Made by a program: the position numbers and the translations under genes. Below are positions 1 to 64,000 of a stretch of DNA of 64,000 nt, one piece after another. The DNA comes from an uncultured bacterium. Its GTDB lineage: Bacteria; Patescibacteriota; Minisyncoccia; Phycocordibacterales; CAIJYI01. The stretch lies in assembly GCA_903824855.1 (NCBI GenBank), contig CAIJYI010000041.1, positions 27,159 through 91,158 on the forward strand. Direction: 5' to 3'. Numbering within the stretch: position 1 is the first letter of the stretch; each line of letters starts with the position of its first letter. The notes beneath the pieces are model-generated. The model was not told where the DNA came from. It was given only the letters and a program-made list of their open reading frames with translations, and made no database searches.

Positions 1-177
1 GAATTGGCAATTAGGGACTCAGAATCTAAAATTGCCGAATTGGAAGCGCAGTTTACCACGCTCGGAAAAAGCGTTGATGTGAATTTCGCTAAAGATATGG
101 GGTATCAAGAAATCTCCAAAATCGATTACGTCTCACGTTCTCCTGTCTTAACGATGCTCGACGGCCATGTCAGATAA
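1..177 (+). CDS. 3' end (58 codons + TAA) of an upstream gene cut by the window edge; product unknown
   Basis: Frame 1 is open from position 1 to TAA at 175-177 (...SRSPVLTMLDGHVR*). It overlaps the ftsI ATG by 11 nt. Its position upstream of ftsI would fit an FtsL-like gene, but no motif supports that. Confidence 0.3.
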   Translation, partial: ELAIRDSESKIAELEAQFTTLGKSVDVNFAKDMGYQEISKIDYVSRSPVLTMLDGHVR

Positions 178-1891
178 ATCATACGGGCATAAAAGAATTT
201 GGTTTCTCTATTTTTGTATTATTCTCGTAGCTTCCATACTGATTGGGAGGCTATATGTTTTGCAAATTGTTAAAGGAAATGACTTTCGCGATCAAGCGGA
301 AGGTCAATACAAAAAACCGACAAGTCAGTTTGATCGTAATGATATTTATTTTACTGAAAAGAACGGTAATCTTGTGTCGGCAGCGACGGTGCGAACCGGA
401 TATATTCTTGAACTGAATCCGAAAATGATTAAGGACGCAAATTCGGCTTACAATAAATTATCCGAGGTTATTGTTCTTGATAAAACAAATTTTCTGGAAA
501 AAGCAACGAAGAAAAATGATTCATCAGAAATTATCGCGCATCGCATGGAACAGTCTGTTGCCAATAAAATTCAATCACTAAAAATACCGGGTGTTTTTGT
601 TTCTCCTGAACATTGGAGATATTATCCGAGCGGAACACTTGCCGCTCACCTTATTGGTTTTGTGGGATATGAGGAGGATGGAATAACCTTATCGGGCCGA
701 TATGGACTCGAAAGTTATTATGACACAATCTTGAGCAAAAATTCGGGAAATTCAGAACGCAATTTTTTCGCCGAAGTATTTTCTTCTGCGACCTCGGTAA
801 TTGATCCGGCAGAAAAGGCAAAGGGAGATATCGCGCTCACTATCGAACCGACGGTTCAATCGGAGTTAGAGAAACAATTACGAGATATTAAAACAAAATA
901 TAATAGTGGTGATGTCGGCGGAATTATAATCAATCCAAAAACCGGTGAAATCTACGCGATGGAAACGGTTCCGACCTATGACCCGAATGATACGTCAAAA
1001 GAGAAAACCCTCTCAGTTTTTAATGACGCTCTCGTGGGAAGTCGGTATGAAATGGGATCTGTCGTTAAAGCTTTGGTAATGGCCGCGGGAATCGATACGG
1101 GAAAAGTAACGGCGAAAATGACATACAACGATAACCTCGGTTATATTATCGCAGACGGCTATAAAGTTTATAACTACGACCTTCGTGGACGCGGAAATAA
1201 TATTCCGATGCAAGAGATTCTCAATCAATCATTGAATACCGGAATGGTTTTTGTAATGAAACAAATGGGGAAGCCGAATCTTGAAAAATATTTGACTGCT
1301 TACGGGCTCGGAGATCAGACAACTATCGATTTACCGTCAGAAATTTCCGGGGATTTGAAAAATCTTGAAGCCGGAAAAAATCGCACTGTTGAGTATGCCA
1401 CAGCTTCGTTCGGGCAGGGAATTTCCGTGACACCAATCGCCATTGCTCGCGCGCTCTGTTCTCTTGGAAATGGCGGGTTGCTCATCGATCCGCATCTTCG
1501 AGCAAAAACAATTCTTCCTGCCGGAATCGCAAAACCATTTACCATTGCAGAAGGAACTCGTGTACTCAAACAGAGTACTTCCAAAGAAATTACGCGTATG
1601 TTGGTGGAGGTTGTCGACAAGGCTCTTTTAGGTGGTACGGTGAAAATGGATCATTATTCAATCGCGGCAAAAACAGGTACAGCTCAAATTTCCATGAATG
1701 GAAAATATTCCGCCGATCAATATCTACATTCCTTTTTCGGTTATTTCCCGGCCTATGACCCAAAGTTTCTCGTCTTTCTTTATGTGGTAAATCCACGAGG
1801 GGAAGCATACGCTTCTCATACCCTGACCGCTCCATTTATGAATCTAACAAAGTTCTTACTCTCCTATTACGAGGTACCGCCGGATAGATAG
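167..1891 (+). CDS. ftsI: Penicillin-binding protein 2 / FtsI-type peptidoglycan transpeptidase
   Basis: 574 aa with an N-terminal TM anchor. Transpeptidase motifs are present: SxxK (GSVVKAL), SxN (SLN) and KTG (AAKTGTAQ). Located immediately upstream of murF. Confidence 0.85.
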   Translation: MSDKSYGHKRIWFLYFCIILVASILIGRLYVLQIVKGNDFRDQAEGQYKKPTSQFDRNDIYFTEKNGNLVSAATVRTGYILELNPKMIKDANSAYNKLSEVIVLDKTNFLEKATKKNDSSEIIAHRMEQSVANKIQSLKIPGVFVSPEHWRYYPSGTLAAHLIGFVGYEEDGITLSGRYGLESYYDTILSKNSGNSERNFFAEVFSSATSVIDPAEKAKGDIALTIEPTVQSELEKQLRDIKTKYNSGDVGGIIINPKTGEIYAMETVPTYDPNDTSKEKTLSVFNDALVGSRYEMGSVVKALVMAAGIDTGKVTAKMTYNDNLGYIIADGYKVYNYDLRGRGNNIPMQEILNQSLNTGMVFVMKQMGKPNLEKYLTAYGLGDQTTIDLPSEISGDLKNLEAGKNRTVEYATASFGQGISVTPIAIARALCSLGNGGLLIDPHLRAKTILPAGIAKPFTIAEGTRVLKQSTSKEITRMLVEVVDKALLGGTVKMDHYSIAAKTGTAQISMNGKYSADQYLHSFFGYFPAYDPKFLVFLYVVNPRGEAYASHTLTAPFMNLTKFLLSYYEVPPDR

Positions 1892-1922
1892 AAAAAAGTA
1901 TCGTAAATGGTGAAAATTGAAA

Positions 1923-1951
1923 TTCAATGAAAGCTGTTTTTGTGCTATAAT
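1923..1951 (+). promoter_or_regulatory. sigma70-like promoter with extended -10 (TGcTATAAT at 1943-1951; weak -35 TTCAAT, 17-nt spacer) upstream of murF
   Basis: Sequence match only. Confidence 0.35.
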
Positions 1952-2003
1952 GGCCATACAGGGCTCTTGTCTGTGATAATCCGTTAAAATCTCTCAAATA
2001 ATT

Positions 2004-3326
2004 ATGAAAAATTTCGCAAAAAAAATAATTACCGCTATTCTGGTTGCTGAAGCTTCGGCGGTTTTGAAAAAATATAAACCAAAAATTGTTGCCGTCATAG
2101 GAAGTGTCGGAAAGACATCGACGAAGGATGCAATATATTCTGTTTTTTCCCGCGAATTTTTTGTGCGTAAAAGCGAAAAAAGTTTTAACTCCGAAATCGG
2201 AATTCCTCTTACGGTGCTTGGCTGTGGAAACGGTTGGAATAATCCAATTATTTGGATTCAGAATATTTGGAGTGGTTTAATGCTTCTCATCGGCGATAAA
2301 AAATATCCCGAATGGCTCATCTTGGAAATCGGTGTTGATAGACCGGGAGATATGAAAAATGCCACCAAATGGATTCATCCTGATATCCTCGTAGTAACTC
2401 GTTTCGCTGATGTTCCCGTTCATGTAGAATATTTTGCATCACCCGAAGCGATTATCGCCGAAAAAAGTTTAATGGTCGGATCTCTCAAAAAAGAAGGCAC
2501 GCTTGTTTTGAATGCTGATGATGAGAAGGTTCTCGCTCTTAAATCAAAATGGAAAGGGAAAATAAAAACTTACGGCTTCAAAGAAGAAACAGATATTACC
2601 GGTTCTCATGTTTCAATTATGTACGGCGAAGATGATTTGGAAAGAAAATCTCCGACCGGAATAATGATTCGTCTTGATGTCGGCGAAACCAGTATCCCCG
2701 CTCGTATTTACGGCTCACTCGGTAAAGCCATGAGTTATTCAGCGATGGCGACCACCGCTGCGAGTATTTCTGCCGGTATTAATCTCGTAAAAATAACCGA
2801 AGGACTTTCTGAAATCATACCACCTCAAGGAAGAATGCGGTTGATTCCCGGAATAAAAAATTCAATCATTCTTGATGATTCCTACAACGCTTCACCCGTC
2901 GCAATGGCTTCCGCACTTGAAACATTAAAAGAAGTGAAATCATATGGAAAGAAATATGCCGTCTTGGGAGACATGCTTGAACTCGGAAAATATTCCACGG
3001 AAGAACACAAAAAAGTCGGAGCACTCGCCAAAGAATCCTGTGATGTACTTTTGACGGTAGGAATTCGCGCTCGTGCCATTGCCGACGGCGCTCTCGACGC
3101 TTTTATGAGCGAAGACAACATCTATCAATTTGAATCATCACGTGAAGCAGGGAAATATCTGGAAAAATTAATCGGCGATGGAGATATTATTTTAATCAAA
3201 GGTTCTCAAGGATCCGGCTCAAACAGTATTCGCATGGAAAGAGCCGTAGAAGAAATAATGGCCGAACCGGAAAAGAAATCCGAACTTTTAGTAAGACAAG
3301 GCGAAGAATGGGAGAAGAGGGCGTAG
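2004..3326 (+). CDS. murF: Mur ligase, UDP-MurNAc-tripeptide--D-Ala-D-Ala ligase (MurF-type)
   Basis: 440 aa. P-loop GSVGKTST is present. The C-terminal DDSYNASP motif is the MurF variant (MurE has DYAHTPD instead). Follows ftsI as in dcw clusters. Confidence 0.75.
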   Translation: MKNFAKKIITAILVAEASAVLKKYKPKIVAVIGSVGKTSTKDAIYSVFSREFFVRKSEKSFNSEIGIPLTVLGCGNGWNNPIIWIQNIWSGLMLLIGDKKYPEWLILEIGVDRPGDMKNATKWIHPDILVVTRFADVPVHVEYFASPEAIIAEKSLMVGSLKKEGTLVLNADDEKVLALKSKWKGKIKTYGFKEETDITGSHVSIMYGEDDLERKSPTGIMIRLDVGETSIPARIYGSLGKAMSYSAMATTAASISAGINLVKITEGLSEIIPPQGRMRLIPGIKNSIILDDSYNASPVAMASALETLKEVKSYGKKYAVLGDMLELGKYSTEEHKKVGALAKESCDVLLTVGIRARAIADGALDAFMSEDNIYQFESSREAGKYLEKLIGDGDIILIKGSQGSGSNSIRMERAVEEIMAEPEKKSELLVRQGEEWEKRA

Positions 3327-3359
3327 CTTTAAGCTTTCACTTTTAGGGTAAGATATTTT

Positions 3360-3387
3360 TTGCTTTTTTATAAAAATATGCTATATT
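3360..3387 (+). promoter_or_regulatory. Putative promoter for tRNA-Glu (extended -10 TGcTATATT at 3379-3387; -35-like TTGCTT)
   Basis: Sequence match; lies 73 nt upstream of the tRNA. Confidence 0.3.
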
Positions 3388-3429
3388 CATAAAGTTCATC
3401 AAGTTATAAAGTTCATCAAGTTCATCAAG
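3386..3429 (+). repeat. Tandem 9-nt minisatellite (AAGTTCATC / AAGTTATAA units, about 4.5 copies) in the tRNA-Glu leader
   Basis: Direct reading. The same unit family recurs at 20161-20199 (inside alaS) and, as reverse complement, at 55878-55922. Confidence 0.8.
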
Positions 3430-3459
3430 CCCGAACGCATGGCAAACTTTATTACCCCG

Positions 3460-3531
3460 GGCCCTATCGTCTAACGGTTAGGACGAAAGCTTCTCAAGCT
3501 TTAAATCAGAGTTCGATTCTCTGTAGGGTCA
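3460..3531 (+). tRNA. tRNA-Glu (anticodon CUC)
   Basis: Hand-folded cloverleaf. The 7-bp acceptor GGCCCTA/TAGGGTC has one G-T pair. D-stem is GTCT/GGAC. Anticodon stem AAAGC/GCTTT carries loop TTCTCAA, giving CTC. T-arm is CAGAG-TTCGATT-CTCTG, discriminator A. No CCA is encoded. Confidence 0.8.
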
Positions 3532-3555
3532 CAAAACGCAAAATAAATAAAAATT

Positions 3556-3602
3556 TGGGGGTCGTTCCGCCTTGTTGGCGGTGCGACCCCCAATTTTTTA
3601 TT
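3556..3602 (+). terminator. Rho-independent terminator downstream of tRNA-Glu
   Basis: GC-rich hairpin GGGGGTCG...CGACCCCC with an inner CCGCC/GGCGG stem, followed by AATTTTTTATTTATTTT. Confidence 0.75.
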
Positions 3603-3609
3603 TATTTTA

Positions 3610-3640
3610 GAAAAGCAAACTGCTTTGCTTTTCGGCGTTT
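3610..3640 (+). terminator. Second perfect 10-bp hairpin (GAAAAGCAAA-CTGC-TTTGCTTTTC) followed by GGCGTTTTG
   Basis: Direct reading. Could be a back-up terminator or the 5' element of a non-coding RNA. Confidence 0.4.
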
Positions 3641-3885
3641 TGTGAGGCCGGAGCCATGTCCTATCAAGGACAGGCGAGGCGAGGTCAACAAGCTCTTAGT
3701 AGAATTGGAGCGAAGCGAACAATTATACTTAGTGACTTGCGACCACCCCGTGACAGTATGCGAAGCATTCAATTCAAACCCGCCCGTTGCATTATTAGCC
3801 AGTTCAACAAGTAAGTGAACACTTTGACATAATTAAGTAAATCATATACTGTAGGCCACAGGTCTAAATCGTTTAAACCACATCA

Positions 3886-4248
3886 TTGGAGGACATAACG
3901 ATGGGTACTTCTAAAGAAGAAACACTAAAGAAATTAATTCGCAAATTCGGCTTGCCGGAAACGTCAACATGGGAAGATATTAGCGATTATAGCCGATCAT
4001 GGGAAGATATTCGCAATCGCAATCAATCACCAAAAAAATTTTGGAGAGATGGCGTACCGATGTTTCTTGCTGGCCTGTTTATTTTTTTAGCTGGCTTTCT
4101 TACATTATCCCCTCCGGGGTTTTATGGATTCGGTCGTGAACTTATAAATGCAGGTTATGGAATTTTTCCGCTGGTATTTTTGATTTCTGTAATCGCAGCA
4201 GTGGGAGGCGCCATAATGATGCTTGCTTCTTCCTGTAATACGGAATAA
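3886..4248 (+). CDS. Small membrane protein (hypothetical)
   Basis: 120 aa. Two C-terminal hydrophobic helices and an internal duplicated peptide TWEDISDYSRSWEDIRNR. No recognisable domain. Confidence 0.5.
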   Translation: MEDITMGTSKEETLKKLIRKFGLPETSTWEDISDYSRSWEDIRNRNQSPKKFWRDGVPMFLAGLFIFLAGFLTLSPPGFYGFGRELINAGYGIFPLVFLISVIAAVGGAIMMLASSCNTE

Positions 4249-4338
4249 AAAAACTCACAGAAACTCGCTCGGCTTTAAGCAGGGCGATTTTTTTTACATT
4301 CTTTTTGAGTCTGTCTTTCTGTATGTTATGATATATTT

Positions 4339-4671
4339 ATGTCACTTATTTCACCAAACGAACTAAAAAAGCTTATCTCTGAAAATCCCGGGCTTACCAT
4401 TATTGATATCCGTTCGCCTGAGGAAATCTCTTCCGGGGTAATTCCGAATTCGAAATGGATGGATGTAACATCAAAAAGTTTTATGAACGATGTTTCTTTA
4501 TTGCCGAAAGATAAGACTTACTGCGTGTACTGCGCCTCGGGCGGTCGTTCCTCTATGGTTGTGCCTTTTATGGAAATGAACGGTTTTACAAAAGTCTACG
4601 AACTTGAAGGGGGGATTATGGCTTGGGAAAATGACGGAAATACACTGGTGTTGCCAAAAGAAGATAAATGA
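4339..4671 (+). CDS. Rhodanese-domain sulfurtransferase
   Basis: 110 aa. Active-site loop CVYCASGGRS typical of single-domain rhodaneses (GlpE/PspE-like). Confidence 0.75.
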   Translation: MSLISPNELKKLISENPGLTIIDIRSPEEISSGVIPNSKWMDVTSKSFMNDVSLLPKDKTYCVYCASGGRSSMVVPFMEMNGFTKVYELEGGIMAWENDGNTLVLPKEDK

Positions 4672-4884
4672 AATTTCAGTTTAATTTCGGAATGACTAAC
4701 CGAAATGCGCGGGAATATGTCGAGAACGTTACCACTTTATTTATGAGAAATGCGCCATCATAATGGCGTATTTTTTTGTAAGTTATACACAGTAGAATTA
4801 TTGAAAAAAGTCTTTTATTGTTACAATTAAATGGTAATAAAATTATCGAAATAACACCATGAGGTGTTATTAATTGTTGAATTT

Positions 4885-7800
4885 ATGAAATATAAATTTT
4901 TTAAAAAAATATTTGGTCTGGGTGATGGAAATATTACATTTCTTAGTTTTTGTGAAAGACCCCATCTGTTTTTAAAAAATAAATTCAAAATTTATAGTAC
5001 TTGGCACAAGAATTCCTACTCGGATGTTGTTCATGGTGCGCTACTCGTCGCCTTCATTGTCCTTGTCGCTATAATTAGTTTATTCAGTATTGGTTTATTA
5101 CCGATATCTGCGGCGGTTGTTAATTATTATGTTGACCCATCGGGGACAGACGATAGCTCTCACGGATTAGGAACGGGTACCGATGCTTTTAATACTATTC
5201 AATACGCAATCGATTTTGCCGGTTCTAATTCCATCATAAACATTGCTCCGGGGACATACACGGAAAGAATTTCTATTAATAAATCTCTCAGTCTTGTTGG
5301 TGCAAGTAAAGACACTACAAACATTGTCGGAGTTACCGGTTACGATTCCGTTATTGCCGTTTCTTCTACCGGTTCGGAAGGTTCTCCTCTTTTAATTAAA
5401 AACTTAACGATTGATGCGAACAACAATCCTTTTGGGGCAGACACCTGGGAGAGTGGTATTTATGCGGATGCTTCTAATTATATCACGGTTGAAAATGTTA
5501 ATGTCATTAATTTTAAAGCGGACGGTATCCTTCTTTCAAATGACTCAAACAATAATACGGTAAAAAAGAGCACGATTACCGGATCGACGGACGGATGTAT
5601 TGCCGGTGTAAATATTGATGGAAATTCCGGAGAAAATTTAATCGGTGGCTACGACATCAGCGACGGCAATACGATATCTGTACAGACGGCAGGAATCGGT
5701 AATCTAAATGTTGTTTATCTCTCAGGTACTAATGATAAAAGTAACACGATTCAACACAACACACTGAATGGCGGAGTGCAGGCTTTTCAACAAGATAGTT
5801 TTTCGACGGGTCAAACAACGGTCGCCGATAATGTGCGTGATAGCGTAGCAAGTCCAACTCATGGAGGAATAAGGTTTGATGGCGGCAACGGAATAATACT
5901 TCGAAATACGATTAGAAGTTCCTCACAACCGATTGAATTTTTTGGAAATAATACATTTATTGAGGCAAATCATTTGGACGGAGCGACATCTCACGCAATA
6001 TATTTAGGAGCTTATACCGGTACCGCGACGATAGATTACAATACTATTTATGACATTAACGGAGGAGATGCTATTCGAGCCGTATCCGGAGGTACTTATT
6101 TGAAAATTGATGATAATACCATTTACAATATTTCCGGCGCAGGTATTTATCTTGAGGCTGGAGCAAAAAATGCTGATATCAGGAGTAATGATATACATGA
6201 TATTGCCGAGACCGGATATGCGGCTGTTGTAGTCTATGGTGAGGGGGCGACAATTTATGATAATATGATCCACCATAATCAGAGTGGCGGTTTGGCAGTG
6301 TACGCACAAACAACCAAAGTGGAAAGCAATCGTTTTTTGGATGGCGCTTGGGGAATTATTCTAGGAGCCGTCGGAGCGAATTTTGATATACGTTCAAATA
6401 GTTTTGAGGGTAACGATCCTGGTTCTCTGACCGCACACCGTAATCTTTCACTGACTGCAGGTAGTGCGACCGCAATGTATAACTGGTGGGGAAGTGCCGA
6501 TTTGGAAACTATACAGCAAGGAGTAACAGACGGTGTAACTATACTTCCTTATTATACGAACGCATCAGCGACAGCACTCGCTAGCGCTAAAGCAATTACC
6601 GCTTTTAGTATTCCCGGTCAAGTTGGGCTAACCGTGTTGAATGAAGGAAACCATACTATCAAAGTAACAATGCCGAGCGGAACGGACGTGACGAATCTAT
6701 CTCCCGTAGTCACCTATTCTGTCGCGGCAACAGTGAGTCCTGATTCTTTGGTGCCAACTAATTTTACCAGCCCGGTTACTTATAGGGTCACTTCGGCTGA
6801 TTTAGTCACTGTTCAAGATTATCTCGTCACAATAATTGTTCTTTCGAGTTCTCAGAATTCCCCCGACGTCGACGGTTCTATCACTCTTAATAGTACCGCT
6901 CCGCAGGGTTTGATAGTGAACCCGACACAACCATTGAATGTTACTGTTTCGAGCGGAACAATAAATCCATCTCTTGATGTAAGCGAGTTCATTGGGAGTG
7001 ACGGCACGGGAACCCTTCCTTCAATAACAATACTTTCTTTAAATGCGGATAACACTGAAATAACAATTCCCGCATCCACTATTGTAACATCAGCCAGTAC
7101 TACATGGGATGGAGTAATGTCAGTACCGACAAACGTCACGAATATAACTTTGCCTGAGACCTCGGGGCAAACAAAAACTTTGGTGTCCGCCATTGAGTTT
7201 GGCTTTAGCGGAGCAAAACTCTCTTTCGATAAATCAGTTAAAATATTATTCCCGGGGCAAGCTGATAAAAGAGTCGGGTATCTTCGAACAGGGGAAAGTT
7301 TTACTGAAATTGTAGATAGCTGTGTTTCCGTGAGTGATCAAGTTGCCATTAATGCCGACTTGGTGGGAAGTAAAGAAGATTGTAAAATTAATTCCGGTGC
7401 AGATTTGGTTGTGTGGACAAAACATTTCACAACCTTCGCCGTCTACACACAGACGCAACAGGTTACACAAATTATTAGTGGTGGTGGTGGAGCCGTGGTT
7501 ATTGTCCCTTCGACTCGAACTACCTTGCCGATTGTGAATCCAAACACTATCACAACCACTGCGCCCACTGTCGGTGTCGCGGTTCAGATACCTGAGGAGT
7601 CTTCAGTACAAATTCCCGTCACCACGACAGTTACATCCTCGATTACTGCGGGAACGGTAACGACGACACCTTCTTTGGTTGAAAACATTGCATCTCTGGG
7701 AACTAAATTATTTGATATTATCTTTACTCTCCAAAATGCTCTATTAAACAAATCGAGCAGTTTGGTTGCGATGACTCAGTTTACCAGTTTTGGTACGGTG

Positions 7801-8109
7801 CCAACTTCGGTTTTAATGAAATATCAAATTGTCGATTCGAAAAATGTCCCCGTCTATTCTTCAAAGGAATCCGTCACTGTTGAAACTGAACGATTGGTAA
7901 CGAAAAAATTTGAGAATCTTAATCTTCCAAACGGAAAATACACGCTCGTTCTTTCAACGAGCTATGGTAATAATGTGAATGATGAATTTAAGCAGGTATT
8001 TGAAGTTAAGGGGGCTTCTACTTCATGGAGTGTGTGGATAGGTTTAACTCTCCTTTTTGTAGGTATCTTTTGTTTAATATTTTCTATATTTGTCAAACGA
8101 AAAGCATAA
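4885..8109 (+). CDS. Giant cell-surface protein with right-handed parallel beta-helix (pectate-lyase-like) repeats and a C-terminal TM anchor
   Basis: The track ORF starts at GTG 4864; the first ATG is 4885. It has an N-terminal TM/signal segment and long stretches of degenerate Asn/Gly/Ile beta-helix repeats with Thr/Ser-rich regions. The C-terminal hydrophobic anchor is WSVWIGLTLLFVGIFCLIFSIF followed by KRKA. Confidence 0.7.
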   Translation: MKYKFFKKIFGLGDGNITFLSFCERPHLFLKNKFKIYSTWHKNSYSDVVHGALLVAFIVLVAIISLFSIGLLPISAAVVNYYVDPSGTDDSSHGLGTGTDAFNTIQYAIDFAGSNSIINIAPGTYTERISINKSLSLVGASKDTTNIVGVTGYDSVIAVSSTGSEGSPLLIKNLTIDANNNPFGADTWESGIYADASNYITVENVNVINFKADGILLSNDSNNNTVKKSTITGSTDGCIAGVNIDGNSGENLIGGYDISDGNTISVQTAGIGNLNVVYLSGTNDKSNTIQHNTLNGGVQAFQQDSFSTGQTTVADNVRDSVASPTHGGIRFDGGNGIILRNTIRSSSQPIEFFGNNTFIEANHLDGATSHAIYLGAYTGTATIDYNTIYDINGGDAIRAVSGGTYLKIDDNTIYNISGAGIYLEAGAKNADIRSNDIHDIAETGYAAVVVYGEGATIYDNMIHHNQSGGLAVYAQTTKVESNRFLDGAWGIILGAVGANFDIRSNSFEGNDPGSLTAHRNLSLTAGSATAMYNWWGSADLETIQQGVTDGVTILPYYTNASATALASAKAITAFSIPGQVGLTVLNEGNHTIKVTMPSGTDVTNLSPVVTYSVAATVSPDSLVPTNFTSPVTYRVTSADLVTVQDYLVTIIVLSSSQNSPDVDGSITLNSTAPQGLIVNPTQPLNVTVSSGTINPSLDVSEFIGSDGTGTLPSITILSLNADNTEITIPASTIVTSASTTWDGVMSVPTNVTNITLPETSGQTKTLVSAIEFGFSGAKLSFDKSVKILFPGQADKRVGYLRTGESFTEIVDSCVSVSDQVAINADLVGSKEDCKINSGADLVVWTKHFTTFAVYTQTQQVTQIISGGGGAVVIVPSTRTTLPIVNPNTITTTAPTVGVAVQIPEESSVQIPVTTTVTSSITAGTVTTTPSLVENIASLGTKLFDIIFTLQNALLNKSSSLVAMTQFTSFGTVPTSVLMKYQIVDSKNVPVYSSKESVTVETERLVTKKFENLNLPNGKYTLVLSTSYGNNVNDEFKQVFEVKGASTSWSVWIGLTLLFVGIFCLIFSIFVKRKA

Positions 8110-8149
8110 CTCATTTATTTAATCTCAAAAACTTCTAAATATACATTAT

Positions 8150-9202
8150 ATGAACAAACTACGAATCAAAACCGACGCAAAAATTTTAATCTGTTTTCTC
8201 TCCATTATCCTCCTTTGTTTTATACAGATGGGAGTTACCTATTTATATCAAGGTGGCGTCTTAAAAAATATCACAAATCTGGAAGGAGTGGAAAACTCAC
8301 TGCAAGTTCTTGCCATATCGAAAAATGGTGACGACCATGTACTCGATGAAACTATTTATTTTTCAATTCTTTACGCCGAGAAAGGTGATTATGAGATGGT
8401 AAATAGCTACAAATCAAAATATGATCAATTATTGGCTGAAAGTAAGATTCGTTTTGAAAAAGGAAGTATTGCCTCTCTCTTGAAACAGAGCCATAGAACG
8501 GCGAAGGATAAACAACTGACAGAGCTGTATATACAAAATATCGCTTCAGCAGAAACCGGTATGAGAGTAATTGTTACGGATGCGTGGACTGCTTTACAAA
8601 ATAAGGATATTCAAAAAGCCAATGCTTTAATCACAAGTTCAGATTATAAAAAATATCATGAGGAAATGCATCTCAATATTGATAATTGGATAGAACTGGA
8701 AACATCGAATCTTGATGTTCTCCGAAATATTGTTTTTACACAATTACAAAACTCAATTTCTTTCACTCTTGTATATTTTATTATGATGCTGGCGGTTTTG
8801 CTTTTTGTTCTTTTCGCCGTCCGAACCTTTGTTGCAGAGCGAGATAGATTTTATGAATTAATTTATAATACTTCACAAGATGCGATGATGACGCTGGAAG
8901 GGCCGGACTGGAAGTTTACATCGGGGAATCCAATGGCTTTAAGGCTATTTAATGTCAAAGACAAAAATGAATTTATGTCTCTCAGTCTCGTTGATTTATC
9001 ACCGGAGAAACAGGAAGATGGACAGCTTTCAAGTGAAAAGGCAAAGATGATGATTGAAAGAGGAATGAAAGAAGGAAGAATTTCTTTCCGCTGGTTGCAT
9101 AAAGAATTTAACGGAAATAATTTTCATGCCGATGTATTGATGAGCAGAATTGATGAAAAAGGAAAGTCATATCTGCAGGCAATCGTAAGAAAAATGGATT
9201 AG
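8150..9202 (+). CDS. Membrane sensor protein with a C-terminal PAS-like domain and no output domain
   Basis: 350 aa: N-terminal TM, extracytoplasmic segment, second TM (TLVYFIMMLAVLLFVLFAV), then a ~110-aa PAS-like fold (YNTSQDAMMTLEGPDW...RWLHKEFNGNNFHADV). No kinase or GGDEF domain is present. Confidence 0.5.
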   Translation: MNKLRIKTDAKILICFLSIILLCFIQMGVTYLYQGGVLKNITNLEGVENSLQVLAISKNGDDHVLDETIYFSILYAEKGDYEMVNSYKSKYDQLLAESKIRFEKGSIASLLKQSHRTAKDKQLTELYIQNIASAETGMRVIVTDAWTALQNKDIQKANALITSSDYKKYHEEMHLNIDNWIELETSNLDVLRNIVFTQLQNSISFTLVYFIMMLAVLLFVLFAVRTFVAERDRFYELIYNTSQDAMMTLEGPDWKFTSGNPMALRLFNVKDKNEFMSLSLVDLSPEKQEDGQLSSEKAKMMIERGMKEGRISFRWLHKEFNGNNFHADVLMSRIDEKGKSYLQAIVRKMD

Positions 9203-9258
9203 GAAATTTAGATTTTTAAAAAACCGGCGCCAAAATGTCAGTCATAAAAGTAATGTAA

Positions 9259-9771
9259 ATGACATCTTCAATAAAAAATAAATCACTTCATATTGTCTCG
9301 CTATTATTCATATCAATAATGGCACTTCCGAACATTGTGTCAGCAATGACCGTTAGCGTTGGCATACCCGATGCTTTTTCACAGGTGCAAGCGGGAAATA
9401 AGATATATTTTGAAACAGAAATTAAATGGCCGGAAAATACCGGACGTAAAGATTTACGCATCGATTATTCCATATTGGATAAAAATAAAACGGAAATAGC
9501 TCAACTAAAAGTCTTAAGAGCTATCGAGACCCAGGTTTCATTCATGGACGGAATAGCTGTTCCCGCAGATGCTTCTTCGGGTTTGTATACCGTTTTGGTG
9601 AAAATAAGTGATTACGGAACTCTTTCCAAGGAAGCATCCGTGACCTTTAATGTGACTCAAAGTGGAAATTCAACACAGACATATCTCATTGTTATTATTG
9701 GATTTTTAAGTTTTATTTCAATTTTTGTTACTTTTGAATTATTCTTCTTAATGAGAAAGAAATCATTCTGA
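9259..9771 (+). CDS. Secreted, C-terminally anchored hypothetical protein
   Basis: 170 aa. Signal peptide ends ...PNIVSA, and there is a C-terminal TM helix followed by basic residues. Confidence 0.5.
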   Translation: MTSSIKNKSLHIVSLLFISIMALPNIVSAMTVSVGIPDAFSQVQAGNKIYFETEIKWPENTGRKDLRIDYSILDKNKTEIAQLKVLRAIETQVSFMDGIAVPADASSGLYTVLVKISDYGTLSKEASVTFNVTQSGNSTQTYLIVIIGFLSFISIFVTFELFFLMRKKSF

Positions 9772-9825
9772 TGATAGATCAACGCCTCTTTTTTCTTGAA
9801 TAATAAAGGTTTTTTTGAATAAGCA

Positions 9826-9836
9826 GGGGGGGGGGG
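9826..9836. repeat. G11 homopolymeric tract in the promoter region of the (GNN)n surface-protein gene
   Basis: Direct reading (gcaGGGGGGGGGGGagaaaaag). Highly atypical in this AT-rich sequence. Sits about 25 nt upstream of a TTGACA box at 9859. Confidence 0.85.
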
Positions 9837-10032
9837 AGAAAAAGTCCTATCAAAAATGCTTGACAGGGCTATTTCATTATGCTAACGTTGCGAAAGGTCG
9901 TTTTTGAGGAGAGTCTTCAAGAATAGACTATTTGTCCTTTGAAATAATAAAGTACGTAGAAAATCTAACTGATTATTTCAGGGAATTCATGCCGTTTTGG
10001 CATATTTCTTAACTTCTAAAAGGAAGAAAAAA

Positions 10033-10776
10033 ATGAATAAGTTATTACTTGCAGTATCTGTATCTTTATTACTTGGCTCCACTGCATTCGCAGACGTAAC
10101 TACTGCTCCTACTCCAACTACGGCAACAAGTACTTTATCCGTCACAGGTTATAGTCATGCGTTTGCTGAAGCACTTGGAAATCTGACTGGTGTGCAAACT
10201 CACGATACTCTTAATTTAACCGGATCACTTTCCGGTAGTGGGAATTTTATTACCGGTCAATCAACTGGTATTGCTGATGTTCTCGGTGCCGGTCCTACTC
10301 ATTCAATTGCGGAAAGTGGCATAATAGGCAGTCTTTCTTTGAGCCTTGACCCTCACTTTATTTCCGGAACTGGCAGTAGTGAGCAATATGGTGTGTTGAG
10401 TTCTTTAGGTACCGGATCAAGTATTGTTAGTGGCAGTTTGTCATTAAGCGGTAATTTAGGATCTAACTTTGGAAGCGCAAGTGCTCTGGATGGCGCAACA
10501 AGTACTCAATTTACATCCGGTTTGCTTTCTGCTCAAGGTTTGAGCTCCGGCGATCTTTGGATTAAAACAGCACTTACCCCAGCGATAATTCCAGACCCAG
10601 GTACAGGTGGTACCGGTGGTGACAACGGTAACAACGGTAACAACGGTAACGGTGGTAACAACGGTAACGGTGGTACTGGCCAAGATTATGGAAATGGTAA
10701 TGGCGGTACAAATAATGGTCATGGTAATGGCGGCAATAACGGTAATGGCCAAGGCACAGGCGGCGGTCAACAATAA
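10033..10776 (+). CDS. Secreted Gly/Ser/Thr/Asn-rich low-complexity protein with C-terminal (G-N-N/G-N-G)n repeats
   Basis: The track start is TTG 9997. The ATG at 10033 follows AGGAAG and begins a signal peptide (MNKLLLAVSVSLLLGSTAFA). The C-terminus carries GDNGNNGNNGNGGNNGNGG and related repeats. Confidence 0.55.
   Translation: MNKLLLAVSVSLLLGSTAFADVTTAPTPTTATSTLSVTGYSHAFAEALGNLTGVQTHDTLNLTGSLSGSGNFITGQSTGIADVLGAGPTHSIAESGIIGSLSLSLDPHFISGTGSSEQYGVLSSLGTGSSIVSGSLSLSGNLGSNFGSASALDGATSTQFTSGLLSAQGLSSGDLWIKTALTPAIIPDPGTGGTGGDNGNNGNNGNGGNNGNGGTGQDYGNGNGGTNNGHGNGGNNGNGQGTGGGQQ
10600..10765 (+). repeat. In-frame tandem 6/9-nt repeats (AACGGTAAC, GGTGGT, AATGGC) encoding (GNN/GNG)n
   Basis: Direct reading of GGTGACAACGGTAACAACGGTAACAACGGTAACGGTGGTAACAACGGTAACGGTGGT... 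Confidence 0.7.
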
Positions 10777-10808
10777 GAATACCGCGTAGTTGTTCAATTA
10801 GCATTTTT

Positions 10809-10842
10809 GAGAAGGAGTTTTCCCTCCTTCTCTATTTTTTTC
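10809..10842 (+). terminator. Rho-independent terminator (GAGAAGGAG-TTTTCC-CTCCTTCTC + TATTTTTTT)
   Basis: Direct reading; lies downstream of the (GNN)n gene. Confidence 0.7.
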
Positions 10843-10901
10843 TCCCCACAGCACTAACAAATTTTGAAACCATTCTTCTCACGAAACAAAGGATATTATT
10901 A

Positions 10902-11906
10902 ATGAATCAGTTACAAAGAATTATCGCAGCAGTTTTTATCTCCGGGTGTGCAATTTCTTTTGCCGCATCCGCAGGAGATACAAACACCAATGTAGATGTC
11001 GGGAATAACGCAACAGCGCAAACTATTGGCGGAGCTCAAAATCAAACATTCCGTCAAGGTGATACTTACGTTAAAGTTTCACCCGCTGTGCCACTCCCAA
11101 ATACTGCGGCTTCACTCGCTGTCAATCCAACCACTTTTTTGAATAACGGTGCAGGCTTGGCGGAAAGGACTGCGCAATATAGTAGATTGTTTGCTCAATT
11201 TACTAAAGGTGTTGTTTCAGTCAACGGGTTAAATAGTAAACGTGGCGAAACAAAAACCACAGATACGGATTTTGCCGTCCTCGTATGGCAACCTTATTCC
11301 GATTACTATAATGGTGCGGTGAATGAAGATTTGTACGTCAAATCATTTTCGCCGATGATAACCGATATGTCTGTAGACTTTGGTGCTATGTCGCCAACAA
11401 CAAACTTTTTTGTTATCGGCCATGTCGCCGTGGTAACACCAAAAGGTTCTGATTTATCTGACGCCGTTTTGCAGGAAACATTAATCGCGGAAGCGGAAAA
11501 GTTTCTTGTAAACGAAGTTGAGATAACCGGTTTTACGGATATTACTCCAATGGTGATTTTTGAAACAACCGCATTCTATCAAGGCAGTGCCGTGACGAGT
11601 GGTGGTTATCAAATCTCTCCTCAAGTGAGCATGTTCCCCGGTGCCGGTGTTGGAACAGGCAGTTTCTTCAGCTTTCAAGATGTGAAAGGTCAATCAACTC
11701 CTGAATATCGCCTTGGTATGAAAATTGTTTTCTTAGCAAAAGCGACAAATGCAGGTGAAGGTCATGCGATAGTTGCAAAAGTGCAACAAATCAGTAAGAC
11801 TATTGCAGAAAAAGCCGCCAGCGAAAAAGCTGCAGCAGCCGAAAGGTCATCTGAAATGGCAGTTAAACATTCTGTTGACACTGCTGTAGATAAAACAGCT
11901 CAATAA
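10902..11906 (+). CDS. Secreted hypothetical protein
   Basis: 334 aa. Signal peptide MNQLQRIIAAVFISGCAISFAASA. No known domain recognised. Confidence 0.55.
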   Translation: MNQLQRIIAAVFISGCAISFAASAGDTNTNVDVGNNATAQTIGGAQNQTFRQGDTYVKVSPAVPLPNTAASLAVNPTTFLNNGAGLAERTAQYSRLFAQFTKGVVSVNGLNSKRGETKTTDTDFAVLVWQPYSDYYNGAVNEDLYVKSFSPMITDMSVDFGAMSPTTNFFVIGHVAVVTPKGSDLSDAVLQETLIAEAEKFLVNEVEITGFTDITPMVIFETTAFYQGSAVTSGGYQISPQVSMFPGAGVGTGSFFSFQDVKGQSTPEYRLGMKIVFLAKATNAGEGHAIVAKVQQISKTIAEKAASEKAAAAERSSEMAVKHSVDTAVDKTAQ

Positions 11907-11971
11907 TTTCTTCGATTTTTTACGTAAAATCAATCGCAAAAAAGCGAAAAATAGTTAGATAAGCAAAGTTC

Positions 11972-12004
11972 AAGCTCTTCATTTTTATGGAGAGCTTTTT
12001 TTAT
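11972..12004 (+). terminator. Hairpin (AAGCTCT...AGAGCTT) with a large loop and a T-run
   Basis: Direct reading. Separates the secreted-protein gene from the sigma-factor promoter. Confidence 0.4.
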
Positions 12005-12017
12005 TTGTCATTTTTCT

Positions 12018-12047
12018 CTGGCATAAAAATAGTATTCTTTGTATGAT
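12018..12047 (+). promoter_or_regulatory. Conserved promoter-like element copy A (CTGGCATAAAAATAGTATTCTTTGTATGAT), ending 6 nt before the sigma-gene ATG
   Basis: The same 30-mer recurs at 18764-18793 upstream of tsaC, and the following 10 nt also match 9/10. It contains a -10-like TATGAT and a -35-like CTGGCA with an 18-nt spacer, implying a leaderless transcript. Confidence 0.45.
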
Positions 12048-12053
12048 TAGAAA

Positions 12054-12602
12054 ATGAACGATGAGGATATCGTGAAATTAGTACAGAACGGCGATATTGA
12101 AATCTTCGGTGTTTTGATTGAACGTTACGAGGAGAAGATGCTTCGATATGCGCGAAAATTTTTATTTGGTACTGATTCTGCAACTGATCTGGTGCAGGAT
12201 GTTTTTACGAAAGCCTATATTAATATATCCGGTTTTGATACAGCGAAAAGATTTTCTCCGTGGCTTTATCGTATTGCGCATAATTGTTTCATAAATGAAT
12301 TAAAGAAAAATAAACGAGAACCCGTGCCGATGTTTGATATGGACATTTTTTTCCCGAATTATCCTCAGAATGATACGCCGGAAACAGAGGTGATTCGAAA
12401 TGAGTTAAAAAAGACACTTGGCGATTGTATTAATAATATCGATTACAAATATAAAGAAGTTCTCATCTTGTATTATTATGAAGAATTAAGTTATAAGGAG
12501 ATTTCGGATATCTTGCATATCCCCGTGGCAACCATAGGAATGAGGATTAGCCGCGGAAAGGAAGCAATGAAAAAAATTATACTTAAGGAACAAGAAATAT
12601 GA
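12054..12602 (+). CDS. ECF-family RNA polymerase sigma factor (sigma-70 regions 2 and 4)
   Basis: 182 aa. Region 2 is DLVQDVFTKAY...WLYRIAHNCFINELKK. The region 4 HTH is LSYKEISDILHIPVATIGMRISRGKEAMKK. Confidence 0.8.
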   Translation: MNDEDIVKLVQNGDIEIFGVLIERYEEKMLRYARKFLFGTDSATDLVQDVFTKAYINISGFDTAKRFSPWLYRIAHNCFINELKKNKREPVPMFDMDIFFPNYPQNDTPETEVIRNELKKTLGDCINNIDYKYKEVLILYYYEELSYKEISDILHIPVATIGMRISRGKEAMKKIILKEQEI

Positions 12603-13309
12603 GTAACTCAAAAACAAAATCGATAAAAAATTCAATATTGTATAAAATAAAAAATGGAGACATTAAGAAACTTCCAAAAGTTATTTTTAATGTAAAATCG
12701 GCTTTTTTTATTGTTGCGTTATTCCTCGTTCTGTCTTTTTCAGTTTTTGTGTTAAGTTTTATTGTTTTTTCACTTCAGATCTCCGGACTATGGAAGCTTT
12801 CATTTTTTGGAATTAAAGGATTTCAGATGTTAATTAGTAATTTACCTTGGATCATTATTCTTCTGGTCATAGGGTTTATTGTCATTTTGGAGATTATGGT
12901 AAACAGATATTCCTTCTCTTATCGAAAACCATTTCTGTATACCTCATTAATGGTAATCTGTCTAGTCGTCGTGACAAGTCTCGTTATTAGAAAAACTTCC
13001 TTTGATGAAAATTTTTATTCAAAAATTGAACAGGGAAAAATACCGGCATTTAAGCCGCTATACGAAAAGTATGTTAATCCGAGTCCTGAATACTTTCACC
13101 CCGGGACGTTGATAAAAATGGAACCCGAAGGTTTTATCCTTGAGCTTCATGATAAAAAAACTATTTTTGTGAGGATATCCGAAAAAACAGAAAAGCGAAT
13201 CGGTTTTGAAATTTATCCAGGAACTCGATTACTCGTTGTCGGTAAAATAGTGAACGAAATTATTGACGCAGAAATCATCGATAATGCGCCCTCTAGTGGG
13301 CGTCCGTAA
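12599..13309 (+). CDS. Membrane protein, putative anti-sigma factor
   Basis: 236 aa. Start overlaps the sigma-gene stop (ATGA). It has a cytoplasmic N-terminus followed by 3-4 TM helices. The anti-sigma role is inferred from synteny only. Confidence 0.4.
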   Translation: MSNSKTKSIKNSILYKIKNGDIKKLPKVIFNVKSAFFIVALFLVLSFSVFVLSFIVFSLQISGLWKLSFFGIKGFQMLISNLPWIIILLVIGFIVILEIMVNRYSFSYRKPFLYTSLMVICLVVVTSLVIRKTSFDENFYSKIEQGKIPAFKPLYEKYVNPSPEYFHPGTLIKMEPEGFILELHDKKTIFVRISEKTEKRIGFEIYPGTRLLVVGKIVNEIIDAEIIDNAPSSGRP

Positions 13310-13342
13310 TATTATTTTTTTTCAATTGTAGTAATATATAGA

Positions 13343-13366
13343 GAGCATCTGTGCTCGTTTATTATT
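13343..13366 (+). terminator. Weak hairpin (GAGCA-TCTG-TGCTC) followed by GTTTATTATTT
   Basis: Direct reading. Confidence 0.3.
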
Positions 13367-13392
13367 TATATATTTCTAAAATATAATTATTT

Positions 13393-15021
13393 ATGAAATT
13401 TTTTCTTATGAATCCGATGCGCATCGTTATTTTATTATTAACATTCGGTATAATCGCGGTGGGCGGGTTTTGGTACTCATCGGATCATAGAGCAAATTTA
13501 TCAAACTCCGATATTTCCGCCGCAACGTCAACTGATAGTGCTTCTTATATAAGACCCTCAACAGAAGCAGATAAGACAAATAATCCGCCTCCAGAGGCTG
13601 CAATTATTGCTTGTTCTGGTAAATCAATTGGCGTAGCATGTCAATTTTCAGATAATGGAAACATTGCTGTTGGTGTCTGCGACGATAACCCTGGTGTCCT
13701 CGCTTGTAGAAAAAATGATGACGCTGGCGTTGGACAAACAGCTACAGGGACAACAAAACCGACGACAGGAACTACGGGTGCATCGATAAATAGTCAACCA
13801 TCAAAAACAACAACGACAACCACTTCTACCACCACAACTAAACCTACTACCCCGCCTTCATCCGGGGGGCAGAGCAGTTACAGTATAACGCAGGCAATTT
13901 CTGATCAAGCTCAATTAAACACGCTGGCTTTTGATGGGCTCGGATTTTTAACCGGAAATACTTGCTCGGATTCATTTTTACCTCCGGGAAAAGTTGCTGA
14001 TTTTTTCGGTTTTCAATATTTGAGAGATACCACGGCGAACGGAAAAGGACATGATACTGATTTCGTAACCAACTCGGCTAATAATGTTCTGTATACTTTA
14101 ACGGCTGCACAAAAAGCGAAGATGACTGCGCTTGCGAAATCACAGAGCTCCCAAGTAAATGAATTCGCGTATAAAAGATTTCCTTTGATGGTAGCTTTTC
14201 GCCGCGAATTTACAGGAGATATTCCATCCGGAACAACTGGTTTGAGTAAAACAGCAGTAATGGACTATTCCGCGGATCTCTATGAAATTGATGCTCAGAT
14301 AAGTTTGGAGAGGGCACAATTATTTGGAGAGATTATCAGGTCACTTTCAACTGAACAGAAAGCATATTTTGATGCTATGGTGAAAGGAGGTTTTGCCTCG
14401 TGGAAGATCTTACCGGACCAGGTTGATAAGGTAAATCTTACTGTTGACCAGTCAGTGCTTATGATGACGTATGCGAGCGAAATGTTTGGTTGGTATGCGG
14501 GAAATATTGAAGCTGATACATATTTCTGCCCTGAGAGGCAGGCGGATTACTTTGGCGGATTTTATATAAAAGACGCTCCGGCTATTGGGAATGCCGGTTA
14601 TACTATCGATGAATCTATCACCGGCGACCAAGGTCAAGCTTTCTTAAATGCTTTAAGTAGTGCACAAAAACCAATCATAACAACTTTAGTTGACACACAA
14701 AGAACAGCAATCAACAGTATTGTCGAAAAAAGACGTGCTATTTCAACCGAATTGCGCAATGCCTTGTCGACAGGAACAATTGATACCGAAAAGGTAATTG
14801 CTTTGTCGAGACAATACGGGGAATTGGACGGAGAAATTTCATATTATTACGCTTCTGCCTTCTCAAAGGTCGGTAAAACTCTCACTACTGATCAAAAAGC
14901 GAATTTGGTGAAGTTAAAAAATCTTGACGGATATTCTTGCCCAAGTACTTCTGCATATCTCTATTCGGCAAAGATTACAATGCCAACAGTTGAAAGTACA
15001 GATTTTCTTTTTGCTAAATAA
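13393..15021 (+). CDS. Large membrane-anchored extracytoplasmic protein with a Cys-rich module and Thr-rich linker (hypothetical)
   Basis: 542 aa. Starts with an N-terminal TM, then a 6-Cys module (CSGKSIGVACQF...CDDNPGVLAC), a TTTTTTSTTTTKPTTPP linker and a ~380-aa C-terminal domain of unknown family. Confidence 0.55.
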   Translation: MKFFLMNPMRIVILLLTFGIIAVGGFWYSSDHRANLSNSDISAATSTDSASYIRPSTEADKTNNPPPEAAIIACSGKSIGVACQFSDNGNIAVGVCDDNPGVLACRKNDDAGVGQTATGTTKPTTGTTGASINSQPSKTTTTTTSTTTTKPTTPPSSGGQSSYSITQAISDQAQLNTLAFDGLGFLTGNTCSDSFLPPGKVADFFGFQYLRDTTANGKGHDTDFVTNSANNVLYTLTAAQKAKMTALAKSQSSQVNEFAYKRFPLMVAFRREFTGDIPSGTTGLSKTAVMDYSADLYEIDAQISLERAQLFGEIIRSLSTEQKAYFDAMVKGGFASWKILPDQVDKVNLTVDQSVLMMTYASEMFGWYAGNIEADTYFCPERQADYFGGFYIKDAPAIGNAGYTIDESITGDQGQAFLNALSSAQKPIITTLVDTQRTAINSIVEKRRAISTELRNALSTGTIDTEKVIALSRQYGELDGEISYYYASAFSKVGKTLTTDQKANLVKLKNLDGYSCPSTSAYLYSAKITMPTVESTDFLFAK

Positions 15022-15039
15022 CTATTCATTATTAATTTT

Positions 15040-15756
15040 TTGAAACATATGTATAAAGATACCGATAAAGTCGTTTTGATTACGGACAATGATGATCTTG
15101 TCGTGGAAAGCAGTGATGACAAGAATCAAACAAAAAATAAAGAAAAAATAATTATTGCCGTATTGTCTGTCGTATTTTTGATTCTTCTTTGTGGAGTCAT
15201 TTGGGATCTTTATGGAAGAAAAACCTTGACCATATATTTATGCGGAACAGAAATAGCGACAAGCACTGCTGGTTTATTGGGTACGAGTACCCCGAAAGAT
15301 CTTTCCATTGCATCACAAAATACAGCGAGTCCCGAAACTCCCCCAGCAACTCCTTCTGGTGTCAAAAAGAGCGTAGGCAATACCCCGCTAAAACCTTCAG
15401 GAAATACTACCGCGTCTATAACGAAACCGAGTAGTAGTGTCGCATACTCTTCATATGGCACCTGTATAGAAAATGCGAAAGATCTTGGTTCCAGTAAAGA
15501 TTGCTGTGATTGTTTGAGCGCTGATGTTTCCGTGAGAAAAGCATGTAGAGACTTCGCGGCGACGTATGATTTTACAAAAAATACAACAATAAAAACATTC
15601 ACTATTCCTTCGTCTCTCGGTCGAACCGGAAATTATACTGCTTACACATCAAGTGCCACACAACAAGAATGTAAGCAAAAATGTGATTCTTCTACAACTC
15701 TTCAGTGTGGCGATTTTCAATTCTGTCGGACTGCGTGCGATAGTATGACACAATAA
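15040..15756 (+). CDS. Membrane-anchored Cys-rich secreted protein (hypothetical)
   Basis: 238 aa. TM helix precedes a C-terminal domain with about 12 Cys (CCDC...CRTAC). Confidence 0.45.
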   Translation: MKHMYKDTDKVVLITDNDDLVVESSDDKNQTKNKEKIIIAVLSVVFLILLCGVIWDLYGRKTLTIYLCGTEIATSTAGLLGTSTPKDLSIASQNTASPETPPATPSGVKKSVGNTPLKPSGNTTASITKPSSSVAYSSYGTCIENAKDLGSSKDCCDCLSADVSVRKACRDFAATYDFTKNTTIKTFTIPSSLGRTGNYTAYTSSATQQECKQKCDSSTTLQCGDFQFCRTACDSMTQ

Positions 15757-15762
15757 TCAAAT

Positions 15763-16968
15763 ATGAATAAGAAGGTTTTTATTTCGCTCATTTGTGCGTT
15801 GGTTGTCGGGATTATTTCGATTTCGTATTTTTGGGTCGCAAACAGAGACAAAAAAATAATTTCTTCCGAAACATTATCGCAATCCGAACAGGTAACCAAA
15901 TCAACCTCTACCGAACAAATAGTCACGATTACCGAGCCGTCGACCGTCACCTCGCAAAATTCCGTTCAGGGAAGTTTCTCGTTTGGAATTCAGGGCGATT
16001 CTCATCCTGAAAGAGCGGGAAAAATGTTTAATGCGGATTTGTATGCAATAAACCTGCAAAATGCAAATAATGCTAATCTCGCGTTTTATTTTCTTCTCGG
16101 CGATGACTTCAGTATTGAGAAATTGATTGAGGACAAGACCTTTACTCAAGAAACTGTTGATAAAGTATATTTGCAGCAAAAAAATTATTTGAAAAATATT
16201 TCCGTGCCGATTTATTTAGTGAACGGCAACCATGAGCAAGAAGCCAAATATTTACTGGACGGTACGAATAATAATCCGGCAATTTTAGCAAAAAACGCGC
16301 GCGCAAAATTTTTTGATTCTCCCGGCGCCGAAAACGGTTACTACTCTTTCACGCATGGAGATGCTCTCTTTGTTGTTATTGATTTTTATTGGCATTCGGA
16401 CTTGGCGGCGGATAATGTTGCCGGCGCAAAGGGCGGAAGCGCGAAACGAAGCGATTTATGGAACAATACGCTCGGCGACGTCCAATATCAATGGTTTAAA
16501 AAAACACTGGAAGAAAGCAAGGCGAAATATAAATTCGTTTTCACACATCATGTTCTGGGCACAGGGCGCGGAGGAGTGGAGGAAGCAAAGTTGTATGAAT
16601 GGGGCGGATACAACTCAAAAGGCGTTTGGGAATTTGATACCAAAAGGCCGGGATGGGAATTGCCGATTCATCAGCTGATGGCGAAAAACGGTGTGACGAT
16701 ATTTTTCCAGGGACATGATCACTTATTCGCCAAACAAGAACTTGATGGAGTAATCTATCAGGAGGTTCCAAACCCTGCGGATAATACTTATACGGCATTC
16801 AACAAAGATGCCTATAAAACGGGAACCGTATTACCGAATTCCGGATATCTCAATGTGACGGTTTCGCCGACGAATGTAAAAGTTGATTATATACGAGCAT
16901 TCCTTCCAAAAGACGAAACGGCAACGAGTAAAAACGGTTCCGTAGCTTTTTCCTATACCGTTCAATAA
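15763..16968 (+). CDS. Membrane-anchored calcineurin-like metallophosphoesterase (purple-acid-phosphatase-like), paralog 1
   Basis: 401 aa. Metallophosphoesterase motifs GDSHPE...GDD...GNHE...HH...GHDH are present, after an N-terminal TM. Confidence 0.7.
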   Translation: MNKKVFISLICALVVGIISISYFWVANRDKKIISSETLSQSEQVTKSTSTEQIVTITEPSTVTSQNSVQGSFSFGIQGDSHPERAGKMFNADLYAINLQNANNANLAFYFLLGDDFSIEKLIEDKTFTQETVDKVYLQQKNYLKNISVPIYLVNGNHEQEAKYLLDGTNNNPAILAKNARAKFFDSPGAENGYYSFTHGDALFVVIDFYWHSDLAADNVAGAKGGSAKRSDLWNNTLGDVQYQWFKKTLEESKAKYKFVFTHHVLGTGRGGVEEAKLYEWGGYNSKGVWEFDTKRPGWELPIHQLMAKNGVTIFFQGHDHLFAKQELDGVIYQEVPNPADNTYTAFNKDAYKTGTVLPNSGYLNVTVSPTNVKVDYIRAFLPKDETATSKNGSVAFSYTVQ

Positions 16969-16977
16969 ATTTGAATC

Positions 16978-18129
16978 ATGAAAATCTTCAAAACATCATA
17001 CATTATTATCGCTTTGCTTATCGGAATCTGCGCTGTTTCCGTTTTTTGGGCGATGAATAAAAATACTGCGGAAGAGATTTTTCCCGAACAAGCGGCGGAA
17101 ATTTCACGGTCGACAACGACGCCAGCAGACATCAACGCGACAAGCCAATCTCCCGCCACACAGGGTGAAGCAGTGGACGCAGTGGAAGAGACCTCAAAGG
17201 AAGTCGCCGGCGGCGACGATAATTACGTTTTTGATATAGAAGCCGATCCTCATATGGATGAGCAGTCTGATTCCAAAATTTATACTCAGACCTTAAAAAA
17301 TATTGTGAGCGACAAACCGGCATTTTTGATAGACCTCGGTGATATTTTTATGGTGGATAAATTGTCTGATAAAAGCGAGGCAAATATAAAAGCGCGCTAC
17401 GACCTCATGAAAGGATATTATGACCTGCTCGGGTCCATTCCTCTCTATTTTGCGATGGGAAACCATGATGGAGAAGTTGGCTGGGATAAGCTCTATACGA
17501 AGAATTATCGTCTCCAATATTTCCCGAAAGAAACCTACGATAAAAACTATTATTCTTTTGAAAAGGAAAATGCGCTTTTTGTCGTTCTTGACCCGTACAT
17601 GTATACGACGACGAAGCCAAATGAGAACGGGTGGGACTGGACACTTGGAAAAGCGCAATATGATTGGTTGAAAAAAACACTTGAGTCGAGTAATGCAAAA
17701 TATAAATTTGTGTTCATTCACCAGCTCGTTGGCGGAGATAACCAAGGACGCGGAGGTATTGAATTTGCCAAACTCTATGAATGGGGAGGAAACAACATCG
17801 ACGGCAGTTATGGATTTACATTGAATCGTTCAGGATGGGGAACTCCGATTCATCAATTGCTGGTCGATAACAAAGTTGATGTAGTTTTTAAAGGTCACGA
17901 TCATTTTTTCGCTAAGCAAATATTGAATGGAGTGATATATCAAACAGTTCCACAGCCAAGTCATCCTGGGGCTAATATTAATACTGCGGAGGAGTATGGA
18001 TATTTAAATGGAGTAATTCTCGGAGGTTCCGGTTATTTGAGAGTGACAGTTATGGACACAAAAGCTCTGGTTGAATTTGTTAAGACAAATAGCACAAAAG
18101 ATGTTGCGGATTCATATTCTATACAATAA
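16978..18129 (+). CDS. Membrane-anchored calcineurin-like metallophosphoesterase, paralog 2
   Basis: 383 aa. Clearly paralogous to 15763-16968 (KYKFVFxHxxxGxxxGRGGxExAKLYEWGG...PIHQL...GHDHxFAKQxLxGVIYQxVPxP). Arranged as a tandem duplicate. Confidence 0.7.
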   Translation: MKIFKTSYIIIALLIGICAVSVFWAMNKNTAEEIFPEQAAEISRSTTTPADINATSQSPATQGEAVDAVEETSKEVAGGDDNYVFDIEADPHMDEQSDSKIYTQTLKNIVSDKPAFLIDLGDIFMVDKLSDKSEANIKARYDLMKGYYDLLGSIPLYFAMGNHDGEVGWDKLYTKNYRLQYFPKETYDKNYYSFEKENALFVVLDPYMYTTTKPNENGWDWTLGKAQYDWLKKTLESSNAKYKFVFIHQLVGGDNQGRGGIEFAKLYEWGGNNIDGSYGFTLNRSGWGTPIHQLLVDNKVDVVFKGHDHFFAKQILNGVIYQTVPQPSHPGANINTAEEYGYLNGVILGGSGYLRVTVMDTKALVEFVKTNSTKDVADSYSIQ

Positions 18130-18222
18130 AAAAATGTAACTTTTTCTGGTGCTGATTCCATAGTATAGATGGATACAAGATGTATTTTGTTTAAGATAAT
18201 TATTAATAATATTAAAATTACG

Positions 18223-18660
18223 ATGAAAAAAACTATCGTTTTAGGTCTTAGTGTTGCCTTATTGGCCATGTCTGGAAGTATTACTTATGCACAGATAAAA
18301 AGCGTTGGAGCAAAAGCTTTTGCAAATCAAAATGCAAGTATGAATCTTCCTTGTGTTCAGACAGCTGTTGGGGTCAGAGAAACAGCTATTCAAGCTTCAT
18401 TTACAAAATTCACGTCATCAACATTAACAGCAATGCAGACAAGAGCTACTGCACTTAATACTGCTTGGGGTATGACCGTTGGAGCAGAAAGAAGAGCTGC
18501 TCGGAAAGCTGCCTGGGATGCATATAAGTCAACCAACGATGCAGCACGAGCAACTTTTAAAACGGAAAAACAAGTAGCTTGGGATACATTCAACAAAGCT
18601 TCCGCTGTGTGTGGGGTCGAAGTTGTAGAAACACCTTCTCAAGACGGGTTGACAATATAA
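18223..18660 (+). CDS. Secreted hypothetical protein
   Basis: The track start is 18169. The ATG at 18223 begins a signal peptide (MKKTIVLGLSVALLAMSGSITYA). The rest is Ala/Thr-rich and probably helical. Confidence 0.5.
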   Translation: MKKTIVLGLSVALLAMSGSITYAQIKSVGAKAFANQNASMNLPCVQTAVGVRETAIQASFTKFTSSTLTAMQTRATALNTAWGMTVGAERRAARKAAWDAYKSTNDAARATFKTEKQVAWDTFNKASAVCGVEVVETPSQDGLTI

Positions 18661-18682
18661 AACTACACTAAGATATAAAGAC

Positions 18683-18720
18683 AAAAAATACCCTGACTAA
18701 AGCGACGGGTATTTTTTTAT
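18683..18720 (+). terminator. Terminator-like hairpin (AAAAATACCC...GGGTATTTTTTT)
   Basis: Direct reading. Confidence 0.5.
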
Positions 18721-18763
18721 ATAAAAACAATAAAAATTTTATTTTATAAAAGTACTTATCTTG

Positions 18764-18793
18764 CTGGCATAAAAATAGTATTCTTTGTATGAT
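18764..18793 (+). promoter_or_regulatory. Conserved promoter-like element copy B, identical 30-mer to 12018-12047, ending 6 nt before the tsaC ATG at 18800
   Basis: Direct comparison. Confidence 0.45.
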
Positions 18794-18799
18794 GAGAAA

Positions 18800-19342
18800 A
18801 TGAGAAATATGGATATTATCGAAATTCTGAAAAACGGTGGTATTGGGATTTTTCCGACCGATACATTGTATGGATTGGTTGGCTCGGCACTTAATCCGTC
18901 CGTAGTGGAAAGAATTTACAAGGTAAGAAAACGGTCAGACGGGAAACCGTTTATTGTTTTGATACACGAGATTAAAGATCTTGAATCTTTTGGCATTTTA
19001 ATTCAGAGTGAAGAAGTAAAAACCGCACAAACGTATTGGCCCGGCCCCGTGAGTATAATTTTACCGTGCGATAATCCTCAATTTGAATATTTGCATCGAG
19101 GAACGAAATCAATCGCTTTTCGCTTGCCGGCAGACATTGAACTTCATAATTTTCTCAAAGAAACCGGTCCGCTTGTCGCACCTTCCGCCAATACCGAAGG
19201 GAATCCGCCGGCACTTACCATAGAAGAAGCAAAAAACTATTTCGAAGACGAAGTTGATTTTTACGTTGATGAAGGAAAAAAGGAAGCTCTGCCTTCAAAA
19301 ATTTTAAAAATTGTCGGAAGTTCTGTTACTACTCTGCGATAA
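18800..19342 (+). CDS. tsaC: L-threonylcarbamoyladenylate synthase (YrdC/TsaC family)
   Basis: The track start is 18785. By analogy with the sigma-gene copy of the upstream element, the start is more likely 18800 (MRNMDIIEIL...). The YrdC-domain signature is GIFPTDTLYGLVG plus a KxR motif. Confidence 0.7.
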   Translation: MRNMDIIEILKNGGIGIFPTDTLYGLVGSALNPSVVERIYKVRKRSDGKPFIVLIHEIKDLESFGILIQSEEVKTAQTYWPGPVSIILPCDNPQFEYLHRGTKSIAFRLPADIELHNFLKETGPLVAPSANTEGNPPALTIEEAKNYFEDEVDFYVDEGKKEALPSKILKIVGSSVTTLR

Positions 19343-19351
19343 AGATATTAT

Positions 19352-19378
19352 TGAGAAAATTCGAAATTTCGGTATAAT
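19352..19378 (+). promoter_or_regulatory. sigma70-like promoter (TTGAGA-N15-TATAAT) upstream of alaS
   Basis: Sequence match. Confidence 0.4.
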
Positions 19379-19386
19379 GAACCAAT

Positions 19387-21171
19387 ATGCAATCAAATGA
19401 AATAAGGGCGAGATTTTTAACTTTTTTTGAGAAACGCGGGCATGCAATTATCCCGAGCGCTTCACTCATTCCTGAAAATGACCCTTCAGTGCTTTTCAAC
19501 ACGGCCGGAATGCAACCATTAGTGCCGTATCTTCTTGGAGAGTCACATCCGAGTGGTGCGACACGTCTCGCGAATTCACAGAAATGCGTCAGAACGGTTG
19601 ATATCGATGAGATAGGTGATAATACCCATGCGACATTTTTTGAAATGCTCGGCAACTGGTCGCTCGGAGATTATTTTAAGGAAGAGGCCATCGAATGGAG
19701 TTTTAAATTACTTACCGACAAAGAAGAAGGATTTGGACTCGATCCGAAACGACTGTATGTAACAGTTTTTGAAGGTGATGAAAATGCTCCTCGTGATGAC
19801 GAGGCTTTTGAAATCTGGAAAAAATATATTCCCGAACATCGCATTTATTTTATGGGTGCGAAGAATAACTGGTGGAGCCCCGGAGATAATGGTCCGTGCG
19901 GTCCCGATTCGGAAATGTTTTACGATGTGACGGTTGAAGGACTCGGTGACATGACGAAGGAAGAATACTTGAAAGCTGATGATGAACAAAAAATTGTTGA
20001 AATCTGGAACGATGTTTTCATGGAATATGAAAAGAAAGATGGAAAAGTAATAGGGAAGTTGTCAAAGAAAAACGTTGATACCGGATCAGGGCTAGAGCGC
20101 GTGACGATGGTCGTTCAAGGAAAAAATAATATTTATGATACCGATTTACTGCAACCGATAGTTCATCAAGTTCATAAAGTTTCTCAAGTTCGTCAAGTTA
20201 CGGACGGAAATGAACGTGTCGAGCGAATTATCGCCGACCACTTGCGCACTTCGATTTTTATGATTGCGGATGGCGTTGTTCCGTCCAATACCGATAGAGG
20301 TTACATCTTGCGACGTCTTTTACGTCGTGCGGTAAGACTTTCACATACCTTGGAACTCAGTTGCGGGCTGGAAGAACTTGTCGGTTCTGTTATTCATATT
20401 TATACTGATTCCTATCCGAATTTAGTAAAAGATGCCGTCAGAATTCAGAATGAAATAAAGAAAGAAGAAGAAAAATTCCGTCTCACACTCGTCCACGGAA
20501 TGAAAGAATTCGAAAGAATTTCAGAAGGGAAGAGTGAATTATCCGGAGCGGAAACCTTCAGTCTTTTTTCCTCGTATGGTTTTCCGATTGAGATAACAAA
20601 AGAACTTGCTTCTGAAAGAGGAATCGTCGTCGATGAAAAAGGCTTTGAAGAAGAATTCAAAAAACATAAAGAAATTTCTGCCGTCGGTTCCGAACAAAAA
20701 TTTAAAGGCGGACTGGCTGATACTTCGGAAATTTCGACGCGTTATCATACCGCCACACATCTTCTCCAAAAAGCTCTCCGTACGGTTTTAGGCGAACACG
20801 TTTTTCAGAAGGGAAGTAATATTACTGCCGAGAGAATGCGTTTTGACTTCTCTCATGGAGAAAAAATGACCGATGAACAGAAGAAAATGACGGAAGATTT
20901 GGTGAATGAAAAAATTAAGGAAGCCTTGCCGGTAATGTACGAGGATCTTCCGATTGATGAAGCCAGAAAACGCAATCCTATCGGCCTATTTGGCGATAAA
21001 TATGGCGATGTCGTTCGTGTTTATACAATAGGCGAAGGCGATAAAAAATGGAGCATTGAGCTTTGTGGAGGCCCACACGTGAAGAATACGAGTGAACTCG
21101 GTCATTTCAAAATCCTTAAAGAAGAAGCCGTGTCAGCAGGAGTCCGAAGAATAAAAGCTGTGCTTGAATAA
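19387..21171 (+). CDS. alaS: Alanyl-tRNA synthetase, short form (catalytic + tRNA-recognition + editing core; no C-Ala domain)
   Basis: 594 aa. N-terminal class II aaRS motifs are present, along with the editing-site motifs HTATHLL and CGGPHV near the C-terminus. The protein ends soon after CGGPHV. Confidence 0.9.
   Translation: MQSNEIRARFLTFFEKRGHAIIPSASLIPENDPSVLFNTAGMQPLVPYLLGESHPSGATRLANSQKCVRTVDIDEIGDNTHATFFEMLGNWSLGDYFKEEAIEWSFKLLTDKEEGFGLDPKRLYVTVFEGDENAPRDDEAFEIWKKYIPEHRIYFMGAKNNWWSPGDNGPCGPDSEMFYDVTVEGLGDMTKEEYLKADDEQKIVEIWNDVFMEYEKKDGKVIGKLSKKNVDTGSGLERVTMVVQGKNNIYDTDLLQPIVHQVHKVSQVRQVTDGNERVERIIADHLRTSIFMIADGVVPSNTDRGYILRRLLRRAVRLSHTLELSCGLEELVGSVIHIYTDSYPNLVKDAVRIQNEIKKEEEKFRLTLVHGMKEFERISEGKSELSGAETFSLFSSYGFPIEITKELASERGIVVDEKGFEEEFKKHKEISAVGSEQKFKGGLADTSEISTRYHTATHLLQKALRTVLGEHVFQKGSNITAERMRFDFSHGEKMTDEQKKMTEDLVNEKIKEALPVMYEDLPIDEARKRNPIGLFGDKYGDVVRVYTIGEGDKKWSIELCGGPHVKNTSELGHFKILKEEAVSAGVRRIKAVLE
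20161..20199 (+). repeat. In-frame tandem 9-nt repeat (GTTCATCAA / GTTCATAAA / GTTTCTCAA / GTTCGTCAA) inside alaS encoding VHQVHKVSQVRQV
   Basis: Direct reading. Same unit family as the arrays at 3386-3429 and 55878-55922. Confidence 0.7.
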
Positions 21172-21185
21172 TTTTTAAAAAAATA

Positions 21186-21222
21186 AACCGCTTCGAATAT
21201 TTTCGAAGCGGTTTTGGTTTAT
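21186..21222 (+). terminator. Rho-independent terminator (AACCGCTTCGAA-TATT-TTCGAAGCGGTT + TTGGTTT)
   Basis: Direct reading; lies downstream of alaS. Confidence 0.8.
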
Positions 21223-21329
21223 TATTGAGAGTAAAGGAAACATTCTTTTTTTATGATTGCCGAACCTGTTTTTGAACGTTATGCACACCCGTTTTTTTCC
21301 ATCTTATGTTATAATATAGGCAATGGGGA

Positions 21330-22514
21330 GTGTTCAAACTTCCTTTTGAAATGGGAATATTTTCTTCAAACAAACCACACATCGCGACAATAATTGATAT
21401 CGGAAGTTCGAGTATCGGGGCTTCGGCTGTTTTACTGTATCCGGATAAAAAACCCTCCGTTCTTTATACTATTCGAAAGGATATGGCGTTTCAGGAAAAG
21501 TTTAATTTTGATCGATTCGTTCTTTCAATGTTAGAAACGCTTGAGAATGTTGTTCAAGAATTATCATCATTTCCGCTTCCTTCACATTCAGATCAAACGA
21601 CGCTCTGTGTGTTTTCTTCTCCATGGTATGCTTCTCAAACACGTTCTGTTAAAAAAACTTTTGAAACAACGACAAAAATAACGGAAAAAATTCTGGAAGA
21701 AATACAGAATACTGAAGTTGAAGCATTTAAACAATCTGAACTTAAAAGTATGGGTGAAGATGCTGTTATTCTTGAAGCTGAAACTATTCAGACAAAAATA
21801 AACGGCTATGAGACCGCTCATCCATTTGGAAAACAGGCGAATGATATGCAGACGGTTATGTATATCAGTATTTCTCCCAAATCTATTATAAAACCGGTCA
21901 CAGATAAGTTACGAAAACACATTCACGGTAATAATCTGCATTTTTCATCATTTTCTTTTTGTTCGTTCGTCGCGGTGCGAGATATATTTCACGGAAAGAA
22001 TTTCATGCTCATCGATATTTCAGGTGAGGTGAGTGATATTTCTATTGTTAAAGACCATGTGTTGCAGGAGACGTTTTCATTTCCTTTCGGCAAGAATTTC
22101 CTTTTACGAAAAATTGCTTCAGAAACCGGTCATACCTTTCAGGAAGCGATTTCACAATTCAGAATGGTCAGTAATTTAGAATCAAATGAAAATAATTCAA
22201 AGAAAATTTTGATTGCGATGGAAAAAGCAGGCAAGGATTGGCTTCTTGAATGCAAAAATGCACTCACGCCGATTCTTGAAAACCAAGAAGTTCTCCCCCA
22301 TGATGTTTTTATTACAGCCGACGAAGATGTTTCAATGTGGTTTATTTCTAATGTTCAAGAATTCGAAAATTCATCTTTTACTTTTACCGATAAACAATTT
22401 TCCATCAAGCATTTGAATCCTACATTCCTATCTTCGTTTTGCGAATCAGAAACCGGAGTTGAGAGAGACCCTTTTATTATGATTGAGAGTCTTTTTGTAA
22501 AACGTTTTATTTAA
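21330..22514 (+). CDS. Divergent actin-fold (ASKHA) ATPase, FtsA/PilM-like
   Basis: 394 aa. Phosphate-1-like IDIGSSSIGASAV near the N-terminus. Phosphate-2-like LIDISGEVSDISIV at about residue 215, compared with FtsA DIGGGTTD. Extended -10 TGtTATAAT at 21308-21316. Confidence 0.4.
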   Translation: MFKLPFEMGIFSSNKPHIATIIDIGSSSIGASAVLLYPDKKPSVLYTIRKDMAFQEKFNFDRFVLSMLETLENVVQELSSFPLPSHSDQTTLCVFSSPWYASQTRSVKKTFETTTKITEKILEEIQNTEVEAFKQSELKSMGEDAVILEAETIQTKINGYETAHPFGKQANDMQTVMYISISPKSIIKPVTDKLRKHIHGNNLHFSSFSFCSFVAVRDIFHGKNFMLIDISGEVSDISIVKDHVLQETFSFPFGKNFLLRKIASETGHTFQEAISQFRMVSNLESNENNSKKILIAMEKAGKDWLLECKNALTPILENQEVLPHDVFITADEDVSMWFISNVQEFENSSFTFTDKQFSIKHLNPTFLSSFCESETGVERDPFIMIESLFVKRFI

Positions 22515-22576
22515 TATTTCTTTTATCAAATATCGCGAGTCAAATTTATTAACCCCTTTTTATAAAAAACAAACAT

Positions 22577-24031
22577 ATGGTAAAAAAGATAATGCAGGAT
22601 GTCGTTTCGATAAAAAAGGAACCCCATGGTAATTCTCGAACGGTCAATAGCGGGGAAAAAATAACGAAACACTCAGTCTCCCCTGTGGAATCATTTCCTG
22701 AAAAAAAGGAATTCCGAAAAGCAACGAAACAAGTTGAAGAAATTCTTCCCGAAATGGAAAGAGATGAACAAAAAATTAAGGATGAAGTACTCGAAAGTTC
22801 CCCTATTTTTGCTAAACTCAAACAGCGACATGATGAAAGGGAGAGTTTTTCAGAGGAGTATGCCGCGGGTCACAATAAGCTCTGGAAAACATATTTTGTT
22901 AAGGGTATTTTTGCGGCAGTGATTCTCATAGTTTTCGGCATTGTCGTTTGGAGTACCGCATTTTATTCCGCATTTATTTCAATACATCTTAAACACTCTA
23001 AGGTAGCTTTGAATAATCAAGAATTCCATTCTGCTGCTGATACACCGGATCTCGTTCCTTATCAAATAATGTCATTATCTGAACAAGCCAGTGTAAAAAT
23101 TACCCCAACCGGTGAAAAAAGAGTAACACAAAAAGCTTCCGGCCCGATCGTTGTTTACAATAATTTCAAGACTCAGCCTCAAATATTAGTAAAGAATACC
23201 CGATTTGAGAGCGCTGACGGCAAAATTTATCGAATCGATCGCCAGATTGTTATTCCGGGAATTAAAAAAGTATCAGGCAAAGATGTCCCCGGTTCCGTTG
23301 AGGTTACGGTGTATGCTGATGAAGCAGGATCAGATTATAATATAGGGCTCACTGATTTTACCATTCCAGGCTTTAAGGGTTCGCCACAATATCAAAAGTT
23401 TTACGGACGTTCAAAGGCGGCGATGAAAGGTGGAGCTTCCGGAATGATTAAAACAATTTCCGATGCCGACAGAGAAGCGGCAAAGACCAGTTTAACGAAA
23501 TCTCTGACCGATAAACTCACAGCGAAGGCAAAGACTCAAAAACCAAAAGGAACTGTACTTTATCCAAAAGCGATGTTCTTCACCTTTATTGATTCAGTTG
23601 ATGATAACGCCGCATCAACAGAAAAGGACGTTTCCTTCACCTTGAAGGGGGAATTAGGAGTAATCTTATTTAATGAAGACGAACTGAGTCGAAGTATCGT
23701 AAAAACGAACGGGGAAGTGACTGCAGATGAAAAAATAGCTATTGATAAAATAGAGAGTCTTGATTTTGAATGGAAGATTCCAATGAGCAGTGTTCCTGAC
23801 AAAACCGCTACCTTGGACTTTACGCTTTCCGGTCCAGCCAACGCTGTCTGGGTGGTTGATATAAATTCCTTTAAGAATAAACTTGCAGGAACGAGCAATT
23901 CAGGGTATCCTAAAATAGTCTCAGAATTCCCCGGAATTGAGAAAGTTACGAAGAATTCTATCAGTCCATTCTGGATGAATACATACCCGAAGGACACAAC
24001 CAAGATATATATAGAGACCATTATTGATTAA
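22577..24031 (+). CDS. Membrane protein (hypothetical); possible partner of the FtsA/PilM-like ATPase
   Basis: 484 aa. Acidic/basic N-terminal cytoplasmic segment, one TM (GIFAAVILIVFGIVVW), then a ~360-aa extracytoplasmic domain of unknown family. Confidence 0.45.
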   Translation: MVKKIMQDVVSIKKEPHGNSRTVNSGEKITKHSVSPVESFPEKKEFRKATKQVEEILPEMERDEQKIKDEVLESSPIFAKLKQRHDERESFSEEYAAGHNKLWKTYFVKGIFAAVILIVFGIVVWSTAFYSAFISIHLKHSKVALNNQEFHSAADTPDLVPYQIMSLSEQASVKITPTGEKRVTQKASGPIVVYNNFKTQPQILVKNTRFESADGKIYRIDRQIVIPGIKKVSGKDVPGSVEVTVYADEAGSDYNIGLTDFTIPGFKGSPQYQKFYGRSKAAMKGGASGMIKTISDADREAAKTSLTKSLTDKLTAKAKTQKPKGTVLYPKAMFFTFIDSVDDNAASTEKDVSFTLKGELGVILFNEDELSRSIVKTNGEVTADEKIAIDKIESLDFEWKIPMSSVPDKTATLDFTLSGPANAVWVVDINSFKNKLAGTSNSGYPKIVSEFPGIEKVTKNSISPFWMNTYPKDTTKIYIETIID

Positions 24032-24091
24032 TCACATATTAGTGCTTGACTATTTTAGCTAAAATATGCTAGCATAGTGAAACTTACGCAA

Positions 24092-24310
24092 ATGAATTTA
24101 AAAGAGAAAGAAGAGGGCGTATATGGTACCATCACAGAGGCTTTGCCGAATACCTTGTTCCGTGTGTTATTAGACGGAGTTAAGGAAGAAAAGTTGGCCT
24201 ATTTGTCGGGTAAAATGCGAATTCACAGAATTAAAGTTCTGGTCGGAGATCGTGTTTTTGTCACTCTCGATCCTTATGGAGGAAAGGGGCGTATTACAAA
24301 ACGGTTATAG
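24092..24310 (+). CDS. infA: Translation initiation factor IF-1
   Basis: The track start is 24077; Met at 24092 gives a 72-aa product. S1-like motif ...[57 protein letters not shown]. Confidence 0.85.
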
Positions 24311-24442
24311 TTTCGTTATTTCTTTGGAAAAGGAGTTGTTTTCCGAAGTTCACGTTTAACTCATCATCCGTCATAAAAGCGGAGGAAGAAGGGAAAGACG
24401 TACCGAGTTACTTTTATAGTTTAAAATTTATCATAAAATATT

Positions 24443-24556
24443 ATGCGAGTAAGAGCTGCAGTTAAAAAGATTTGTCCGAAATGCAAGACTGTTAGACGAA
24501 CAGGTCGTGTGTTTGTAATTTGCGATAATGCTCGTCATAAACAGCGACAAGGCTAA
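24443..24556 (+). CDS. rpmJ: 50S ribosomal protein L36
   Basis: 37 aa, absent from the track because it is under 60 aa. [37 protein letters not shown] has the canonical L36 Cys pattern. Confidence 0.85.
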
Positions 24557-24574
24557 TTAAATTTATATAATATT

Positions 24575-24955
24575 ATGCGTATCCTTGGAATCACCATACC
24601 TGATAATAAACGTCTTGAGATAGGATTAACATCTATCTACGGAATCGGCAGAACAACTGCTAAAAAGATACTAACAGAAGCTAGTGTCGATTTTGGTTTG
24701 CGACCAAATGCTTTAACTCCTGACCAGGAGGCTTTTATAAGAAAGGAAATCGAAGGAAGAAAGGTTGAAGGAGATTTGAAACGTCTCGTTGCCGGAAATG
24801 TAAAGCGTTTGAAAGATATTAAAAGTTACAGAGGAACCAGACACGCGAGAAGACTTCCGTCACGCGGACAAAGAACTAAAACCAACTCCCGCACCGTTAG
24901 AGGCAATGTCCGTAAGACTATGGGATCGGGACGCAGAAAAGTTGAAAAGACATAA
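24575..24955 (+). CDS. rpsM: 30S ribosomal protein S13
   Basis: 126 aa. MRILGITIPDNKRLEIGLTSIYGIGRTTAKKIL... Confidence 0.9.
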   Translation: MRILGITIPDNKRLEIGLTSIYGIGRTTAKKILTEASVDFGLRPNALTPDQEAFIRKEIEGRKVEGDLKRLVAGNVKRLKDIKSYRGTRHARRLPSRGQRTKTNSRTVRGNVRKTMGSGRRKVEKT

Positions 24956-24994
24956 AAATTGTTAAAATCTAGAAATCAATAAAAACCTAAAAAA

Positions 24995-25423
24995 ATGGGA
25001 AAGAAACGAATAGTTAAAAAAGGAGGTGAAGGAGCATCGGGAAAACCGAGATCTTTGAGCCGCGTACCGAAGAAGAAAGTTTCTTCAGGTCGCTTGTATG
25101 TTGAATCAACCTACAACAATACTAAAGTTGTCCTTACAGACTCTTTAGGAAATGCTCTTGTCTGGTCTTCATCCGGAACACTGGGATTCAGAGGTGCAAA
25201 GAAAGGTACCCCGTTCGCAGCAGCTAAAGTTGGTGAATTGGTTGGAGAAAAAGCTCAGACCATGGGAATGAAAGAAGCCGCAGTGATTATCAAGGGAGTT
25301 GGCGCAGGCCGTGAGGCTACTGTCCGAGGATTCGTTTCAAAAGGAATCGATATCACTTCCATCAAAGATACCACCCCGGTTCCACATAATGGCCCGAAGC
25401 CAAAGAAACCAAGAAGAGTTTAG
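24995..25423 (+). CDS. rpsK: 30S ribosomal protein S11
   Basis: 142 aa. ...GTPFAAAKVGELVGEKAQTMGMKEAAVIIKGVGAGREATVRGF... Confidence 0.9.
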   Translation: MGKKRIVKKGGEGASGKPRSLSRVPKKKVSSGRLYVESTYNNTKVVLTDSLGNALVWSSSGTLGFRGAKKGTPFAAAKVGELVGEKAQTMGMKEAAVIIKGVGAGREATVRGFVSKGIDITSIKDTTPVPHNGPKPKKPRRV

Positions 25424-25537
25424 TTAATTAAATTATGCTTCCACGGTACTGGAAAGGAAAGTATGAAAACATAGGTTTTCATCCCTCGGCCCACAGCCGA
25501 GCCTACGCCTAAGCGGGCCGCGCGAGCGATCAATCAA

Positions 25538-26161
25538 ATGGACAAAAAATGTAAAATTTGTAGACGCGCAGGAGAAAAGCTTTTCTTAAAAGGAGAAAGG
25601 TGTTTTTCGCCGAAGTGCGGAATTATGCGCAAGGCATACCCACCGGGTAAGCGTGACTCTGAAAGGAAACACCGCAGCACCGTCACTGAGTATGGCACAC
25701 AGTTGCGCGAAAAACAGAAAGTTCGCAACACCTATGGACTCTCAGAAAAACAGTTTTCAAACTACGTAAAGGAAGTCACGAGTTCAAAAGGAGACCCTTC
25801 AACTCTTTTATACGAAACGATGGAAATGAGATTAGATAACACCATCTACCGCCTCGGACTTGCAAAATCACGTTCAGAAGGAAGACAAATGGTATCGCAC
25901 GGACATTTCTTGGTTAACGGAAAAAGACTCACCATCCCTTCACATCATGTTAAAATCGGCGACGTAATCAAGATTCGTCCCGGAAGTATGACAAACATCC
26001 CATTCATGGGAATTACTGAAAAAACAGGGAGAGGCCCTATCCCTGCGTGGCTTTCATTCGATCAGAAGAAAGCCGAAGCCGTTGTTCTCGGAAAACCAAT
26101 TCTGGACAAAGGAGCTTCTGAATTCAAACTCACCTCCGTCATCGAGTATTACAGCAGATAG
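25538..26161 (+). CDS. rpsD: 30S ribosomal protein S4 (with N-terminal C4 zinc ribbon)
   Basis: 207 aa. Zinc ribbon CKICRR...CFSPKCG. S4 domain RLDNTIYRLGLAKSRSEGRQMVSHGHFLVNGKRLTIPSHHVKIGDVI. Confidence 0.9.
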   Translation: MDKKCKICRRAGEKLFLKGERCFSPKCGIMRKAYPPGKRDSERKHRSTVTEYGTQLREKQKVRNTYGLSEKQFSNYVKEVTSSKGDPSTLLYETMEMRLDNTIYRLGLAKSRSEGRQMVSHGHFLVNGKRLTIPSHHVKIGDVIKIRPGSMTNIPFMGITEKTGRGPIPAWLSFDQKKAEAVVLGKPILDKGASEFKLTSVIEYYSR

Positions 26162-26216
26162 TAACTCTTTACAAATCTGTGTTAATAATGTATATTGTTT
26201 AATAACATAAAAAAAC

Positions 26217-27197
26217 ATGCTCGAAACAGACATTTTATTGCCATCGAAACCAAGAGTAATTGAGGAAAGTGAATTTTCCGGCGTCTTTGAGATAGACGGA
26301 TTATATCCTGGTTATGGACACACGCTCGGTAATTCGCTTAGGCGAATTATATTGTCATCCCTTCCGGGAGCGGCAATTACCTCCGTAAAAATAGACGGAG
26401 TTAGTCACGAGTTCAGCACGCTTGAAGGCGTCAAACAGGACGTCATAATGATCCTTATTAACCTTAAAAAGGTTCGTTTGAAAGTTACCGGAGATGAACC
26501 GCAGGAGATTACTTTGTCCGCAAAGGGGCCAAAGACACTCACTGCTAAAGACATCAAAACGCCGGGACAAGTAGAAATTTTAAACGGAGATCAGGAGATA
26601 GTTGAGATTACCGGTCACAATACCGCTCTCAACATTAGCATGACCGTTCAAAAAGGGCTCGGATATGCTACCCGCGAAGAATTACAAAAAGACAAAGTCG
26701 AAGTCGGCGCAATTTTACTCGATTCAATTTTCACACCGGTTCGCCGCGTGAATTACGAAGTCGAAGATATGCGCGTTGGAGATAAGACCGACCACAACAG
26801 ACTCCGTATTATGATTGAGACCGACGGTTCCATTACATCAAGAGAAGCTCTTGAAATGGCTATCGAGATCATGATTAAACAATTACAATCAATCGTAGGC
26901 TTTAAAGAAAAATCAGAACAGATTGAAGAGAAAGAAATGGCTGAAGAGGCACAGAACAGAGAAAAAGCCCGAAGAGAAAAAGATGATACCGACCCTGAAC
27001 TCTTAAAGACACGCATCGAGACTATGAATATGACCACGAGAACGCAAAACGCTCTCTCTGCGGCCAACATCAGAACCCTCGGCGGATTAGTCAGAAAGAA
27101 AGAGGAAGATTTACTTGATATCGACGGACTTGGAGAAAAAGGAATTCAAGAAATCAAGAAAGTATTGTTCGATTTAGGATTAACATTAAGACAGTAA
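26217..27197 (+). CDS. rpoA: DNA-directed RNA polymerase alpha subunit
   Basis: 326 aa. ...GHTLGNSLRRIILSSLPGAAIT... with a C-terminal alphaCTD (...LGEKGIQEIKKVL...). Confidence 0.9.
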   Translation: MLETDILLPSKPRVIEESEFSGVFEIDGLYPGYGHTLGNSLRRIILSSLPGAAITSVKIDGVSHEFSTLEGVKQDVIMILINLKKVRLKVTGDEPQEITLSAKGPKTLTAKDIKTPGQVEILNGDQEIVEITGHNTALNISMTVQKGLGYATREELQKDKVEVGAILLDSIFTPVRRVNYEVEDMRVGDKTDHNRLRIMIETDGSITSREALEMAIEIMIKQLQSIVGFKEKSEQIEEKEMAEEAQNREKARREKDDTDPELLKTRIETMNMTTRTQNALSAANIRTLGGLVRKKEEDLLDIDGLGEKGIQEIKKVLFDLGLTLRQ

Positions 27198-27238
27198 AAT
27201 AACAGCTAACCAAGCGCTCTAAACGGGCGAGAACCAAC

Positions 27239-27589
27239 ATGAGACATCACGACGCAAACAGAAAATTCGGAAGAGAGAAGAAGGTGCGAGTCGCACTCCT
27301 TCGCTCTTTGGCGGTTTCGCTCGTCCGTTACGAGAAGATTAAAACCACCGAAGCAAAAGCAAAAGAACTTCGCCCTCTCATTGAGAAAGCGATTACCAAA
27401 GGCCGAAATGGAGACCTTGCCGCTCGCCGCGTGCTCTTAGAGCAAATCGGAGGTGTTGCAACCGTCAAAAAATTGGTTGAAGAAATTGCTCCTCGTTACA
27501 TGAAGAGAACCGGAGGTTATACCAGAATCACAAAGATTGCTCCAAGAAAGGGCGACGCGAGCAAGATGGCTATTATTGAATTTGTATAA
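27239..27589 (+). CDS. rplQ: 50S ribosomal protein L17
   Basis: 116 aa. MRHHDANRKFGREKKVRVALLRSLAVSLVRYEKIKTTEAKAKELR... Confidence 0.9.
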   Translation: MRHHDANRKFGREKKVRVALLRSLAVSLVRYEKIKTTEAKAKELRPLIEKAITKGRNGDLAARRVLLEQIGGVATVKKLVEEIAPRYMKRTGGYTRITKIAPRKGDASKMAIIEFV

Positions 27590-27593
27590 AAAC

Positions 27594-27950
27594 ATGACGA
27601 ATACCACAATCTACACTATTGACGCGGAAGGAAAAAAACTCGGAAGAGTAGCCTCTGTCGCCGCTGCGCACCTTACCGGGAAAACAAGCCCGACCTTTGT
27701 TCGCAATGCGATCATGGGAGAAAAAGTACGCATCATTAATGCTTCAAAAGTTTCAATCGACCCAAAGAAGCTCGTTCAGAAAACTTACGGCCGATATTCC
27801 GGATACCCGGGAGGTTTGAAAATCCGCCGAATGGAAGAAGTTATCGCCAAGAAAGGTCACAAAGAAATCTTTGTGAAAGCTATCTTCGGAATGGTCCCTT
27901 CAAATCGTTTACGAGCCAAGATCATGAAGAATCTTGAAGTTGTCGACTAA
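27594..27950 (+). CDS. rplM: 50S ribosomal protein L13
   Basis: The track start is 27537, overlapping rplQ. The ATG at 27594 gives [30 protein letters not shown]..., which aligns with L13 N-termini. Confidence 0.85.
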
Positions 27951-27960
27951 ATTTAAATAT

Positions 27961-28377
27961 ATGGTAACAAAGACAGACACCAAAACTGAAAAATTTTCAC
28001 AAGGAGTTGGCAGAAGAAAAACTTCCACCGCTTCCGTACGTCTCACACTCGCAGACGAAACATCAGTAGTCATCAACGGAAAAGATGCTAATGTATATTT
28101 CCCAACTGAAGAAATGAGAGCAATCGTTTTTGAAGCATTTGCTATTGCTAAGCTTCCGGTAAAATTCGCCGTTTCCGTTAAAGTAAGCGGAGGGGGAATT
28201 CACTCACAAGCTGAAGCCGTACGCCACGGAATTTCCAGAGCTCTTCTCGTCTACGATATAGAGACTCGCAAAAAACTCAAAAAAGAAGGATTTCTTAAGA
28301 GAGACCCAAGAGCCAAAGAAAGAAGAAAATTTGGTCTCAAGAAAGCCCGCAAAGCAGCTCAATGGAGCAAACGCTAA
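27961..28377 (+). CDS. rpsI: 30S ribosomal protein S9
   Basis: The track start is 27934, overlapping rplM; the ATG at 27961 avoids that overlap. The C-terminus ...[12 protein letters not shown] is typical of S9. Confidence 0.85.
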
Positions 28378-28394
28378 ACAAAATTTTACAAAAA

Positions 28395-28428
28395 AACGTT
28401 CCCGCATTCCTGCGGGAACGTTTTTTAT
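28395..28428 (+). terminator. Rho-independent terminator (AACGTTCCCGCA-TTCC-TGCGGGAACGTT + TTTTAT)
   Basis: Direct reading; ends the ribosomal-protein operon. Confidence 0.8.
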
Positions 28429-28513
28429 CCGAGTTCTTTTATTACAGATAAGTTATCATTAAGCCGAAAGTTTTGCGTGACCGTAATGTCAAAGTTTTGC
28501 TTCGTCGGTACTT

Positions 28514-28542
28514 TCGCAAGTCTGGCGAGACCGTGGTATAAT
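28514..28542 (+). promoter_or_regulatory. sigma70-like promoter with extended -10 (TGgTATAAT at 28534-28542) for dnaG-rpoD
   Basis: Sequence match. A weak -35 TTCGCA lies 17 nt upstream. Confidence 0.4.
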
Positions 28543-28637
28543 GAAAAATATATCAAAATTGGTATATTAAGTTGTAAAAAAAGTTAATATTCGTCTTCGT
28601 TCGTCTATAAGCTAAAAGCTATAATCTAAAACCTCGT

Positions 28638-30341
28638 ATGTCATCTCCCGTAGAACTCATTAAAGAAAAATTAGATATTGCGACCGTTGTGGGCTCGTAC
28701 GTCAAGCTAGAGCGGGCCGGCGGGAATTTTCGAGCTAAGTGTCCTTTTCATAATGAAAAGACTCCTAGCTTTATGGTATCGCCCGACAGAGGGTCTTATC
28801 ATTGTTTTGGCTGTAATAAGGGAGGAGATATATTTAGTTTTGTGGAAGAAATAGAAGGCACGGATTTTGCGGGAGCGCTTCGCGTGCTTGCCGATAGGGC
28901 CGGTGTCGTTCTCACTCGAGAAAATCCCGCGGAAAGAAACGAACGGGATCGAATGTTTATGTTGCTCGCTGATGTGACACTTTTTTATCGAAAGGAATTA
29001 CGAAAGAATACTGAAGCAATTGCGTATTTAAGAAAGAGAGGATTGCTTCCCGCCACTATCGACGAATTTCAAATTGGCTTTGCTCCTAATGATTGGCATA
29101 TCACGGAAGCATATCTCAGAAGTCGAGGATACACCGACAATGAAATGGAAAAGACGGGTATGTCGATTCGTACGGAAAAAGGAATATATGACCGCTTCCG
29201 TTCTCGCATTATGTTTCCGCTTTGCGACAGTTCCGGAAGAGTAGTTGGTTTTACCGGTCGTGTTTTCAATAGTGACGATCCTGCCAAATATGTAAATAGT
29301 CCCGAAACTCCACTTTATAATAAATCAAAAATACTCTTTGGACTTTCCCTCGCAAAAGCAGCCATCAGAGAAACCGGTTCCGTCATTCTCGTCGAAGGTC
29401 AGATGGATTTAATCATGTCGCATCAGACGGGAACGAAAAATTCCGTTGCGGTATCGGGTACAGCCCTTACCATAATGCAGTTGGAAATGTTGAAACGTTA
29501 CACTGATAAATTACTCTTTTCTTTTGATAGCGACGATGCCGGACTTGCCGCAGCGAAGAAAAGTGCGATTCCCGCATTGCGCATGGGTTTTGATGTTCGA
29601 GCGATTGAACTATCAGGAGAGAAAGACCCCGCTGACCTTATTCTCGAATCTCCCGAAAAATGGAATGAAGCCATCCGTCAGTCAAAACATATCATCGAAT
29701 TTTTCCTCGCAGTTCTTCAAAAGAAATCCACAGATAAAAGAACATTCCGACTCGCCGTTGAAAAAGATGTTTTGCCGATAGTCGCAGCGATTGAAAGCCG
29801 AATTGATCAAGCTCATTTCATCGATGTTGTCGCCACATTTTTGGATATCTCACGCGATGCTGTTTATGAGGAAGTAAAAAAGACCGCACTTGGCGATACA
29901 AACAGTCCGATAATTCATGAAAAATTCGATGCCGTTTTGCCGCTTAAAAAAACTCCCGCGACAAGGAGGGAAGCGGTCGAAAGAAAGATTAAAGGCGTAA
30001 TATTATGGCAACAGCACGCAAGCGCTCCACTTCTTAATGCCGATGAAATCCTCGCACGTTATAAGGAAATCGCCGGTTTGATTATTGATGCGGAAGAAGC
30101 CGAAAAGAATGCGCTTATTTATGAAGCAGAAGCATTTTATGACGGATCCCTGTCGTTGCAAAAATCGGTGGATGATTTACTGATGAGTTTTGAGAAGGAA
30201 ATTCTGAAGGAAAAATTAGTAGAAACCATGGCAGATTTACGAAAAGCCGAGCTTCTTCATGACTCAGCTAAAGCGCTTCAAATACTGAATGAATGCAATG
30301 TAATTTCCGAGAAACTCAACCGAATGAATACGTCATTGTAA
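28638..30341 (+). CDS. dnaG: DNA primase
   Basis: 567 aa. CHC2 zinc finger CPFHNEKTPSFMVSPDRGSYHCFGCNKGGD. TOPRIM-region motif VILVEGQMD. Confidence 0.85.
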   Translation: MSSPVELIKEKLDIATVVGSYVKLERAGGNFRAKCPFHNEKTPSFMVSPDRGSYHCFGCNKGGDIFSFVEEIEGTDFAGALRVLADRAGVVLTRENPAERNERDRMFMLLADVTLFYRKELRKNTEAIAYLRKRGLLPATIDEFQIGFAPNDWHITEAYLRSRGYTDNEMEKTGMSIRTEKGIYDRFRSRIMFPLCDSSGRVVGFTGRVFNSDDPAKYVNSPETPLYNKSKILFGLSLAKAAIRETGSVILVEGQMDLIMSHQTGTKNSVAVSGTALTIMQLEMLKRYTDKLLFSFDSDDAGLAAAKKSAIPALRMGFDVRAIELSGEKDPADLILESPEKWNEAIRQSKHIIEFFLAVLQKKSTDKRTFRLAVEKDVLPIVAAIESRIDQAHFIDVVATFLDISRDAVYEEVKKTALGDTNSPIIHEKFDAVLPLKKTPATRREAVERKIKGVILWQQHASAPLLNADEILARYKEIAGLIIDAEEAEKNALIYEAEAFYDGSLSLQKSVDDLLMSFEKEILKEKLVETMADLRKAELLHDSAKALQILNECNVISEKLNRMNTSL

Positions 30342-30402
30342 AAAATCTCATTTTAGTGCAGAATATCAAATACGGAACAACTAATAACTATCAATAAACA
30401 CT

Positions 30403-31719
30403 ATGCCAAAAAAGTCAAAAATTGTGAAAAAGGCGAAAAAGGCTGTGGAACCAAAAAAGGCTCCAAAAAAGAAGGAAGTAAAGAAACCGACAAAACCGGT
30501 TAAGAAGCTGCCTGCTAAAAAAATAGTTATTTCGAAGAAACCGGTAAAAAAGATTCCGGTTAAAAAAGCGGCGAAGTTCGAAGTGTCAAAGAAAAAGAAA
30601 GAGGTTAAAGCTCCGAAAGTTGCCCGCCCAAAAGAAACGGTTGAAGAAAAAAAGGACCGCGTTTTGAATCAGGAAAAGAAAGCCGAAATACTTATCGCGA
30701 AAGGACGTGAACGTGGATTCATTACCTATGATGAAATTATCCGCGAATTCCCGAATGTTGAAGACGATATCCTTTTTCTCGATGAACTCTATGACAAATT
30801 AAATCAAGTTGGTATTGATGTCTTGGAAAGTGGCGGACTCTTGGAAGAGACTGACGACATTCTCAAAAAATATTCCATCGGAAGTGGCGCATCAAAAGAT
30901 TCCATTCAGATGTACCTGCGCGAAATCGGACAATATCCTCTCCTTTCGGCTCACGAAGAAAGAGAACTCGCAAAAAGAATTGAAGCCGGCGATGCAGAAG
31001 CGAAAGGACTTCTTGCAAAAGCAAACCTTCGCCTCGTTGTTTCTATTGCAAAAAAATACGTCGGAAGAAGCCCTGACCTCACACTCCTCGACTTAATTCA
31101 GGAAGGAAATATCGGACTCTTCAAAGCGGTTGAGAAATTTGAATATGCAAAAGGATTTAAGTTTTCCACCTATGCAACTTGGTGGATTCGCCAAGCTATC
31201 ACTCGCGCTCTCGCCGACCAATCCAGAACGATTCGTATTCCTGTCCACATGGTTGAAACAATTGCAAAATACAAACAAGTTTCCAGAAGATTAAGCCAAG
31301 ACCTCGGTCGCGATCCTCTCGCTTCAGAAATCGCCACAGAAATGGGACTCGACGTTGAAAAAATTCACAATATTGAAAACATTGTCCAAGATACCGTTTC
31401 TCTCGAAAAACCAATCGGTGACGAAGACGATAAATCAACTCTCGGAGAATTTATTGCAGACGAAAAGATTCTCGCTCCGGACCAAGAAGTTTCCAGAAGA
31501 ATTTTGACCGACCAAGTAAAAATGATTTTAAACGATCTCTCTCAGAAAGAAAGAAAGATTTTGGAAATGCGACACGGACTCGTCGACGGCGTCACTCATA
31601 CTCTTGAAGAAGTAGGAAAAGAATTCGGAGTTACCCGCGAGCGTATCCGCCAGATTGAAGCTAAAGCTCACGAGAAGATTCGACAGCATCCGGGCGCCGA
31701 TAAACTGCAAGGATATTAA
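30403..31719 (+). CDS. rpoD: Primary RNA polymerase sigma factor (sigma-70) with an ~80-aa Lys/Pro/Val-rich N-terminal extension
   Basis: 438 aa. Region 2.4 is [13 protein letters not shown] and region 4.2 is [21 protein letters not shown]. The N-terminus is KK(x)PxKK repeats resembling histone H1. Confidence 0.9.
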
Positions 31720-31762
31720 AAAAGCTTTTATCCTTTAGGGAATAGCTTTTAGAAAAAAAAGA

Positions 31763-31798
31763 AACTCCGTACCGAATTAATCGGTGCGGAGTTTTGGT
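31763..31798. terminator. Bidirectional terminator hairpin (AACTCCGTACCGA-ATTAA-TCGGTGCGGAGTT) with U-tracts on both strands
   Basis: Serves rpoD on the + strand and the gene ending at 31798 on the - strand. A near-identical copy lies at 32201-32239. Confidence 0.7.
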
Positions 31799-32097
31799 TA
31801 TTTCAAGGTGTTGGCAAATTCTTTGATTAAATCGGATGCTATATGTTTTCCATAACATGTTAAGAAGTATAGGCTTCTATCGTTTTCCGAAAAGTATTTG
31901 CCTATATGGTAAGATTTGCCAAGAAGTTCCTTCTTGTAAAGCTCCTGAAGGGTAATCTTTGTAGAAAATTCGGTTCCACCAATGAGATTCATTATTTCAT
32001 CCCATGTGTAGTAGATTAATTCATATTGTTCGCCACCTTGCTCTATTTTTTTGAGTAATAGATGAATCAATATTTGTTTTTCAATATTCGTCATCAT
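31798..32097 (-). CDS. Small hypothetical protein, paralog A (possible winged-helix fold)
   Basis: 99 aa (MMTNIEKQILIHLLLKK...). Paralogous to 32247-32531 (MTSIAKKVLIYLFLKS...). Confidence 0.4.
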   Translation of the reverse strand: MMTNIEKQILIHLLLKKIEQGGEQYELIYYTWDEIMNLIGGTEFSTKITLQELYKKELLGKSYHIGKYFSENDRSLYFLTCYGKHIASDLIKEFANTLK

Positions 32098-32200
32098 TTG
32101 TCGCCTCTCTTAATTGATGTTTGCTTTCTGGGTGAAATAATATCATATATCTTAATTAAAGTCAAATTTACTGCAAACAAGATTTTGTCAGGGAATGTGA

Positions 32201-32239
32201 ATAAAAAAACTCCGAACCGAATTAAATCGGTGCGGAGTT
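32201..32239 (-). terminator. Terminator hairpin, near-duplicate of 31763-31798 (AACTCCGAACCGA-ATTAAA-TCGGTGCGGAGTT), followed on the minus strand by a T-run
   Basis: Direct comparison of the two hairpins. Confidence 0.65.
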
Positions 32240-32246
32240 TCGTGTT

Positions 32247-32531
32247 CTATGTGTCTAAATGTTTTGTTAAACCAAGAATTAAAGCTTTTGCTTCTTGTCG
32301 GCCTTTGAATTCAATGAAATACCAACACTTTTCAGTTTCTTTTTCGGTCGCTATACCGACATTTCCGGCAAGCAAAAGTTCTCTTAGTGCGGGTTCCGTT
32401 AACTCTTTGGATTCGTGTGTGAATTTTTGGATTTGTTCCAACGTGTGTAAATCCAACCGATGGCCTTCTTTTCGAAGGTCGGTGCTTTTAAGAAAAAGAT
32501 AAATAAGTACTTTTTTTGCAATGCTGGTCAT
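32247..32531 (-). CDS. Small hypothetical protein, paralog B
   Basis: 94 aa. Tandem paralog of 31798-32097; each copy carries its own copy of the terminator hairpin. Confidence 0.4.
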   Translation of the reverse strand: MTSIAKKVLIYLFLKSTDLRKEGHRLDLHTLEQIQKFTHESKELTEPALRELLLAGNVGIATEKETEKCWYFIEFKGRQEAKALILGLTKHLDT

Positions 32532-32599
32532 TTGACGCCTCTTCTTTTTGTTGTTACAATCTATGGACGATTTTATAGTAAATCCACACCGAAGTCAAC

Positions 32600-33283
32600 A
32601 TGCAAGATTTTATCTGGGAACGCGAATATCGAAACCCGCTTTTGGTTACCAAAGGCGAGGATCCGCAGAAAGATACTCTGCGATTTTTGAAGTGGCTCCG
32701 GCGCGAGAGAGAAATTCCTCTTGATCATCTCTCCGTGCTAGATTTGGGATGCGGAACAGGACGAAATTCAAACTATCTCGCAGAACTCGATAATATTGTT
32801 ACCGGATACGAAATTTCAAAAACGGCAATCGAACTGGCAAAAGAACGAGCAAAAAATCTCAAAATCAATGTTGACTATCGAGTCCAGAATATCGGTGCTC
32901 CATACCCACTCGCTGATAATTCAATGGATGTCGTTATTGATGTAACTTCGTCAAATTCATTAAATGAACAAGAAAGAGAAATCTATCTTTCTGAAACAGC
33001 ACGAGTATTAAAACAGGGCGGACATTTTTTTGTAAAAACTCTCTGCAAAGACGGCGACCAGAATGCAAAAGCGCTCATAAAAAATAATCCGGGTCCGGAA
33101 TATGACACCTATATCAATAAAGACATGGGGTTAACCGAGCGCGTTTTTACCGAGAAAGATTTCAGAGAAATGTATTCAAAATATTTTCAAATCCTCGAAC
33201 TGGAAAAAAAGACCAGCTACACCAGATTCAAAAATCAAAGCTACAAAAGAAATTTCTGGCTAGCGTATATGGTAAAATTTTAA
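32600..33283 (+). CDS. Class I SAM-dependent methyltransferase
   Basis: 227 aa. Motif I is VLDLGCGTGRNSNYLA. An acidic motif II follows after a beta strand. Confidence 0.7.
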   Translation: MQDFIWEREYRNPLLVTKGEDPQKDTLRFLKWLRREREIPLDHLSVLDLGCGTGRNSNYLAELDNIVTGYEISKTAIELAKERAKNLKINVDYRVQNIGAPYPLADNSMDVVIDVTSSNSLNEQEREIYLSETARVLKQGGHFFVKTLCKDGDQNAKALIKNNPGPEYDTYINKDMGLTERVFTEKDFREMYSKYFQILELEKKTSYTRFKNQSYKRNFWLAYMVKF

Positions 33284-33286
33284 ATC

Positions 33287-33311
33287 CACTTGGCGGTGAA
33301 ACCGCCAAGTG
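33287..33311. repeat. REP-like 25-nt perfect palindrome (CACTTGGCGG-TGAAA-CCGCCAAGTG), followed by T8
   Basis: Direct reading; 4 nt after the methyltransferase stop codon. Confidence 0.85.
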
Positions 33312-33383
33312 TTTTTTTTGACAAATTCGATTATTTAGTGTAATTTGAGAAAGGAATTTGTTGATTTGAAATTGGAGAAAAAA

Positions 33384-33977
33384 ATGAATGTACTGAAAAA
33401 AGTGGTAAATTTTCTTTTTGAATTGGGACATTTGAGCTATGTTCCGAGAAGCGGTTGGCATAAGTTGGGAATAAAGGATCCTCAGAGCGTCGCTGAACAT
33501 ACGGCAAGAACGGCACAAATCGCTTTCGTGCTCGCTACTCTGGAAGGTCATAAAAATCCTTGTCATTGTGCGACTGTCGCGCTTTTTCATGACATTACAG
33601 AAACTCGTACCATGGATATGAATCGTGTTTCTAAAGGTTATAACCTTACTGACCATAAACATGCTTCATTTGACCAAATTGCCGGAATGGAAAAAGTTTC
33701 AGAAAATATCGCCTATGTTTGGAATGAATTCGAGGACGGAAAAACCAGAGCAAGCGTTATTGCTCGTGATGCCGATATTTTGGAACTGATGCTGACCGCA
33801 AGAGATATTGAAGAAGCAGGATACAAGGATGCAAAAGAATTTCTCAATTCAGGAATGAAAAGACTGCAAACAGAAAGCGGAAAAAAAATAGGCGCTGAAT
33901 TATATTTCGCCGATCCAAATGCTTGGTGGAAGGAATTTCAGCCAAGTTCGAAATTCGCTGAAACCGTCGGGTTGTAA
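33384..33977 (+). CDS. HD-domain phosphohydrolase (YfbR-like 5'-deoxynucleotidase family)
   Basis: The track start is TTG 33345; the ATG at 33384 follows GGAG. Motifs H...HD are present (AEHTARTAQIA...ALFHDITE). Confidence 0.65.
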   Translation: MNVLKKVVNFLFELGHLSYVPRSGWHKLGIKDPQSVAEHTARTAQIAFVLATLEGHKNPCHCATVALFHDITETRTMDMNRVSKGYNLTDHKHASFDQIAGMEKVSENIAYVWNEFEDGKTRASVIARDADILELMLTARDIEEAGYKDAKEFLNSGMKRLQTESGKKIGAELYFADPNAWWKEFQPSSKFAETVGL

Positions 33978-34128
33978 TAATAAAGCAAACGAGTTGATAA
34001 AAACTCAAATCTCTCTCCTTCGGGCGGGGGATTTTTTTATAATCAGGTTAATCAAACATGATATCTTTTCATAAATTTAAAGACTCGTGGTATACTATAA
34101 TTAATTAAATAATACTAAATTTATTTCT

Positions 34129-35160
34129 ATGATTGAAAATAAAAAACTTCAAATGTGGTATTTCTTTATTTTATTCGGACTTTCCGTGTTCCTCCTCTTT
34201 TTGGTTTTCAAACCATTTTTGGAAATTATGGTAGTTGCCTCCGTTTTAGCGGTGCTTCTCTATCCGTTTTATAAAAAGATTCTTTCTTTTTTCCGTGGTA
34301 ATAAAACGCCATCGGCCTTGATGGCAGTCTTGATTGCTGTTTTCTTTATTGTTACTCCTATTTATTTTTTGGGGATACAGATATTAGAGGAAGCTCGCTC
34401 TTTGTATACAAACGTCCAAGTAAATGGCGGTCCATTTATTCAAGCAATCACTCGTGCTATCGAAACACCGTTTCGTAAAATTTCACCTGATTTCACTATA
34501 AACATTCAAGATTATCTTACTCGCTTTGCCGATTTCCTTCTTCAGAATCTCGGACCAATCGCCTCGGGAACTGCTTTCGTCGCATTTGAAGTTCTCATTA
34601 CCATAATCACGCTATTCTTCTTCCTAAAAAATGGAGACGAATTCCTTGAAAGTATTTCTAAGTTTTCTCCGCTTGATGACAAATATGATACCGAAATTCT
34701 TACATCCATTCAGAGAACTATTAATTCCGTTTTACGTGGTTCTCTTTTGATTGCCGTTATTCAAGGTTTCTTGGTGGGCACGGGCTTCTACCTATTTCAG
34801 GTTCCCAACGCTTCGCTCTGGGGATTAGTGGCGGCATTTTGTGCGCTTATTCCGGGTGTGGGCACCGCATTTGTTACCATCCCCGCAATATTGTATCTCT
34901 TCCTCACAAGCAACTCTACTCTCGCTATGGGTCTTTTAATTTGGTCCGCATTATTAGTCGGAAGCATTGATAATTTCCTTGCACCTTATTTATATAACAA
35001 GGGAATCAAGATTCACCCGCTCTTTGTTTTCTTTTCCGTTCTTGGGGGGATCATATATTTCGGGCCTATGGGTTTCCTTTTTGGTCCGATTATTTTAAGC
35101 GCTTTTCTTTCTATTTTTCGAGTATATCGACGATTTATCTTGAAGGAAGAGGATTCATAG
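34129..35160 (+). CDS. AI-2E family transporter (PerM/TqsA-like, UPF0118)
   Basis: 343 aa with about 8 TM helices. Topology and conserved Gly/Pro-rich C-terminal helices are typical of AI-2E transporters. Extended -10 TGgTATACT at 34088-34096. Confidence 0.65.
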   Translation: MIENKKLQMWYFFILFGLSVFLLFLVFKPFLEIMVVASVLAVLLYPFYKKILSFFRGNKTPSALMAVLIAVFFIVTPIYFLGIQILEEARSLYTNVQVNGGPFIQAITRAIETPFRKISPDFTINIQDYLTRFADFLLQNLGPIASGTAFVAFEVLITIITLFFFLKNGDEFLESISKFSPLDDKYDTEILTSIQRTINSVLRGSLLIAVIQGFLVGTGFYLFQVPNASLWGLVAAFCALIPGVGTAFVTIPAILYLFLTSNSTLAMGLLIWSALLVGSIDNFLAPYLYNKGIKIHPLFVFFSVLGGIIYFGPMGFLFGPIILSAFLSIFRVYRRFILKEEDS

Positions 35161-35314
35161 CTGTCAAAAGATAATGTGGATAAGAGTGTTTGCCAGAAAT
35201 ATTACAGTGTCGTATAATAAAATTGCACAGATGGATTAAAATGATTGGGAGATTATCCTGGTTATTTTACGTATAAAAAGAATACTCCGTGCAAGATATT
35301 TTATAAATAACATC

Positions 35315-36526
35315 ATGAAACCGAAAGTATTAATGTTTGGGTGGGAATTTCCCCCGCACAACAGTGGCGGTCTTGGGACGGCCTGTTTCGGTTTGACTCG
35401 TGCGCTTTCCGGCGATGCTGACGTCGTTTTTGTGCTACCCAAAAAAGCTGAAGTGAATTCCGATTTTGTAAAAATGGTTTTTGCGAATGAACACAGCATA
35501 AGCGTCCGTCATGTAGATACACTTTTGTACCCATATGTTACCGAAGAAAAATATGGTGAAGAACGACACCTCTATACCGACCAGGTCTACGGATTCTCTC
35601 TCATGGAAGAAGTAAAACGTTATGCCAGAAAAGCCGCAGACATTGCAAGAAAAGCAAAATGCGATGTAATCCACGCTCATGACTGGCTCGCTTACAGTGC
35701 AGGAATTGAAGCAAAGAAAGCCACCGGAAAACCCCTCATCGTTCATGTCCACGCTACAGAATTTGATCGTACGGGCGGAAACGGAGTGAATCAGCTTGTT
35801 TATGATATTGAACGCAAAGGAATGGAAGCTGCCGATGCGGTGATTGCCGTCAGTCAATGGACCAAAAACATTATCGTCAATCATTACGGAATCTCACCTG
35901 ATAAAATTACGGTTGTTCATAATGGCATCGATATAAATGATTTCAAAATTCTTCCTTCCAGAGTTCAAGCCTTAAAAGATGCGGGAAATAAAATAGTACT
36001 TTTTGTTGGACGCATTACCATGCAGAAAGGCCCCGATTATTTTATACGCGCGGCGACCCGTGTTTTGGAATTTCGTCCGAATACCATTTTCCTCGTTTCC
36101 GGTTCAGGAGATATGGAAAGGGAAATGATACGCCTAGCTGCTTCTAAAGGTATTTCGGATAAAATTTTCTTCGTCGGTTTTCTTCGTGGTGATGATTTAG
36201 ACAGTGTTTATCAATCAGCGGATCTTTATGTTATGCCTTCGATTTCGGAACCATTCGGTATTACCCCCCTCGAAGCGCTTGCGAACGGCACGCCGGTGCT
36301 CATTTCACGACAATCAGGTGTTTCCGAAGTTCTGTCGCACGCGCTAAAAGCTGATTTTTGGGATATCGACGATACTGCCGATAAAATCATTTCTACGCTG
36401 GATAATAAATGCCTCCACGATAGTTTGAAAGAAAACGGTATGAGGGAATTGGACAAAAATGCGTGGGTTGTCGCAGCGAGAAAATGTCTTTCCGTTTATA
36501 AACGTTTGATTATTGAAACTGTATAA
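35315..36526 (+). CDS. GT-B glycosyltransferase, family 4 (group 1)
   Basis: 403 aa. The N-terminal Gly-rich motif is GWEFPPHNSGGLGT. The C-terminal E-x7-E motif is EPFGITPLEALANGTPV. Confidence 0.75.
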   Translation: MKPKVLMFGWEFPPHNSGGLGTACFGLTRALSGDADVVFVLPKKAEVNSDFVKMVFANEHSISVRHVDTLLYPYVTEEKYGEERHLYTDQVYGFSLMEEVKRYARKAADIARKAKCDVIHAHDWLAYSAGIEAKKATGKPLIVHVHATEFDRTGGNGVNQLVYDIERKGMEAADAVIAVSQWTKNIIVNHYGISPDKITVVHNGIDINDFKILPSRVQALKDAGNKIVLFVGRITMQKGPDYFIRAATRVLEFRPNTIFLVSGSGDMEREMIRLAASKGISDKIFFVGFLRGDDLDSVYQSADLYVMPSISEPFGITPLEALANGTPVLISRQSGVSEVLSHALKADFWDIDDTADKIISTLDNKCLHDSLKENGMRELDKNAWVVAARKCLSVYKRLIIETV

Positions 36527-36567
36527 TATTTATTAATAAAGAGTCCAGAAAAACGGACAGAAATTCT

Positions 36568-36957
36568 ATGGCCATCAAAAAGACTGTCGCTCTTCCGAAA
36601 AAGAAAAGCAACGCAAAAAAAATATCAAAGAAATTAATCGTACTCCTTCCTGATAAAAAAACATCTGCTAAAAAATCTTCCGCTTCAAAAAAGGAACTCA
36701 TTATTGCTTCGGCTGATGAGTGTTTTTGGGTGAATGATGGTCCGGCACTTCAGAGTCTACTTGATCTTCGCGAGGCATTTAAAACACTCACGAAAGCACA
36801 ATTTTCTTATCATTTAAACAAGGAAAAAAACGATTTTTCCAATTGGATATTATTTGTTCTTAAAGATGAAAAATGCTCAAAAGATTTGCTCAAAGCAAAA
36901 AACATGAAGAATGCGCTCTCTGTTATAGAGCAGCATCTTAAAGGATACGATATATAA
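36568..36957 (+). CDS. Lys-rich small protein (hypothetical; histone-like basic N-terminus)
   Basis: 129 aa. The N-terminal 45 aa are KK/SAKK repeats. Confidence 0.4.
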   Translation: MAIKKTVALPKKKSNAKKISKKLIVLLPDKKTSAKKSSASKKELIIASADECFWVNDGPALQSLLDLREAFKTLTKAQFSYHLNKEKNDFSNWILFVLKDEKCSKDLLKAKNMKNALSVIEQHLKGYDI

Positions 36958-37148
36958 TTCAATAAGTTCTGATGGCGGTTTGCTAATCCTTGCACCGGAA
37001 AAAGAGAGGGAAGGGGAAAACTATTAATCACACGATTTGTAGTTTTTTTCTGTTGACAGCCTTCGTTATTGTTTGCTCCGAATAATTGGCTCTAAATATA
37101 GTTAAATAGGCAAAAAATGTATCTAAATTCGAAAGATTTCGGGCTAAA

Positions 37149-37177
37149 TTGACAAAATGGCGAAAATATGACATACT
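37149..37177 (+). promoter_or_regulatory. Candidate promoter (TTGACA-N17-CATACT) inside a ~400-nt ORF-free region
   Basis: Sequence match only. It would give a ~185-nt structured leader ahead of the gene at 37366. Confidence 0.3.
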
Positions 37178-37365
37178 ATACAAAAGGCATAGAAAAACCT
37201 CGTATTTTATGCTAAGGTATATCTATTCGGTAATGCTTGCCTCGGCAAGACCCACTCCCCATAAATTGGGACTGGGCAGTGCAAAAAAGAGCCTTAAAAC
37301 AGTAATTTTTTACTAACGGGCTATTCCAAATTCTTTACGGTGTTAGCGGAGCAAAACCGCTCAAA

Positions 37366-37911
37366 ATGGGTAATCTAATAATACAACTTACACGGTCCAT
37401 CGCCGTTCTGCCAATTCTTGCGATGGGACTCACTTCTCCGTTTGTTTCAGCCGGGATATTCCAACCTTCTCTTGATGGTTCTATGAATATTGCCCAGGTT
37501 CAAACTGTTGCGGAAAAGAATGTCCTCTCGGAACGTGCCGAGATGATAGATGCGTACTTCAAAGAAAGAAGTATGCCTCTTTATGGTTTCGGAGAAAAAA
37601 TGGTTAAAGAAGCCGATTTACACAAAATAGATTGGAGGCTTTTACCTGCTATTGCCGTTCGTGAATCGAGCGGAGGAAAACAGTCGTGTGGTTATAACCC
37701 ATTCGGATGGGCTTCGTGCGATGTTGCCTTTAAAAGTTATAATGAATCTATTGAGGTCCTCGCAACAAATCTCGGAGGAGATAATCCAAATACAGCAAAA
37801 TATTATTCAGGCGGAACTGAACTAAAACTTCATCATTACAACGGAACGGTCATCGCTTCTTATACGGGAGAAGTTCTCGCCATCATGGACTCGATTGGTC
37901 CGAAATACTAA
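37366..37911 (+). CDS. Secreted hypothetical protein (weak lysozyme/SLT-like ES...NP pattern)
   Basis: 181 aa. Signal peptide plus AIAVRESSGGKQSCGYNPFGW. Confidence 0.4.
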   Translation: MGNLIIQLTRSIAVLPILAMGLTSPFVSAGIFQPSLDGSMNIAQVQTVAEKNVLSERAEMIDAYFKERSMPLYGFGEKMVKEADLHKIDWRLLPAIAVRESSGGKQSCGYNPFGWASCDVAFKSYNESIEVLATNLGGDNPNTAKYYSGGTELKLHHYNGTVIASYTGEVLAIMDSIGPKY

Positions 37912-37947
37912 TTTCAAATTTTAAAAAAGAAAATTCACAAAAGAAAT

Positions 37948-37985
37948 AAGGCGAACCCTGAATAAGGGGTTCGCCTTATTTCTTA
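37948..37985 (+). terminator. Rho-independent terminator (AAGGCGAACCC-TGAATAA-GGGGTTCGCCTT + ATTTCTT)
   Basis: Direct reading. Confidence 0.75.
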
Positions 37986-38064
37986 TCTCATTACCGTCAA
38001 ACAAGTAATGATGATTTTCGCTTATGAAAATTTTATGTATAATAAAGAAAACGTAACTATTTTT

Positions 38065-38832
38065 ATGAAAAACAAACCAATTATTCTTGTCCCGGCGTTT
38101 AATGGACCATCCGTAAGAGGAGGTAATCTTGATTCCGCATATGTTGATGTTACCTATCTTAACGCACTGACATTTGCCGGAGGAATTCCTCTTATCATAT
38201 CTCCCGACACATCTTCCTCTGATATTGCTCGTCTTTGTTCTCTTGGTGACGGACTTTTGATTCCCGGGGGCGTAGACATTGATCCTTTAAGATACGGTGA
38301 AGAAAAAGACGAAACTATTGAAAATATAAATTTAGAGAGAGATGAACTTGAATTTGCTCTGGTGAAATGTTTTCTTGAAATGAAAAAACCGGTCATGGGT
38401 ATTTGCAGAGGAATGCAAGTTTTAAATGTTTCTCTTTCGGGAAATCTTCATCGTGATATAAAAAAGGAAATTGAACATCCTTTAGCTCATGAATGGGATA
38501 AAACTTCACCCATTAGTGAACGGTATCATTTCCTGGCGCATTCAGTTGCTATTGACCCGGAATCCGCTCTTTCCGAATATATTCCCTCAAAAGAAGTTTC
38601 AGTGAACAGTCTCCATCATCAGGCGGTGAAAGTGCTCGGGAAAAATCTTCGAATTGGCGCCAAATCGCCCGATGGCGTTATTGAAGAGATTGAATCATCT
38701 GATATGTCAGATAGGTGGCTTCTTGGTGTCCAGTGGCATCCTGAGGCGATTCTCGAAGCCCGTCCGGAAAACAAAATTATTTTTGAAAAATTTATTGAGG
38801 CGTCATTGATGAAGAGCGATAAAAATATGTAG
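38065..38832 (+). CDS. Class I glutamine amidotransferase-like hydrolase (peptidase C26 / gamma-glutamyl-GABA hydrolase family)
   Basis: The track start is 38008; an alternative Met is at 38065. Catalytic Cys is in GICRGMQVLNV. His is in WLLGVQWHPE. Confidence 0.7.
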   Translation: MKNKPIILVPAFNGPSVRGGNLDSAYVDVTYLNALTFAGGIPLIISPDTSSSDIARLCSLGDGLLIPGGVDIDPLRYGEEKDETIENINLERDELEFALVKCFLEMKKPVMGICRGMQVLNVSLSGNLHRDIKKEIEHPLAHEWDKTSPISERYHFLAHSVAIDPESALSEYIPSKEVSVNSLHHQAVKVLGKNLRIGAKSPDGVIEEIESSDMSDRWLLGVQWHPEAILEARPENKIIFEKFIEASLMKSDKNM

Positions 38833-39117
38833 AGTTTTAATTACCCTGTATATGTATATATACGGTACTATTTCAGGTATTGATATATTTTTGAAATTTG
38901 CTATACTGAACTTTCATTTTTTAGCGGTTTAATTTTTTCGGAAAAAATATGACAAACAGAAAACATTTTCTCCTTATCGGAGTAACGTATCTTGCTCTCC
39001 TGATATTATTTTCAGTCACACAAACAAATGCAAATCCTTCAACGAGAAAGATTGGTCATTATCAAAATTCATCAGTGACGGAATAGCAGTTGAAATAGTC
39101 TAAAAACACTTCAAGAA

Positions 39118-39774
39118 TTATATTTTCTTGAAGTGTTTTTTTGTATCGAAATATTTTTCAAATAAAATGATTCCAAGGGAAAGAGTGAAGAAACCAAGGG
39201 CATATCCTCCGAAGATATCACTGGCGTAATGAACACCGAGATACATTCGAGAGAACCCGATGATTATCATGAAGAAAATCCAACCGAGGAGAATAGTGGC
39301 GCGGGTTTTTTCGTCGGTATAACTTTGGGCGAGAATATAAGCAAGGACTCCGTAAAATACAACCGAAATATTTGTATGACCGCTCGGAAAAGAAAATGAT
39401 GTTTCGGTATAAACAGAGAGAAGAGAGGAAGGACGTAATCGTCCGATGATTTCTTTTAATGCGAAAACTAAAGCGGAGCTTCCGGCGACCGTTCCAATAA
39501 GAAGCAATATTTCCTCGCTTTTGTTCTTAATAAGAAGAATTATTCCAAAACAAAACATTGCAATGAAGACAAAAGCGGCGCTTCCGAGATAGGTAATTAT
39601 AAGAAACAAGTCATTGCCGATTGGTGTTCGCAAACCTTCGAGAAAAAGGAGAATATTTCTATCTATCGATTCTGTCATTCCCATTCCTATCATGAGGGTG
39701 AGTATCGCCAAAAAAACGCCGGTCGTGTAGACGACAGACCACAATTTTTTGGTGGAAATTTCAAACGAAATCAT
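39118..39774 (-). CDS. PAP2-family lipid phosphatase (undecaprenyl-diphosphate / phosphatidate phosphatase-like)
   Basis: 218 aa. PAP2 motifs KEIIGRLRP, PSGHT and SRMYLGVHYASD. About 6 TM helices. Confidence 0.75.
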   Translation of the reverse strand: MISFEISTKKLWSVVYTTGVFLAILTLMIGMGMTESIDRNILLFLEGLRTPIGNDLFLIITYLGSAAFVFIAMFCFGIILLIKNKSEEILLLIGTVAGSSALVFALKEIIGRLRPSSLLSVYTETSFSFPSGHTNISVVFYGVLAYILAQSYTDEKTRATILLGWIFFMIIIGFSRMYLGVHYASDIFGGYALGFFTLSLGIILFEKYFDTKKHFKKI

Positions 39775-39775
39775 T

Positions 39776-39849
39776 TGGTCGGGATGCCGGGAATCGAACC
39801 CGGTCTATACGAACCCGAATCGTATGTACTACCGGTATACTACATCCCG
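39776..39849 (-). tRNA. tRNA-Pro (anticodon CGG), CCA encoded
   Basis: The reverse complement folds as acceptor CGGGATG/CATCCCG, anticodon stem TACGA/TCGTA with loop TTCGGGT (giving CGG), and T-arm CCGGG-TTCGATT-CCCGG. Discriminator A followed by CCA. Confidence 0.8.
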
Positions 39850-39969
39850 ATGACTTTACTAAGCTCGGCACTGATAAATATAGCACATCACGGAAAAAAC
39901 TCAAAGTTTAAAGAAAAAAAATAAACAAAAAAATACCGGAAATAGTCCGGTATTTTTTGGATGAAGATA

Positions 39970-40836
39970 TTAGAGAAGAGCGGAATCAAGTCCGTTGTTT
40001 GATGGGGTTACCTTAAATAATAAATCCAGGTATTCCCAATATTTTGTATTTCCACCTAATTCATTGGCACATTCTGTCGCTTCCGCTTCTAGTCTTGCTT
40101 TCGGATGAATACTATCGAGAGGGAAGTATCGGTAGACCCAGGCGACTTTTCCGCTGGCGCCATATTCCTTCATGATATCTATCATTGTTTGATGGAACAT
40201 TTTACTGAATGGACATTCGGTATCGGAGTATTCAACTATTTTGATATCTGCGCTCGGGTTTCCCGTAATACGGTCGTTGCTTGTTATTTCAGGAATATCT
40301 ATCGATACAGCGCCTTTTGGATCTCCGGTGAGGACTGATTCTATAAGTTGTTTCAATGAGGCGATTGGTTGTGCTCCGTTGATGACATATTTTTTACCAT
40401 TTTTTGCAATAAGAATACTGAATGGTGTCCCCGTGATTCCGGCTTTTTCTCCGGCTGATGATACGACTAAAATTGGTGCGGTGTATTTTCCGCTCGCTAG
40501 ACAGGCGGCAAAATCTTTTTTATTGAGATTAACTTCCGCTGAAATGGAACCTTTTTTGAGTTGAGCTAGTGCGGCGTCACTTGGCGATGCAACTTTCGGA
40601 ATAGACGGCGTCCTTGAACCGGTCCAGAGAATAGAACCCGCAACAATTATTCCTGCGATAATAATGGCGATGGGAACAGTAATGGAAGGGCTTTCTTTTA
40701 TTTGTGTCTGTGCCATTATCGGTTCGAAATTCTGATTTTCACTGATTGGAGCAGGAGAGTTTTTTGGCTCGTCAATCGTATTTTTTGGTGTATGTTTTGG
40801 CTGATCGTGTCTATGGTGTTTGCTATTGTAATTCAT
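39970..40836 (-). CDS. Membrane-anchored DsbA-like thioredoxin-fold protein with a CxxS (CPFS) active site
   Basis: 288 aa. Pro-rich N-terminus and TM. DsbA/BdbD-like stretch is KIVEYSDTECPFSKMFHQ...FPLDSIHPKARLEAEATECA...KYWEYLDLLF. Confidence 0.6.
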   Translation of the reverse strand: MNYNSKHHRHDQPKHTPKNTIDEPKNSPAPISENQNFEPIMAQTQIKESPSITVPIAIIIAGIIVAGSILWTGSRTPSIPKVASPSDAALAQLKKGSISAEVNLNKKDFAACLASGKYTAPILVVSSAGEKAGITGTPFSILIAKNGKKYVINGAQPIASLKQLIESVLTGDPKGAVSIDIPEITSNDRITGNPSADIKIVEYSDTECPFSKMFHQTMIDIMKEYGASGKVAWVYRYFPLDSIHPKARLEAEATECANELGGNTKYWEYLDLLFKVTPSNNGLDSALL

Positions 40837-40996
40837 AAAAATATGTGTTTTCTATTAATACCTTGGTATAAGCTCCGTCTATTGTATCATATCAAAAATC
40901 TTCGCGCCAACGGGGCAAAAATTTCACCTTGATTATTCGTGAAATTACGAATATAATTCTTCAATACTTCAAAAATTAACAAATAGTAATTTTTTC

Positions 40997-42412
40997 ATGA
41001 ATATTCGAAAAACTAAAATCGTGGCGACTATCGGTCCGGCGTCGGAGAATCCTCGAGAACTTGCCGGTATGATTAACGCGGGTATGAACGTGGCTCGTCT
41101 CAATTTTTCCCACGGATCCCACGAAGAATACATTGAGATTATTTCTCACATTCGCTCACTGTCGGAAAAACTTCATATTCCTGTTGCGATACTCCAAGAT
41201 TTATCCGGTCCGAAAATTCGTATCGGTACTTTTGAGACTGAGACCGTCACCTTAAAAAAAGATGCTGAATTTATTCTCACGACTGAACCGTATGTCGGAA
41301 ACGACGGGCGTGTTTTTGTGAATTATAAGAATCTTCCGAAGGAAATAGAGGAAGGGTCTCATATCATGCTCGATGACGGAAAAATTAAATTGCGCGTATC
41401 ATCTGTAAAAGGAAATGATATTCACTGCACCGTATCCATGGGCGGAATTATTCGCGGTGGAAGAGGAGTGAATGTCCCCGGGACAAGGCTTTCTATCGGA
41501 TGCCTGAGTAAAAAAGATAAAGATGACTTAGCTTTGGGTATTAAAGAAAAGGTTGATTTCGTTGCTCTTTCTTTTGTTCAATGTGCAGATGATATTCGAA
41601 GTTTGAGAAAAATCCTGCACGAACATAAATCAAAAGCACTCGTTATTGCAAAAATCGAAACGAAAGAGGCGGTAAAAAATATTGATCAAATTATTGAAGT
41701 TTCAGACGGTATCATGATTGCGCGCGGGGACCTTGCCGTTGAAATACCTGCGGAAGAGGTTCCTCTTATACAAAAACTGATTATAAAAAAATCCATTGCT
41801 GCGGGGAAGCCCGTTATTACCGCGACTCAGATGCTGGATTCGATGATTCATTCTTCTGTTCCTACTCGTGCTGAAGTAAGTGACGTTTCAAATGCGATAT
41901 TGGATGGAACGGATGCTATTATGCTTTCGGGGGAAACCGCCATGGGAGATCATCCTGTTTTAACCATTGAAACCATGTCTCGAATCGCGACCAGCATCGA
42001 AGAAAGTGAGCTGTTTCAGGAAGAAGTCGGACGATTTGCGCGCGTAACGATGGGGGTTGCTGATTCTGTCAGTCTTGCGGTAACGACGACAGCGGCAAAC
42101 ATTGGTGCAAAAGCTATTATTGCTCTTTCTGAAACCGGCTTTACTCCTCGAATGATTTCAAGATATAAACCGAAACAGCTGATATTTGTTTTCACTCCTC
42201 ATATTGAGACACGCAATCACGCATTGCTTAGTTTTGGATGTGTTCCCGAGATAACCCAACATTTTAAAGAATTGTCCGAAGCTACCGAATATGCGAAACG
42301 ATTTTTATCACATCGCAAAAATTTGAAAGAAGGAGACAAGTTTGTATTGTGCGCAGGAATCCCGTTTGGAAAAGCCGGAAACACGAATCTTCTTATGGCC
42401 TACACCATTTAA
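40997..42412 (+). CDS. pyk: Pyruvate kinase
   Basis: 471 aa. MNIRKTKIVATIGPAS...NVARLNFSHGSHEEY...MIARGDLAVEIP... Confidence 0.9.
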   Translation: MNIRKTKIVATIGPASENPRELAGMINAGMNVARLNFSHGSHEEYIEIISHIRSLSEKLHIPVAILQDLSGPKIRIGTFETETVTLKKDAEFILTTEPYVGNDGRVFVNYKNLPKEIEEGSHIMLDDGKIKLRVSSVKGNDIHCTVSMGGIIRGGRGVNVPGTRLSIGCLSKKDKDDLALGIKEKVDFVALSFVQCADDIRSLRKILHEHKSKALVIAKIETKEAVKNIDQIIEVSDGIMIARGDLAVEIPAEEVPLIQKLIIKKSIAAGKPVITATQMLDSMIHSSVPTRAEVSDVSNAILDGTDAIMLSGETAMGDHPVLTIETMSRIATSIEESELFQEEVGRFARVTMGVADSVSLAVTTTAANIGAKAIIALSETGFTPRMISRYKPKQLIFVFTPHIETRNHALLSFGCVPEITQHFKELSEATEYAKRFLSHRKNLKEGDKFVLCAGIPFGKAGNTNLLMAYTI

Positions 42413-42427
42413 TATGGAGGAAAAAAT

Positions 42428-42658
42428 ATGTACGTAAAAGTAAAAGTCACTCCGGGATCAAAAAAGGAATTGTTTACAAAAATTTCAGATGATCATTTTG
42501 AAGCTTCTGTAAAAGAGAAAGCCGAGCGCAATATGGCGAATGACCGCGTAAGAGAATTGGTAGCTCTTCATTTCGGCATTCCAACAAAAAAAGCCAAACT
42601 CATTTCCGGTCATCATTCTCCATCAAAAATATTTTCCGTAGAAAAGGAAGGAGAGTAA
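42428..42658 (+). CDS. DUF167 / YggU-family small protein (UPF0235)
   Basis: 76 aa. YVKVKVTPGSKKELF...LISGHHSPSK pattern. Confidence 0.55.
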   Translation: MYVKVKVTPGSKKELFTKISDDHFEASVKEKAERNMANDRVRELVALHFGIPTKKAKLISGHHSPSKIFSVEKEGE

Positions 42659-42666
42659 AAAATAAA

Positions 42667-42702
42667 CCCCGATGAATTTGATTCATCGGGGTTGTTTTTG
42701 TT
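42667..42702. terminator. Bidirectional terminator (CCCCGATGAAT-TTG-ATTCATCGGGG) flanked by A-run and T-run
   Basis: Lies between convergent genes 42428-42658 (+) and xdhC (-). Confidence 0.75.
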
Positions 42703-43655
42703 TAAGAGCTATTTTTAATTTGAATGACTTCAGCTGCGATACTCACGGCAATTTCTTCAGCGGTTTTACTTTTTATGGAAAGACCGATAGGGGATTTTAC
42801 ACGAAAGAGTAATGCTTCCGAAACACCGTCTTTTCGAAGCTTTTCAAAGATTTCAGCAACTTTTGTCTTGCTCGCCATCATGCCGAGATACTTCAAATCT
42901 TTATGAAGAAGACCCCGGAGTACCGTTTCGTCATGGAGATGACTCGGCGTCATAATGAAAGCGTAAGAGTTTTCTCCTTCTTTAACCATATTCGGAAGTG
43001 TTTCAAATGGAGAAATAATCAGTTCGTTTATATTGGAATTTTCTGTTATCGTATTGATAAACGGACGTTCGTCAAGAACAATAACTCGAAAACCAAGCGA
43101 AGAAAGAATTGGAGAGAGAGCAAGGCAAACATGACCGCCACCAAAAATATAGGCTCTATTTCTTTGGTCAATCACTTCTTCGTATAGCCAGTCGTTCTCC
43201 TTCATATTCGCAAACGAATAATTTTCGTGGCGTTTTTCTGAAAGACATTGAATTCCGGATGATGAAATACAAAAAACTTTCGGTGTCGAATTTTCAAAGG
43301 CAGATAAGCATTCTTCTAATACCGAAAGTGATTTTTCATTAATCGGACATATAACAACGCTCTGACTTCCACCGCATATCATTCCGGAAGAGTTTTCTCC
43401 CGCGGAAATTTTGTGAATTCGATGAAAATATTTGGGTTCCGATATTTTTTGTGCAATAAATTTTCTCGCCTTATTTACCATATTTTTTTCAATGGTACCG
43501 CCGCCGATGGTTCCCAAAAGAGAATCTTCTGTTACTGCCATCGAAAAGCCTTCTCGCCCCGGAGCATGTCCCGAAGAACAAACGACCGTGATGAGTGCGC
43601 AAGTTTTTTCATTTTGTATTGCGTTAACAAGAAATTGCAGAATTTCTTTTTTCAT
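42702..43655 (-). CDS. xdhC: XdhC/CoxI-family xanthine dehydrogenase maturation factor
   Basis: 317 aa. N-terminal XdhC_CoxI domain (ALITVVCSSGHAPGREGFSMAV...GTIGGGTIE) plus a C-terminal Rossmann-like domain (AYIFGGGHV). Confidence 0.7.
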   Translation of the reverse strand: MKKEILQFLVNAIQNEKTCALITVVCSSGHAPGREGFSMAVTEDSLLGTIGGGTIEKNMVNKARKFIAQKISEPKYFHRIHKISAGENSSGMICGGSQSVVICPINEKSLSVLEECLSAFENSTPKVFCISSSGIQCLSEKRHENYSFANMKENDWLYEEVIDQRNRAYIFGGGHVCLALSPILSSLGFRVIVLDERPFINTITENSNINELIISPFETLPNMVKEGENSYAFIMTPSHLHDETVLRGLLHKDLKYLGMMASKTKVAEIFEKLRKDGVSEALLFRVKSPIGLSIKSKTAEEIAVSIAAEVIQIKNSS

Positions 43656-44179
43656 TTAAACCACACGGCAGAAAGGGCGAAATAGATGGCCATGAGACCG
43701 GAGTAAATACAATTTGCAAGAAAACGGTGTTTATACTCAAGTTTATTTTGAATGACGTAATTTCCAAGAATTGTAATCGGAATTTGGTAAATAAATGAGG
43801 TGAATCCGGTATTTAAAAGGCTCCAGGAAATCTCGTACCATTTCCCCGATATGATGGCGACAAGTGCAATATGGCGGGCAATCCAAAGAGGATTGAAATA
43901 AGCCATGGCAAGAAGCATGCGGAGTATTTTTGTTTTCCAATTTTGTACTCGGCCATTAGTTATTCGATCGATAAATAAAAACCAATTTGGTATTTCTATC
44001 GCATACAAAGTACTCCCTATTAATGCAATACCAAGCATTCTATAGACGGAAAAATTTCCGGTAAGAAATGCGGCGATACTATCACCGATTGCATAAATAA
44101 AAATTCCTGAAATTATATTTTCATAGGAATAATTTATTCGTTTCATCCATTTTGGAGTGGGTAAATTTTCAAGTTTCAT
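43652..44179 (-). CDS. Small polytopic membrane protein (hypothetical; possible substrate carrier for the purine module)
   Basis: 175 aa with about 5 TM helices. No motif recognised. Confidence 0.4.
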   Translation of the reverse strand: MKLENLPTPKWMKRINYSYENIISGIFIYAIGDSIAAFLTGNFSVYRMLGIALIGSTLYAIEIPNWFLFIDRITNGRVQNWKTKILRMLLAMAYFNPLWIARHIALVAIISGKWYEISWSLLNTGFTSFIYQIPITILGNYVIQNKLEYKHRFLANCIYSGLMAIYFALSAVWFK

Positions 44180-44251
44180 AAGTAAATCTCCAATGATTTT
44201 CCATTGAATATATTATAATGCATGTGTTAATGTGTCAAATATAAATTAGCT

Positions 44252-44722
44252 TTAATATTCGACTTTATCGTTCTTTTCGGTCCAATCAGTAAATGCTTTG
44301 GTCGCTTCCTCGTCTTTTAGATGTTCAAAAGGAATGGAACGGCTCATGTATTCTTTCGCAATTTCTTCGTAAATAAATTGGTCGTCGAAACCGATATTTT
44401 TCGCATCTTCTTTTGTGCTTGAATAGTAAACTCTATCCGGTCGTGCCCAATAGATTGCACCGAGACACATCGGGCAAGGTTCGCAGGATGTGTAAACCTC
44501 ACAGCCATCGAGTTGAAAAGTTCCAAGCGTTTCGCAAGCATTTCTGATAGCGACAACTTCGGCATGTGCGGTTGGGTCATTGGAGGTCGTGACGTGGTTA
44601 GCTCCCTCGGCGATAATTTTACCGTCTTTTACAATAACGGCTCCAAAAGGACCACCTGTTCCGTTTGCGATATTTTCTCGCGCGAGTGCTCCCGCTCTTT
44701 TCATAAATTCCTGTTTTTCCAT
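44252..44722 (-). CDS. guaD: CDA-fold guanine deaminase (GuaD/TadA-like zinc deaminase)
   Basis: 156 aa. Zinc ligands HAE and PCPMC. The GuaD-like stretch is GGPFGAVIVKDGKIIAEG...CEPCPMCLGAIYWARP...GFDDQFIYEEI. Adjacent to the xanthine dehydrogenase genes. Confidence 0.65.
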   Translation of the reverse strand: MEKQEFMKRAGALARENIANGTGGPFGAVIVKDGKIIAEGANHVTTSNDPTAHAEVVAIRNACETLGTFQLDGCEVYTSCEPCPMCLGAIYWARPDRVYYSSTKEDAKNIGFDDQFIYEEIAKEYMSRSIPFEHLKDEEATKAFTDWTEKNDKVEY

Positions 44723-44731
44723 AAAGTTGAA

Positions 44732-46990
44732 TTATTGATGATCATTAAAAAGTGATAATAATACTTTTTCCGGTGTAAGCGGGGTATCGAAGATGGTATT
44801 TATTTTTGGTCTGAAGGCTTTTATTGCATTTTGGAGTGCGAAGTATACGGCGAGTCCATACATGAACGGCGGTTCTCCGATAGCTTTTGAGTTAAGGGCG
44901 CCGGCGTTTGGCTCATCTGATTCAAGGAATTCAATGGAAATTTCTTTCGGAGAAAAATAGATGTCCGGTATTTTATATGAAGAAAGATCTTTTGTGAGAA
45001 GTTTACCTGTTTTTCCGTATACCAGTTCCTCCATGGTAAGCCAACCTATTCCTTGGAGTACGGCCCCTTCGATTTGTCCGCGGTCAATCACAGAATGAAT
45101 GCTTTGGCCTGCATCATGAATAATTTTCATTGACTCGACTTCATAGGTACCTCTCAAACAATCGAGATTTACTTCCGCTATGGCTGTGCCGAACGTGTGA
45201 TATGCAAAAGCGTCACCTTTTTCAATTTTTTTATCGAAAAATATTTTTGGCGTTGCGTAATGTGCGAGTGAAGATAATCCGATTCTTGAAAAGTAAACAT
45301 CATTCACAAGACTCGTCCAATTCCACTTTGTTTCTTTTCCGCCACAGAGAACTTTTTCATTTTTTATTTCAACCTGTTCGGGGGATGTCTCCAACTGGTC
45401 TGCAACAAACGCTTTGAGACGCGATAAAATATCTTCGCAAGCAATTCTCGTGGCGTTGCCGTTTAGGTCTGCTCCCGAGCTGGCTGCCGTGGGGCTCGTA
45501 TTTGCGTTTCTTGTAGTGTTGGTGCTTTCGCTTTTAATTCTTGAAATATCAATTGAAAATACGCGTGAGATTACCGTTCTTATTTTTGCATTAACGCCCT
45601 GACCCATTTCAATGGCTCCGGTGGTCACGCCGACGCTTCCGTCATTGTAAACATGAACAAGTGAAGATGCTTGATTGAGGAAGGTACTGGTAAATGAGAT
45701 TCCAAAACAAAGAGGCATAACGGCTACCCCTTTCTTTTTAGAAGGATGGCTTTCGTTCCACTTGTTTGCATTCTCCATTATGTCGGCAATGTCATATTTT
45801 TTATCTGCTTGTTCAAAACATTTTATTGCATTGTCGCTTAAGTTTTTCATTCCGTACGGAAATTCATCTCCTTTTTTTGAAAGATTCTTTTTTTGTAGAA
45901 CGACCGGATTAATACCAAGTTTTTCTGCCGCTTTCCAAATTGCAGACTCAAGCACGAGCATCGCCTGTGGGCCTCCAAAACCTCGATAGGCGGTATTTGG
46001 GACAAGGTTTGTTCGACAACACGCTGCGTAGGAACGGACGTTGGGAATGAAATAACTGCCGGTCGTGTGAAGAAGTGTTCTTTCTAATATTGCAGTTGAA
46101 AGATCGGCTGATGCTCCGGAGTTTTGGAAGAATTTCACATCGTATGCCAAAATCGTTCCATCTTTTTTAAGACCAATTTTGTAATCGGAAGAATAGGGAT
46201 GTCGTTTTCCTGTAATGCAAAGGTCTTCCTCTCTTTTGAGTACTATTTGAACCGGTTTCTTGAGAATCATTGCAGCAAGTGCCGCCATCGCCGCGTAAGG
46301 AGTCGCTTGATCTTCTTTTCCTCCGAATCCGCCTCCAAGACGAAGAACATCGACTTCAACTTGATGCATGGGAAGTCCTAAAATTCCTGCCGTCGTTTTT
46401 TGTACCGCCGTCGGGGATTGTGATGAAGAGTATACTTTTACTCCACCTCCTTCTTTTGGTGTGGCAAAAGCATTTTGTGTTTCAAGATAGAGATGTTCCT
46501 GTCCTCCGATTTCAACACTTCCCTCAACGATGCAATCGCAATTTTTCCACGCGCCTTCAATATCGCCAAGAGAAAAAGTTCTCGGGGGAGCAATAAAGCT
46601 TCCTTTTGCATGAGCTTCTCTCGGGGTAAAAATCGGAGGCAATTCCTCGTATACTACGCGGATTGAATTTGCCGCTTTCTTTGCGAGATCTCGCGATTCG
46701 GCGACAATTATGGCTATTGGTTGTCCGACATGATGGACTTCATTTTTTGCAAGTAGAGGTTCGTCCGCAATGATATTACCAATCTCATTATTTCCGGGAA
46801 TATCTTTTTCGGTAAAAATTCCTGCTACTCCCGGTATTTTTCGGGCATCATCAAAATTAATCGCGGATATTTTTGCATGCGCGGAAGTTGAGGTGAGAAT
46901 CGCAATATGCAACATCTCCATACCGGCAGCGCGATCTGCGGTAAATTCCGATTCGCCTTTTACGTGCAAAAGAACGTCGTAGTCTTTCAT
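44732..46990 (-). CDS. xdhB: Xanthine dehydrogenase molybdopterin-binding subunit
   Basis: 752 aa. Ald_Xan_dh_C and MoCo-binding motifs, including GGGFGGKE. Confidence 0.85.
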   Translation of the reverse strand: MKDYDVLLHVKGESEFTADRAAGMEMLHIAILTSTSAHAKISAINFDDARKIPGVAGIFTEKDIPGNNEIGNIIADEPLLAKNEVHHVGQPIAIIVAESRDLAKKAANSIRVVYEELPPIFTPREAHAKGSFIAPPRTFSLGDIEGAWKNCDCIVEGSVEIGGQEHLYLETQNAFATPKEGGGVKVYSSSQSPTAVQKTTAGILGLPMHQVEVDVLRLGGGFGGKEDQATPYAAMAALAAMILKKPVQIVLKREEDLCITGKRHPYSSDYKIGLKKDGTILAYDVKFFQNSGASADLSTAILERTLLHTTGSYFIPNVRSYAACCRTNLVPNTAYRGFGGPQAMLVLESAIWKAAEKLGINPVVLQKKNLSKKGDEFPYGMKNLSDNAIKCFEQADKKYDIADIMENANKWNESHPSKKKGVAVMPLCFGISFTSTFLNQASSLVHVYNDGSVGVTTGAIEMGQGVNAKIRTVISRVFSIDISRIKSESTNTTRNANTSPTAASSGADLNGNATRIACEDILSRLKAFVADQLETSPEQVEIKNEKVLCGGKETKWNWTSLVNDVYFSRIGLSSLAHYATPKIFFDKKIEKGDAFAYHTFGTAIAEVNLDCLRGTYEVESMKIIHDAGQSIHSVIDRGQIEGAVLQGIGWLTMEELVYGKTGKLLTKDLSSYKIPDIYFSPKEISIEFLESDEPNAGALNSKAIGEPPFMYGLAVYFALQNAIKAFRPKINTIFDTPLTPEKVLLSLFNDHQ

Positions 46991-48417
46991 AGAGATAAAA
47001 TATTTTGATTAATTGTTTTTGGTGATAATTCGATGAAATGTGAAAGAAGTAAGTTTCTGAGTAATAAGCGCTTATATTTCTCGGTACCGCGGACATCGCT
47101 TATTGGTGAAATTTCTTCGTTTGCGATTTTAAGCGCGTCTTTAATTATAGATTCTTCAATTTTCTTTCCCGTTAAATATTCGCATGTTTTAGAAAGATAC
47201 AAAGGTGTTGGTCCGACTCCGCCGGCAGAGATCCCGACTTTTTCAATGATGTGTTTTTTGACGGTTATGCAAATACCTGTGTTGACGCTTGCAATATCAA
47301 GATATTTTCTTTTAGAAACCTTTTCAAAATGCAAAAAAGTATTTTTATCGGGAACATTGATGATTATCCATTCTAGAATTTCGTTGTCTTTTTTGTCCAT
47401 TGTTTTGTATCCTTTGTAGAATTCGCGAAGAGGGATTTCCCGTTTGTTTATTCCGTCTGAAAAAGAAAGAATAGCATCCATTGCGAGAAAGAAAACCGTC
47501 ATGTCTCCTATGGGGGAAGCATTGATTATATTTCCGGCGACGGTTGCTCTATTTCGAATCGGAAGGGAAGCGATAAGTTGAAAAACGTTCTTCCCCTGCG
47601 GGTAGATTTTTTCCATAATCTTTGACGTGCGTAATTCTTCAAACGTGACGGCACCGCCAATATAACATTTGCCTTCATTGAGAAAAATTTCACGCAAATC
47701 TTTTCTTTCGGAAATAAAATAGATGTCTTGATTTTCAAGGATATCTCTTTTTTGAATCGCAATATCGGTTCCTCCGCCGGCAATTATTTTGTGTGATGAA
47801 AGAATGGGGATTCCTGCCGGTTGCATCCCTTTTATTTTTTTGTGGATTTCTTTGAAATAGGAGGGGAGTATGTTTTCATCAATAAGAAGCTTTACACGAG
47901 CGGCGCTTCCGGGTTTGGTTTTTTTGAAATCGGAGGAATTGAGTTTTTTGAGAATAGCGAATAGTGCGCGTTTAATGGAGACATATCCCGTACATCGGCA
48001 AATATTCCCGGAAACGGATTGAATGGCTTCTTCCTTATCCAAATCGGTGGTGGTCATGAGAAAACCCGTAAAAGCTATGATGAATCCGGGTGTGCAGAAA
48101 CCACACTGCGCGGCAAACTCAGTCGCGAACGTTTCTTGAATCAAACTTAAACGTTTTTGATTTAATCCCTCTATGGTAACAACGTGTTTACCGGAAAGTT
48201 CTCCTGTCGGCAAAAGACAAGAATTAATAGCTTTGTAACGCAGTGTCGATTCGCCGATATTTTCTCCTAGAAGTACCATACAGGCACCGCAATCACCCTC
48301 ACCACATCCTTCTTTTGAACCCTGCAGATGAAGATTTTCACGTATCGTCTTTAGTGTCGCTTTTCCGTCACGAAGGTTAAGCGAAATCTCCTTATCATTG
48401 ATAATAAATGAAGTCAT
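46987..48417 (-). CDS. xdhA: Xanthine dehydrogenase small subunit (2x [2Fe-2S] + FAD-binding)
   Basis: 476 aa. Ferredoxin-like CGEGDCGAC and CGFCTPG, then a CO-dehydrogenase-flavoprotein-like FAD domain. Confidence 0.85.
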   Translation of the reverse strand: MTSFIINDKEISLNLRDGKATLKTIRENLHLQGSKEGCGEGDCGACMVLLGENIGESTLRYKAINSCLLPTGELSGKHVVTIEGLNQKRLSLIQETFATEFAAQCGFCTPGFIIAFTGFLMTTTDLDKEEAIQSVSGNICRCTGYVSIKRALFAILKKLNSSDFKKTKPGSAARVKLLIDENILPSYFKEIHKKIKGMQPAGIPILSSHKIIAGGGTDIAIQKRDILENQDIYFISERKDLREIFLNEGKCYIGGAVTFEELRTSKIMEKIYPQGKNVFQLIASLPIRNRATVAGNIINASPIGDMTVFFLAMDAILSFSDGINKREIPLREFYKGYKTMDKKDNEILEWIIINVPDKNTFLHFEKVSKRKYLDIASVNTGICITVKKHIIEKVGISAGGVGPTPLYLSKTCEYLTGKKIEESIIKDALKIANEEISPISDVRGTEKYKRLLLRNLLLSHFIELSPKTINQNILSL

Positions 48418-48512
48418 CGTATTTTTTAAAAATTAAAATGATGTAACTATTTTTTTAGTATAATTGAATTTGAACAGAAAACAAAATTAAAAAGTGATTA
48501 TTTTTTTGAAAA

Positions 48513-49079
48513 TTATTCCTCAACCTTTTTTATTTCCCCGAATTCGCTTTCCAGCTTCTTAATTTTTTCCTCGATTTCTTTCAGGCGTTTTTCTTCGCTT
48601 TCTTTTTTTGCTCCGGTTTCATTGATTAATAGTTCTTCCTCGCGAAGAGCGCCGACGCAATCAGTGAGAGCAACCAGGAGTTCTCCTCGTTTGATCCAGG
48701 TCACTTCGTCCATCATTTTCTTTTTTTCCGGGCTCATTTCTACACGCAAATCCCATATTTTTTTCTCCATCCATTCAATTTCTGCTTCAATCAACTCTTT
48801 TTCAATTTCCTTTTTTCTCGTTTCAATAAAAGCAAGAAGGGAAGGGTCGATATTTTCATCGGCAAGTTTAGTGAGTTCTTGTTTTTCAGAGTTAAGTTCT
48901 TGTTTTATTCGGTCTTGCGCAACTTGGGCATTTCTCAAATGAGAAGTAAACTGATTTCTCGTTCCTCTCAAATATTCGATACGATTTTTTGTATCGTTCG
49001 CGCGATTTGAAATTTTTTCATTCATCGATATCGTCGGCATTGGTTCTGTCGCCGATTCAAAATGATTTTCATTAAACAT
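48513..49079 (-). CDS. Glu/Lys-rich coiled-coil protein (hypothetical)
   Basis: 188 aa with heptad-like EK-rich sequence. Confidence 0.4.
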   Translation of the reverse strand: MFNENHFESATEPMPTISMNEKISNRANDTKNRIEYLRGTRNQFTSHLRNAQVAQDRIKQELNSEKQELTKLADENIDPSLLAFIETRKKEIEKELIEAEIEWMEKKIWDLRVEMSPEKKKMMDEVTWIKRGELLVALTDCVGALREEELLINETGAKKESEEKRLKEIEEKIKKLESEFGEIKKVEE

Positions 49080-49121
49080 ATCATAAGAATATCACCTTTT
49101 TAAAATAAATAAAACATATAT

Positions 49122-49150
49122 TGACTTTGAATAAAACTTATGTTACAATT
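49122..49150 (+). promoter_or_regulatory. Strong sigma70 promoter (TTGACT-N17-TACAAT with TGn extension)
   Basis: Near-consensus -35, spacer and extended -10, about 55 nt upstream of the GNAT gene. Confidence 0.55.
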
Positions 49151-49204
49151 TGCTGAGTATAAATTTATTCAATAATTTGTTTTTTGAAAAATCAGGGGAA
49201 ATTA

Positions 49205-49705
49205 ATGACTACCCGGGTACTTAAAAGTGGTACTGAAATAGAAATTCGTCCGATACTTCCGGAAGATACGGAACGGCTGGCGGAATTCTATGAAAATTTA
49301 AGCGACAAAACCATCCAATCATTTTATCGATGTTCTATTCCTAAAAAACAGCTTGCGAGAAAGGAAAAAATAGTACAGGAATGCAACCAAAACTCTGAGG
49401 AATATTTCAGAACCGTTGCTTTGTGTAATGATAAAATTATCGCTATAAATATGATCATTCAAATTGACCGTTTCAGTGGTGAATATGAAATCGGTAATCT
49501 TGTTTCAGACGAATTCCAAAATATGGGAGTCGGTTCAGTTCTCATGAAAGAAATGTTTCGTCGTGTTAAAAAAAATCATGCATGTTTGAAATTGATTGCG
49601 CATACTACTTTCAATAATTATCGAGCGAGATTTCATCTTTTGAAATTTGGTTTTAGCTTGGATAACATTATTGATGAAGAATTTGTTTGGGTATGTACGG
49701 TTTAA
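49205..49705 (+). CDS. GNAT-family N-acetyltransferase
   Basis: The track start is 49184; an alternative Met is at 49205. Acetyl-CoA motif A is QNMGVGSVLMKEMF. Confidence 0.6.
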   Translation: MTTRVLKSGTEIEIRPILPEDTERLAEFYENLSDKTIQSFYRCSIPKKQLARKEKIVQECNQNSEEYFRTVALCNDKIIAINMIIQIDRFSGEYEIGNLVSDEFQNMGVGSVLMKEMFRRVKKNHACLKLIAHTTFNNYRARFHLLKFGFSLDNIIDEEFVWVCTV

Positions 49706-49719
49706 TATTCCGAAAAACC

Positions 49720-49751
49720 AAGCTCTGTGTTTTATCACAGAGCTTTTTTTA
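49720..49751 (+). terminator. Rho-independent terminator (AAGCTCTGTG-TTTTAT-CACAGAGCTT + TTTTT)
   Basis: Direct reading. Confidence 0.8.
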
Positions 49752-49792
49752 TATAATTTTCGTATTTTTAATGAATATGATAAAATGGACTG

Positions 49793-50851
49793 ATGGAAAA
49801 TAAACTGCCAAATGTCACTGATCATTCACACGAGCTTTTTGATGAGCAAAATGAGCGGATGTCGGAAAAAATTGAAATTATCACCATCACGGATACCCAT
49901 AATGATTATGAGGCGATTATTCGAAATCTTCGCATTCACGACATCATTGATGAAAACGGCGAGTGGAAAGAAGGTGTGAAAAATATACACGTAATTCATA
50001 CGGGAGATGTCGTAAATAAAAAAAATCCTGATAAAAAAAGTTTGGAATACATTTTTCATCTAAAAGCTACGGCTCCAAAAACGTGTTCCGTTGAAATTCT
50101 CGCAGGCAATCACGAAATGGATTATTTGATGGGAAAAACCGGGCCTGCGGAAGAAGGTTCTGAAAGAAAAATCATTGAAGGAATGTCTTTGCTCAGTTCC
50201 GCCGGCCCCGTACTTTTTTTACATGGCTATCCGACAAGAAAATTGCTTCGATGGATTGAGTCTTACACGATAACCGACGGATATTCAGTCGAGGAAGCGA
50301 TTGCGGAAATAAATAGACAATTTAGTGAGGCATTAGAGGAATCAACGGCAGGGTATAATAATAAATTAAGTCACTTTTTATTCGGTGATACCGAAGAAAA
50401 GAAAAAATCCGGAGCTGAAAAAGAGAATAAAAAATTAAAATTAGAAAATCGAAAAATAATAGAGGACGATGTAGATACTTCAACCGAATTACCTAACGGG
50501 CGAAAACTAAAACCTCTTTTTCGAAAAACATTACCGATTGATTATTATCAAAAACATGGAAAAGAAGTTTCCGAGCTTCTTTCTACTCTCGGTTTTGATG
50601 TCGTCATTCACGGACACGTAAGATCACCGAGGGGGGTTCAGTCTGTCGGTGAATTCAAAGAATTTTTGCCGAATGTCACCTTAATCAGCAATGACGTCGC
50701 TGTTTCCGATTTTAAAAGTACCAAAGTTGGAGAACCGACGGCTGGAAATAAATGGGGTTCAACAAAGATAATCATGGAGAACAATTCCGAGGGAAAAACT
50801 ATAATCAACGAAATGACTTTTGTAAACAAAGACACCGTGGAACAAGTATAA
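49793..50851 (+). CDS. Calcineurin-like metallophosphoesterase (cytoplasmic)
   Basis: 352 aa. Motifs ITDTHND, GDVVNK, GNHE and GHVRSP. Confidence 0.6.
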   Translation: MENKLPNVTDHSHELFDEQNERMSEKIEIITITDTHNDYEAIIRNLRIHDIIDENGEWKEGVKNIHVIHTGDVVNKKNPDKKSLEYIFHLKATAPKTCSVEILAGNHEMDYLMGKTGPAEEGSERKIIEGMSLLSSAGPVLFLHGYPTRKLLRWIESYTITDGYSVEEAIAEINRQFSEALEESTAGYNNKLSHFLFGDTEEKKKSGAEKENKKLKLENRKIIEDDVDTSTELPNGRKLKPLFRKTLPIDYYQKHGKEVSELLSTLGFDVVIHGHVRSPRGVQSVGEFKEFLPNVTLISNDVAVSDFKSTKVGEPTAGNKWGSTKIIMENNSEGKTIINEMTFVNKDTVEQV

Positions 50852-50893
50852 TATAATAAGAACGTAAGTTTTATAATTTAAAAAATAATTTAT

Positions 50894-51229
50894 ATGGGTA
50901 ATTTTGAAGGAATGCCTTCCGTCTCAAAACAAGAAGAATCACAAAAAGAAAAACTCTCAAAATTGGTAAATTCACTTCTTGCGGATTCTCTACTCGTGGT
51001 TGCAGGAAGTTCAAAGGAAGATATTATCGCGGGAGAAAAAGTGCTTGATGAAAAAATGGCAAAAATGAATCGCGAAGATTTGCTCAATCTCACCATGGAA
51101 ATACAACAATATCTGAACGAACCAAACCCTGATTTTGTGGATGAGTCGATGTACAACCGTTTCAGTATCGTGTACGGTGCCGCGTGCATGCAACTCGAAA
51201 AACTCGACGGCAATACAACCTCAGAGTAA
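50894..51229 (+). CDS. Hypothetical protein
   Basis: 111 aa, acidic, no known domain. Confidence 0.4.
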   Translation: MGNFEGMPSVSKQEESQKEKLSKLVNSLLADSLLVVAGSSKEDIIAGEKVLDEKMAKMNREDLLNLTMEIQQYLNEPNPDFVDESMYNRFSIVYGAACMQLEKLDGNTTSE

Positions 51230-51246
51230 ATCTATTTAAGAAATTC

Positions 51247-51270
51247 ACTTGGCGGTTTCACCGCCAAGTG
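51247..51270. repeat. REP-like palindrome (CACTTGGCGG-TTTCA-CCGCCAAGTG)
   Basis: Direct reading; 18 nt after the stop of 50894-51229. Confidence 0.85.
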
Positions 51271-51280
51271 ATTTTTAATA

Positions 51281-51310
51281 ATAAAAAAAGCGCACTATTC
51301 GGTGCGCCTT
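51281..51310 (-). terminator. Terminator hairpin (AAGCGCAC-TATTCG-GTGCGCCTT) with a T-run on the minus strand
   Basis: Lies downstream of the minus-strand gene 51317-51709. Confidence 0.55.
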
Positions 51311-51316
51311 CCTTTG

Positions 51317-51709
51317 TTAATATGCGAAAAGTATATTCCTTATTGCTACGAAAAACCGTACTATGAAAGTGAAAATAATTGTCGTCAATGTCGTAATGAA
51401 TGCGATAATTGATGCAGTTACCAATATTTGCGTAAATGTTAGTAGATGTCCGGGGAGAGTTGAAAACATTCCGGCAAGTAGTAAAATACTAAAACTAACA
51501 AGCGCAATATGAGTACTTCGATGTGATAGATTTCTAATTTTTTCCTGAATTACGAGATTCTTTTTAAGGAACACAATTTCAATGAAAAGAAACAATGAAT
51601 AACTGAATACAAATAATATTAAAAAATTAATCGGTATCAGATTGTATGTCATGATAAATCTCCTTTTTGTGTAAACAAACGTGAAAACAATCTTTCTAAA
51701 TGGTATCAC
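51317..51709 (-). CDS. Small membrane protein (hypothetical)
   Basis: 130 aa with 3 TM helices. Confidence 0.4.
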   Translation of the reverse strand: MIPFRKIVFTFVYTKRRFIMTYNLIPINFLILFVFSYSLFLFIEIVFLKKNLVIQEKIRNLSHRSTHIALVSFSILLLAGMFSTLPGHLLTFTQILVTASIIAFITTLTTIIFTFIVRFFVAIRNILFAY

Positions 51710-51734
51710 ACCTCAGGATTAAGTCAATTTATCC

Positions 51735-53681
51735 TTAGGGCTTTAAGGTTTGGGAAGACGATAGTTTTAATTCCAGATTACCTTTAATAATCAAATCCGA
51801 AGCACTGGTCGCTTTTACTTCTTCTTCATAGAGCGTTTTACAGTCTTCAATGGGAAGGACGGTTTGTTTTGACATTGAAAGACATTCGCCATTCTCAAAC
51901 AATCCTCCATCCGTAAAGTTTTTGTAAGTAAGATTTCCGGTCAGTATCGTTGTTATTGCCTTTGAATAAGCGTTGCGAAGGGTCACTCGGTGAGTTTTTC
52001 CGAGCAAATCTTTTCCAAAAAGAGTGCTGGTTGATGTGATGCCGAGAATGTTTTCCACTGTGGGATAAAAATCAAGGTGACTTCCGGGGGTTGAATAAGT
52101 TTTTGCGGGAAGATTGGTTCCGAGAAGAATAAGAGGGACATTACTTGAACGTGTTTCTTTGAAAGCTTTTGTGGTTGATGTCCCAATTAAATCAGAAATA
52201 CCGTAAAGATTTCCGTGATCGCCGTAGATTGCGATTACGGAATTATTATAGAGACCATTTACTTTTAATCCCGCGATAAATTCGCCGATGGCCATGTCGG
52301 TATAATGTATACTTTGCAAATAATCTTTCTGAATAGCATTAAAAGGAGATTTTTCAGGAATGGAGAGTGTCTGTAAATTGGTCGGAATTTTGAATGGTGT
52401 GTGTGAAGAAAGGGTAATCAGTGTCGCCATGAATGGAGACTGAAATCCCGTCATTTCTTGCAATGACTGAGCAAAAAAATCAGAATCGGGAAGGTATTCG
52501 GTTTTCATCGGAACAGGCAAAACAAAATCAGATTTGCTAAAAGATTTTTCATATCCGAGCGCGGGATAAATATTGGAACGATTCCAGAAGGTCGGTTCAT
52601 CTGCGTGCAGGGAATAGGTTCGGTAACCATTTTCTTTCAGGAGGGAAGGGAGAGCGTGGTATTTGTTGTGCGCAAAATCTATAAACGCGACGGTGTTTGT
52701 TAGTGAGTAGAGAGAATTAAGAATGACAAATTCAGCATCGGCCGTATTTCCGGCGCCAACCTGAGTATAATAATTATTGAAATACAAACCGTGTTTTGCA
52801 AGAATATTTAAATTCGGAGTAATTTCCTGACCATTTATTTTTTGAAAAAGTACGGAATTCTCCAAGGACTCTACTTGAATAATGATGAGATTTTTATTTT
52901 TTGCCGAACCGAAGGTGTTCGTTTTTCCTATTTTTGGTACTGCGTCTTTCCATTCTAAAACAAGTGCGATATCTTCGGGGGTTAATTTTGTACTTCGCAA
53001 CGTCATCCCGATAAAATCAGCGGCAAAATAATTAAAAATTCCGATTCTCTGAACGGTCATGTTTGGAGAATAAACAAAGCTGTTCATCTCACGAATCGTT
53101 TGGGGAAAATGTGTGATTTTATACCAACCGTTTCCGTTGCCGAATAAAATTACACCGTATCCAAAAAGACCTATGATTATGATGCACAATAAATAAAAAA
53201 CGCGTAAGTTTTTCCACTTGGCGGTGAAACCGCCAAGTGGAAGTGTATCGATAATTTTTTCCTTTTTTTGGAGAAAAATTCCTATAAAAAGGACGACGAA
53301 TTGGAGAAGAAAAATGATAAGAGAAAAGGAAACAAGATTGAGTATTGATCCAGCGAGCGAGGTGGTTTGACCGGCATATTTAAGAGCCGAGGCCTGCATA
53401 AATCCGCCGAAGTAGGAAAAATAGAGATATTGAGCAAGAAAAAGCCATGCAACAAAAGAGGAAATAATAAAGAGATACACATAGCGCCACCATTTCGAAA
53501 AAAGTACCGATGGGCCGTAAAAAAGTATCCCGAGAGAGAAAGTTGAGAGAATAAAAAGAAAAAAGAAAGGACTGTCATGAAGCCCGACAAATATATTAAA
53601 AATCTGGTTTTGTGCGACGAATAATATCGCCAGTGAAATCGGCAGAAAAAGAAAAGAATTTTTTGGGAGAAATTTCTTCAT
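51735..53681 (-). CDS. LtaS-like sulfatase-family membrane enzyme (polyglycerolphosphate/lipoteichoic-acid synthase-like); contains an in-frame REP copy
   Basis: 648 aa. About 5 N-terminal TM helices, then a sulfatase domain (NLIIIQVESLEN...YYTQVGAGNTADAEF...). REP-encoded LPLGGFTAKW sits in the TM/linker region. Confidence 0.7.
   Translation of the reverse strand: MKKFLPKNSFLFLPISLAILFVAQNQIFNIFVGLHDSPFFFLFILSTFSLGILFYGPSVLFSKWWRYVYLFIISSFVAWLFLAQYLYFSYFGGFMQASALKYAGQTTSLAGSILNLVSFSLIIFLLQFVVLFIGIFLQKKEKIIDTLPLGGFTAKWKNLRVFYLLCIIIIGLFGYGVILFGNGNGWYKITHFPQTIREMNSFVYSPNMTVQRIGIFNYFAADFIGMTLRSTKLTPEDIALVLEWKDAVPKIGKTNTFGSAKNKNLIIIQVESLENSVLFQKINGQEITPNLNILAKHGLYFNNYYTQVGAGNTADAEFVILNSLYSLTNTVAFIDFAHNKYHALPSLLKENGYRTYSLHADEPTFWNRSNIYPALGYEKSFSKSDFVLPVPMKTEYLPDSDFFAQSLQEMTGFQSPFMATLITLSSHTPFKIPTNLQTLSIPEKSPFNAIQKDYLQSIHYTDMAIGEFIAGLKVNGLYNNSVIAIYGDHGNLYGISDLIGTSTTKAFKETRSSNVPLILLGTNLPAKTYSTPGSHLDFYPTVENILGITSTSTLFGKDLLGKTHRVTLRNAYSKAITTILTGNLTYKNFTDGGLFENGECLSMSKQTVLPIEDCKTLYEEEVKATSASDLIIKGNLELKLSSSQTLKP
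53215..53239. repeat. REP-like palindrome inside the LtaS-like ORF (in-frame, encodes LGGFTAKW)
   Basis: Direct reading, confirmed by back-translation against the ORF-track protein. Confidence 0.85.
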
Positions 53682-53777
53682 GAGTATTTAAGTATATCAA
53701 AAAAAACGGGGAGAGACGATAGCCTTCGTTGTAAAAAAATAAAGCCCCTGAAAAGATCAGGGACTTTGAATGGTATG

Positions 53778-54170
53778 TTACCAAGTACGAAGATGACGGT
53801 TTTTTCTTTCCACTTTATGGTGGACAGAAGCGTGGTCACCACAAGAGAGACATTCTTTTACGTCAAAATAATGCTCGTACTTATTTGGCTCGCTCGCATC
53901 GGCACCGGTTTCAATTACATAAGTAATTCGAATTCTTGATCCGCATTTTTTACATTTTTTGTAATGCGGTATTCCTATCGCTCCAATGAGGAAAAGGCAG
54001 GGAATAAGAAGAAGGCCCGCTACTGTATTTATGGTGGGCAATATCGGGTCAAGCACTAATGCTATTGATCCAAGAGCGACGGAGAGGACATTTAAAAAGA
54101 TCAATAAAAGGTAAAGAGGGACAATTGTGATAATCAGTAATTTGAAAAAGTGTTTTACGGCATTCATCAT
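53778..54170 (-). CDS. Membrane protein with a C-terminal CxxC...CxxC zinc ribbon (hypothetical)
   Basis: 130 aa with 2 TM helices. Zinc ribbon CKKCGSR...CLSCGDH. Confidence 0.4.
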   Translation of the reverse strand: MMNAVKHFFKLLIITIVPLYLLLIFLNVLSVALGSIALVLDPILPTINTVAGLLLIPCLFLIGAIGIPHYKKCKKCGSRIRITYVIETGADASEPNKYEHYFDVKECLSCGDHASVHHKVERKNRHLRTW

Positions 54171-54327
54171 CTGACTCCTTTGTTTGTTGTGTGAAATCCC
54201 AATTTATATACTAACATAATGGCGTTCATATGTCAACGAATCTTTTTGGGTTGACATCATTAATAGAATGTGATTATATTATGAAAGAAATTGACATTTC
54301 AACATAAAATCAATCTATAAAACGGAG

Positions 54328-55761
54328 GTGCTCGTGGGGGCATTAAAAAAATATTTCAGCGATTTTGCGATTCTAAAAGAAACGCACAAGGCGTATTGGG
54401 GTATTCAAACCATCAATATATTGGACGCGACATACGAGTTCGCTTTCTCTCTTATTATCACCCTTTTCCTGTCTAAAACAATTGGTTTTACGGATCAGGA
54501 GGCCGGCTTTGCGATAATGACCGTCGGTATCATCAGTTCCATCACGTTTCTTTTTATCGGGCCTTTCGTTGATCGGCTCGGTTTAAGAAAGGCACTTTGG
54601 ACTTCACTTCTCGGGATGTTATTCTTTCGAACAATTTTAGTCGGCTGCGCATTTTATCCGGGGATTCCGTATCGCGGTTTGGTAACAATGGCGATGATCT
54701 TTCTCGCCGGTGTTCCCGCGGCGATGCTGGGAACTGTTTATCAAATCGGCAATAGGCGATTTACTTCAAAAAAAGCTCAAGCTGCAGGATTTAATGTTTG
54801 GTATATTGCGATGAATATCGGCGCACTCTTGGCAGGATTGCTCGTCGACTTTTTGCAGGGTGGCCTTATGCTTTCCCGCGAATGGGTTCTCGTTTTTGGT
54901 ATCGGTTCAACTATCATAACGATATTTGTTGCACTCTTTACGGTTACAACAAATGAACAATATCGCGCGAGTGATGAAGAATCATTGCCGGAAAAACCAA
55001 AAGTTGAGAAAACGAAGAAGGGATGGAGAGAAGGTGTTGATTATGCCAAAAGCGTAATTATTGCTCCTTCATTTTTGCGGATGATTTCCGCGCTCACATT
55101 ATTGCTCGGCGTTCGTGTCGCGTTTTTGTACACAAATCTCCTGATGCCCAAATATTGGATTCGCGTCATCGGAGAAAATGCACATATCGGATGGCTGAAT
55201 GCAATCAATCCGACGATTATCATTATTGGTGTATTTCTTCTCGTTCCGATAATCAACAAATATGACACGTACAAAATGCTGGCTTGGGGAGCTCTGCTCG
55301 CTGCGCTATGTTTTGCACCGCTTGCCGTACCGTGGTATTTTGTCAGCAGTAATATTGTCGTCGCTTATTATGTGATGGCCGTCGGTTGCATGATTATTCT
55401 TTCATTCGGCGAAATGATGTGGTCTCCGCGTATGTCGCATTATATTGTTTCCGTTGCTCCTGAGGGGCAAGAAGGAACATACGCTGCATTCTCATCGCTC
55501 CCGTGGTTTGTCGGCAAAACACTTGCCGGCGGATTATCAGGCGTCATGCTCGCGAAATGGTGTCCCGAGTTTATTGTACGAGACGGAATACATGTTCCGA
55601 TACAACAAGCTTTGGTTAATCATTCGCTTTCATATTGGCAAACTCCTGAAGCAATGTGGCTGGTACTTGGTCTTATTGCCGTCATCGGTCCAATCATTAT
55701 GCTCTTTTTGAAAGATTGGTTTACTGTTGGAATGAAAAAAGAAACACAACTCGAGGAATAA
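54328..55761 (+). CDS. MFS transporter
   Basis: 477 aa with about 12 TM helices in a 6+6 arrangement around a central charged loop (EKPKVEKTKKGWREG). Confidence 0.7.
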   Translation: MLVGALKKYFSDFAILKETHKAYWGIQTINILDATYEFAFSLIITLFLSKTIGFTDQEAGFAIMTVGIISSITFLFIGPFVDRLGLRKALWTSLLGMLFFRTILVGCAFYPGIPYRGLVTMAMIFLAGVPAAMLGTVYQIGNRRFTSKKAQAAGFNVWYIAMNIGALLAGLLVDFLQGGLMLSREWVLVFGIGSTIITIFVALFTVTTNEQYRASDEESLPEKPKVEKTKKGWREGVDYAKSVIIAPSFLRMISALTLLLGVRVAFLYTNLLMPKYWIRVIGENAHIGWLNAINPTIIIIGVFLLVPIINKYDTYKMLAWGALLAALCFAPLAVPWYFVSSNIVVAYYVMAVGCMIILSFGEMMWSPRMSHYIVSVAPEGQEGTYAAFSSLPWFVGKTLAGGLSGVMLAKWCPEFIVRDGIHVPIQQALVNHSLSYWQTPEAMWLVLGLIAVIGPIIMLFLKDWFTVGMKKETQLEE

Positions 55762-55779
55762 AAATTTCGGGTAAAAAAC

Positions 55780-55815
55780 AATGGCGTCACGAGTAACTCG
55801 TGACGCCATTTTTAT
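55780..55815 (+). terminator. Rho-independent terminator (AATGGCGTCACGAG-TAA-CTCGTGACGCCATT + TTTAT)
   Basis: Direct reading. Confidence 0.8.
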
Positions 55816-55877
55816 ACTATTTTAATTACATTGTTTTCGTCCATACTTTATAAAATTGATGCCTGCCTGTAGGTAGG

Positions 55878-55922
55878 AACTTGATGAACCTGATGAACTT
55901 TATAAACTTGATGAACTTATAA
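55878..55922 (-). repeat. Tandem 9-nt minisatellite (reverse complement of AAGTTCATC units, 5 copies) covering the last 7 codons, the stop and the 3' flank of the M3 peptidase gene
   Basis: Direct reading. It encodes ...GFISSSSL* on the minus strand. Confidence 0.8.
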
Positions 55923-58077
55923 ATCCGTATTGTCGCATAAGTGCATCAATACTTGGTTTTCTTCCGAGGAACGCTTCGTTGCTTTCAGAAAACGGTCTTG
56001 ATCCACCGACGGATAATATTTCATCGTTGAATTTTTTTCCGACCGACCAATCGATTTTTCCATTTTTTATAAATTGTGAGAAATCATCAGCCGCCAGAAC
56101 TTCGGCCCAGTGATAACTGTAATATCCTGCGGAATATCCTCCTGCAAAGATGTGACCAAAACTATTCGGATACGTCGACATCCATGGATAGAACGTTGTT
56201 ACCACATTTTTGCGATACACGTTGCTAAACATCTCGTCTGATTGTCCGGATTTACCGGGAACATATTCTAAATGTAAACGGAAATCAAACTCATCAAGAA
56301 CGGTTGCCCGAGAAGCGCTTAATCCTTTTCCGAACATTCTTACTTCACGTGCGGTTTCCAAAAGAGCCAAAGGCATTTTCTCTCCGGTTTTGTAATGGAA
56401 AGCAAAGCTCCCAATCACTTCCGGTTGCCAAACGAAATTTTCCATAAATTGACTTGGCAGTTCTACGCCGTCCCAAGGAACGCCACCACCGCCGGAAATA
56501 TCTCTTGTGTTGATTTTTGTTAACAATTTTTGAGAATTATGTCCGAATTCATGGAAGAGATAGAGAACCTCTTGAAATCCAAGAAGCGGTTCTTCTCCCG
56601 CTGTTGGTGCCTGAAGATTAAGAACGATAAGTCCGACCGGTAATTGAATGGTCCCGTCACTTTTTTGATAGCGATCAACCATAGAATTCGCCCAACCTCC
56701 GCTATTTTTTCCCTCACGCTGAAACAAGTCTAAATAAAATCCGCCGATTAAATTTCCTTCGCTTGAATATACTTCGTAAAATTTAACGCTCTTGTGCCAG
56801 ACAGAAACGCCGGCTCTTTCGCGGATAGTAACTCCGTAAAGTTTATTCACCACAGAAGAAAGTCCTCCCATTACTTTTGATAAAGGGAAATAAGGACGCA
56901 TGGCTTCTTCGGAAAAATTAAATTTCTCCTTTTTTAAGAGCTGTTGATAATACGACACATCCCACGGTTCGACTTTTTTTAAACCGTCCTTTGAAAGTGC
57001 GAAGGCACTGAGTTCTTTGATATCTCTTTCTGCGAACGGACGTGAACGTGATTGCAAGTCGGTAATGAAATTCATTACCTCCGCAGTGCTTTTCGCCATC
57101 CTCGTTTCCAACGCCATTTCGGCGTAGTTATTAAAACCGAGCAGTTTTGCTTCCTTATGACGAAGCTCCAATATTTTTTCTATAACGGGAGCATTATCAA
57201 ATTTTTGTCCTTGGGGGCCGTTTGCTGATGCGACCGAGTAAATTGCGCGATATGCTTCTTCACGAAGGTCCCGGTTTTTTGCATAGCTAATAATCGTTCC
57301 AACTGTGCCGTCTCCAAGAGTAAGAACATATCCGTTTAAGCCGTTTTTTTGCGCGACTTCTTTAGCGGAATTTATTACCGACTGCGGAATACCGTCAAGT
57401 ATTTTCTCATCGGTAATATGTTTTTTCCATGAATTGGAAGAAGCGGTTTCGTTGTCGGAAAATTTTTTCGTGAGGGTCCCTAATTCAATAATTATTTTTG
57501 TGAGATCCTGCCGTTTTTCCGCAGAAAGCAAAATTCCGGACAGACGATAATCACGAAGTGTATTATCAAGAGATGCTATTTGTTCGGGCAGTAAATTATT
57601 TTTTTCCGCGGTATCTCTGACTTCTTTGTATGCGTTGAACATTTTTTCGTTCTGAGCATTGGAGAGTTCGAATTGAGTGATTTTTGTTTGACATCTTTCA
57701 TAGATGGCGTCACTTTTTTCACGGACAGATTCTTCCGGTTTTGAGACCGTCGACAGGTGATTGATTGGATACCAAAGTTGATATAACTCATCAGCCATCT
57801 CATTTTGTGGAAGAACAAAATTTTCCCACGTATAAGGACTGCCTTCGTTTAATCTTTTTTGTAACCATTCGTTTTGTCTCGCGAGTAAGGCGTCAATTTC
57901 CGGTTCAACCGTCAAAATATCTATTTTCTGCCAGTTGTAGAGAATCAGTTCAGTTTTTGGGTGTGAGGGCGTTTGAGAAAAATTTTCAAGCGCCGCGTAT
58001 CCAAGGAAAATCGTGCAGAGGGAAACAACCAGTGCAATAATCGTTCGTTTCATTTTGACTCCTTTAAAGGTTTTCAA
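55900..58077 (-). CDS. M3-family zinc oligopeptidase (Dcp/oligopeptidase A-like), secreted
   Basis: 725 aa. Signal peptide, then the zinc motif HEFGH (LFHEFGHNSQ) and a downstream E ligand. Confidence 0.85.
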   Translation of the reverse strand: MKTFKGVKMKRTIIALVVSLCTIFLGYAALENFSQTPSHPKTELILYNWQKIDILTVEPEIDALLARQNEWLQKRLNEGSPYTWENFVLPQNEMADELYQLWYPINHLSTVSKPEESVREKSDAIYERCQTKITQFELSNAQNEKMFNAYKEVRDTAEKNNLLPEQIASLDNTLRDYRLSGILLSAEKRQDLTKIIIELGTLTKKFSDNETASSNSWKKHITDEKILDGIPQSVINSAKEVAQKNGLNGYVLTLGDGTVGTIISYAKNRDLREEAYRAIYSVASANGPQGQKFDNAPVIEKILELRHKEAKLLGFNNYAEMALETRMAKSTAEVMNFITDLQSRSRPFAERDIKELSAFALSKDGLKKVEPWDVSYYQQLLKKEKFNFSEEAMRPYFPLSKVMGGLSSVVNKLYGVTIRERAGVSVWHKSVKFYEVYSSEGNLIGGFYLDLFQREGKNSGGWANSMVDRYQKSDGTIQLPVGLIVLNLQAPTAGEEPLLGFQEVLYLFHEFGHNSQKLLTKINTRDISGGGGVPWDGVELPSQFMENFVWQPEVIGSFAFHYKTGEKMPLALLETAREVRMFGKGLSASRATVLDEFDFRLHLEYVPGKSGQSDEMFSNVYRKNVVTTFYPWMSTYPNSFGHIFAGGYSAGYYSYHWAEVLAADDFSQFIKNGKIDWSVGKKFNDEILSVGGSRPFSESNEAFLGRKPSIDALMRQYGFISSSSL

Positions 58078-58190
58078 GTAGCTAAATCTGTTCTTATGTA
58101 AACATTATTTATTTATTATGTCAATTGAAATATTCCTGATATACTTTGCGTAATAAAGAGCATATTACTAATTAAAATTGTAAAAAATAT

Positions 58191-58820
58191 ATGTGTGAAG
58201 GAAATTGCAATCACGGACATGACGTTGATGTCGAAGAAATTTTTAACGGAGAAATCGGGGAAAAAATTCCCTCGTTTAAATTGAAGGTGTATCAAAAAGA
58301 AGAATTTAAAGACGTAAATCTTTCTGAATACCGCGGAAAATGGCTTATACTCTTTTTCTATCCTGCCGACTTTACTTTCATCTGCCCGACCGAATTGGAA
58401 GAAATGGCAAATAAATATACCGACTTTGTAAAATTGGGCGCGGAAGTTATTTCCGTGAGTACCGATACTGTTTTTACCCATAAAGCATGGCATGACACTT
58501 CGGAAGCGGTGAAGAAAATCACTTTCCCGATGGCATCCGATATGAGCGGAGAACTCTCCCGAACTTTTGGAACTTACATTTATGAAGGCGAGGATGCGGG
58601 GCTTTCTCTTCGCGGAACTTTCATTATTGATCCGGAAGGAATTCTTCGTTCCATTGAAATCAATGACAACAGCATTGGCCGAAGCGCGAAAGAACTCTTC
58701 CGAAAACTGCAAGCGGCAAAGTTTGTTCACGATCACGGAGGAAAACAAGTTTGCCCTGCGAGTTGGGAACCGGGTGATGAGTCACTTACTCCCGGAATCG
58801 ATTTGGTAGGAAAAATATAA
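58191..58820 (+). CDS. Typical 2-Cys peroxiredoxin (AhpC/TSA family) with a short Cys/His-rich N-terminal extension
   Basis: 209 aa. Peroxidatic-Cys motif FYPADFTFICPTE. A resolving Cys lies near the C-terminus (VCPA). The N-terminus is MCEGNCNHGHDVD. Confidence 0.85.
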   Translation: MCEGNCNHGHDVDVEEIFNGEIGEKIPSFKLKVYQKEEFKDVNLSEYRGKWLILFFYPADFTFICPTELEEMANKYTDFVKLGAEVISVSTDTVFTHKAWHDTSEAVKKITFPMASDMSGELSRTFGTYIYEGEDAGLSLRGTFIIDPEGILRSIEINDNSIGRSAKELFRKLQAAKFVHDHGGKQVCPASWEPGDESLTPGIDLVGKI

Positions 58821-58828
58821 ATTTGAAA

Positions 58829-58858
58829 ACCGCAGACTGGAATGTCTGCGGTTTTTTG
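58829..58858 (+). terminator. Rho-independent terminator (ACCGCAGAC-TGGAAT-GTCTGCGGT + TTTTTGTT)
   Basis: Direct reading. Confidence 0.8.
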
Positions 58859-58873
58859 TTATAATGAAAAACT

Positions 58874-59488
58874 ATGCAAACAAGTTTATTTGATATGGGT
58901 GGCGTACCGGCGAAAGAAAGTTATCTTTTTTTTGATACCGAAACTACCGGGCTTCCAAATCGATGGGGTGCGCCTGTTGAAGATGTCGAAAATTGGCCTC
59001 GCCTCGTTCAGATCGCGTGGCTTATGTTCGAAGAAAGCGGAAAAAAAACAGGGGAGGGAAATGTGATAATTCGACCTGATGGTTTTATCATTCCGCTCGA
59101 TTCCTCACGCATTCATGGAATCACTACGGAGCGGGCACTCGCAGACGGTATCCCCATTCGGCAAGCGCTGGAGACATTTCGCGATGTGATAAAAGAAACG
59201 AATTACCTTGTCGCACACAATATTGATTTTGATGAAAAAATTATCGGAGCAGAATTTATTCGTGCCGAAATGCAACACGACTTTCAGAAAAAGAAAAAGA
59301 TTTGCACCATGAAAAGTTCCGTTGATTTTTGCGCTATCCCGTCTTCTCGCGGTTTCAAATGGCCTCAGTTGAATGAACTTCACATGAAGCTTTTTGGCGA
59401 ACCATTCAAAGACGCCCACGACGCCTCCGTAGACATCGCCGCGACCGCCAAATGTTTCTGGGAACTAAGAAAAAGGGGAGTAATCTAG
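58874..59488 (+). CDS. DnaQ-like DEDDh 3'-5' exonuclease (DNA pol III epsilon family)
   Basis: 204 aa. Exo I motif FFDTETTGL. Exo II motif LVAHNIDFD. Exo III motif HDASVDI. Confidence 0.75.
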   Translation: MQTSLFDMGGVPAKESYLFFDTETTGLPNRWGAPVEDVENWPRLVQIAWLMFEESGKKTGEGNVIIRPDGFIIPLDSSRIHGITTERALADGIPIRQALETFRDVIKETNYLVAHNIDFDEKIIGAEFIRAEMQHDFQKKKKICTMKSSVDFCAIPSSRGFKWPQLNELHMKLFGEPFKDAHDASVDIAATAKCFWELRKRGVI

Positions 59489-59494
59489 GCATTT

Positions 59495-59521
59495 CCACTT
59501 GGCGGTTTCACCGCCAAGTGG
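59495..59521. repeat. REP-like palindrome (CCACTTGGCGG-TTTCA-CCGCCAAGTGG)
   Basis: Direct reading; 7 nt after the exonuclease stop. Confidence 0.85.
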
Positions 59522-59559
59522 AAATTTCAAGAGGAAAAGTTAAAGAATTATAGAAAAAA

Positions 59560-59596
59560 GGGAAGTGAAAAATCACTTCCCTTTGTTTTTTTTATT
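59560..59596. terminator. Bidirectional terminator (GGGAAGTGA-AAAA-TCACTTCCC + TTTGTTTTTTTT)
   Basis: Direct reading. Confidence 0.7.
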
Positions 59597-59786
59597 GCGC
59601 TGTTAGAAAGAGAGCTATTTTGTCACCCGGATGTATCGGGGTGCCGAGAGTGGCTCGTTTTCCGTTTAATTCGATGGAAGTAAATCTGAGTTTAAAAAGT
59701 TTCATTTTGGAGAATAAATACCCCAGTCTTTTTCCTTCGTCGGCTTCTCCGACTTCGATATAAATAATTGCTTCAGAAAATATCAT
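59592..59786 (-). CDS. Small protein (64 aa), beta-grasp/S4-like pattern ...NGKRATLGTPIHPGDKIALF (hypothetical)
   Basis: Weak motif only. Paralog-like to 59822-60007. Confidence 0.3.
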   Translation of the reverse strand: MIFSEAIIYIEVGEADEGKRLGYLFSKMKLFKLRFTSIELNGKRATLGTPIHPGDKIALFLTAQ

Positions 59787-59821
59787 CTTTGTGTACCTCG
59801 TGGCATAGTTTGAAAAAATTA

Positions 59822-60007
59822 TTATTTTTTATATAAACTGATTATGTCACCGCCGTTAACGATTTTAAAATCGCGCTTCACTTTTTTTCCGTTAATTTTT
59901 ATCAGATAAAAATCATCAAACGAATATTCAAATTCATGGAGGAGTGAAGCCAGTGTTTCCGGCTCTCGTGATATTCCGAAAGTAATGGTTGACGTTGGTG
60001 TTCTCAT
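59822..60007 (-). CDS. Small protein (61 aa) ...INGKKVKRDFKIVNGGDIISLY (hypothetical; S4/ThiS-like pattern)
   Basis: Weak motif only. Confidence 0.3.
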   Translation of the reverse strand: MRTPTSTITFGISREPETLASLLHEFEYSFDDFYLIKINGKKVKRDFKIVNGGDIISLYKK

Positions 60008-60101
60008 TTTTAATTCTCGATTGAAAAGAACGAAACCTTTCCCATCATACGCTAACTTTCTTTATTGTCAAACATCGGTTCTTGTGTTACAGTAAGCTCT
60101 C

Positions 60102-61100
60102 ATGGAATTTTCAATGATTAAAGAAATACTGGCTCGTGAGCCGAAATACCGTTTGGTCCAGGTGAACCAAGCGATTTTTTCCGATCTTGCAGAAAGCTGG
60201 GACGAAGTCACCGCACTTCCAAAAAAACTTCGCGAAACTTTGCAGGCGGAATGCCCGCTTGAAATCAATGCCGAACTCTCTTTATCCGATGATAAAGATA
60301 CCGCAAAGGCCCTTATTCGCCTCGCTGATGGAAAATTTATTGAAACAGTCCTTATGCGCCACGAAGACGGTCGCAACACCGTATGCGTGTCATGTATGGT
60401 CGGGTGTCCGATGAAATGTGCTTTCTGCGCGACGGGTGAAATGGGACTTTTGCGAAAATTAACCGCTGATGAAATCATTACACAAGTTTTGTTTTTCTCG
60501 CGCTTTTTAAAGAAAGAAAATGCCCGTGTCGGGAGTGTTGTTTTTATGGGAATGGGTGAACCTTTTTTGAATTACGATAATGTGATGCAGGCGGTAAGAA
60601 TCTTAAATAATCCTGAATGTTTCGGTATCGGAGCGCGTCATATTTCAATTTCCACCTGTGGAATTTTTGACGGCATCAGAAAACTTACTACGGAAGATAT
60701 TGCCGTGAATCTTGCCATCTCGCTTCATGCACCAAACGATGAAGTACGCAGGAAAATTATGCCTGTGGCGGAAGGGTATACGATTGCGGAACTTCTCACC
60801 GTGATTGATGAATATATCGCAAAAACTCGTCGAAAAGTTATGTTTGAATATCTTTTGATTGACGGAGTAAATGATACCGACGAAATGGCTCGAGAACTTG
60901 CTACAATCTTGAAACATAAATTATGCGTAGTGAATCTTATTCAATACAACGACACCGGCGCTTTCGTCGCGTCATCGCATAATCGTATGAATCGTTTCAA
61001 AGAAATTCTTGAAAAAGCAAAAATAGAAGTAACAATGCGCTACCGTTTCGGACGAGACATAAAAGGCGCCTGTGGCCAACTCGCTACCGGCAGAAATTAA
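60102..61100 (+). CDS. rlmN: Radical-SAM 23S rRNA/tRNA adenine-C2 methyltransferase (RlmN/Cfr family)
   Basis: 332 aa. The CxxxCxxC cluster is CPMKCAFCATG. A conserved upstream Cys lies in CVSCMVGC, and the C-terminal catalytic Cys in GACGQL. Confidence 0.85.
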   Translation: MEFSMIKEILAREPKYRLVQVNQAIFSDLAESWDEVTALPKKLRETLQAECPLEINAELSLSDDKDTAKALIRLADGKFIETVLMRHEDGRNTVCVSCMVGCPMKCAFCATGEMGLLRKLTADEIITQVLFFSRFLKKENARVGSVVFMGMGEPFLNYDNVMQAVRILNNPECFGIGARHISISTCGIFDGIRKLTTEDIAVNLAISLHAPNDEVRRKIMPVAEGYTIAELLTVIDEYIAKTRRKVMFEYLLIDGVNDTDEMARELATILKHKLCVVNLIQYNDTGAFVASSHNRMNRFKEILEKAKIEVTMRYRFGRDIKGACGQLATGRN

Positions 61101-61120
61101 TTTGTTTATTTCAAATAATT

Positions 61121-61145
61121 CACTTGGCGGTTTCACCGCCAAGTG
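61121..61145. repeat. REP-like palindrome (TTTCA loop orientation) 17 nt upstream of the RAYT gene
   Basis: Direct reading. Confidence 0.85.
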
Positions 61146-61161
61146 ATATGATTGCTGAACT

Positions 61162-61818
61162 ATGAATAGACAACCAATGGTAACAGGGGAATTTTATCAT
61201 GCATACAATCACGGAGTGGAAGACCGCGACATTATTCTTGATAATTTTGATGCTCTCCGTTTTTTAGAAAGTATGAGAGTGTTTAACTGTGTACAACCCA
61301 TCGGTAGTATATACGAGCAGTCATTTGTTCACGAAAATTTACTTGGCGGTGAAACCGCCAAGTCAAAATTGGTTAACATCGTTGCCTATTGTATTAATCC
61401 GAATCACTTCCATTTATTACTTGAACAGGTGTCAGATAATGGAATAAGCGAATTCATGAAGCGTTTAGGAGGAGGATATACATGGTATTACAACAATAAA
61501 CATAAGAGAAAAGGAAGTCTGTTCCGGGGTGTTTTTCGCTCATCTCATATCTCCACAGACGCATACATAAATCATTTAAGTGCTTATATAAATCTAAATG
61601 ATCACGTTCATCAACTTGGCGGTGAAACCGCCAAGTTGGTTAAGTCGAGTTGGGGAGAGTATATTGGAAAAGTTACTCATCCGATGTGCACAAAAGAAAT
61701 TGTTTTAGGTCAATTCAAAAATAAAAAAGAATATAAAAAATATGCAGAAGATTCTCTCTCCGGAATGCAGGACAGAAAAAAAATAGAAAGAGAAGAAAAA
61801 TATTTAATGATTGATTAA
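61162..61818 (+). CDS. REP-associated tyrosine transposase (RAYT; IS200/IS605 TnpA-like HUH Y1 enzyme) carrying two in-frame REP copies
   Basis: 218 aa. HUH motif is NPNHFHLLLE. The region GGGYTWYYNNKHKRKGSLFRGVF resembles the TnpA core, and the catalytic-Tyr region is AYINHLSAYINLN. REP-encoded NLLGGETAKSKL and HQLGGETAKLVK interrupt it. Confidence 0.75.
   Translation: MNRQPMVTGEFYHAYNHGVEDRDIILDNFDALRFLESMRVFNCVQPIGSIYEQSFVHENLLGGETAKSKLVNIVAYCINPNHFHLLLEQVSDNGISEFMKRLGGGYTWYYNNKHKRKGSLFRGVFRSSHISTDAYINHLSAYINLNDHVHQLGGETAKLVKSSWGEYIGKVTHPMCTKEIVLGQFKNKKEYKKYAEDSLSGMQDRKKIEREEKYLMID
61341..61363. repeat. REP-like palindrome inside the RAYT ORF (encodes LLGGETAKS)
   Basis: Direct reading. 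Confidence 0.85.
61614..61636. repeat. REP-like palindrome inside the RAYT ORF (encodes QLGGETAKL)
   Basis: Direct reading. Confidence 0.85.
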
Positions 61819-61823
61819 TTTTT

Positions 61824-61848
61824 CACTTGGCGGTGAAACCGCCAAGTG
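61824..61848. repeat. REP-like palindrome (TGAAA loop orientation) 6 nt after the RAYT stop; inverted relative to 61121-61145
   Basis: Direct reading. Confidence 0.85.
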
Positions 61849-61860
61849 AAAAAGTATAAA

Positions 61861-61890
61861 AAATCCCCCGATGTGGGGGATTTATGTTTA
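61861..61890 (+). terminator. Terminator-like hairpin (AAATCCCCC-GATGT-GGGGGATTT) + ATGTTTAT
   Basis: Direct reading. Confidence 0.5.
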
Positions 61891-61931
61891 TGGAATCTCA
61901 ACAAAAGATTGGGTGCCAATGAAGTCTTGGG

Positions 61932-62168
61932 TTATCGTAGCCGATGATTCGGTGGGTGGTAAATACTGCTTCGTTGGTAATCGTTGCAATTTCGTTTTTT
62001 TAAAACGGTGCCGAGAACGATTAATTCGGTAGGGTGCATAACGTTTGTTGATACACGTTCTTTACCGAGAACTAAGGTGATGGCTTTGATTTGAAATCTT
62101 CTCCAACCCTCTTCTTTTCTTAAGAGCGTCATTTTTGTCGTTCTTTGGTTTGTTTTTTCGTTGTACAT
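61932..62168 (-). CDS. Small hypothetical protein (78 aa)
   Basis: Open frame only; no family recognised. Confidence 0.3.
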   Translation of the reverse strand: MYNEKTNQRTTKMTLLRKEEGWRRFQIKAITLVLGKERVSTNVMHPTELIVLGTVLKKRNCNDYQRSSIYHPPNHRLR

Positions 62169-62240
62169 GAGATAACTCCAAAATAAGTGTTATATAATTC
62201 TGTTTTTATTATATCATAAATTAATAAAAAAGTCAATATA

Positions 62241-62280
62241 AAAACACCCCTTTGCGAGCTTCGCAAAGGGGTGTTTTTAT
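62241..62280. terminator. Long perfect hairpin (AAAACACCCCTTTGCGA-GCT-TCGCAAAGGGGTGTTTT) between 61932-62168 and the MgtC gene
   Basis: Direct reading. Confidence 0.7.
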
Positions 62281-62290
62281 TGAGTATAAT

Positions 62291-63610
62291 TTAGGGGATG
62301 AATAACAACCCCGCAAAACTTGAAATGGCGACGATGGAAATGGCGATGATGAAACGAACGGCAAATTTTTTCGTACCCTGAAGGTAGGAGTAAACCGCTT
62401 TGCTAATTAAGTTCGTTGCGTTTACCAAGAGGAACACGATTAAGGCAAATTTGAGAGTAATAGTCGGTCCGGCCATTTCCGCGAGATTGATAACGATAGC
62501 ATCCATTCCGACAAATGAGGCGATAATGGAACTGATGATAAATCCTGCATTTCCGAACATGATCAAACAGATTTTTGTGAGAAGTTTAACACAGGTGATA
62601 AGTACCGCAAATTTGAGGGCTGATTCAAGAGAGAAAATTTTGAAATCTTTGATACCGCGTTCTTCCACGGTTATTTCCGGCTCGTGTTTTTTGAGGAAAT
62701 AAATGGAAAGTAATCCTGCGGTCGCAATCATTATGAGCAAGCTCGGAATAAGTGAAATGAGCCATTGGCCATTGAGAGGCCCTGCAAGGAGAAATACCTG
62801 CATAAAACTTGCCATGTTGGAGAGAAGTGCTGCTCCGATGAGGTAATTTATTACATGGCTTTTTTGACTGCGAAGAGCGAGTGATTGAGTGGTGGAAGTT
62901 GAAGAAACAAATCCTCCGAGAAAGCTTGCGACGGTAAAACTGCTTTTATTACCGATAAGTCTACCTAACGCATATCCGAAGACGTCGATTCCTGTAATGA
63001 GTACGACAACAAACCACAGTTTTTGGGGATTGATTATCTCAAGATTCATGAATGGTCCGATGGAAAGATTCATATTCTGGATTATCTGAACGACGACGGG
63101 GATACTATTGAGTGAATAGCCGATATTTGGAAGAAAGGGAAGAATGACGAGCGAAATAATCGCGTAATTGATGAACGATTGAATCTCATTTTGCGATACG
63201 CCTTGTACGAGTTGTTTTGACTTCGCTTTAATCGATAAGATCATGACAAGTACGACAAAAATGGCGACGATGAGCTGAAGCGGAACGATATCAAGCATCG
63301 GTAACATTCCGATAATAAACGTGAAAAATGTTGCGACTTCGGTGGTCATTCCGAAATCTCCCGTGCGCACCGAACCTGTGGCATAATAAATCAGAATCAT
63401 CACGAAGAAACAAATCGCGATGGCTAAGGAAAGAATGACAAGGTTGTTAATGTAAAAGATTCCACATATGGCACCGAGAAGAGCGATAAGCGCGTAGGTT
63501 CTCATTCCTCCGGCTGAACCTTCTTGTGGTTGTCCTGTTTCCCTTTCTAATCCGACTGCGGCGCCGAAGAGGATAGAGAGAACGAGTTTAAATGCAAGAA
63601 TTGATATCAT
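62291..63610 (-). CDS. MgtC/SapB-family membrane protein fused to a DUF4010-like polytopic domain
   Basis: 439 aa. MgtC signature GAAVGLERE...AGGMRTYALIALLGA at the N-terminus, followed by about 10 TM helices. Confidence 0.65.
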   Translation of the reverse strand: MISILAFKLVLSILFGAAVGLERETGQPQEGSAGGMRTYALIALLGAICGIFYINNLVILSLAIAICFFVMILIYYATGSVRTGDFGMTTEVATFFTFIIGMLPMLDIVPLQLIVAIFVVLVMILSIKAKSKQLVQGVSQNEIQSFINYAIISLVILPFLPNIGYSLNSIPVVVQIIQNMNLSIGPFMNLEIINPQKLWFVVVLITGIDVFGYALGRLIGNKSSFTVASFLGGFVSSTSTTQSLALRSQKSHVINYLIGAALLSNMASFMQVFLLAGPLNGQWLISLIPSLLIMIATAGLLSIYFLKKHEPEITVEERGIKDFKIFSLESALKFAVLITCVKLLTKICLIMFGNAGFIISSIIASFVGMDAIVINLAEMAGPTITLKFALIVFLLVNATNLISKAVYSYLQGTKKFAVRFIIAISIVAISSFAGLLFIP

Positions 63611-63779
63611 GAATTTTATTTATGAATAAATTAAAATAATTTTAGTCGTTAATTCTATTGTACTATACATATCATTCGCATTCAAATTATTCAAAAATAA
63701 AAAAGCGTATTATTAGTCATTAATAAACTTGCTTGTCAACATTTCGCACTTCTTATTTTTACTCTATAATAGGGAACTT

Positions 63780-64000
63780 ATGACTACAAAAAACTGGGGT
63801 TTTGATATTCGAGATTTAGATACGAGTGTTCGTCCTGCTGATGATTTTTTTCATTACGCGAGCGGAGGCTGGATGAAACGCAATGCATTGCCGGCAACGG
63901 AAGCTATGTGGGGCAGTTTTACCGTGTTGCGACAAGATAATCGAAAGAAATTAAAAGCGATTGTTGAGGAGGTCGCGCAAGATAGAAAAGCGAAGGCGGG
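63780..64000 (+). CDS. M13-family metallopeptidase (PepO/neprilysin-like), 5' partial
   Basis: The first 73 aa are MTTKNWGFDIRDLDTSVRPADDFFHYASGGWMKRNALPATEAMWGSFTVL..., matching the M13 N-terminal domain. Runs off the window. Confidence 0.6.
   Translation, partial: MTTKNWGFDIRDLDTSVRPADDFFHYASGGWMKRNALPATEAMWGSFTVLRQDNRKKLKAIVEEVAQDRKAKA

Follow-up and report, generated by a model that had tools for sequence, protein, structure and literature searches.

Here we report that three short tandem arrays of a degenerate 9-nt unit, located in a 64-kb stretch of DNA (hereafter the window) from a small-genome Paceibacteria/Parcubacteria (CPR) bacterium with a G + C content of about 40%, belong to one motif family and do not owe their likeness to chance. 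On balance, we consider it probable that all three belong to a widespread repeat family which forms the arms of cassettes around a PF05635 gene in other genomes, that they lack cargo and have essentially a single arm, and that they are tolerated by their host and are not regulators. The nonamer family is new; bacterial short tandem direct repeats as such were already known. A search of the literature by sequence and keyword (subscription journals outside its coverage) found neither the nonamer family nor a link between PF05635 and repeats.

Three nonamer arrays in the window

Period-9 arrays were detected with Tandem Repeats Finder at positions 3386-3429 (5.0 copies), 20160-20199 (4.4 copies) and 55877-55918/23 (4.7 copies) of the 64-kb window. 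Each array comprises 4-5 units of TTCATMAAG, on the plus, plus and minus strand, respectively. The exact 9-mer TTCATCAAG occurs seven times in the window (0.99 expected), six of them inside arrays, and the 18-mer TTCATMAAGTTCATMAAG has ten matches with up to three mismatches (0.43 expected), nine of them inside arrays. These counts, which are far above expectation, bear out the initial annotation, which had described tandem arrays of 4-5 degenerate 9-nt units at three loci; the contexts were also as described, namely upstream of tRNA-Glu(CTC), in frame in alaS, where the array encodes VHQVHKVSQVRQV, and across the stop codon of an M3 peptidase gene. Strict single units number 17 in the window (11 in arrays and 6 outside; 9.5 expected). 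Since lone units are not enriched outside the arrays, this is a phenomenon of arrays and not of a dispersed motif, and the single-copy over-representation of a DNA uptake sequence or dispersed binding motif was not found in the window.

All three loci have at least three head-to-tail copies of a unit of 5-11 nt, as do short tandem direct repeats, and one unit, TTCATMAAG, recurs at three loci in 64 kb, as in STRR or LSSR repeats that share a unit among several unlinked loci. They are not STRR in the strict sense, which are heptamers of heterocystous cyanobacteria, whereas here the unit has 9 nt and the host is a CPR bacterium. The arrays are not strictly periodic either, with one 8-nt unit each at the first and third locus; together with 7-nt units in the alaS genes of relatives, this weakens the earlier argument that a 9-nt period preserves the reading frame. 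Searches with Rfam covariance models matched only tRNAs, both in the window and in 19 array-bearing loci.

The first array lies in front of a tRNA gene, with the following features:
3360..3387, plus strand: putative tRNA-Glu promoter (-35 TTGCTT, 16-nt spacer, extended -10 TGcTATATT), read from the sequence
3386..3429, plus strand: array 1, units TTCATAAAG TTCATCAAG TTATAAAG TTCATCAAG TTCATCAAG, within the 5' leader of pre-tRNA-Glu
3404-3411, plus strand: 8-nt unit TTATAAAG, the third of array 1
3447..3455, plus strand: lone degenerate inverted unit CTTTATTAC, which pairs with array unit GTTATAAAGTT in the predicted leader RNA
3460..3532, plus strand: tRNA-Glu (anticodon CTC); array 1 ends 30 nt upstream

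The promoter is only putative, since it scores below the threshold of a consensus scan, which gave no match above threshold at this locus; its -10 element overlaps the first two T of the array. The predicted RNA fold of positions 3386-3459 has a free energy of -9.5 kcal/mol (z = -3.0). Among 31 metagenomic contigs that encode the same tRNA-Glu, no leader of this gene contains an array (0/31). The one contig among them that shares the promoter block of the window (L230) has a 35-nt leader with a single GTTCAAAAG and then CTTTAAC (GTTCAAAAG...CTTTAAC), and no array.

The second array is coding:
19387-21171: alaS, encoding an alanyl-tRNA synthetase (AlaRS) of 594 aa
20160..20199, plus strand: array 2, units (G)TTCATCAA GTTCATAAA GTTTCTCAA GTTCGTCAA GTT, in frame in alaS

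The encoded segment lies in a loop that is hypervariable in sequence and length across 120 homologues, with length differences of up to 25 residues. In the alaS genes of three relatives (AlaRS identity 74-85%), the DNA at the same place is also repetitive, with other units: GTCCATAAA GTCGAAA GTCAAAA GTCCATAAA in L133, a similar GTC-type repeat in L134 and an A-rich GTAAAAA-type repeat in L135. An insertion into AlaRS, as had been envisaged, is therefore not a clean description of the segment, which replaces a hypervariable loop already encoded by AAAGT-type repeats in relatives.

The third array covers the end of a gene:
55900-58077, minus strand: M3 peptidase gene, stop codon at 55900-55902; last 6 codons and stop overlapped by array 3
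55877..55923, minus strand: array 3, minus-strand units TTTATAAG TTCATCAAG TTTATAAAG TTCATCAGG TTCATCAAG
55916-55923, minus strand: 8-nt unit TTTATAAG, the first of array 3
55846..55854, minus strand: lone palindromic unit (TTTATAAAG / CTTTATAAA), 25 nt downstream of array 3
~55780-55815, minus strand: GC-rich terminator hairpin, ~70-105 nt further downstream; the lone unit lies upstream of it

The peptidase ends in ...YGFISSSSL*, with the stop codon inside the third unit of the array, and it is the 8-nt unit TTTATAAG that shifts the frame into SSSSL. Four CPR homologues end in ...YGF[IVA][KR]*, so that the array does span the C-terminus and stop codon, as proposed, but only about SSSSL, and not the whole of FISSSSL, is derived from it. 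At the DNA level, the three homologous genes compared end in TTCATAAGA-TAA, TTTGTGAAG-TAA and TTTATAAAA-TAA and carry no array. The lone unit pairs with a unit of array 3 in the predicted fold of the 3' UTR, whose z of -4.7 is due mostly to the separate GC-rich terminator. At both the first and the third locus, a lone inverted unit lies 15-35 nt downstream of the array and pairs with an array unit in the predicted RNA folds; the window contains no inverted partner array, just these single degenerate inverted units at 3447-3455 and 55846-55854.

Contigs from other samples that are 99.96-100% identical to the window carry identical arrays in six (locus 1), four (locus 2) and two (locus 3) independent assemblies, as judged from assembly consensus sequences; the length polymorphism expected by the initial annotation was not seen in them. 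The strains can nevertheless be told apart by an element that has integrated at the tRNA-Glu 3' end. As the arrays are identical in strains that differ elsewhere, they are not visibly hypermutable.

In relatives, the place of each array is taken by one unit-like sequence or by a related repeat: the ends of the M3 genes and the tRNA-Glu leaders lack repeats in relatives, and alaS, with its related repeats, is the exception. No family array was found in ~294 kb from Parcubacteria relatives. Based on these comparisons, which include few relatives per locus, the window arrays are lineage-specific and recent, having arisen at sites with pre-existing unit-like sequence after the split from the sequenced relatives. 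The presence of such a seed at the start of an array fits slippage in situ and targeted insertion alike, because it is expected under any model of local duplication.

The repeat family in other genomes

A scan with TTCATMAAGTTCATMAAG across one genome per species matched at least 119 loci, which were picked with the motif itself. About half of the matches listed are coding coincidences (FIKFIK, or DELDEL on the opposite strand). The true arrays number at least about 89 and occur at at least about 64 of the matches listed; at least 76 of the arrays are intergenic. The family consensus is TTYRTMAAG with an invariant AAGTT core, and variants of 7-8 nt (TTGAAAG, TTAAAAG, TTATAAAG) are interspersed. 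Hosts among the matches listed are Bacteroidota, Ignavibacteria, many Patescibacteria phyla, Flexilinea, Microcoleus and a few proteobacteria-labelled metagenome-assembled genomes. Array-bearing genomes among these matches often hold several arrays per 8-kb piece, whereas loci with coding coincidences hold none; array-bearing genomes also hold many unrelated arrays of 7-8-nt units.

Viral contigs contained five matches to the exact double unit, of which only one is a true array, and the same contigs gave 39 and 27 matches to permuted-control 18-mers, mostly in coding repeats or related phages. Because the controls matched more often, the bare recurrence of an 18-mer is uninformative; a phage origin was rejected on the same counts. 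The evidence for a family lies instead in the intergenic arrays with their common variant spectrum and their clustering within genomes.

Among the matches listed, 24 arrays are in sense and 25 in antisense orientation relative to the flanking genes, with 9 between convergent and 5 between divergent genes. All three window arrays are in sense orientation relative to the local gene, which is probably a coincidence, given the unbiased orientation across the wider family. Arrays usually touch a gene boundary with one end. In 29 cases, as in the M3 peptidase gene, the first, degenerate unit contains the stop codon of the gene upstream or begins right after it; in the genomes of CPR bacteria, an inverted array frequently comes 7-30 nt after a forward one (all among the matches listed). 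An association with tRNA genes was rejected as a general rule, with just one other array upstream of a tRNA among 60 loci. The 133 array-flanking ORFs showed no enrichment of transposases, integrases or regulators and, with the exception of three PF05635 genes, are ordinary housekeeping genes.

The variation among 243 units is uneven. Positions 3 and 4 (Y and R) diverge from the array consensus in 25% of the units and position 6 in 9%, and for T1, T2, T5, A7, A8 and G9 the figure is 0.8-4%. That the AAGTT core is conserved points to some factor that recognizes it; the same position-specific conservation could arise without selection if units whose junctions are intact were preferentially amplified. 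CpG decay as the cause of the variation at Y3R4 was discarded, since it leaves the invariant G9 unexplained.

Other candidate identities of the unit were also rejected. Arrays that read forward contain a sigma-70-like TTCATA-16 bp-TAAAGT, but half of the arrays are antisense to both neighbours and the consensus scan found nothing at locus 1, which speaks against a promoter function. A Rho loading site (YC every 9 nt) conflicts with the many family units that have no C. Likenesses to the T7 epsilon enhancer (AACTTTA), to IHF or DnaA boxes, to the CTTGATA nick site of rolling-circle replication proteins, to the IS91 target and to the anticodon arm of tRNA-Glu (AAAGCTTCTCAAGCTTT) do not fit the whole family.

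PF05635 cassettes and related repeat systems

PF05635 (a four-helix bundle, "23S rRNA IVS protein") accounts for 3 of the 133 array-flanking ORFs. These are the only such genes in the surveyed loci, and all three are bracketed by arrays:
L050 (Flexilinea): nonamer arrays on both sides of the gene, forward before it and inverted after it
L099 (Saccharibacteria): two genes, with a forward array before and an inverted one after them
L028 (Bacteroidetes): (GCTGGAT)16 and a nonamer array before the gene, (ATCCAGC)4 after it

The units of the Saccharibacteria locus are TCAAG-flavoured, like those of the window arrays. In an independent, mostly cyanobacterial set of 15 plasmid-borne PF05635 homologues, inverted tandem arrays flank at least 11 on either side; here, the upstream flank and the reverse-complemented downstream flank have 17-42 7-mers in common, compared with control maxima of 2-10. 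The arm units of the plasmid set differ by lineage (GGGGAAA, ACAGGTG, GTAGGGA, GGGAACA, GGTTYAA, TCAGGAG and others), and the genes are located inside operons, e.g., between cas6 and cas4, cas10 and cmr3, or nrdB and nrdA. An operon A-B-C is common to two Nostoc plasmids (protein identity 88-96%), with cassettes at alternate junctions:
Nostoc L241: A|B junction empty (3 nt); B|C junction with a cassette
Nostoc L248: A|B junction with a different cassette; B|C junction empty (3 nt)
These pairs of filled and empty junctions, in which the empty sites lack arrays, show that the arrays arrive together with the gene.

Proteins 65-100% identical to that of the Flexilinea locus L050 are very common in Bacteroidota, and all three relatives of this lineage that were compared have AAAGTT-family arms hugging the start and stop codons. 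Cassettes were located as follows:
Segatella hominis: bAvd | cassette | reverse transcriptase, within a DGR
Vicingaceae: sufS | cassette | sufE
Flexilinea relatives: pta | cassette | ackA
The Saccharibacteria protein (L099) is ~50% identical to the L050 lineage and also has AAAGTT-family arms, and more distant PF05635 lineages carry other units. In the loci compared, inverted arms of short tandem repeats are typical of PF05635 genes, and the repeat unit tracks the lineage of the PF05635 protein, with an AAAGTT lineage that spans three phyla. Four units of the window arrays (TTCATAAAG, TTTATAAAG, TTATAAAG and TTCATCAAG) are also present in the arms of L050, L099, L256 and L266-L279.

Strong duplexes between the arms are predicted for most of the cassettes tested (z about -3 to -9) and weaker ones for three, and the number of arm units differs between strains that encode an identical PF05635 protein. 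The suggestion of a "mobile or recombinogenic motif" in the initial annotation therefore has some substance, in that AAAGTT-core repeats form the variable inverted arms of PF05635 insertion cassettes elsewhere, but it is not matched by any length polymorphism of the window arrays. The closest solved structures of the protein, 2GSC and 2RLD, are uncharacterized and were each deposited with five chains.

The closest known systems include the STRR (short tandemly repeated repetitive) heptamers of cyanobacteria, which were reportedly described by Mazel et al. in 1990. TAACTGA heptamer direct repeats occur in Beggiatoaceae, Cyanobacteria and Bacteroidetes, sporadically across phyla and beside start codons, and their function is unknown (MacGregor 2015, PMC4679880). 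The nonamer family resembles both in its head-to-tail arrays of short units, which are numerous in a genome, lie mainly between genes and often adjoin start or stop codons, and in a sporadic cross-phylum spread that suggests horizontal transfer. It differs in its 9-nt unit (with 7-8-nt variants) and AAGTT core, in its hosts from the FCB group and CPR, in having one copy inside an essential gene, and in the link to PF05635 found here.

23S rRNA intervening sequences (IVS) carry an ORF of the PF05635 'S23p/four-helix-bundle' type. The family description is cited in PMC10053308. The related cassettes are like IVS in two respects: inverted sequences that can fold into a long stem surround their small PF05635 gene, and the cassettes insert into a transcribed region without destroying it. 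In contrast to IVS, they are found in mRNA operons and not in rRNA, their arms are made of tandem repeats, and the window arrays have neither an ORF nor a partner arm.

In Geobacter metallireducens, inverted pairs of 3-5 tandem 7-9-nt units were described as putative global-regulator sites and read as IHF/HU sites (PMC2700814). Like the cassette arms, they form inverted pairs between genes, with tens of pairs per genome and some of them intragenic, and the arms of the PF05635 cassette of Nostoc punctiforme (L248) are built from their class 3 unit, MTYCTGA; the unit sequences differ from the nonamer, and no cargo gene is discussed in that paper. The tandem repeats of Borgs are recent and fast-evolving and occur between and within genes, where they keep the frame and add low-complexity peptides (PMC9879509); these have independent origins and locus-specific units, whereas the nonamers are one unit family across loci and phyla. 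REP/BIME elements and MITEs are likewise multi-copy extragenic elements at gene ends, often hairpin-forming inverted pairs, whose non-autonomous copies outnumber the gene-carrying ones. The nonamer arrays have a 9-nt unit instead of a 20-40-nt palindrome headed by GTAG/CGTC, they are not associated with a RAYT or other transposase (no transposase enrichment among the 133 flanking ORFs), and no target-site duplication was seen at the arrays.

Origin of the window arrays

The explanation that we favour runs as follows. In Bacteroidota, Chloroflexota (Flexilinea) and Saccharibacteria, repeats of the family make up two inverted arms able to pair into a long stem around a small PF05635 gene, and they are found without any gene far more often than with it. 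Such cassettes lie between the genes of operons, with matching empty sites that lack repeats. The window arrays would have grown on unit-like sequence already present in the leader of tRNA-Glu, in the loop of AlaRS and in the final codons of the peptidase gene, either through strand slippage or unequal exchange, or because microhomology guided the copying or insertion of units from another array. They would persist because a longer tRNA leader, an altered surface loop and a C-terminal tail of 4-5 residues are all tolerable. Accounted for in this manner, tRNA-Glu, AlaRS and the peptidase would not be regulated by the arrays, and the window copies would be orphan or non-autonomous members without a partner arm or PF05635 gene within 64 kb. 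This origin of the window copies is weakened by the absence of an inverted partner array and of a PF05635 gene among the ORFs of the 64-kb window (hmmsearch; Pfam scan of the neighbouring ORFs), and also by the constant copy number of the window arrays, the ascertainment of the survey by the motif and the few relatives per locus.

A more general proposal is offered tentatively. STRR-type arrays, including the AAAGTT nonamers, may be cis-acting arms of unrecognized small mobile cassettes with a PF05635 (Avd-like) protein as sole gene; each protein lineage would recognize its own unit, the stem would allow the cassette to sit in operons or rRNA, and orphan arrays would be footprints or products generated in trans.

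A somewhat doubtful alternative is that each array is an independent local minisatellite unrelated to PF05635, formed by slippage where gene boundaries offer A/T-rich seeds of a similar kind (TAAAG at stop codons, TTTATAAA), with a near-palindromic unit that favours misalignment. This agrees with the unit-like seeds of relatives at all three sites, the stop codons inside the first degenerate unit of many arrays, the self-complementarity of TTTATAAA, the lack of a cargo gene or partner arm in the window and the many unrelated 7-8-nt arrays in the same genomes. However, all three 9-nt window arrays of such strength are of one flavour (TCAAG), the variant spectrum recurs across phyla with an invariant AAGTT and roughly tenfold more variation at other positions, the unit family tracks the protein lineage, and ~294 kb of relatives contain no such array.

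It is unlikely that the arrays are double-stranded binding sites for an oligomerizing protein (a nucleoid protein, or possibly a pentameric PF05635 protein acting in trans) that would recognize AAGTT every 9 bp, in the manner of the heptad or metbox arrays of RHH repressors. A conserved core with a variable spacer, the roughly equal use of both orientations relative to genes, the occurrence of direct and inverted arrangements, and the role of global-regulator sites proposed for the paired Geobacter repeats (PMC2700814) would all be in keeping with such sites. Single units are nevertheless at background in the window, the mixture of 7-, 8- and 9-nt units within arrays would break the helical register, and close relatives have no arrays at the same genes.

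Still less likely are functions at the RNA level, i.e., structures of leaders or 3' UTRs that serve as RNase III or RNase P determinants, terminators or stabilizers. The sense orientation of the three window arrays, the pairing of array units with a lone inverted unit at loci 1 and 3 (z = -3.0 and -4.7) and the long stems predicted for paired arms, reminiscent of the RNase III-processed stems of 23S rRNA intervening sequences, point in this direction, but the stems in the window comprise only ~9-11 bp, a separate GC-rich terminator serves the peptidase gene further downstream, the orientation across the family is unbiased (24 sense vs. 25 antisense among the matches listed), Rfam gave no match, and orthologous leaders and 3' ends do without arrays. 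Contingency loci, in which a hypermutable copy number would switch expression or protein length, are very improbable: the 9-nt period mostly keeps the frame and, in other organisms, the unit number of arms of this family varies from strain to strain, but the window arrays show none of the copy-number variation among close strains that defines phase-variable loci (6, 4 and 2 assemblies, consensus sequences, differing elsewhere by the integrated element at tRNA-Glu), and copy number has no obvious switch effect at a C-terminus, within a surface loop or past the -10 element.

Within the window alone, the arrays are a modest curiosity that consists of a longer tRNA leader, a rewritten variable loop of AlaRS and a short peptidase tail. 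Their value is that of an entry point to the association of such repeats with PF05635 cassettes. Cyanobacterial STRR, TAACTGA repeats and the "global regulator sites" of Geobacter have been described repeatedly without an origin or function. If confirmed genome-wide, the association would provide a testable model both for these repeats and for a very common protein family of unknown function, and it would warn annotators that arrays can invade the coding ends and loops of essential genes. If the reading of the arrays as cassette arms is true, it would explain the decades-old puzzle of identical short tandem repeats scattered in distant phyla.

The tRNA-Glu locus

Most Parcubacteria relatives (L210-L240) conserve a motif, TGTTGTAAAGT or ATTGTAGAKTGT, 10-25 nt 5' of tRNA-Glu(CTC), which is probably the -10 region and which resembles a unit of the nonamer family (TTGTAAAG). 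In seven of these contigs, as in the window, a murF-like gene lies directly 5' of the tRNA-Glu(CTC) region.

At the 3' end of the same tRNA gene, other strains (L124-L129) carry an integrated element directly after ...GGGTCACAAA, and comparison with them identifies the window as the empty site. The element encodes a large serine recombinase of 515 aa (Resolvase + Recombinase + Zn_ribbon_recom); the recombinase gene is in reverse orientation in L126, and the junction differs in L129.

Further features of the window

The features of the window considered here are the following.
3535/3536 (within 3530-3540): integration breakpoint, from comparison with L124-L129
10600-10675: period 9/18 array of GGTAACGGTGGTAACAAC, 3.7-5.7 copies (TRF)
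28590-28631: two micro-arrays 5' of dnaG, (TTCGTC)x2.5 and (CTAWAAG)x4, ending 6 nt before the dnaG ATG (28638)
55900-58077, minus strand: M3 peptidase gene

The period 9/18 array probably codes for Gly/Asn repeats. In the case of the micro-arrays before dnaG, the heptamer AAAAGCT is found next to a PF05635 gene as well, on a plasmid of Pseudanabaena (L250).

Within the CPR, no more than four homologues of the M3 peptidase are seen, at 55-62% identity, after which the best matches are gammaproteobacterial oligopeptidase A (about 40-46%); this distribution of sequence matches suggests that the gene was acquired horizontally by this Paceibacteria lineage.

PF05635 genes and inverted arrays in other genomes

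Genes of the PF05635 four-helix-bundle family typically have inverted arrays of 5-9-nt tandem repeats on both sides and are inserted between operon genes (plasmid loci L241-L255, Flexilinea L050, Saccharibacteria L099, Bacteroidetes L028, and L256-L279). The protein lineage is tracked by the repeat unit of the arms, the number of units differs from strain to strain, and the empty sites of the cassettes are without repeats. In Segatella hominis and gut metagenomes (L256-L265), an AAAGTT-armed PF05635 cassette lies within a diversity-generating retroelement, with the bAvd gene on one side and the reverse transcriptase gene on the other.

Bacteroidetes MAGs with nonamer arrays carry long heptamer arrays too (L022, 6051-6264; L028, 1-111 and 659-689; L094, 1371-1534), with the units TAGGCAA/CTATTGC, GCTGGAT/ATCCAGC and ATGCTGG x23, often as inverted pairs that enclose the nonamer array. 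A relative with a 74% identical AlaRS (L134) has an intergenic hairpin of inverted heptamer arrays at 8146-8243, consisting of (AATTTCT)x4, a 40-nt loop and (TTAGAAA)x3; the inverted-array architecture therefore exists with other units in CPR relatives.

Follow-up and report, generated by a model that had tools for sequence, protein, structure and literature searches.

Sequence evidence suggests that positions 12018-18722 of the window (the whole stretch of 64,000 nucleotides that was analysed) link an ECF sigma/anti-sigma pair to an envelope cassette that moves by horizontal transfer, a reading in which we place about even confidence. The unit comprises an ECF sigma factor, a partner protein with three transmembrane (TM) segments and a cassette of four genes, which encode in order a 542-aa core protein, a Cys-rich protein and two metallophosphoesterases (MPE-A and MPE-B). 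Most likely it would act as a stress-induced, surface-anchored phosphoester-processing module, with envelope polymers, phospholipid head groups and extracellular organophosphate as substrate candidates. The module had been thought undescribed, and no specific family model or paper was found for the cassette; the literature held nothing relevant on LTXXQ with metallophosphoesterase, nor on ECF sigma factors in Patescibacteria. The features of the unit are as follows.

11972..11997, + strand: intrinsic terminator after the 334-aa gene (11-bp stem, then a T-run; -14.4 kcal/mol, z = -5.6)
12018..12053, + strand: sigma-gene promoter and short 5' region (CTGGCA-N18-TATGAT, 6 nt, ATG)
12054..12602, + strand: ECF (group IV) sigma factor, 182 aa; Pfam r2/r4_2 and TIGR02937 above cut-off
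12599..13309, + strand: putative anti-sigma factor or signal sensor, 236 aa; ATGA overlap, 3 TM
13306..13335, + strand: candidate ECF-type cassette promoter, cGTAAT-N17-GTAGTAAT; sole match in the window
13393..15021, + strand: core protein, 542 aa; TM anchor, 4-Cys module, Ser/Thr-rich linker, ~385-aa all-helical domain
15049..15756, + strand: Cys-rich accessory protein; TM anchor, linker, ~100-aa 10-Cys domain; at the same position in 18 loci
15763..16968, + strand: MPE-A, TM-anchored metallophosphoesterase with a PhoD/PAP-like fold
16978..18129, + strand: MPE-B, second, anciently diverged metallophosphoesterase
18223..18660, + strand: lineage-specific 145-aa secreted protein; signal-like N-terminus
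18683..18718, + strand: terminator-like hairpin and T-run (-10.4 kcal/mol, z = -4.2)

The unit is bounded on the left by the terminator at 11972-11997 and on the right by the hairpin at 18683-18718. The gene for the 145-aa secreted protein (open reading frame 18169-18660, real start probably at 18223) is probably the last of the transcription unit; no homologues of the protein were found in related loci. Four further genes precede the left boundary.

8150-9202, + strand: 350-aa protein (PAS350); two TM segments, C-terminal PAS-like region at aa 230-347
9259-9771, + strand: sp170, predicted signal-like N-terminus (hydropathy)
10033-10776, + strand: sp247, predicted signal-like N-terminus (hydropathy)
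10902-11906, + strand: sp334, predicted signal-like N-terminus (hydropathy)

The earlier note had read all of 8150-18660 as a single co-regulated envelope or host-interaction island of about 10 kb under the ECF sigma factor. Every open reading frame on its list was found, on the + strand and in the order given, and the co-orientation of all genes, the secreted or anchored nature of their products and the recurrence of the same gene order across several samples of one species would all suit such an island. Nevertheless, synteny largely refutes it, and we consider it very improbable. No homologue of PAS350, sp170, sp247 or sp334 (region 8150-11906) turned up in the nearest relatives, in the 80 cassette loci or, more broadly, in any of the ~100 loci with the cassette or the sigma pair; sp334 (334 aa) recovered no relatives from a metagenome scan either. 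Two strong intrinsic terminators, at 10809-10832 (3' of sp247) and 11972-11997 (3' of sp334), separate the upstream genes from the sigma gene, and the sigma-type candidate motif occurs in the window only at 13306-13334. Of the checks that had been proposed, a search for the candidate sigma motif gave one match in front of the cassette (13306-13335) and none at 8150-11906, and gene order in relatives was conserved for the sigma pair and the cassette but not for the four upstream genes.

A PAS sensor without an output domain is plausible for PAS350, in which no kinase domain was found, but the matches of aa 230-347 all fall below curated cut-offs (PAS_9, 20.4 versus 27 bits; PAS_8, 19.2 versus 21.8; TIGR00229, 17.3 versus 22.9). 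By hydropathy, the three proteins that follow are predicted to carry hydrophobic, signal-like N-terminal segments. The island is flanked by housekeeping genes, namely those for PBP2, a Mur ligase and tRNA-Glu upstream and for TsaC and AlaRS downstream. PADLOC models gave no match among 10 proteins, and a defence-system reading was dropped.

The identification of the sigma factor is clear. The protein is small, contains regions 2 and 4 only, and belongs to the ECF (group IV) class by its matches to Sigma70_r2 (58.1 bits), r4_2 (51.3 bits) and TIGR02937 (102.8 versus a cut-off of 42.9). The closest named models are SigW, SigM and RpoE; SigW scores best, at levels below those of a SigW equivalog (NF007223, 134.5 versus 209; TIGR02948, 125.3 versus 243). 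Orthologues in the sigma-type cassette loci are 56-63% identical. A 30-nt core of the sigma promoter is repeated exactly at 18764-18793, before tsaC (two copies in the window, none expected by chance), and the repeat shared by the two gene starts extends over 89 nt. An origin of the first 17 codons of the sigma gene from tsaC was rejected, as the N-terminus aligns with sigma orthologues elsewhere; a sigma-54 reading of CTGGCA was also rejected, as the -12 element does not fit. Autoregulation of the sigma gene is doubtful in the window, because its promoter is an exact copy of the tsaC promoter and fits the bipartite motif described below poorly.

The partner gene begins within the end of the sigma gene, the two sharing the 4 nt ATGA at the sigma stop codon. 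TM prediction and the family alignment give the partner a short, conserved cytoplasmic N-terminus, three TM segments and an extracytoplasmic C-terminal domain of ~105 aa. A sigma orthologue lies immediately 5' of the partner in all 19 informative loci (those with upstream sequence present), across which the partner is 25-50% identical, and these comparisons support a real, conserved pair. The earlier note had proposed a translationally coupled membrane protein as putative anti-sigma factor; the partner matched no Pfam or NCBIfam model, no known anti-sigma domain model and no zinc motif. Class I, zinc-binding anti-sigma factors have a cytoplasmic domain of ~90 aa, often with HxxxCxxC, whereas the partner has ~33 residues before TM1 and its single Cys sits in TM3. 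In its remoter homologues the sigma pair drives genes for MacAB-type efflux in place of the cassette.

The link between the sigma factor and the genes downstream, which the earlier note had suggested, was borne out by a recurring gene order and a conserved promoter-like motif. The order sigma, 3-TM partner, core, Cys-rich or PEBP, MPE, MPE is found in six independent lineages (the window, L086/87, L088/89, L090, L091 and L040). In all six, the gap that separates the anti-sigma gene from the cassette contains the bipartite motif TGTAAT-N17-GTAkTAA, which is almost absent elsewhere; the intergenic position is the same in L086/87, L088/89, L090, L091 and L040, and L040 and L091, which were left out of the motif definition, both carry it. 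The pattern GT[AT]A[TG]-N17-GTA[GT][TA][AT]A had 10 matches in 2.6 Mb, nine of them upstream of a core or sigma gene in sigma-type loci. There were no matches to the bipartite motif in loci of the two-component type, and strays over all scanned loci numbered two, one of them in the 2.6-Mb set. Specificity is reached only with the bipartite motif at fixed spacing: the short motif TTGTAKTAAT alone was marginal in the window (three matches versus 0.6 expected), and relaxing it gave no enrichment. The regulator of the cassette is a sigma/anti-sigma pair in these six lineages, an OmpR-type response regulator with a histidine kinase in the closest relatives, and an ArsR-like protein in methanogens.

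The core protein has one TM segment and seven Cys. A 6-Cys module had been described in it, but the N-terminal module (aa 64-106) holds four (C74, C83, C96 and C105); the other three lie within the conserved domain. This domain of ~385 aa is very conserved, with four LTxxQ-like motifs and two invariant loops, FLPPGKVADFFGFQYLRD and CPERQxDYFGGFYIKDAPAIGNAGY. Neither Pfam nor NCBIfam has a family model dedicated to it, and it resembles no solved structure (a PDB profile search gave no matches at E <= 1), so that its role is a guess; the structural model was of low confidence in the most conserved loops. At E <= 1e-30 the family forms 423 clusters (50% identity), and a scan that took one genome per species confirmed relatives at 426 places. 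The core is conserved at 45-80% identity, in fixed gene order, in CPR bacteria, DPANN archaea, methanogens, Verrucomicrobiota and Chloroflexi, and family members also occur in Clostridia. Some homologues carry cell-wall anchors (PG_binding_1, SLH), which suggests action at the surface. The Cys-rich protein (open reading frame 15040-15756, probable start 15049) proved to be anchored by one TM segment and to have 12 Cys, as had been noted, ten of them in the C-terminal ~100 aa. A fusion of the core with the Cys-rich domain occurs in P0117 (41% identity, E = 7e-27), and fusions of the core with PEBP, a phospho-ligand-binding domain, were also seen.

The LTxxQ-like character of the core raises the possibility, which we regard as unlikely, that it is mainly a CpxP/Spy/ZraP/CnrX-like extracytoplasmic stress or metal sensor-chaperone that feeds back on the adjacent signalling system (anti-sigma or histidine kinase), with the MPEs as one cargo among several. 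The core protein scores above threshold with Pfam LTXXQ (PF07813; 39.0 versus 24.3 bits), and one homologue has a weak Metal_resist (CnrX) match. The core gene stands directly beside a regulator in every architecture, the linked regulators are of metal or envelope-stress type (heavy-metal response regulator, BaeS, ArsR), and about half of the core-family loci are without MPE genes; the MacAB-type efflux genes driven by distant homologues of the sigma pair also fit. However, the best LTXXQ stretch is restricted to aa 236-328, some 90 of the 385 residues, and chaperone-like helical proteins do not usually keep 45-79% identity from bacteria to archaea. A fixed gene order that includes two enzymes just as well conserved, together with the PEBP and Cys-rich fusions, speaks rather for a dedicated multi-protein machine.

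The two phosphoesterases had been described as tandem paralogs. Both are indeed TM-anchored members of the Metallophos family (PF00149, ~40 bits each versus 21.5), but a recent local duplication does not account for them. MPE-A and MPE-B are 36% identical to each other, whereas orthologues of MPE-B are ~59% identical and always 3' of MPE-A; judged by these comparisons, they are two ancient orthologous groups travelling together. One or both adjoin the core gene in 33 of the 80 genome loci. Where both are present, MPE-A precedes MPE-B in 15 loci and the order is reversed in one. Downstream sequence of 4 kb or more is available for 47 loci, of which 23 carry an MPE no farther than 6 kb away; since about half of the well-flanked core loci lack adjacent MPEs, the core protein can act without them.

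The motifs DxH, GD, GNH(D/E), H and GHDH are intact in both paralogues and invariant in the family alignment. The overall fold is closest to PhoD and the purple acid phosphatases, a class defined by a tyrosinate Fe3+ ligand in GDxxY (PMC4223295). Motif II of the MPEs is an invariant GDDFS (G113-D114-D115-F116-S117), in which the tyrosine ligand is missing, and the scores with the PhoD model PF09423 (21.6 and 16.3 bits) fall short of 27. For MPE-A, phmmer found nothing in the PDB, and a profile search gave marginal purple acid phosphatase matches (E = 0.026). Homologues outside the CPR carry the PAP N-terminal domain PF16656.

The same likeness bears on whether the cassette is a Pho-type phosphate-starvation system that releases phosphate from dissolved organic phosphorus, its regulators sensing phosphate limitation. 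PhoD, the closest fold, is a phosphate-starvation enzyme (PMC4223295), the response regulator of related loci reaches 179 bits with PhoB, and the source habitats, judged by contig and sample names, are stratified freshwater lakes. Yet heavy-metal regulators give that response regulator a higher score (214 bits) and BaeS is the best match of one histidine kinase, while the ECF sigma or ArsR-type regulators of other lineages would be atypical Pho inputs. Phosphate-transport genes are not enriched near the cassette, and neither pst nor phoU was among 150 sampled neighbours. All the proteins stay attached to the cell through TM, SLH or PG-binding anchors and are not shed, and the sub-threshold PhoD score and absent Tyr ligand are further points against it; we therefore think a Pho-type role improbable. 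The rationale that the enzymes serve scavenging in a reduced-genome symbiont is likewise weak, because the cassette is not symbiont-specific: it is also present in free-living methanogens, Verrucomicrobiota, Chloroflexi and Clostridia.

We return to the sigma-controlled envelope cassette, for which we infer sigma sequestration, promoter use, complex formation, inducing signal and substrate as follows. At rest, the short, conserved cytoplasmic N-terminus of the 3-TM protein would keep sigma tethered to the membrane. On sensing an extracytoplasmic cue with its outer C-terminal domain, possibly with the LTxxQ-type core protein as a relay, the partner would free sigma, which would then transcribe the cassette from the candidate promoter at ~13306-13335 (tGTAAT-N17-GTAkTAA). 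Four membrane-anchored proteins, the helical core, the Cys-rich protein and two non-identical, presumably dinuclear MPEs, would reach the cell surface and jointly hydrolyse a phosphoester at or near it. A bolder version, which we advance only tentatively and think unlikely, is that core, MPE-A and MPE-B, with the Cys-rich or PEBP protein, make up an unrecognised surface-anchored heteromeric phosphoesterase machine that bacteria and archaea exchange as a unit. Its helical subunit would be a new fold, serving as substrate- or metal-handling partner and as signal relay to the upstream regulator (anti-sigma, histidine kinase or ArsR-type).

These results put a defined, testable unit, consisting of sigma, partner, candidate promoter and four-gene cargo, in place of a vague island. 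The cargo represents an uncharacterised family, exceptionally conserved in bacteria and archaea, that is without a dedicated model or solved structure, and the occurrence of one cassette with three kinds of regulator suggests natural swapping of regulatory modules. It may also offer a handle on signal and substrate in anoxic freshwater microbes, including uncultivable CPR and DPANN.

The unit resembles the SigW-RsiW, SigM and SigX modules of Bacillus in its small sigma factor (regions 2 and 4), co-transcribed membrane partner and envelope cargo. Its candidate promoter, tGTAAT-N17-tGTAk, resembles TGAAAC-N16-CGTA and TGTAAC-N17-CGAC of the Bacillus ECF class. Unlike those modules, it has a sigma factor that scores 134 versus 209 bits with SigW, and a partner with 3 TM segments, ~33 cytoplasmic residues and no zinc-binding domain. 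A further lead is CnrYXH, whose gene logic is alike, with a sigma factor (CnrH), a short-tailed membrane anti-sigma factor (CnrY) and a periplasmic, helical, LTxxQ-like metal sensor (CnrX). CpxP, Spy and ZraP are both targets and modulators of their two-component systems, and the parallel is that the same core family stands beside two-component systems in relatives. The core domain, however, has about four times the size of CnrX or Spy, with no Metal_resist match in the window protein and no structural match, and two phosphoesterases follow the core gene, unlike in the CnrYXH and CpxP systems. With PhoD and the purple acid phosphatases the MPEs share an extracytoplasmic location and a fold; they differ in a motif I of the DxH form found in generic metallophosphoesterases and in forming an obligatory pair of diverged paralogues.

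As the earlier note had described, ORF calling found eleven co-oriented ORFs within 8150-18660, and hydropathy gave an N-terminal signal- or anchor-like segment to every one but the sigma factor. The region lies between housekeeping genes.

Upstream flank: PBP2, Mur ligase, tRNA-Glu (housekeeping)
8150-9202: PAS350, possible PAS protein
9259-9771: sp170
10033-10776: sp247
10809-10832: strong terminator after sp247
10902-11906: sp334
11972-11997: strong terminator after sp334 (-14.4 kcal/mol, z = -5.6)
12054-12602: ECF sigma factor
12599-13309: 3-TM protein, 236 aa, putative anti-sigma factor
13393-15021: core protein, 542 aa
15049-15756: Cys-rich protein
15763-16968: MPE-A, metallophosphoesterase
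16978-18129: MPE-B, metallophosphoesterase
18223-18660: sp145, 145 aa
18683-18718: hairpin and T-run after sp145 (z = -4.2)
Downstream flank: TsaC, AlaRS (housekeeping)

Many metagenome samples of this species show the identical gene order. The true starts are likely 10033, 15049 and 18223, with tsaC at 18800. Judged by its sequence, the product of 12054-12602 is unambiguously an ECF sigma factor, as had been claimed; the PAS call for 8150-9202 drew three matches, every one of them sub-threshold. The "6-Cys module" once ascribed to the core protein is in fact a 4-Cys module, with three further conserved cysteines in the main domain.

Several local features were also seen. The alanyl-tRNA synthetase (19387-21171) has just 594 aa, with catalytic and SAD domains and a long C-terminal part missing, and Shine-Dalgarno-like sequences are missing upstream of most genes in the region; both fit a reduced CPR-type genome. 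A perfect tandem 17-mer duplication (ATAAAGTTCATCAAGTT x2) at 3389-3422 lies just upstream of tRNA-Glu (3460-3532). Within sp247, a 9-nt-periodic tract (GGTAACAAC-like, 10600-10675) encodes a Gly/Asn-rich tail. The sp247 protein has 247 aa in some same-species samples and 253 aa in another, and the adjoining beta-helix protein has 1081 aa in some and 1074 aa in others, which suggests strain-variable surface proteins.

A protein search returned more than 2,800 relatives of the core protein. Over the C-terminal domain (about 385 aa), all 20 aligned members share 52-75% identity and more than 100 invariant positions; CPR phyla, Chloroflexi and the archaeon Methanofastidiosum are among them. Exhaustive profile searching yielded 423 clusters at 50% identity (E <= 1e-30). 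Scanning a single genome from each species confirmed 426 places with relatives, and the best 80 of these add DPANN archaea, methanogens, Verrucomicrobiota, Clostridia and others to the range. ORFs were called in these best 80 loci and searched with every window protein. Homologues of MPE-A and/or MPE-B adjoined the core gene in 33 of the 80 and the Cys-rich protein was found in 18; the sigma factor drew just weak generic matches (6/80), and PAS350, sp170, sp247, sp334, sp145 and the beta-helix protein were found in none. Of the loci with both phosphoesterases, 15 had the order core, (Cys-rich), A, B and one had the reverse. Downstream sequence reached 4 kb or more in 47 loci, and 23 of these had a phosphoesterase within 6 kb. 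Because of this survey and these proximity counts, we take the conserved unit to be the cassette of core, Cys-rich, MPE-A and MPE-B genes (13393-18129), in which intergenic gaps are 6-27 nt. The earlier reading of 8150-18660 as a single 10-kb module is largely refuted, being contradicted both by synteny and by the strong terminators after sp247 and sp334.

An exact 30-nt direct repeat (CTGGCATAAAAATAGTATTCTTTGTATGAT) at 12018-12047 and 18764-18793 flanks the entire sigma-cassette unit. Each copy begins 36 nt upstream of an ATG (sigma, 12054; tsaC, 18800), the copies are spaced 6746 nt apart, and similarity extends at 76% across 89 nt. The repeat may have arisen through promoter duplication or gene conversion tied to the unit's insertion, or it may serve both genes as a regulatory site.

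Lineages differ in the regulator that precedes the cassette. The closest cassette relatives (72-73% identity) have an OmpR-type response regulator and histidine kinase directly upstream, and methanogen loci have a recurrent ArsR-like regulator with a small membrane protein. In the window the 3-TM gene overlaps the sigma stop codon (ATGA). Protein search found just three 3-TM homologues (46-52% identity), all in the order sigma, 3-TM, core, (PEBP), MPE and in some a second MPE, within contig extent. A metagenome scan with their alignment gave 21 loci, and a sigma orthologue directly preceded the 3-TM gene in 19 of the 19 with upstream sequence; the proposed sigma factor with a translationally coupled membrane partner is therefore a real pair. 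After the more distant pairs (25-36% identity) come envelope genes of other kinds, such as those of a MacAB-type efflux system or a Na/Ca exchanger. The pair thus looks like a portable envelope-stress regulator whose cargo differs, and the data suggest that in one clade it was joined to the cassette at the position held in sister lineages by a two-component system. Downstream of the pair in L095, L099, L111 and L107 lie HlyD, ABC ATPase and MacB/FtsX-type permease genes, or a Na/Ca exchanger. Two CPR lineages (L086, 6240-9309; L085, 542-3565) have, upstream of the cassette and divergent from it on the minus strand, genes for a glutaredoxin, an ArsR-family regulator and another ECF sigma paired with a small partner, and L086 has a YgaP-like membrane protein there too; methanogens have peroxiredoxin and thioredoxin-reductase-like genes near the cassette. 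These neighbours hint that the context may be one of thiol, redox or metal(loid) stress.

The otherwise dissimilar 3-TM/core intergenic regions share a bipartite motif, tGTAAT(AAA)-N-TTGTAkTAAT, with spacing fixed at 17 nt. As a pattern it had 10 matches in 2.6 Mb (both strands). In sigma-type loci seven precede the core gene (window, L086/87, L088/89, L090, L040) and two precede the sigma gene (L086/87); one is stray, and there is no match in TCS-type loci, those with a two-component system upstream. L091 carries it too. The motif was defined without L040 and L091. The first sequence in L040 is the tail of a 3-TM homologue (NAPPEGRP*). The window has a single match, at 13306-13334, even with one mismatch allowed. 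The key -11 A or -7 T of a housekeeping promoter is missing from the motif. The promoter class TGAAAC/TGTAAC-N16/17-CGTA serves SigW- and SigX-type factors, and the motif resembles it. From its distribution, its poor housekeeping fit and this likeness, we propose the motif as the candidate promoter from which the sigma factor would transcribe the cassette. Just downstream of the candidate -10 lies a small inverted repeat (GAGCATCTGTGCTC, 13343-13356) of ordinary folding energy (z = -1.6), which would be part of the transcript's 5' end.

The core domain is modelled as all-helical (pLDDT 79.7, pTM 0.83), with low confidence in its two most conserved loops. It has no dedicated family model; Pfam gives just LTXXQ motifs (about 90 residues, 39 bits). 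One main rival makes the core protein a CpxP/CnrX-like sensor-chaperone and the phosphoesterases optional cargo. In one homologue the core domain is fused to the Cys-rich domain (E = 7e-27), and in a second to PEBP (E = 6e-61), elsewhere a separate gene; the 4-Cys module recurs on PEBP proteins and other neighbours, and homologues have PG-binding or SLH anchors. Together these domain arrangements point to a multi-protein assembly at the cell surface. Another main rival, Pho-type phosphate scavenging, is opposed by the lack of phosphate-transport genes among 150 sampled neighbour proteins, where two-component systems outnumbered every other family. The evidence best supports an operon, controlled by an ECF sigma factor and putative anti-sigma factor, that would deploy a surface-anchored phosphoester-processing cassette.

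A targeted literature search found nothing relevant on the cassette, and the cassette as a conserved unit, its spread across domains and the swapping of its regulators therefore appear undescribed. The sigma factor and phosphoesterases are new members of known superfamilies. MPE-A and MPE-B both match PF00149 and retain generic dinuclear-metal motifs. They had been taken for tandem duplicates, but they are an ancient pair: identity is 59-80% between either one and its orthologues versus 36% between the two. In Verrucomicrobiota and Phycisphaerae (L021, L026, L027, L031, L043), an MPE-A-type domain lies within giant proteins (ORFs of 3.6-9.4 kb) adjoining the core gene. Non-CPR members of the MPE-A family have a PAP N-terminal domain, in place of which CPR members have a TM anchor and linker. 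Since motif II is invariantly GDDFS, the family has no tyrosine ligand, unlike PhoD and PAP, of which that ligand is a defining feature (PMC4223295).

Follow-up and report, generated by a model that had tools for sequence, protein, structure and literature searches.

A poly-G tract of variable length ahead of a secreted-protein gene promoter in a lake CPR bacterium: a candidate contingency locus

Introduction

Slipped-strand contingency loci are textbook matter in animal pathogens (Neisseria, Haemophilus, Campylobacter and Helicobacter). Among the promoter-borne repeats, the TAAA repeats of Neisseria meningitidis nadA lie upstream of the -35 hexamer, with NadR and IHF as regulators, and the poly-C tracts of Bordetella pertussis fim2 and fim3 lie between the activator site and the -10 hexamer, with BvgA as regulator. 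The effect of single-base changes is best understood when the tract is itself the spacer between -35 and -10. Homopolymer microevolution has been described in Bordetella (PMC1891110). Tracts situated upstream of the -35 hexamer tune promoters by altering how UP-like elements are aligned axially with the core promoter, as in Helicobacter pylori sabA (PMC4081817).

In this work, we analyzed a 64-kb stretch of DNA (hereafter the window) in which an uninterrupted G11 run precedes a gene for a predicted secreted protein. The first-pass annotation of this DNA had placed the locus in a host-associated setting. This part has to be withdrawn: the source is an uncultivated Parcubacteria population of the Candidate Phyla Radiation (CPR; Parcubacteria/Paceibacterota) from oxygen-stratified lakes rather than a host-associated pathogen of the classical type. 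Members of the CPR have escaped cultivation, their genomes are tiny, and their life is believed to rely on contact with other cells. In the searchable literature we found no paper linking slipped-strand contingency loci to Patescibacteria/CPR.

Comparison with described systems

The upstream region contains the following elements:

9791-9803 and 9810-9822, plus strand: two copies of the 13-nt direct repeat TTTTYTTGAATAA (repeat search), AT-rich, just upstream of the tract
9826..9836, plus strand: poly-G tract, G11 in the window and G8-G12 in other assemblies of the same species
9839-9843 and 9852-9856, plus strand: two A5 tracts (read from the sequence), at about -57/-53 and -44/-40
9846..9867, no strand assigned: imperfect palindrome CCTATCAA-N6-TTGACAGG, overlapping the -35 hexamer; minus-strand stem in the terminator scan
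9860..9865, plus strand: -35 hexamer TTGACA, part of an exact match to TTGACA-N14-TGNTANNNT; architecture shared with the relatives L016, L020 and L022
9880..9888, plus strand: extended -10 element TGcTAACGT (read from the sequence, pattern match)
9896..10032, plus strand: putative 5' UTR of about 137 nt from an inferred start, with predicted hairpins and the ribosome-binding site AAAAGGAAG at 10020-10028

As in sabA, an intergenic homopolymer lies upstream of the -35 hexamer and varies in length between close clones, and AT-rich boxes, putatively UP-like in the present locus, lie beyond the tract (PMC4081817). The gene for the secreted or surface protein also carries an intragenic repeat in both cases, and the action proposed for sabA, an axial alignment of upstream DNA with the core promoter that yields a graded output (PMC4081817), would apply here as well. 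The two loci differ in that the tract is poly-G instead of poly-T, lies 23 bp from the -35 hexamer with A-tracts on both sides instead of being adjacent to it, and was observed over a range of 8-12, compared with the 5-18 or more tested for sabA; besides, the organism is a free-water CPR bacterium. With nadA, fim2 and fim3, which are surface-protein genes, the locus shares a repeat upstream of or within the promoter region, here of a gene for a predicted secreted protein, and the repeat would likewise reposition upstream-bound factors with respect to RNA polymerase. Whereas regulators are known for nadA (NadR/IHF) and the fim genes (BvgA), the 13-nt direct repeats at 9791-9822 are a candidate site. 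Slipping poly-G/C (or TA) tracts are also found in the surface-protein gene promoters of Neisseria porA, opc and fetA and Haemophilus hif, but there the tract forms the -35/-10 spacer, an arrangement that would apply here solely to P1, a weak hypothetical promoter. The contingency loci of Campylobacter jejuni resemble the present one in that a small AT-rich genome carries poly-G tracts 8-13 nt long, and in their length heterogeneity between populations, which C. jejuni also displays within populations; they differ in being mostly intragenic, with translational on/off switching, and in numbering about 30 per genome, compared with one intergenic tract in 64 kb (PMC8355987). Finally, the coding sequence is reminiscent of Mycoplasma Vlp and streptococcal alpha C in its in-frame C-terminal repeats (9/18-nt) of differing copy number (2 vs 3; 247 vs 253 aa), although the array is short and the commonest large changes are irreversible 11-nt frameshift deletions by which the tail is lost.

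Position and rarity of the tract

The G11 run at 9826-9836 (plus strand) is the sole run of G or C longer than 6 nt in the window, where the longest others are four G6 runs and one C6 run. At 21% G, 0.0017 G runs of 11 or more would be expected; G11 is about 500-fold unexpected. The first-pass annotation, which had called the run very unusual and placed it about 25 nt upstream of a TTGACA box and about 200 nt upstream of the ATG at 10033, is thus borne out, the measured distances being 23 and 197 nt, respectively. Relative to the inferred transcription start, the tract would occupy about -70 to -60. A second G/C tract of comparable length was not found in the window; several contingency loci per genome are usual, though not obligatory. 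Furthermore, no G/C run of at least 7 nt was found in ten related loci, and the tract is absent from L016, L020 and L022; its absence from the readable relatives indicates that it is young and not conserved. A role as terminator was considered and rejected: in the predicted RNA fold, the G run pairs with a C/U-rich stretch that precedes it, without a U-run behind it.

Tract length among near-identical populations

Tract length was compared in about 20 near-identical contigs from the StratFreshDB lake metagenomes (NovaSeq 2x150 reads, Megahit assembly), with 99.6-99.99% identity to the window. In this dataset, 41 lakes and ponds were sampled along depth profiles, yielding 267 deep metagenomes (PMC8121793). 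Five alleles were observed: G8 (L001, L005, L009, L011), G9 (L028), G10 (L012, L013, L014), G11 (the window, L002, L004, L027) and G12 (L003, L007, L030). The contigs that were judged by gene spacing alone (259, 261 or 262 nt) fit G8, G10 and G11. In every contig the tract is pure G and long enough for slippage (about 8 or more for G/C), with unique sequence on either side, and its flanks are identical across the G8-G12 alleles. The only indels among the near-identical contigs are those of the tract and three events in the repeat head of the gene. No indel was found in about 27 kb of flanking sequence nor in 51 kb of alignment with four control contigs that span 13409-30422, and 36 other homopolymers (A/T of at least 7 nt, and G6) between 3259 and 30500 were invariant in the compared contigs. 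The tract is, therefore, polymorphic in length among near-identical genomes while its surroundings stay constant: the G run is a hypermutable simple-sequence repeat (SSR).

Different lengths occur on a single background: both G11 and G12 in contigs that carry one of the 11-nt deletions of the repeat head (deletion a), both G8 and G9 with 9881A/10004T/10991C, and G8, G11 and G12 on the reference-like background. In addition, the G10 allele with its linked deletion and SNPs was recovered identically by three pipelines (SPIRE, ERZ273... and Logan). This, together with the coexistence of several lengths on one SNP or deletion background, argues against technical noise, bearing in mind that L012, L013 and L014, from three assemblers, apparently represent one sample. 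Tract length partly follows the SNP haplotype (G8-G10 with 9881A), which indicates that switching is too slow to randomise lineages; however, SNPs 9881 and 10004 were found in all four combinations, so that the metagenomic consensus may be recombinant or chimeric, and this weakens the haplotype argument. Many contigs break off close to the tract, at a distance of about 100 nt or less (starts at 9839 in L006, 9777 in L007 and 9912 in L008, and an end at 9924 in L011), which hints at length heterogeneity within one sample. The recurrence of one length on different backgrounds is a further, indirect hint of reversible switching. The first-pass annotation had proposed that both the tract and the in-frame repeats are prone to slippage and vary between populations, a uniform tract length across deep read coverage and related strains being what would speak against it. 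With lengths from G8 to G12 and an 18-nt coding unit in two or three copies, the proposal survives.

Promoter and upstream DNA

The segment 9860-9888 exactly fits TTGACA-N14-TGnTAnnnT. The window holds two exact matches to TTGACA-N14-TGNTANNNT, this one included; with one mismatch allowed, 11 sites were found vs 1.5 expected (7-fold enrichment), a number that 0 of 100 shuffles reached, and an RpoD gene is encoded within the window. Of the gene's four relatives with readable upstream DNA, three are preceded by the same architecture, as TTGACA-N14-TGcTATTAT in L020, TTGACA-N14-TGaTACAAT in L022 and TTGCAA-N14-TGtTAGTCT in L016, each followed by a leader of 145-265 nt. Judging by this conservation, 9860-9888 is the true sigma-70 promoter of the gene, and the TTGACA box, which had been taken for a promoter element from the start, is conserved as the -35 of an extended -10 promoter. 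An ECF-sigma reading of TTGACA...CGT was rejected because the -10 boxes of the relatives are TATTAT and TACAAT. In several alleles, SNP 9881 G>A abolishes the TG of the extended -10 element.

AT-rich boxes flank the tract on both sides, at 9786-9822 before it and at 9839-9856 on the way to the -35 hexamer. The A5 tracts of the latter may be UP-element-like, a reading that uses the E. coli consensus and for which sabA provides a further precedent. The TTTTYTTGAATAA repeats at 9791..9822 could be UP-like or bind a regulator, in which case their phase with respect to the promoter would be set by tract length. Their core, TTGAATAA, was unconvincing as a regulon motif (16 occurrences in the window vs 8.7 expected). 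The palindrome at 9846..9867 could be an operator. As for the leader, it can be aligned with that of the closest relative, L016, across about 120 nt, and the whole intergenic region has an RNA fold z-score of -2.96. Rfam returned no family for the intergenic region and leader, whether at the gathering threshold or with E values of up to 10; the 'freshwater-2' family, at 19 bits vs a gathering score of 49.9, was discarded.

The secreted-protein gene and its repeat region

The gene and its downstream neighbourhood have the following layout:

10033..10776, plus strand: gene for a 247-aa secreted orphan protein (ORF with signal peptide, no family match)
10600..10622, plus strand: head of the repeat region, with two different 11-nt frameshifting deletions in other assemblies
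10609..10675, plus strand: in-frame tandem array (Tandem Repeats Finder) of 9-nt GGTAACAAC and 18-nt GGTAACGGTGGTAACAAC units
10809..10842, plus strand: intrinsic terminator, with a T run after the perfect 9-bp stem GAGAAGGAG/CTCCTTCTC
10902..11906, plus strand: conserved partner gene of 334 aa, with an N-terminal signal or lipoprotein-like sequence

The signal peptide expected from the first-pass annotation is present: the product begins with a Sec-type sequence (MNKLLLAVSVSLLLGSTAFA|DV, aa 1-20), and five of five family members share a signal peptide whose xFA cleavage motif is conserved. Surface exposure is predicted from the signal peptide alone. The signal peptide is followed by a Thr/Pro linker and an all-beta core rich in Ser, Gly, Thr and Leu (aa ~30-180); the tail (aa 190-247), with 28 G and 17 N among its 58 residues, is Gly/Asn-rich and disordered. 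The strong terminator after the gene makes it likely monocistronic.

Neither the 247-aa nor the 334-aa protein matched Pfam, NCBIfam or PHROGs. Among 1.84 billion proteins, the 247-aa protein has four other relatives as 50%-identity cluster representatives. Homologue searches with the full protein or its N-terminal domain alone returned only P0003, a truncated allele, in the case of the full protein because low-complexity words swamped the search. A scan of JGI metagenomes gave no relative, and the exact 247-aa sequence was not found in the cluster-member lookup. A scan of genome contigs from GTDB representatives, a set without this species, gave a lone and spurious match, with 44% identity across 52 residues, in L019, an Alkalimonas MAG.

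The 3' third of the gene had been read as tandem repeats in its entirety. A true array of about 67 nt is indeed present at 10609-10675 (period 9 with 5.7 copies, period 18 with 3.7 copies, 83% matches); from its end to 10773, the coding sequence is Gly/Asn-rich and of low complexity, with 12-nt repeats scattered through it, and holds no strict tandem array. The 18-nt unit AACAACGGTAACGGTGGT is present in two copies in the window and L013 and in three in L012, and a 253-aa version of the product is recorded in ERZ1426538, i.e., the in-frame repeats differ in copy number between strains. Besides, deletion of 10603-10613 leads to a 192-aa product ending in PDPGRW* and deletion of 10610-10620 to a 195-aa product ending in GTGGQR*, the tail being lost in both cases. 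The pairs L003/L030 and L012/L013 suggest that intact and truncated alleles may be present together in a single sample. Two independent tail-removing deletions together with a change in copy number suggest that this gene is under fluctuating or relaxed selection.

Proposed mechanism and rival explanations

Taken together, these results lead us to propose, at about even odds, that tract length tunes the promoter as a graded rheostat of the secreted-protein gene, the whole forming a hypermutable SSR contingency locus. Slipped-strand mispairing adds and removes G residues far faster than the surrounding DNA changes. Each change, presumably reversible within a clone, would shift the spacing and rotational phase of the AT-rich upstream DNA, or of a protein bound to it, with respect to RNA polymerase, so that sub-populations would differ in the amount of protein in a graded manner and not as a clean on/off switch. 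The repeat region of the gene adds a second layer of variation through changes in 18-nt copy number and recurrent tail loss. An effect of tract length on transcription is suggested by analogy: the position of the tract at about -60 to -70, which would be compatible with upstream-element effects, recalls the rheostat cases sabA, nadA and fim. What counts against a rheostat is that the A-tracts, the possible UP element, lie downstream of the G tract, their spacing to the -35 hexamer thus being constant.

This last point, and the location of the tract outside the core promoter, would also suit a neutral hypermutable repeat, i.e., a chance expansion of G in non-essential intergenic DNA that slips, as long G runs always do, and whose length has no effect on expression. 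Such an expansion would also explain why the tract is missing from every related locus examined and why there is one such tract only in 64 kb. We regard this explanation as possible, if somewhat unlikely: besides its rarity in the window, the tract is uninterrupted in all of the approximately 20 contigs, and it sits in the promoter-upstream zone of the sole gene in 27 kb with a change in repeat number and two truncations, a co-location that is hard to accept as chance. That the variation is a technical product is very improbable. The data are indeed of the NovaSeq 2x150 and Megahit type, G homopolymers are error-prone and contigs often break near the tract, yet lengths differ by up to 4 nt and are associated with linked SNPs, SPIRE, ERZ273... 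and Logan agree on G10 with its linked deletion and SNPs, and the 36 other homopolymers do not vary.

Two alternatives keep a function for the tract and assign it to another kind of switch. Its position about 23 bp upstream of the -35 hexamer, outside the -35/-10 spacer, makes a simple on/off spacer switch unlikely for the conserved promoter at 9860-9888. Such a switch would need the second promoter P1, with TTGAAT (9815-9820) as -35, AAAAGT (9840-9845) as -10 and the tract as most of its spacer. This spacer would be of 16 nt at G8, 18 at G10, 19 at G11 and 20 at G12, which fits the allele range and would make short tracts ON and long ones OFF, as in Neisseria porA and opc. TTGAAT matches five of the six positions of the -35 consensus, but AAAAGT matches three of six of the -10 and lacks the TG extension; the site was not reported by the promoter scan and has no equivalent in the relatives, whereas the downstream promoter is conserved and exactly matches the enriched pattern. 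All this leaves P1 with a small probability. Smaller still is that of a translational switch in a 30-codon ORF (9815-9907, MNKQGGGEKK...), which is present, starts at a TTG preceded by AAAGG at 5 nt and runs through the tract; G8 and G11, the two commonest alleles, are the only lengths that keep it in frame. The alleles G9, G10 and G12 are frequent too, the ORF is without a homologue and its start codon is weak. Because it overlaps both the -35 and the -10 element of the conserved promoter, only read-through transcripts could lead to its translation.

Biological significance

The sole indel hot-spot in about 27 kb of near-clonal DNA flags a single orphan secreted protein, apparently under fluctuating selection, whose gene varies in three ways: promoter-tract length, repeat number and recurrent loss of the tail. 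To our knowledge, the surface molecules that mediate or limit the contact of CPR cells with other cells are largely unknown. It is tempting to speculate, although we hold it to be rather doubtful, that a CPR bacterium, presumed to spend its life attached to other microbes, employs a slippage-prone poly-G 'dimmer' for a lineage-specific secreted beta-sheet protein whose Gly/Asn tail is gained, lengthened or lost, the protein being a target of recognition by phage, host or partner cells. If this reading held, CPR would have its first described contingency locus, and with it a direct lead to a molecule relevant to cell-cell interactions; if the tract were merely a neutral slippery run, it would still be useful as a strain-tracking marker, but ordinary.

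As regards structure, the AF2 model of the 334-aa partner (single sequence) reached a pLDDT of 34 and was not usable, and a gene of 310-341 aa lies downstream of every family member examined. The AF2 model of the 247-aa protein displays very long beta-hairpins, and the protein might assemble as a pore or fibre at the site of cell contact.

Results

Direct reading of the sequence bore out the first-pass annotation as to the position and description of the poly-G tract, the TTGACA box and the ATG codon of the adjoining gene. When all homopolymers of the 64,000-nt window (G+C 39.6%) were counted, the tract proved to be the sole G or C run longer than 6 nt; the remaining long G runs are G5 (n = 17) and G6 (n = 4), C runs reach 6 nt at most, and about 0.0017 G runs of at least 11 nt are expected at 21% G. 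The features of the locus are as follows.

9791-9822: 13-nt direct repeat in an AT-rich stretch, upstream of the G tract
9826-9836: poly-G tract, in the context GCA-G11-AGAAAAAG
About -55 and about -42: two A5 tracts, between the G tract and the -35
9860-9888: -35 and extended -10, TTGACA-N14-TGcTAACGT (TTGACA at 9860-9865, 23 nt 3' of the G tract)
10033-10776: 247-codon ORF, with AAAAGGAAG just before its ATG
10809-10842: strong intrinsic terminator, a perfect 9-bp stem followed by a T-run

Contigs were gathered through exact copies of the 247-aa protein, both of its neighbours and a truncated allele. Tract length, whose heterogeneity had been anticipated from the sequence, ranged from G8 to G12 among the approximately 20 near-identical contigs for which DNA was obtained (99.6-99.99% identity to the window, up to 12.7 kb).

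Tract length in the window and in near-identical contigs (L-numbers); the flanks are identical in all of them
G8: L001, L005, L009, L011
G9: L028
G10: L012/L029, L013, L014
G11: window, L002/L026, L004, L027
G12: L003/L010, L007, L030

Further contigs, judged by flanking-gene spacing alone (259, 261 or 262 nt), fit G8, G10 and G11. All other indels in the near-identical contigs were confined to the repeat head of the gene, and none was found outside 9826-10675 within 3259-16776. Furthermore, four additional contigs over 13409-30422 (51 kb aligned) showed no indel and 2-4 SNPs each, and 36 other homopolymers (A/T of at least 7 nt, and G6) in 3259-30500 did not vary in length. The invariance of these control homopolymers and of the flanks indicates that length variation is specific to the tract locus and is not general homopolymer error. 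A technical artefact behind the length differences is a minor alternative: they reach 4 nt, and the G10 allele was recovered in three different pipelines, each time with the identical deletion and linked SNPs.

Tract length was associated with linked SNPs (G8-G10 with 9881A), and several backgrounds carried more than one length: (i) G8 and G9 in the 9881A/10004T/10991C haplotype, (ii) G11 and G12 on the background of the 10603-10613 deletion, and (iii) G8, G11 and G12 in the reference-like haplotype. The five length states require at least four length changes, against about a dozen SNP sites in approximately 13.5 kb, counts from which we infer that the tract mutates orders of magnitude faster per site than its background. 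All four combinations of SNPs 9881 and 10004 occurred, which suggests that these sites recombined or mutated recurrently, or that consensus sequences are chimeric; the consensus contigs may therefore be recombinant or chimeric. In addition, assemblies of many samples have contig ends no more than about 100 nt from the tract: L006, L007 and L008 start at 9839, 9777 and 9912, respectively, and L011 ends at 9924. Although this genome can assemble to more than 100 kb, most contigs with the upstream gene measure 5-10 kb and most with the downstream gene 2-5 kb, so that assemblies are systematically interrupted between these two genes. Such breaks are expected from an unresolved variant in a k=141 graph, and they hint at, without proving, within-sample heterogeneity at the tract.

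The promoter architecture recurs in three related loci:

L020: TTGACA-N14-TGcTATTAT
L022: TTGACA-N14-TGaTACAAT
L016: TTGCAA-N14-TGtTAGTCT

Downstream of each come a leader of 145-265 nt and a CCTTTGAAAAGGA RBS region that is conserved. Within the window, TTGACA-N14-TGNTANNNT with at most one mismatch occurs at 11 sites versus 1.5 expected, a number reached by none of 100 shuffles; two matches are exact, including 9860-9888. The sites, among them 32532, 49121, 54208 (minus strand), 54251 and 58124 (minus strand), lie mostly just 5' of genes, and this 7-fold enriched pattern, TTGACA-N14-TGnTAnnnT, can serve as a promoter model for the CPR lineage. Conservation in the three related loci together with the enrichment thus identifies TTGACA, first noticed only as a box, as the -35 hexamer of a conserved sigma-70 promoter with an extended -10. 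Transcription should start near 9895, which puts the G tract between about -60 and -70. In the G8-G10 alleles, the substitution 9881 G>A abolishes the TG of the extended -10 while creating TATACT; speculatively, the same promoter may thereby be tuned in a second way. The -35 box is also overlapped by an imperfect palindrome, CCTATCAA-N6-TTGACAGG (9846-9867), a possible operator site for a dimeric repressor.

The first-pass annotation had described 165 nt of in-frame tandem repeats at the 3' end of the gene. According to Tandem Repeats Finder, this holds for about 67 nt, the true array being limited to 10609-10675 (periods 9 and 18, 83% matches); the rest is Gly/Asn-rich low-complexity coding sequence, with 28 G and 17 N in the last 58 residues of the protein. 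The copy-number variation it predicted was found: L012 has an extra 18-nt unit, lengthening the tail by 6 aa, and a 253-aa product is also recorded. Two different 11-nt deletions at the junction of beta core and tail (10600-10622), each present in several assemblies, cause frameshifts that remove the tail: 10610-10620 (L012, L013, L014) leaves a 195-aa product, P0003, and 10603-10613 (L027, L030) one of 192 aa. From the sequences, this looks like convergent tail loss in natural populations. The truncations cannot be reversed and therefore represent ordinary mutation, not phase variation.

The 247-aa protein had no match in Pfam, NCBIfam or PHROGs, and its exact sequence was not found in a cluster look-up. 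Ser, Gly, Thr and Leu make up 99 of the 169 residues of its mature core, which has few charges. AlphaFold2 reached a pLDDT of about 90 from just five sequences, predicting three very long beta-hairpins with strands of up to 36 residues; its structural matches, all of them weak, are to membrane barrels and pore-forming hairpins alone. The gene family is very small: when the N-terminal domain was used in an exhaustive HMMER search of 1.84 billion representatives, only four other clusters emerged (P0004-P0007, 26-44% identity), and relatives were found neither in a JGI metagenome scan nor among reference genome contigs, where the one match was spurious. A signal peptide in all family members predicts secretion. 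The Gly/Asn tail is unique to this species, the relatives stopping right after the beta core.

Directly 3' of every family member examined lies a 310-341-aa gene. The two form a cassette conserved in Parcubacteria (window 10033-11906; L016, L020, L022), consisting of a small secreted beta-rich protein (174-247 aa) and a protein with an N-terminal signal or lipoprotein-like sequence; neither matched any profile library. Position 11170, within the 334-aa gene, is C in the window but A in all other contigs examined; the form of the 334-aa protein encoded in the window is on record from one contig alone. In the window, genes for an ECF sigma factor (12054-12602) and a membrane protein (12599-13309) follow the cassette.

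Discussion

In sequence terms, the locus has what defines an SSR contingency locus: its tract is long and pure and lies close to a promoter, the length polymorphism is restricted to the tract, and the gene product is predicted to be secreted. It departs from the porA type in that the tract lies 5' of the -35; since the conserved promoter does not have the tract in its spacer, a clear-cut on/off switch as in porA/opc is improbable. Of the precedents, the T-tract of Helicobacter pylori sabA fits best, and by this analogy there is about an even chance that upstream tract length tunes the conserved promoter. In the related cases nadA and fim, a repeat repositions an upstream-bound regulator. Here, the 4-bp length range corresponds to about 0.4 helical turn, which would be enough to shift upstream DNA from one helix face nearly to the opposite one.

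The main rival, that the tract is a neutral slippery run, is in our view rather unlikely. It agrees with the absence of the tract from all relatives with readable DNA; however, chance would seldom produce such a G run, no contig shows an interruption of it, and it adjoins the sole gene in about 27 kb that also shows a repeat-number change and two independent tail truncations. Two other readings of the tract are minor. It could lie in the 16-20-nt spacer of a weak second promoter (TTGAAT at 9815, AAAAGT at 9840), or it could belong to a 30-codon TTG ORF at 9815-9907 whose frame is kept at G8 and G11.

The named relatives closest to the window's alanyl-tRNA synthetase (85-86% identical) belong to 'Candidatus Parcubacteria bacterium' and Paceibacterota MAGs, and nearly all identical or near-identical contigs come from one project (BUCK21-1 in SPIRE, ERZ1426xxx, ERZ27313xxx, and ERR4194xxx in Logan). 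That project, StratFreshDB (PMC8121793), used Megahit to assemble 267 NovaSeq metagenomes sampled in 41 oxygen-stratified lakes and ponds. Both lines of evidence indicate an uncultivated CPR bacterium of lake water and not a classical host-associated pathogen, the setting originally suggested. In the works that our literature search returned, neither phase variation nor homopolymeric tracts were linked with Patescibacteria or the candidate phyla radiation; the locus would thus represent a known contingency-locus type in an unusual lineage and habitat.

Also encoded in the window are RpoD, an ECF sigma factor followed by a membrane protein, a PBP, MurF, ribosomal proteins and numerous orphan secreted proteins. 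A 9-nt unit, AAGTTCATC, is present in about 3-5 imperfect tandem copies at three unrelated sites (3386-3429, 20160-20199 and 55877-55923): one array separates tRNA-Glu from a TGCTATATT promoter-like box, another falls within the gene for alanyl-tRNA synthetase, where it is read as IVHQVHKVSQVRQV, and another is at the 3' end of the minus-strand gene 55900-58077. These arrays may be a shared protein-binding array.
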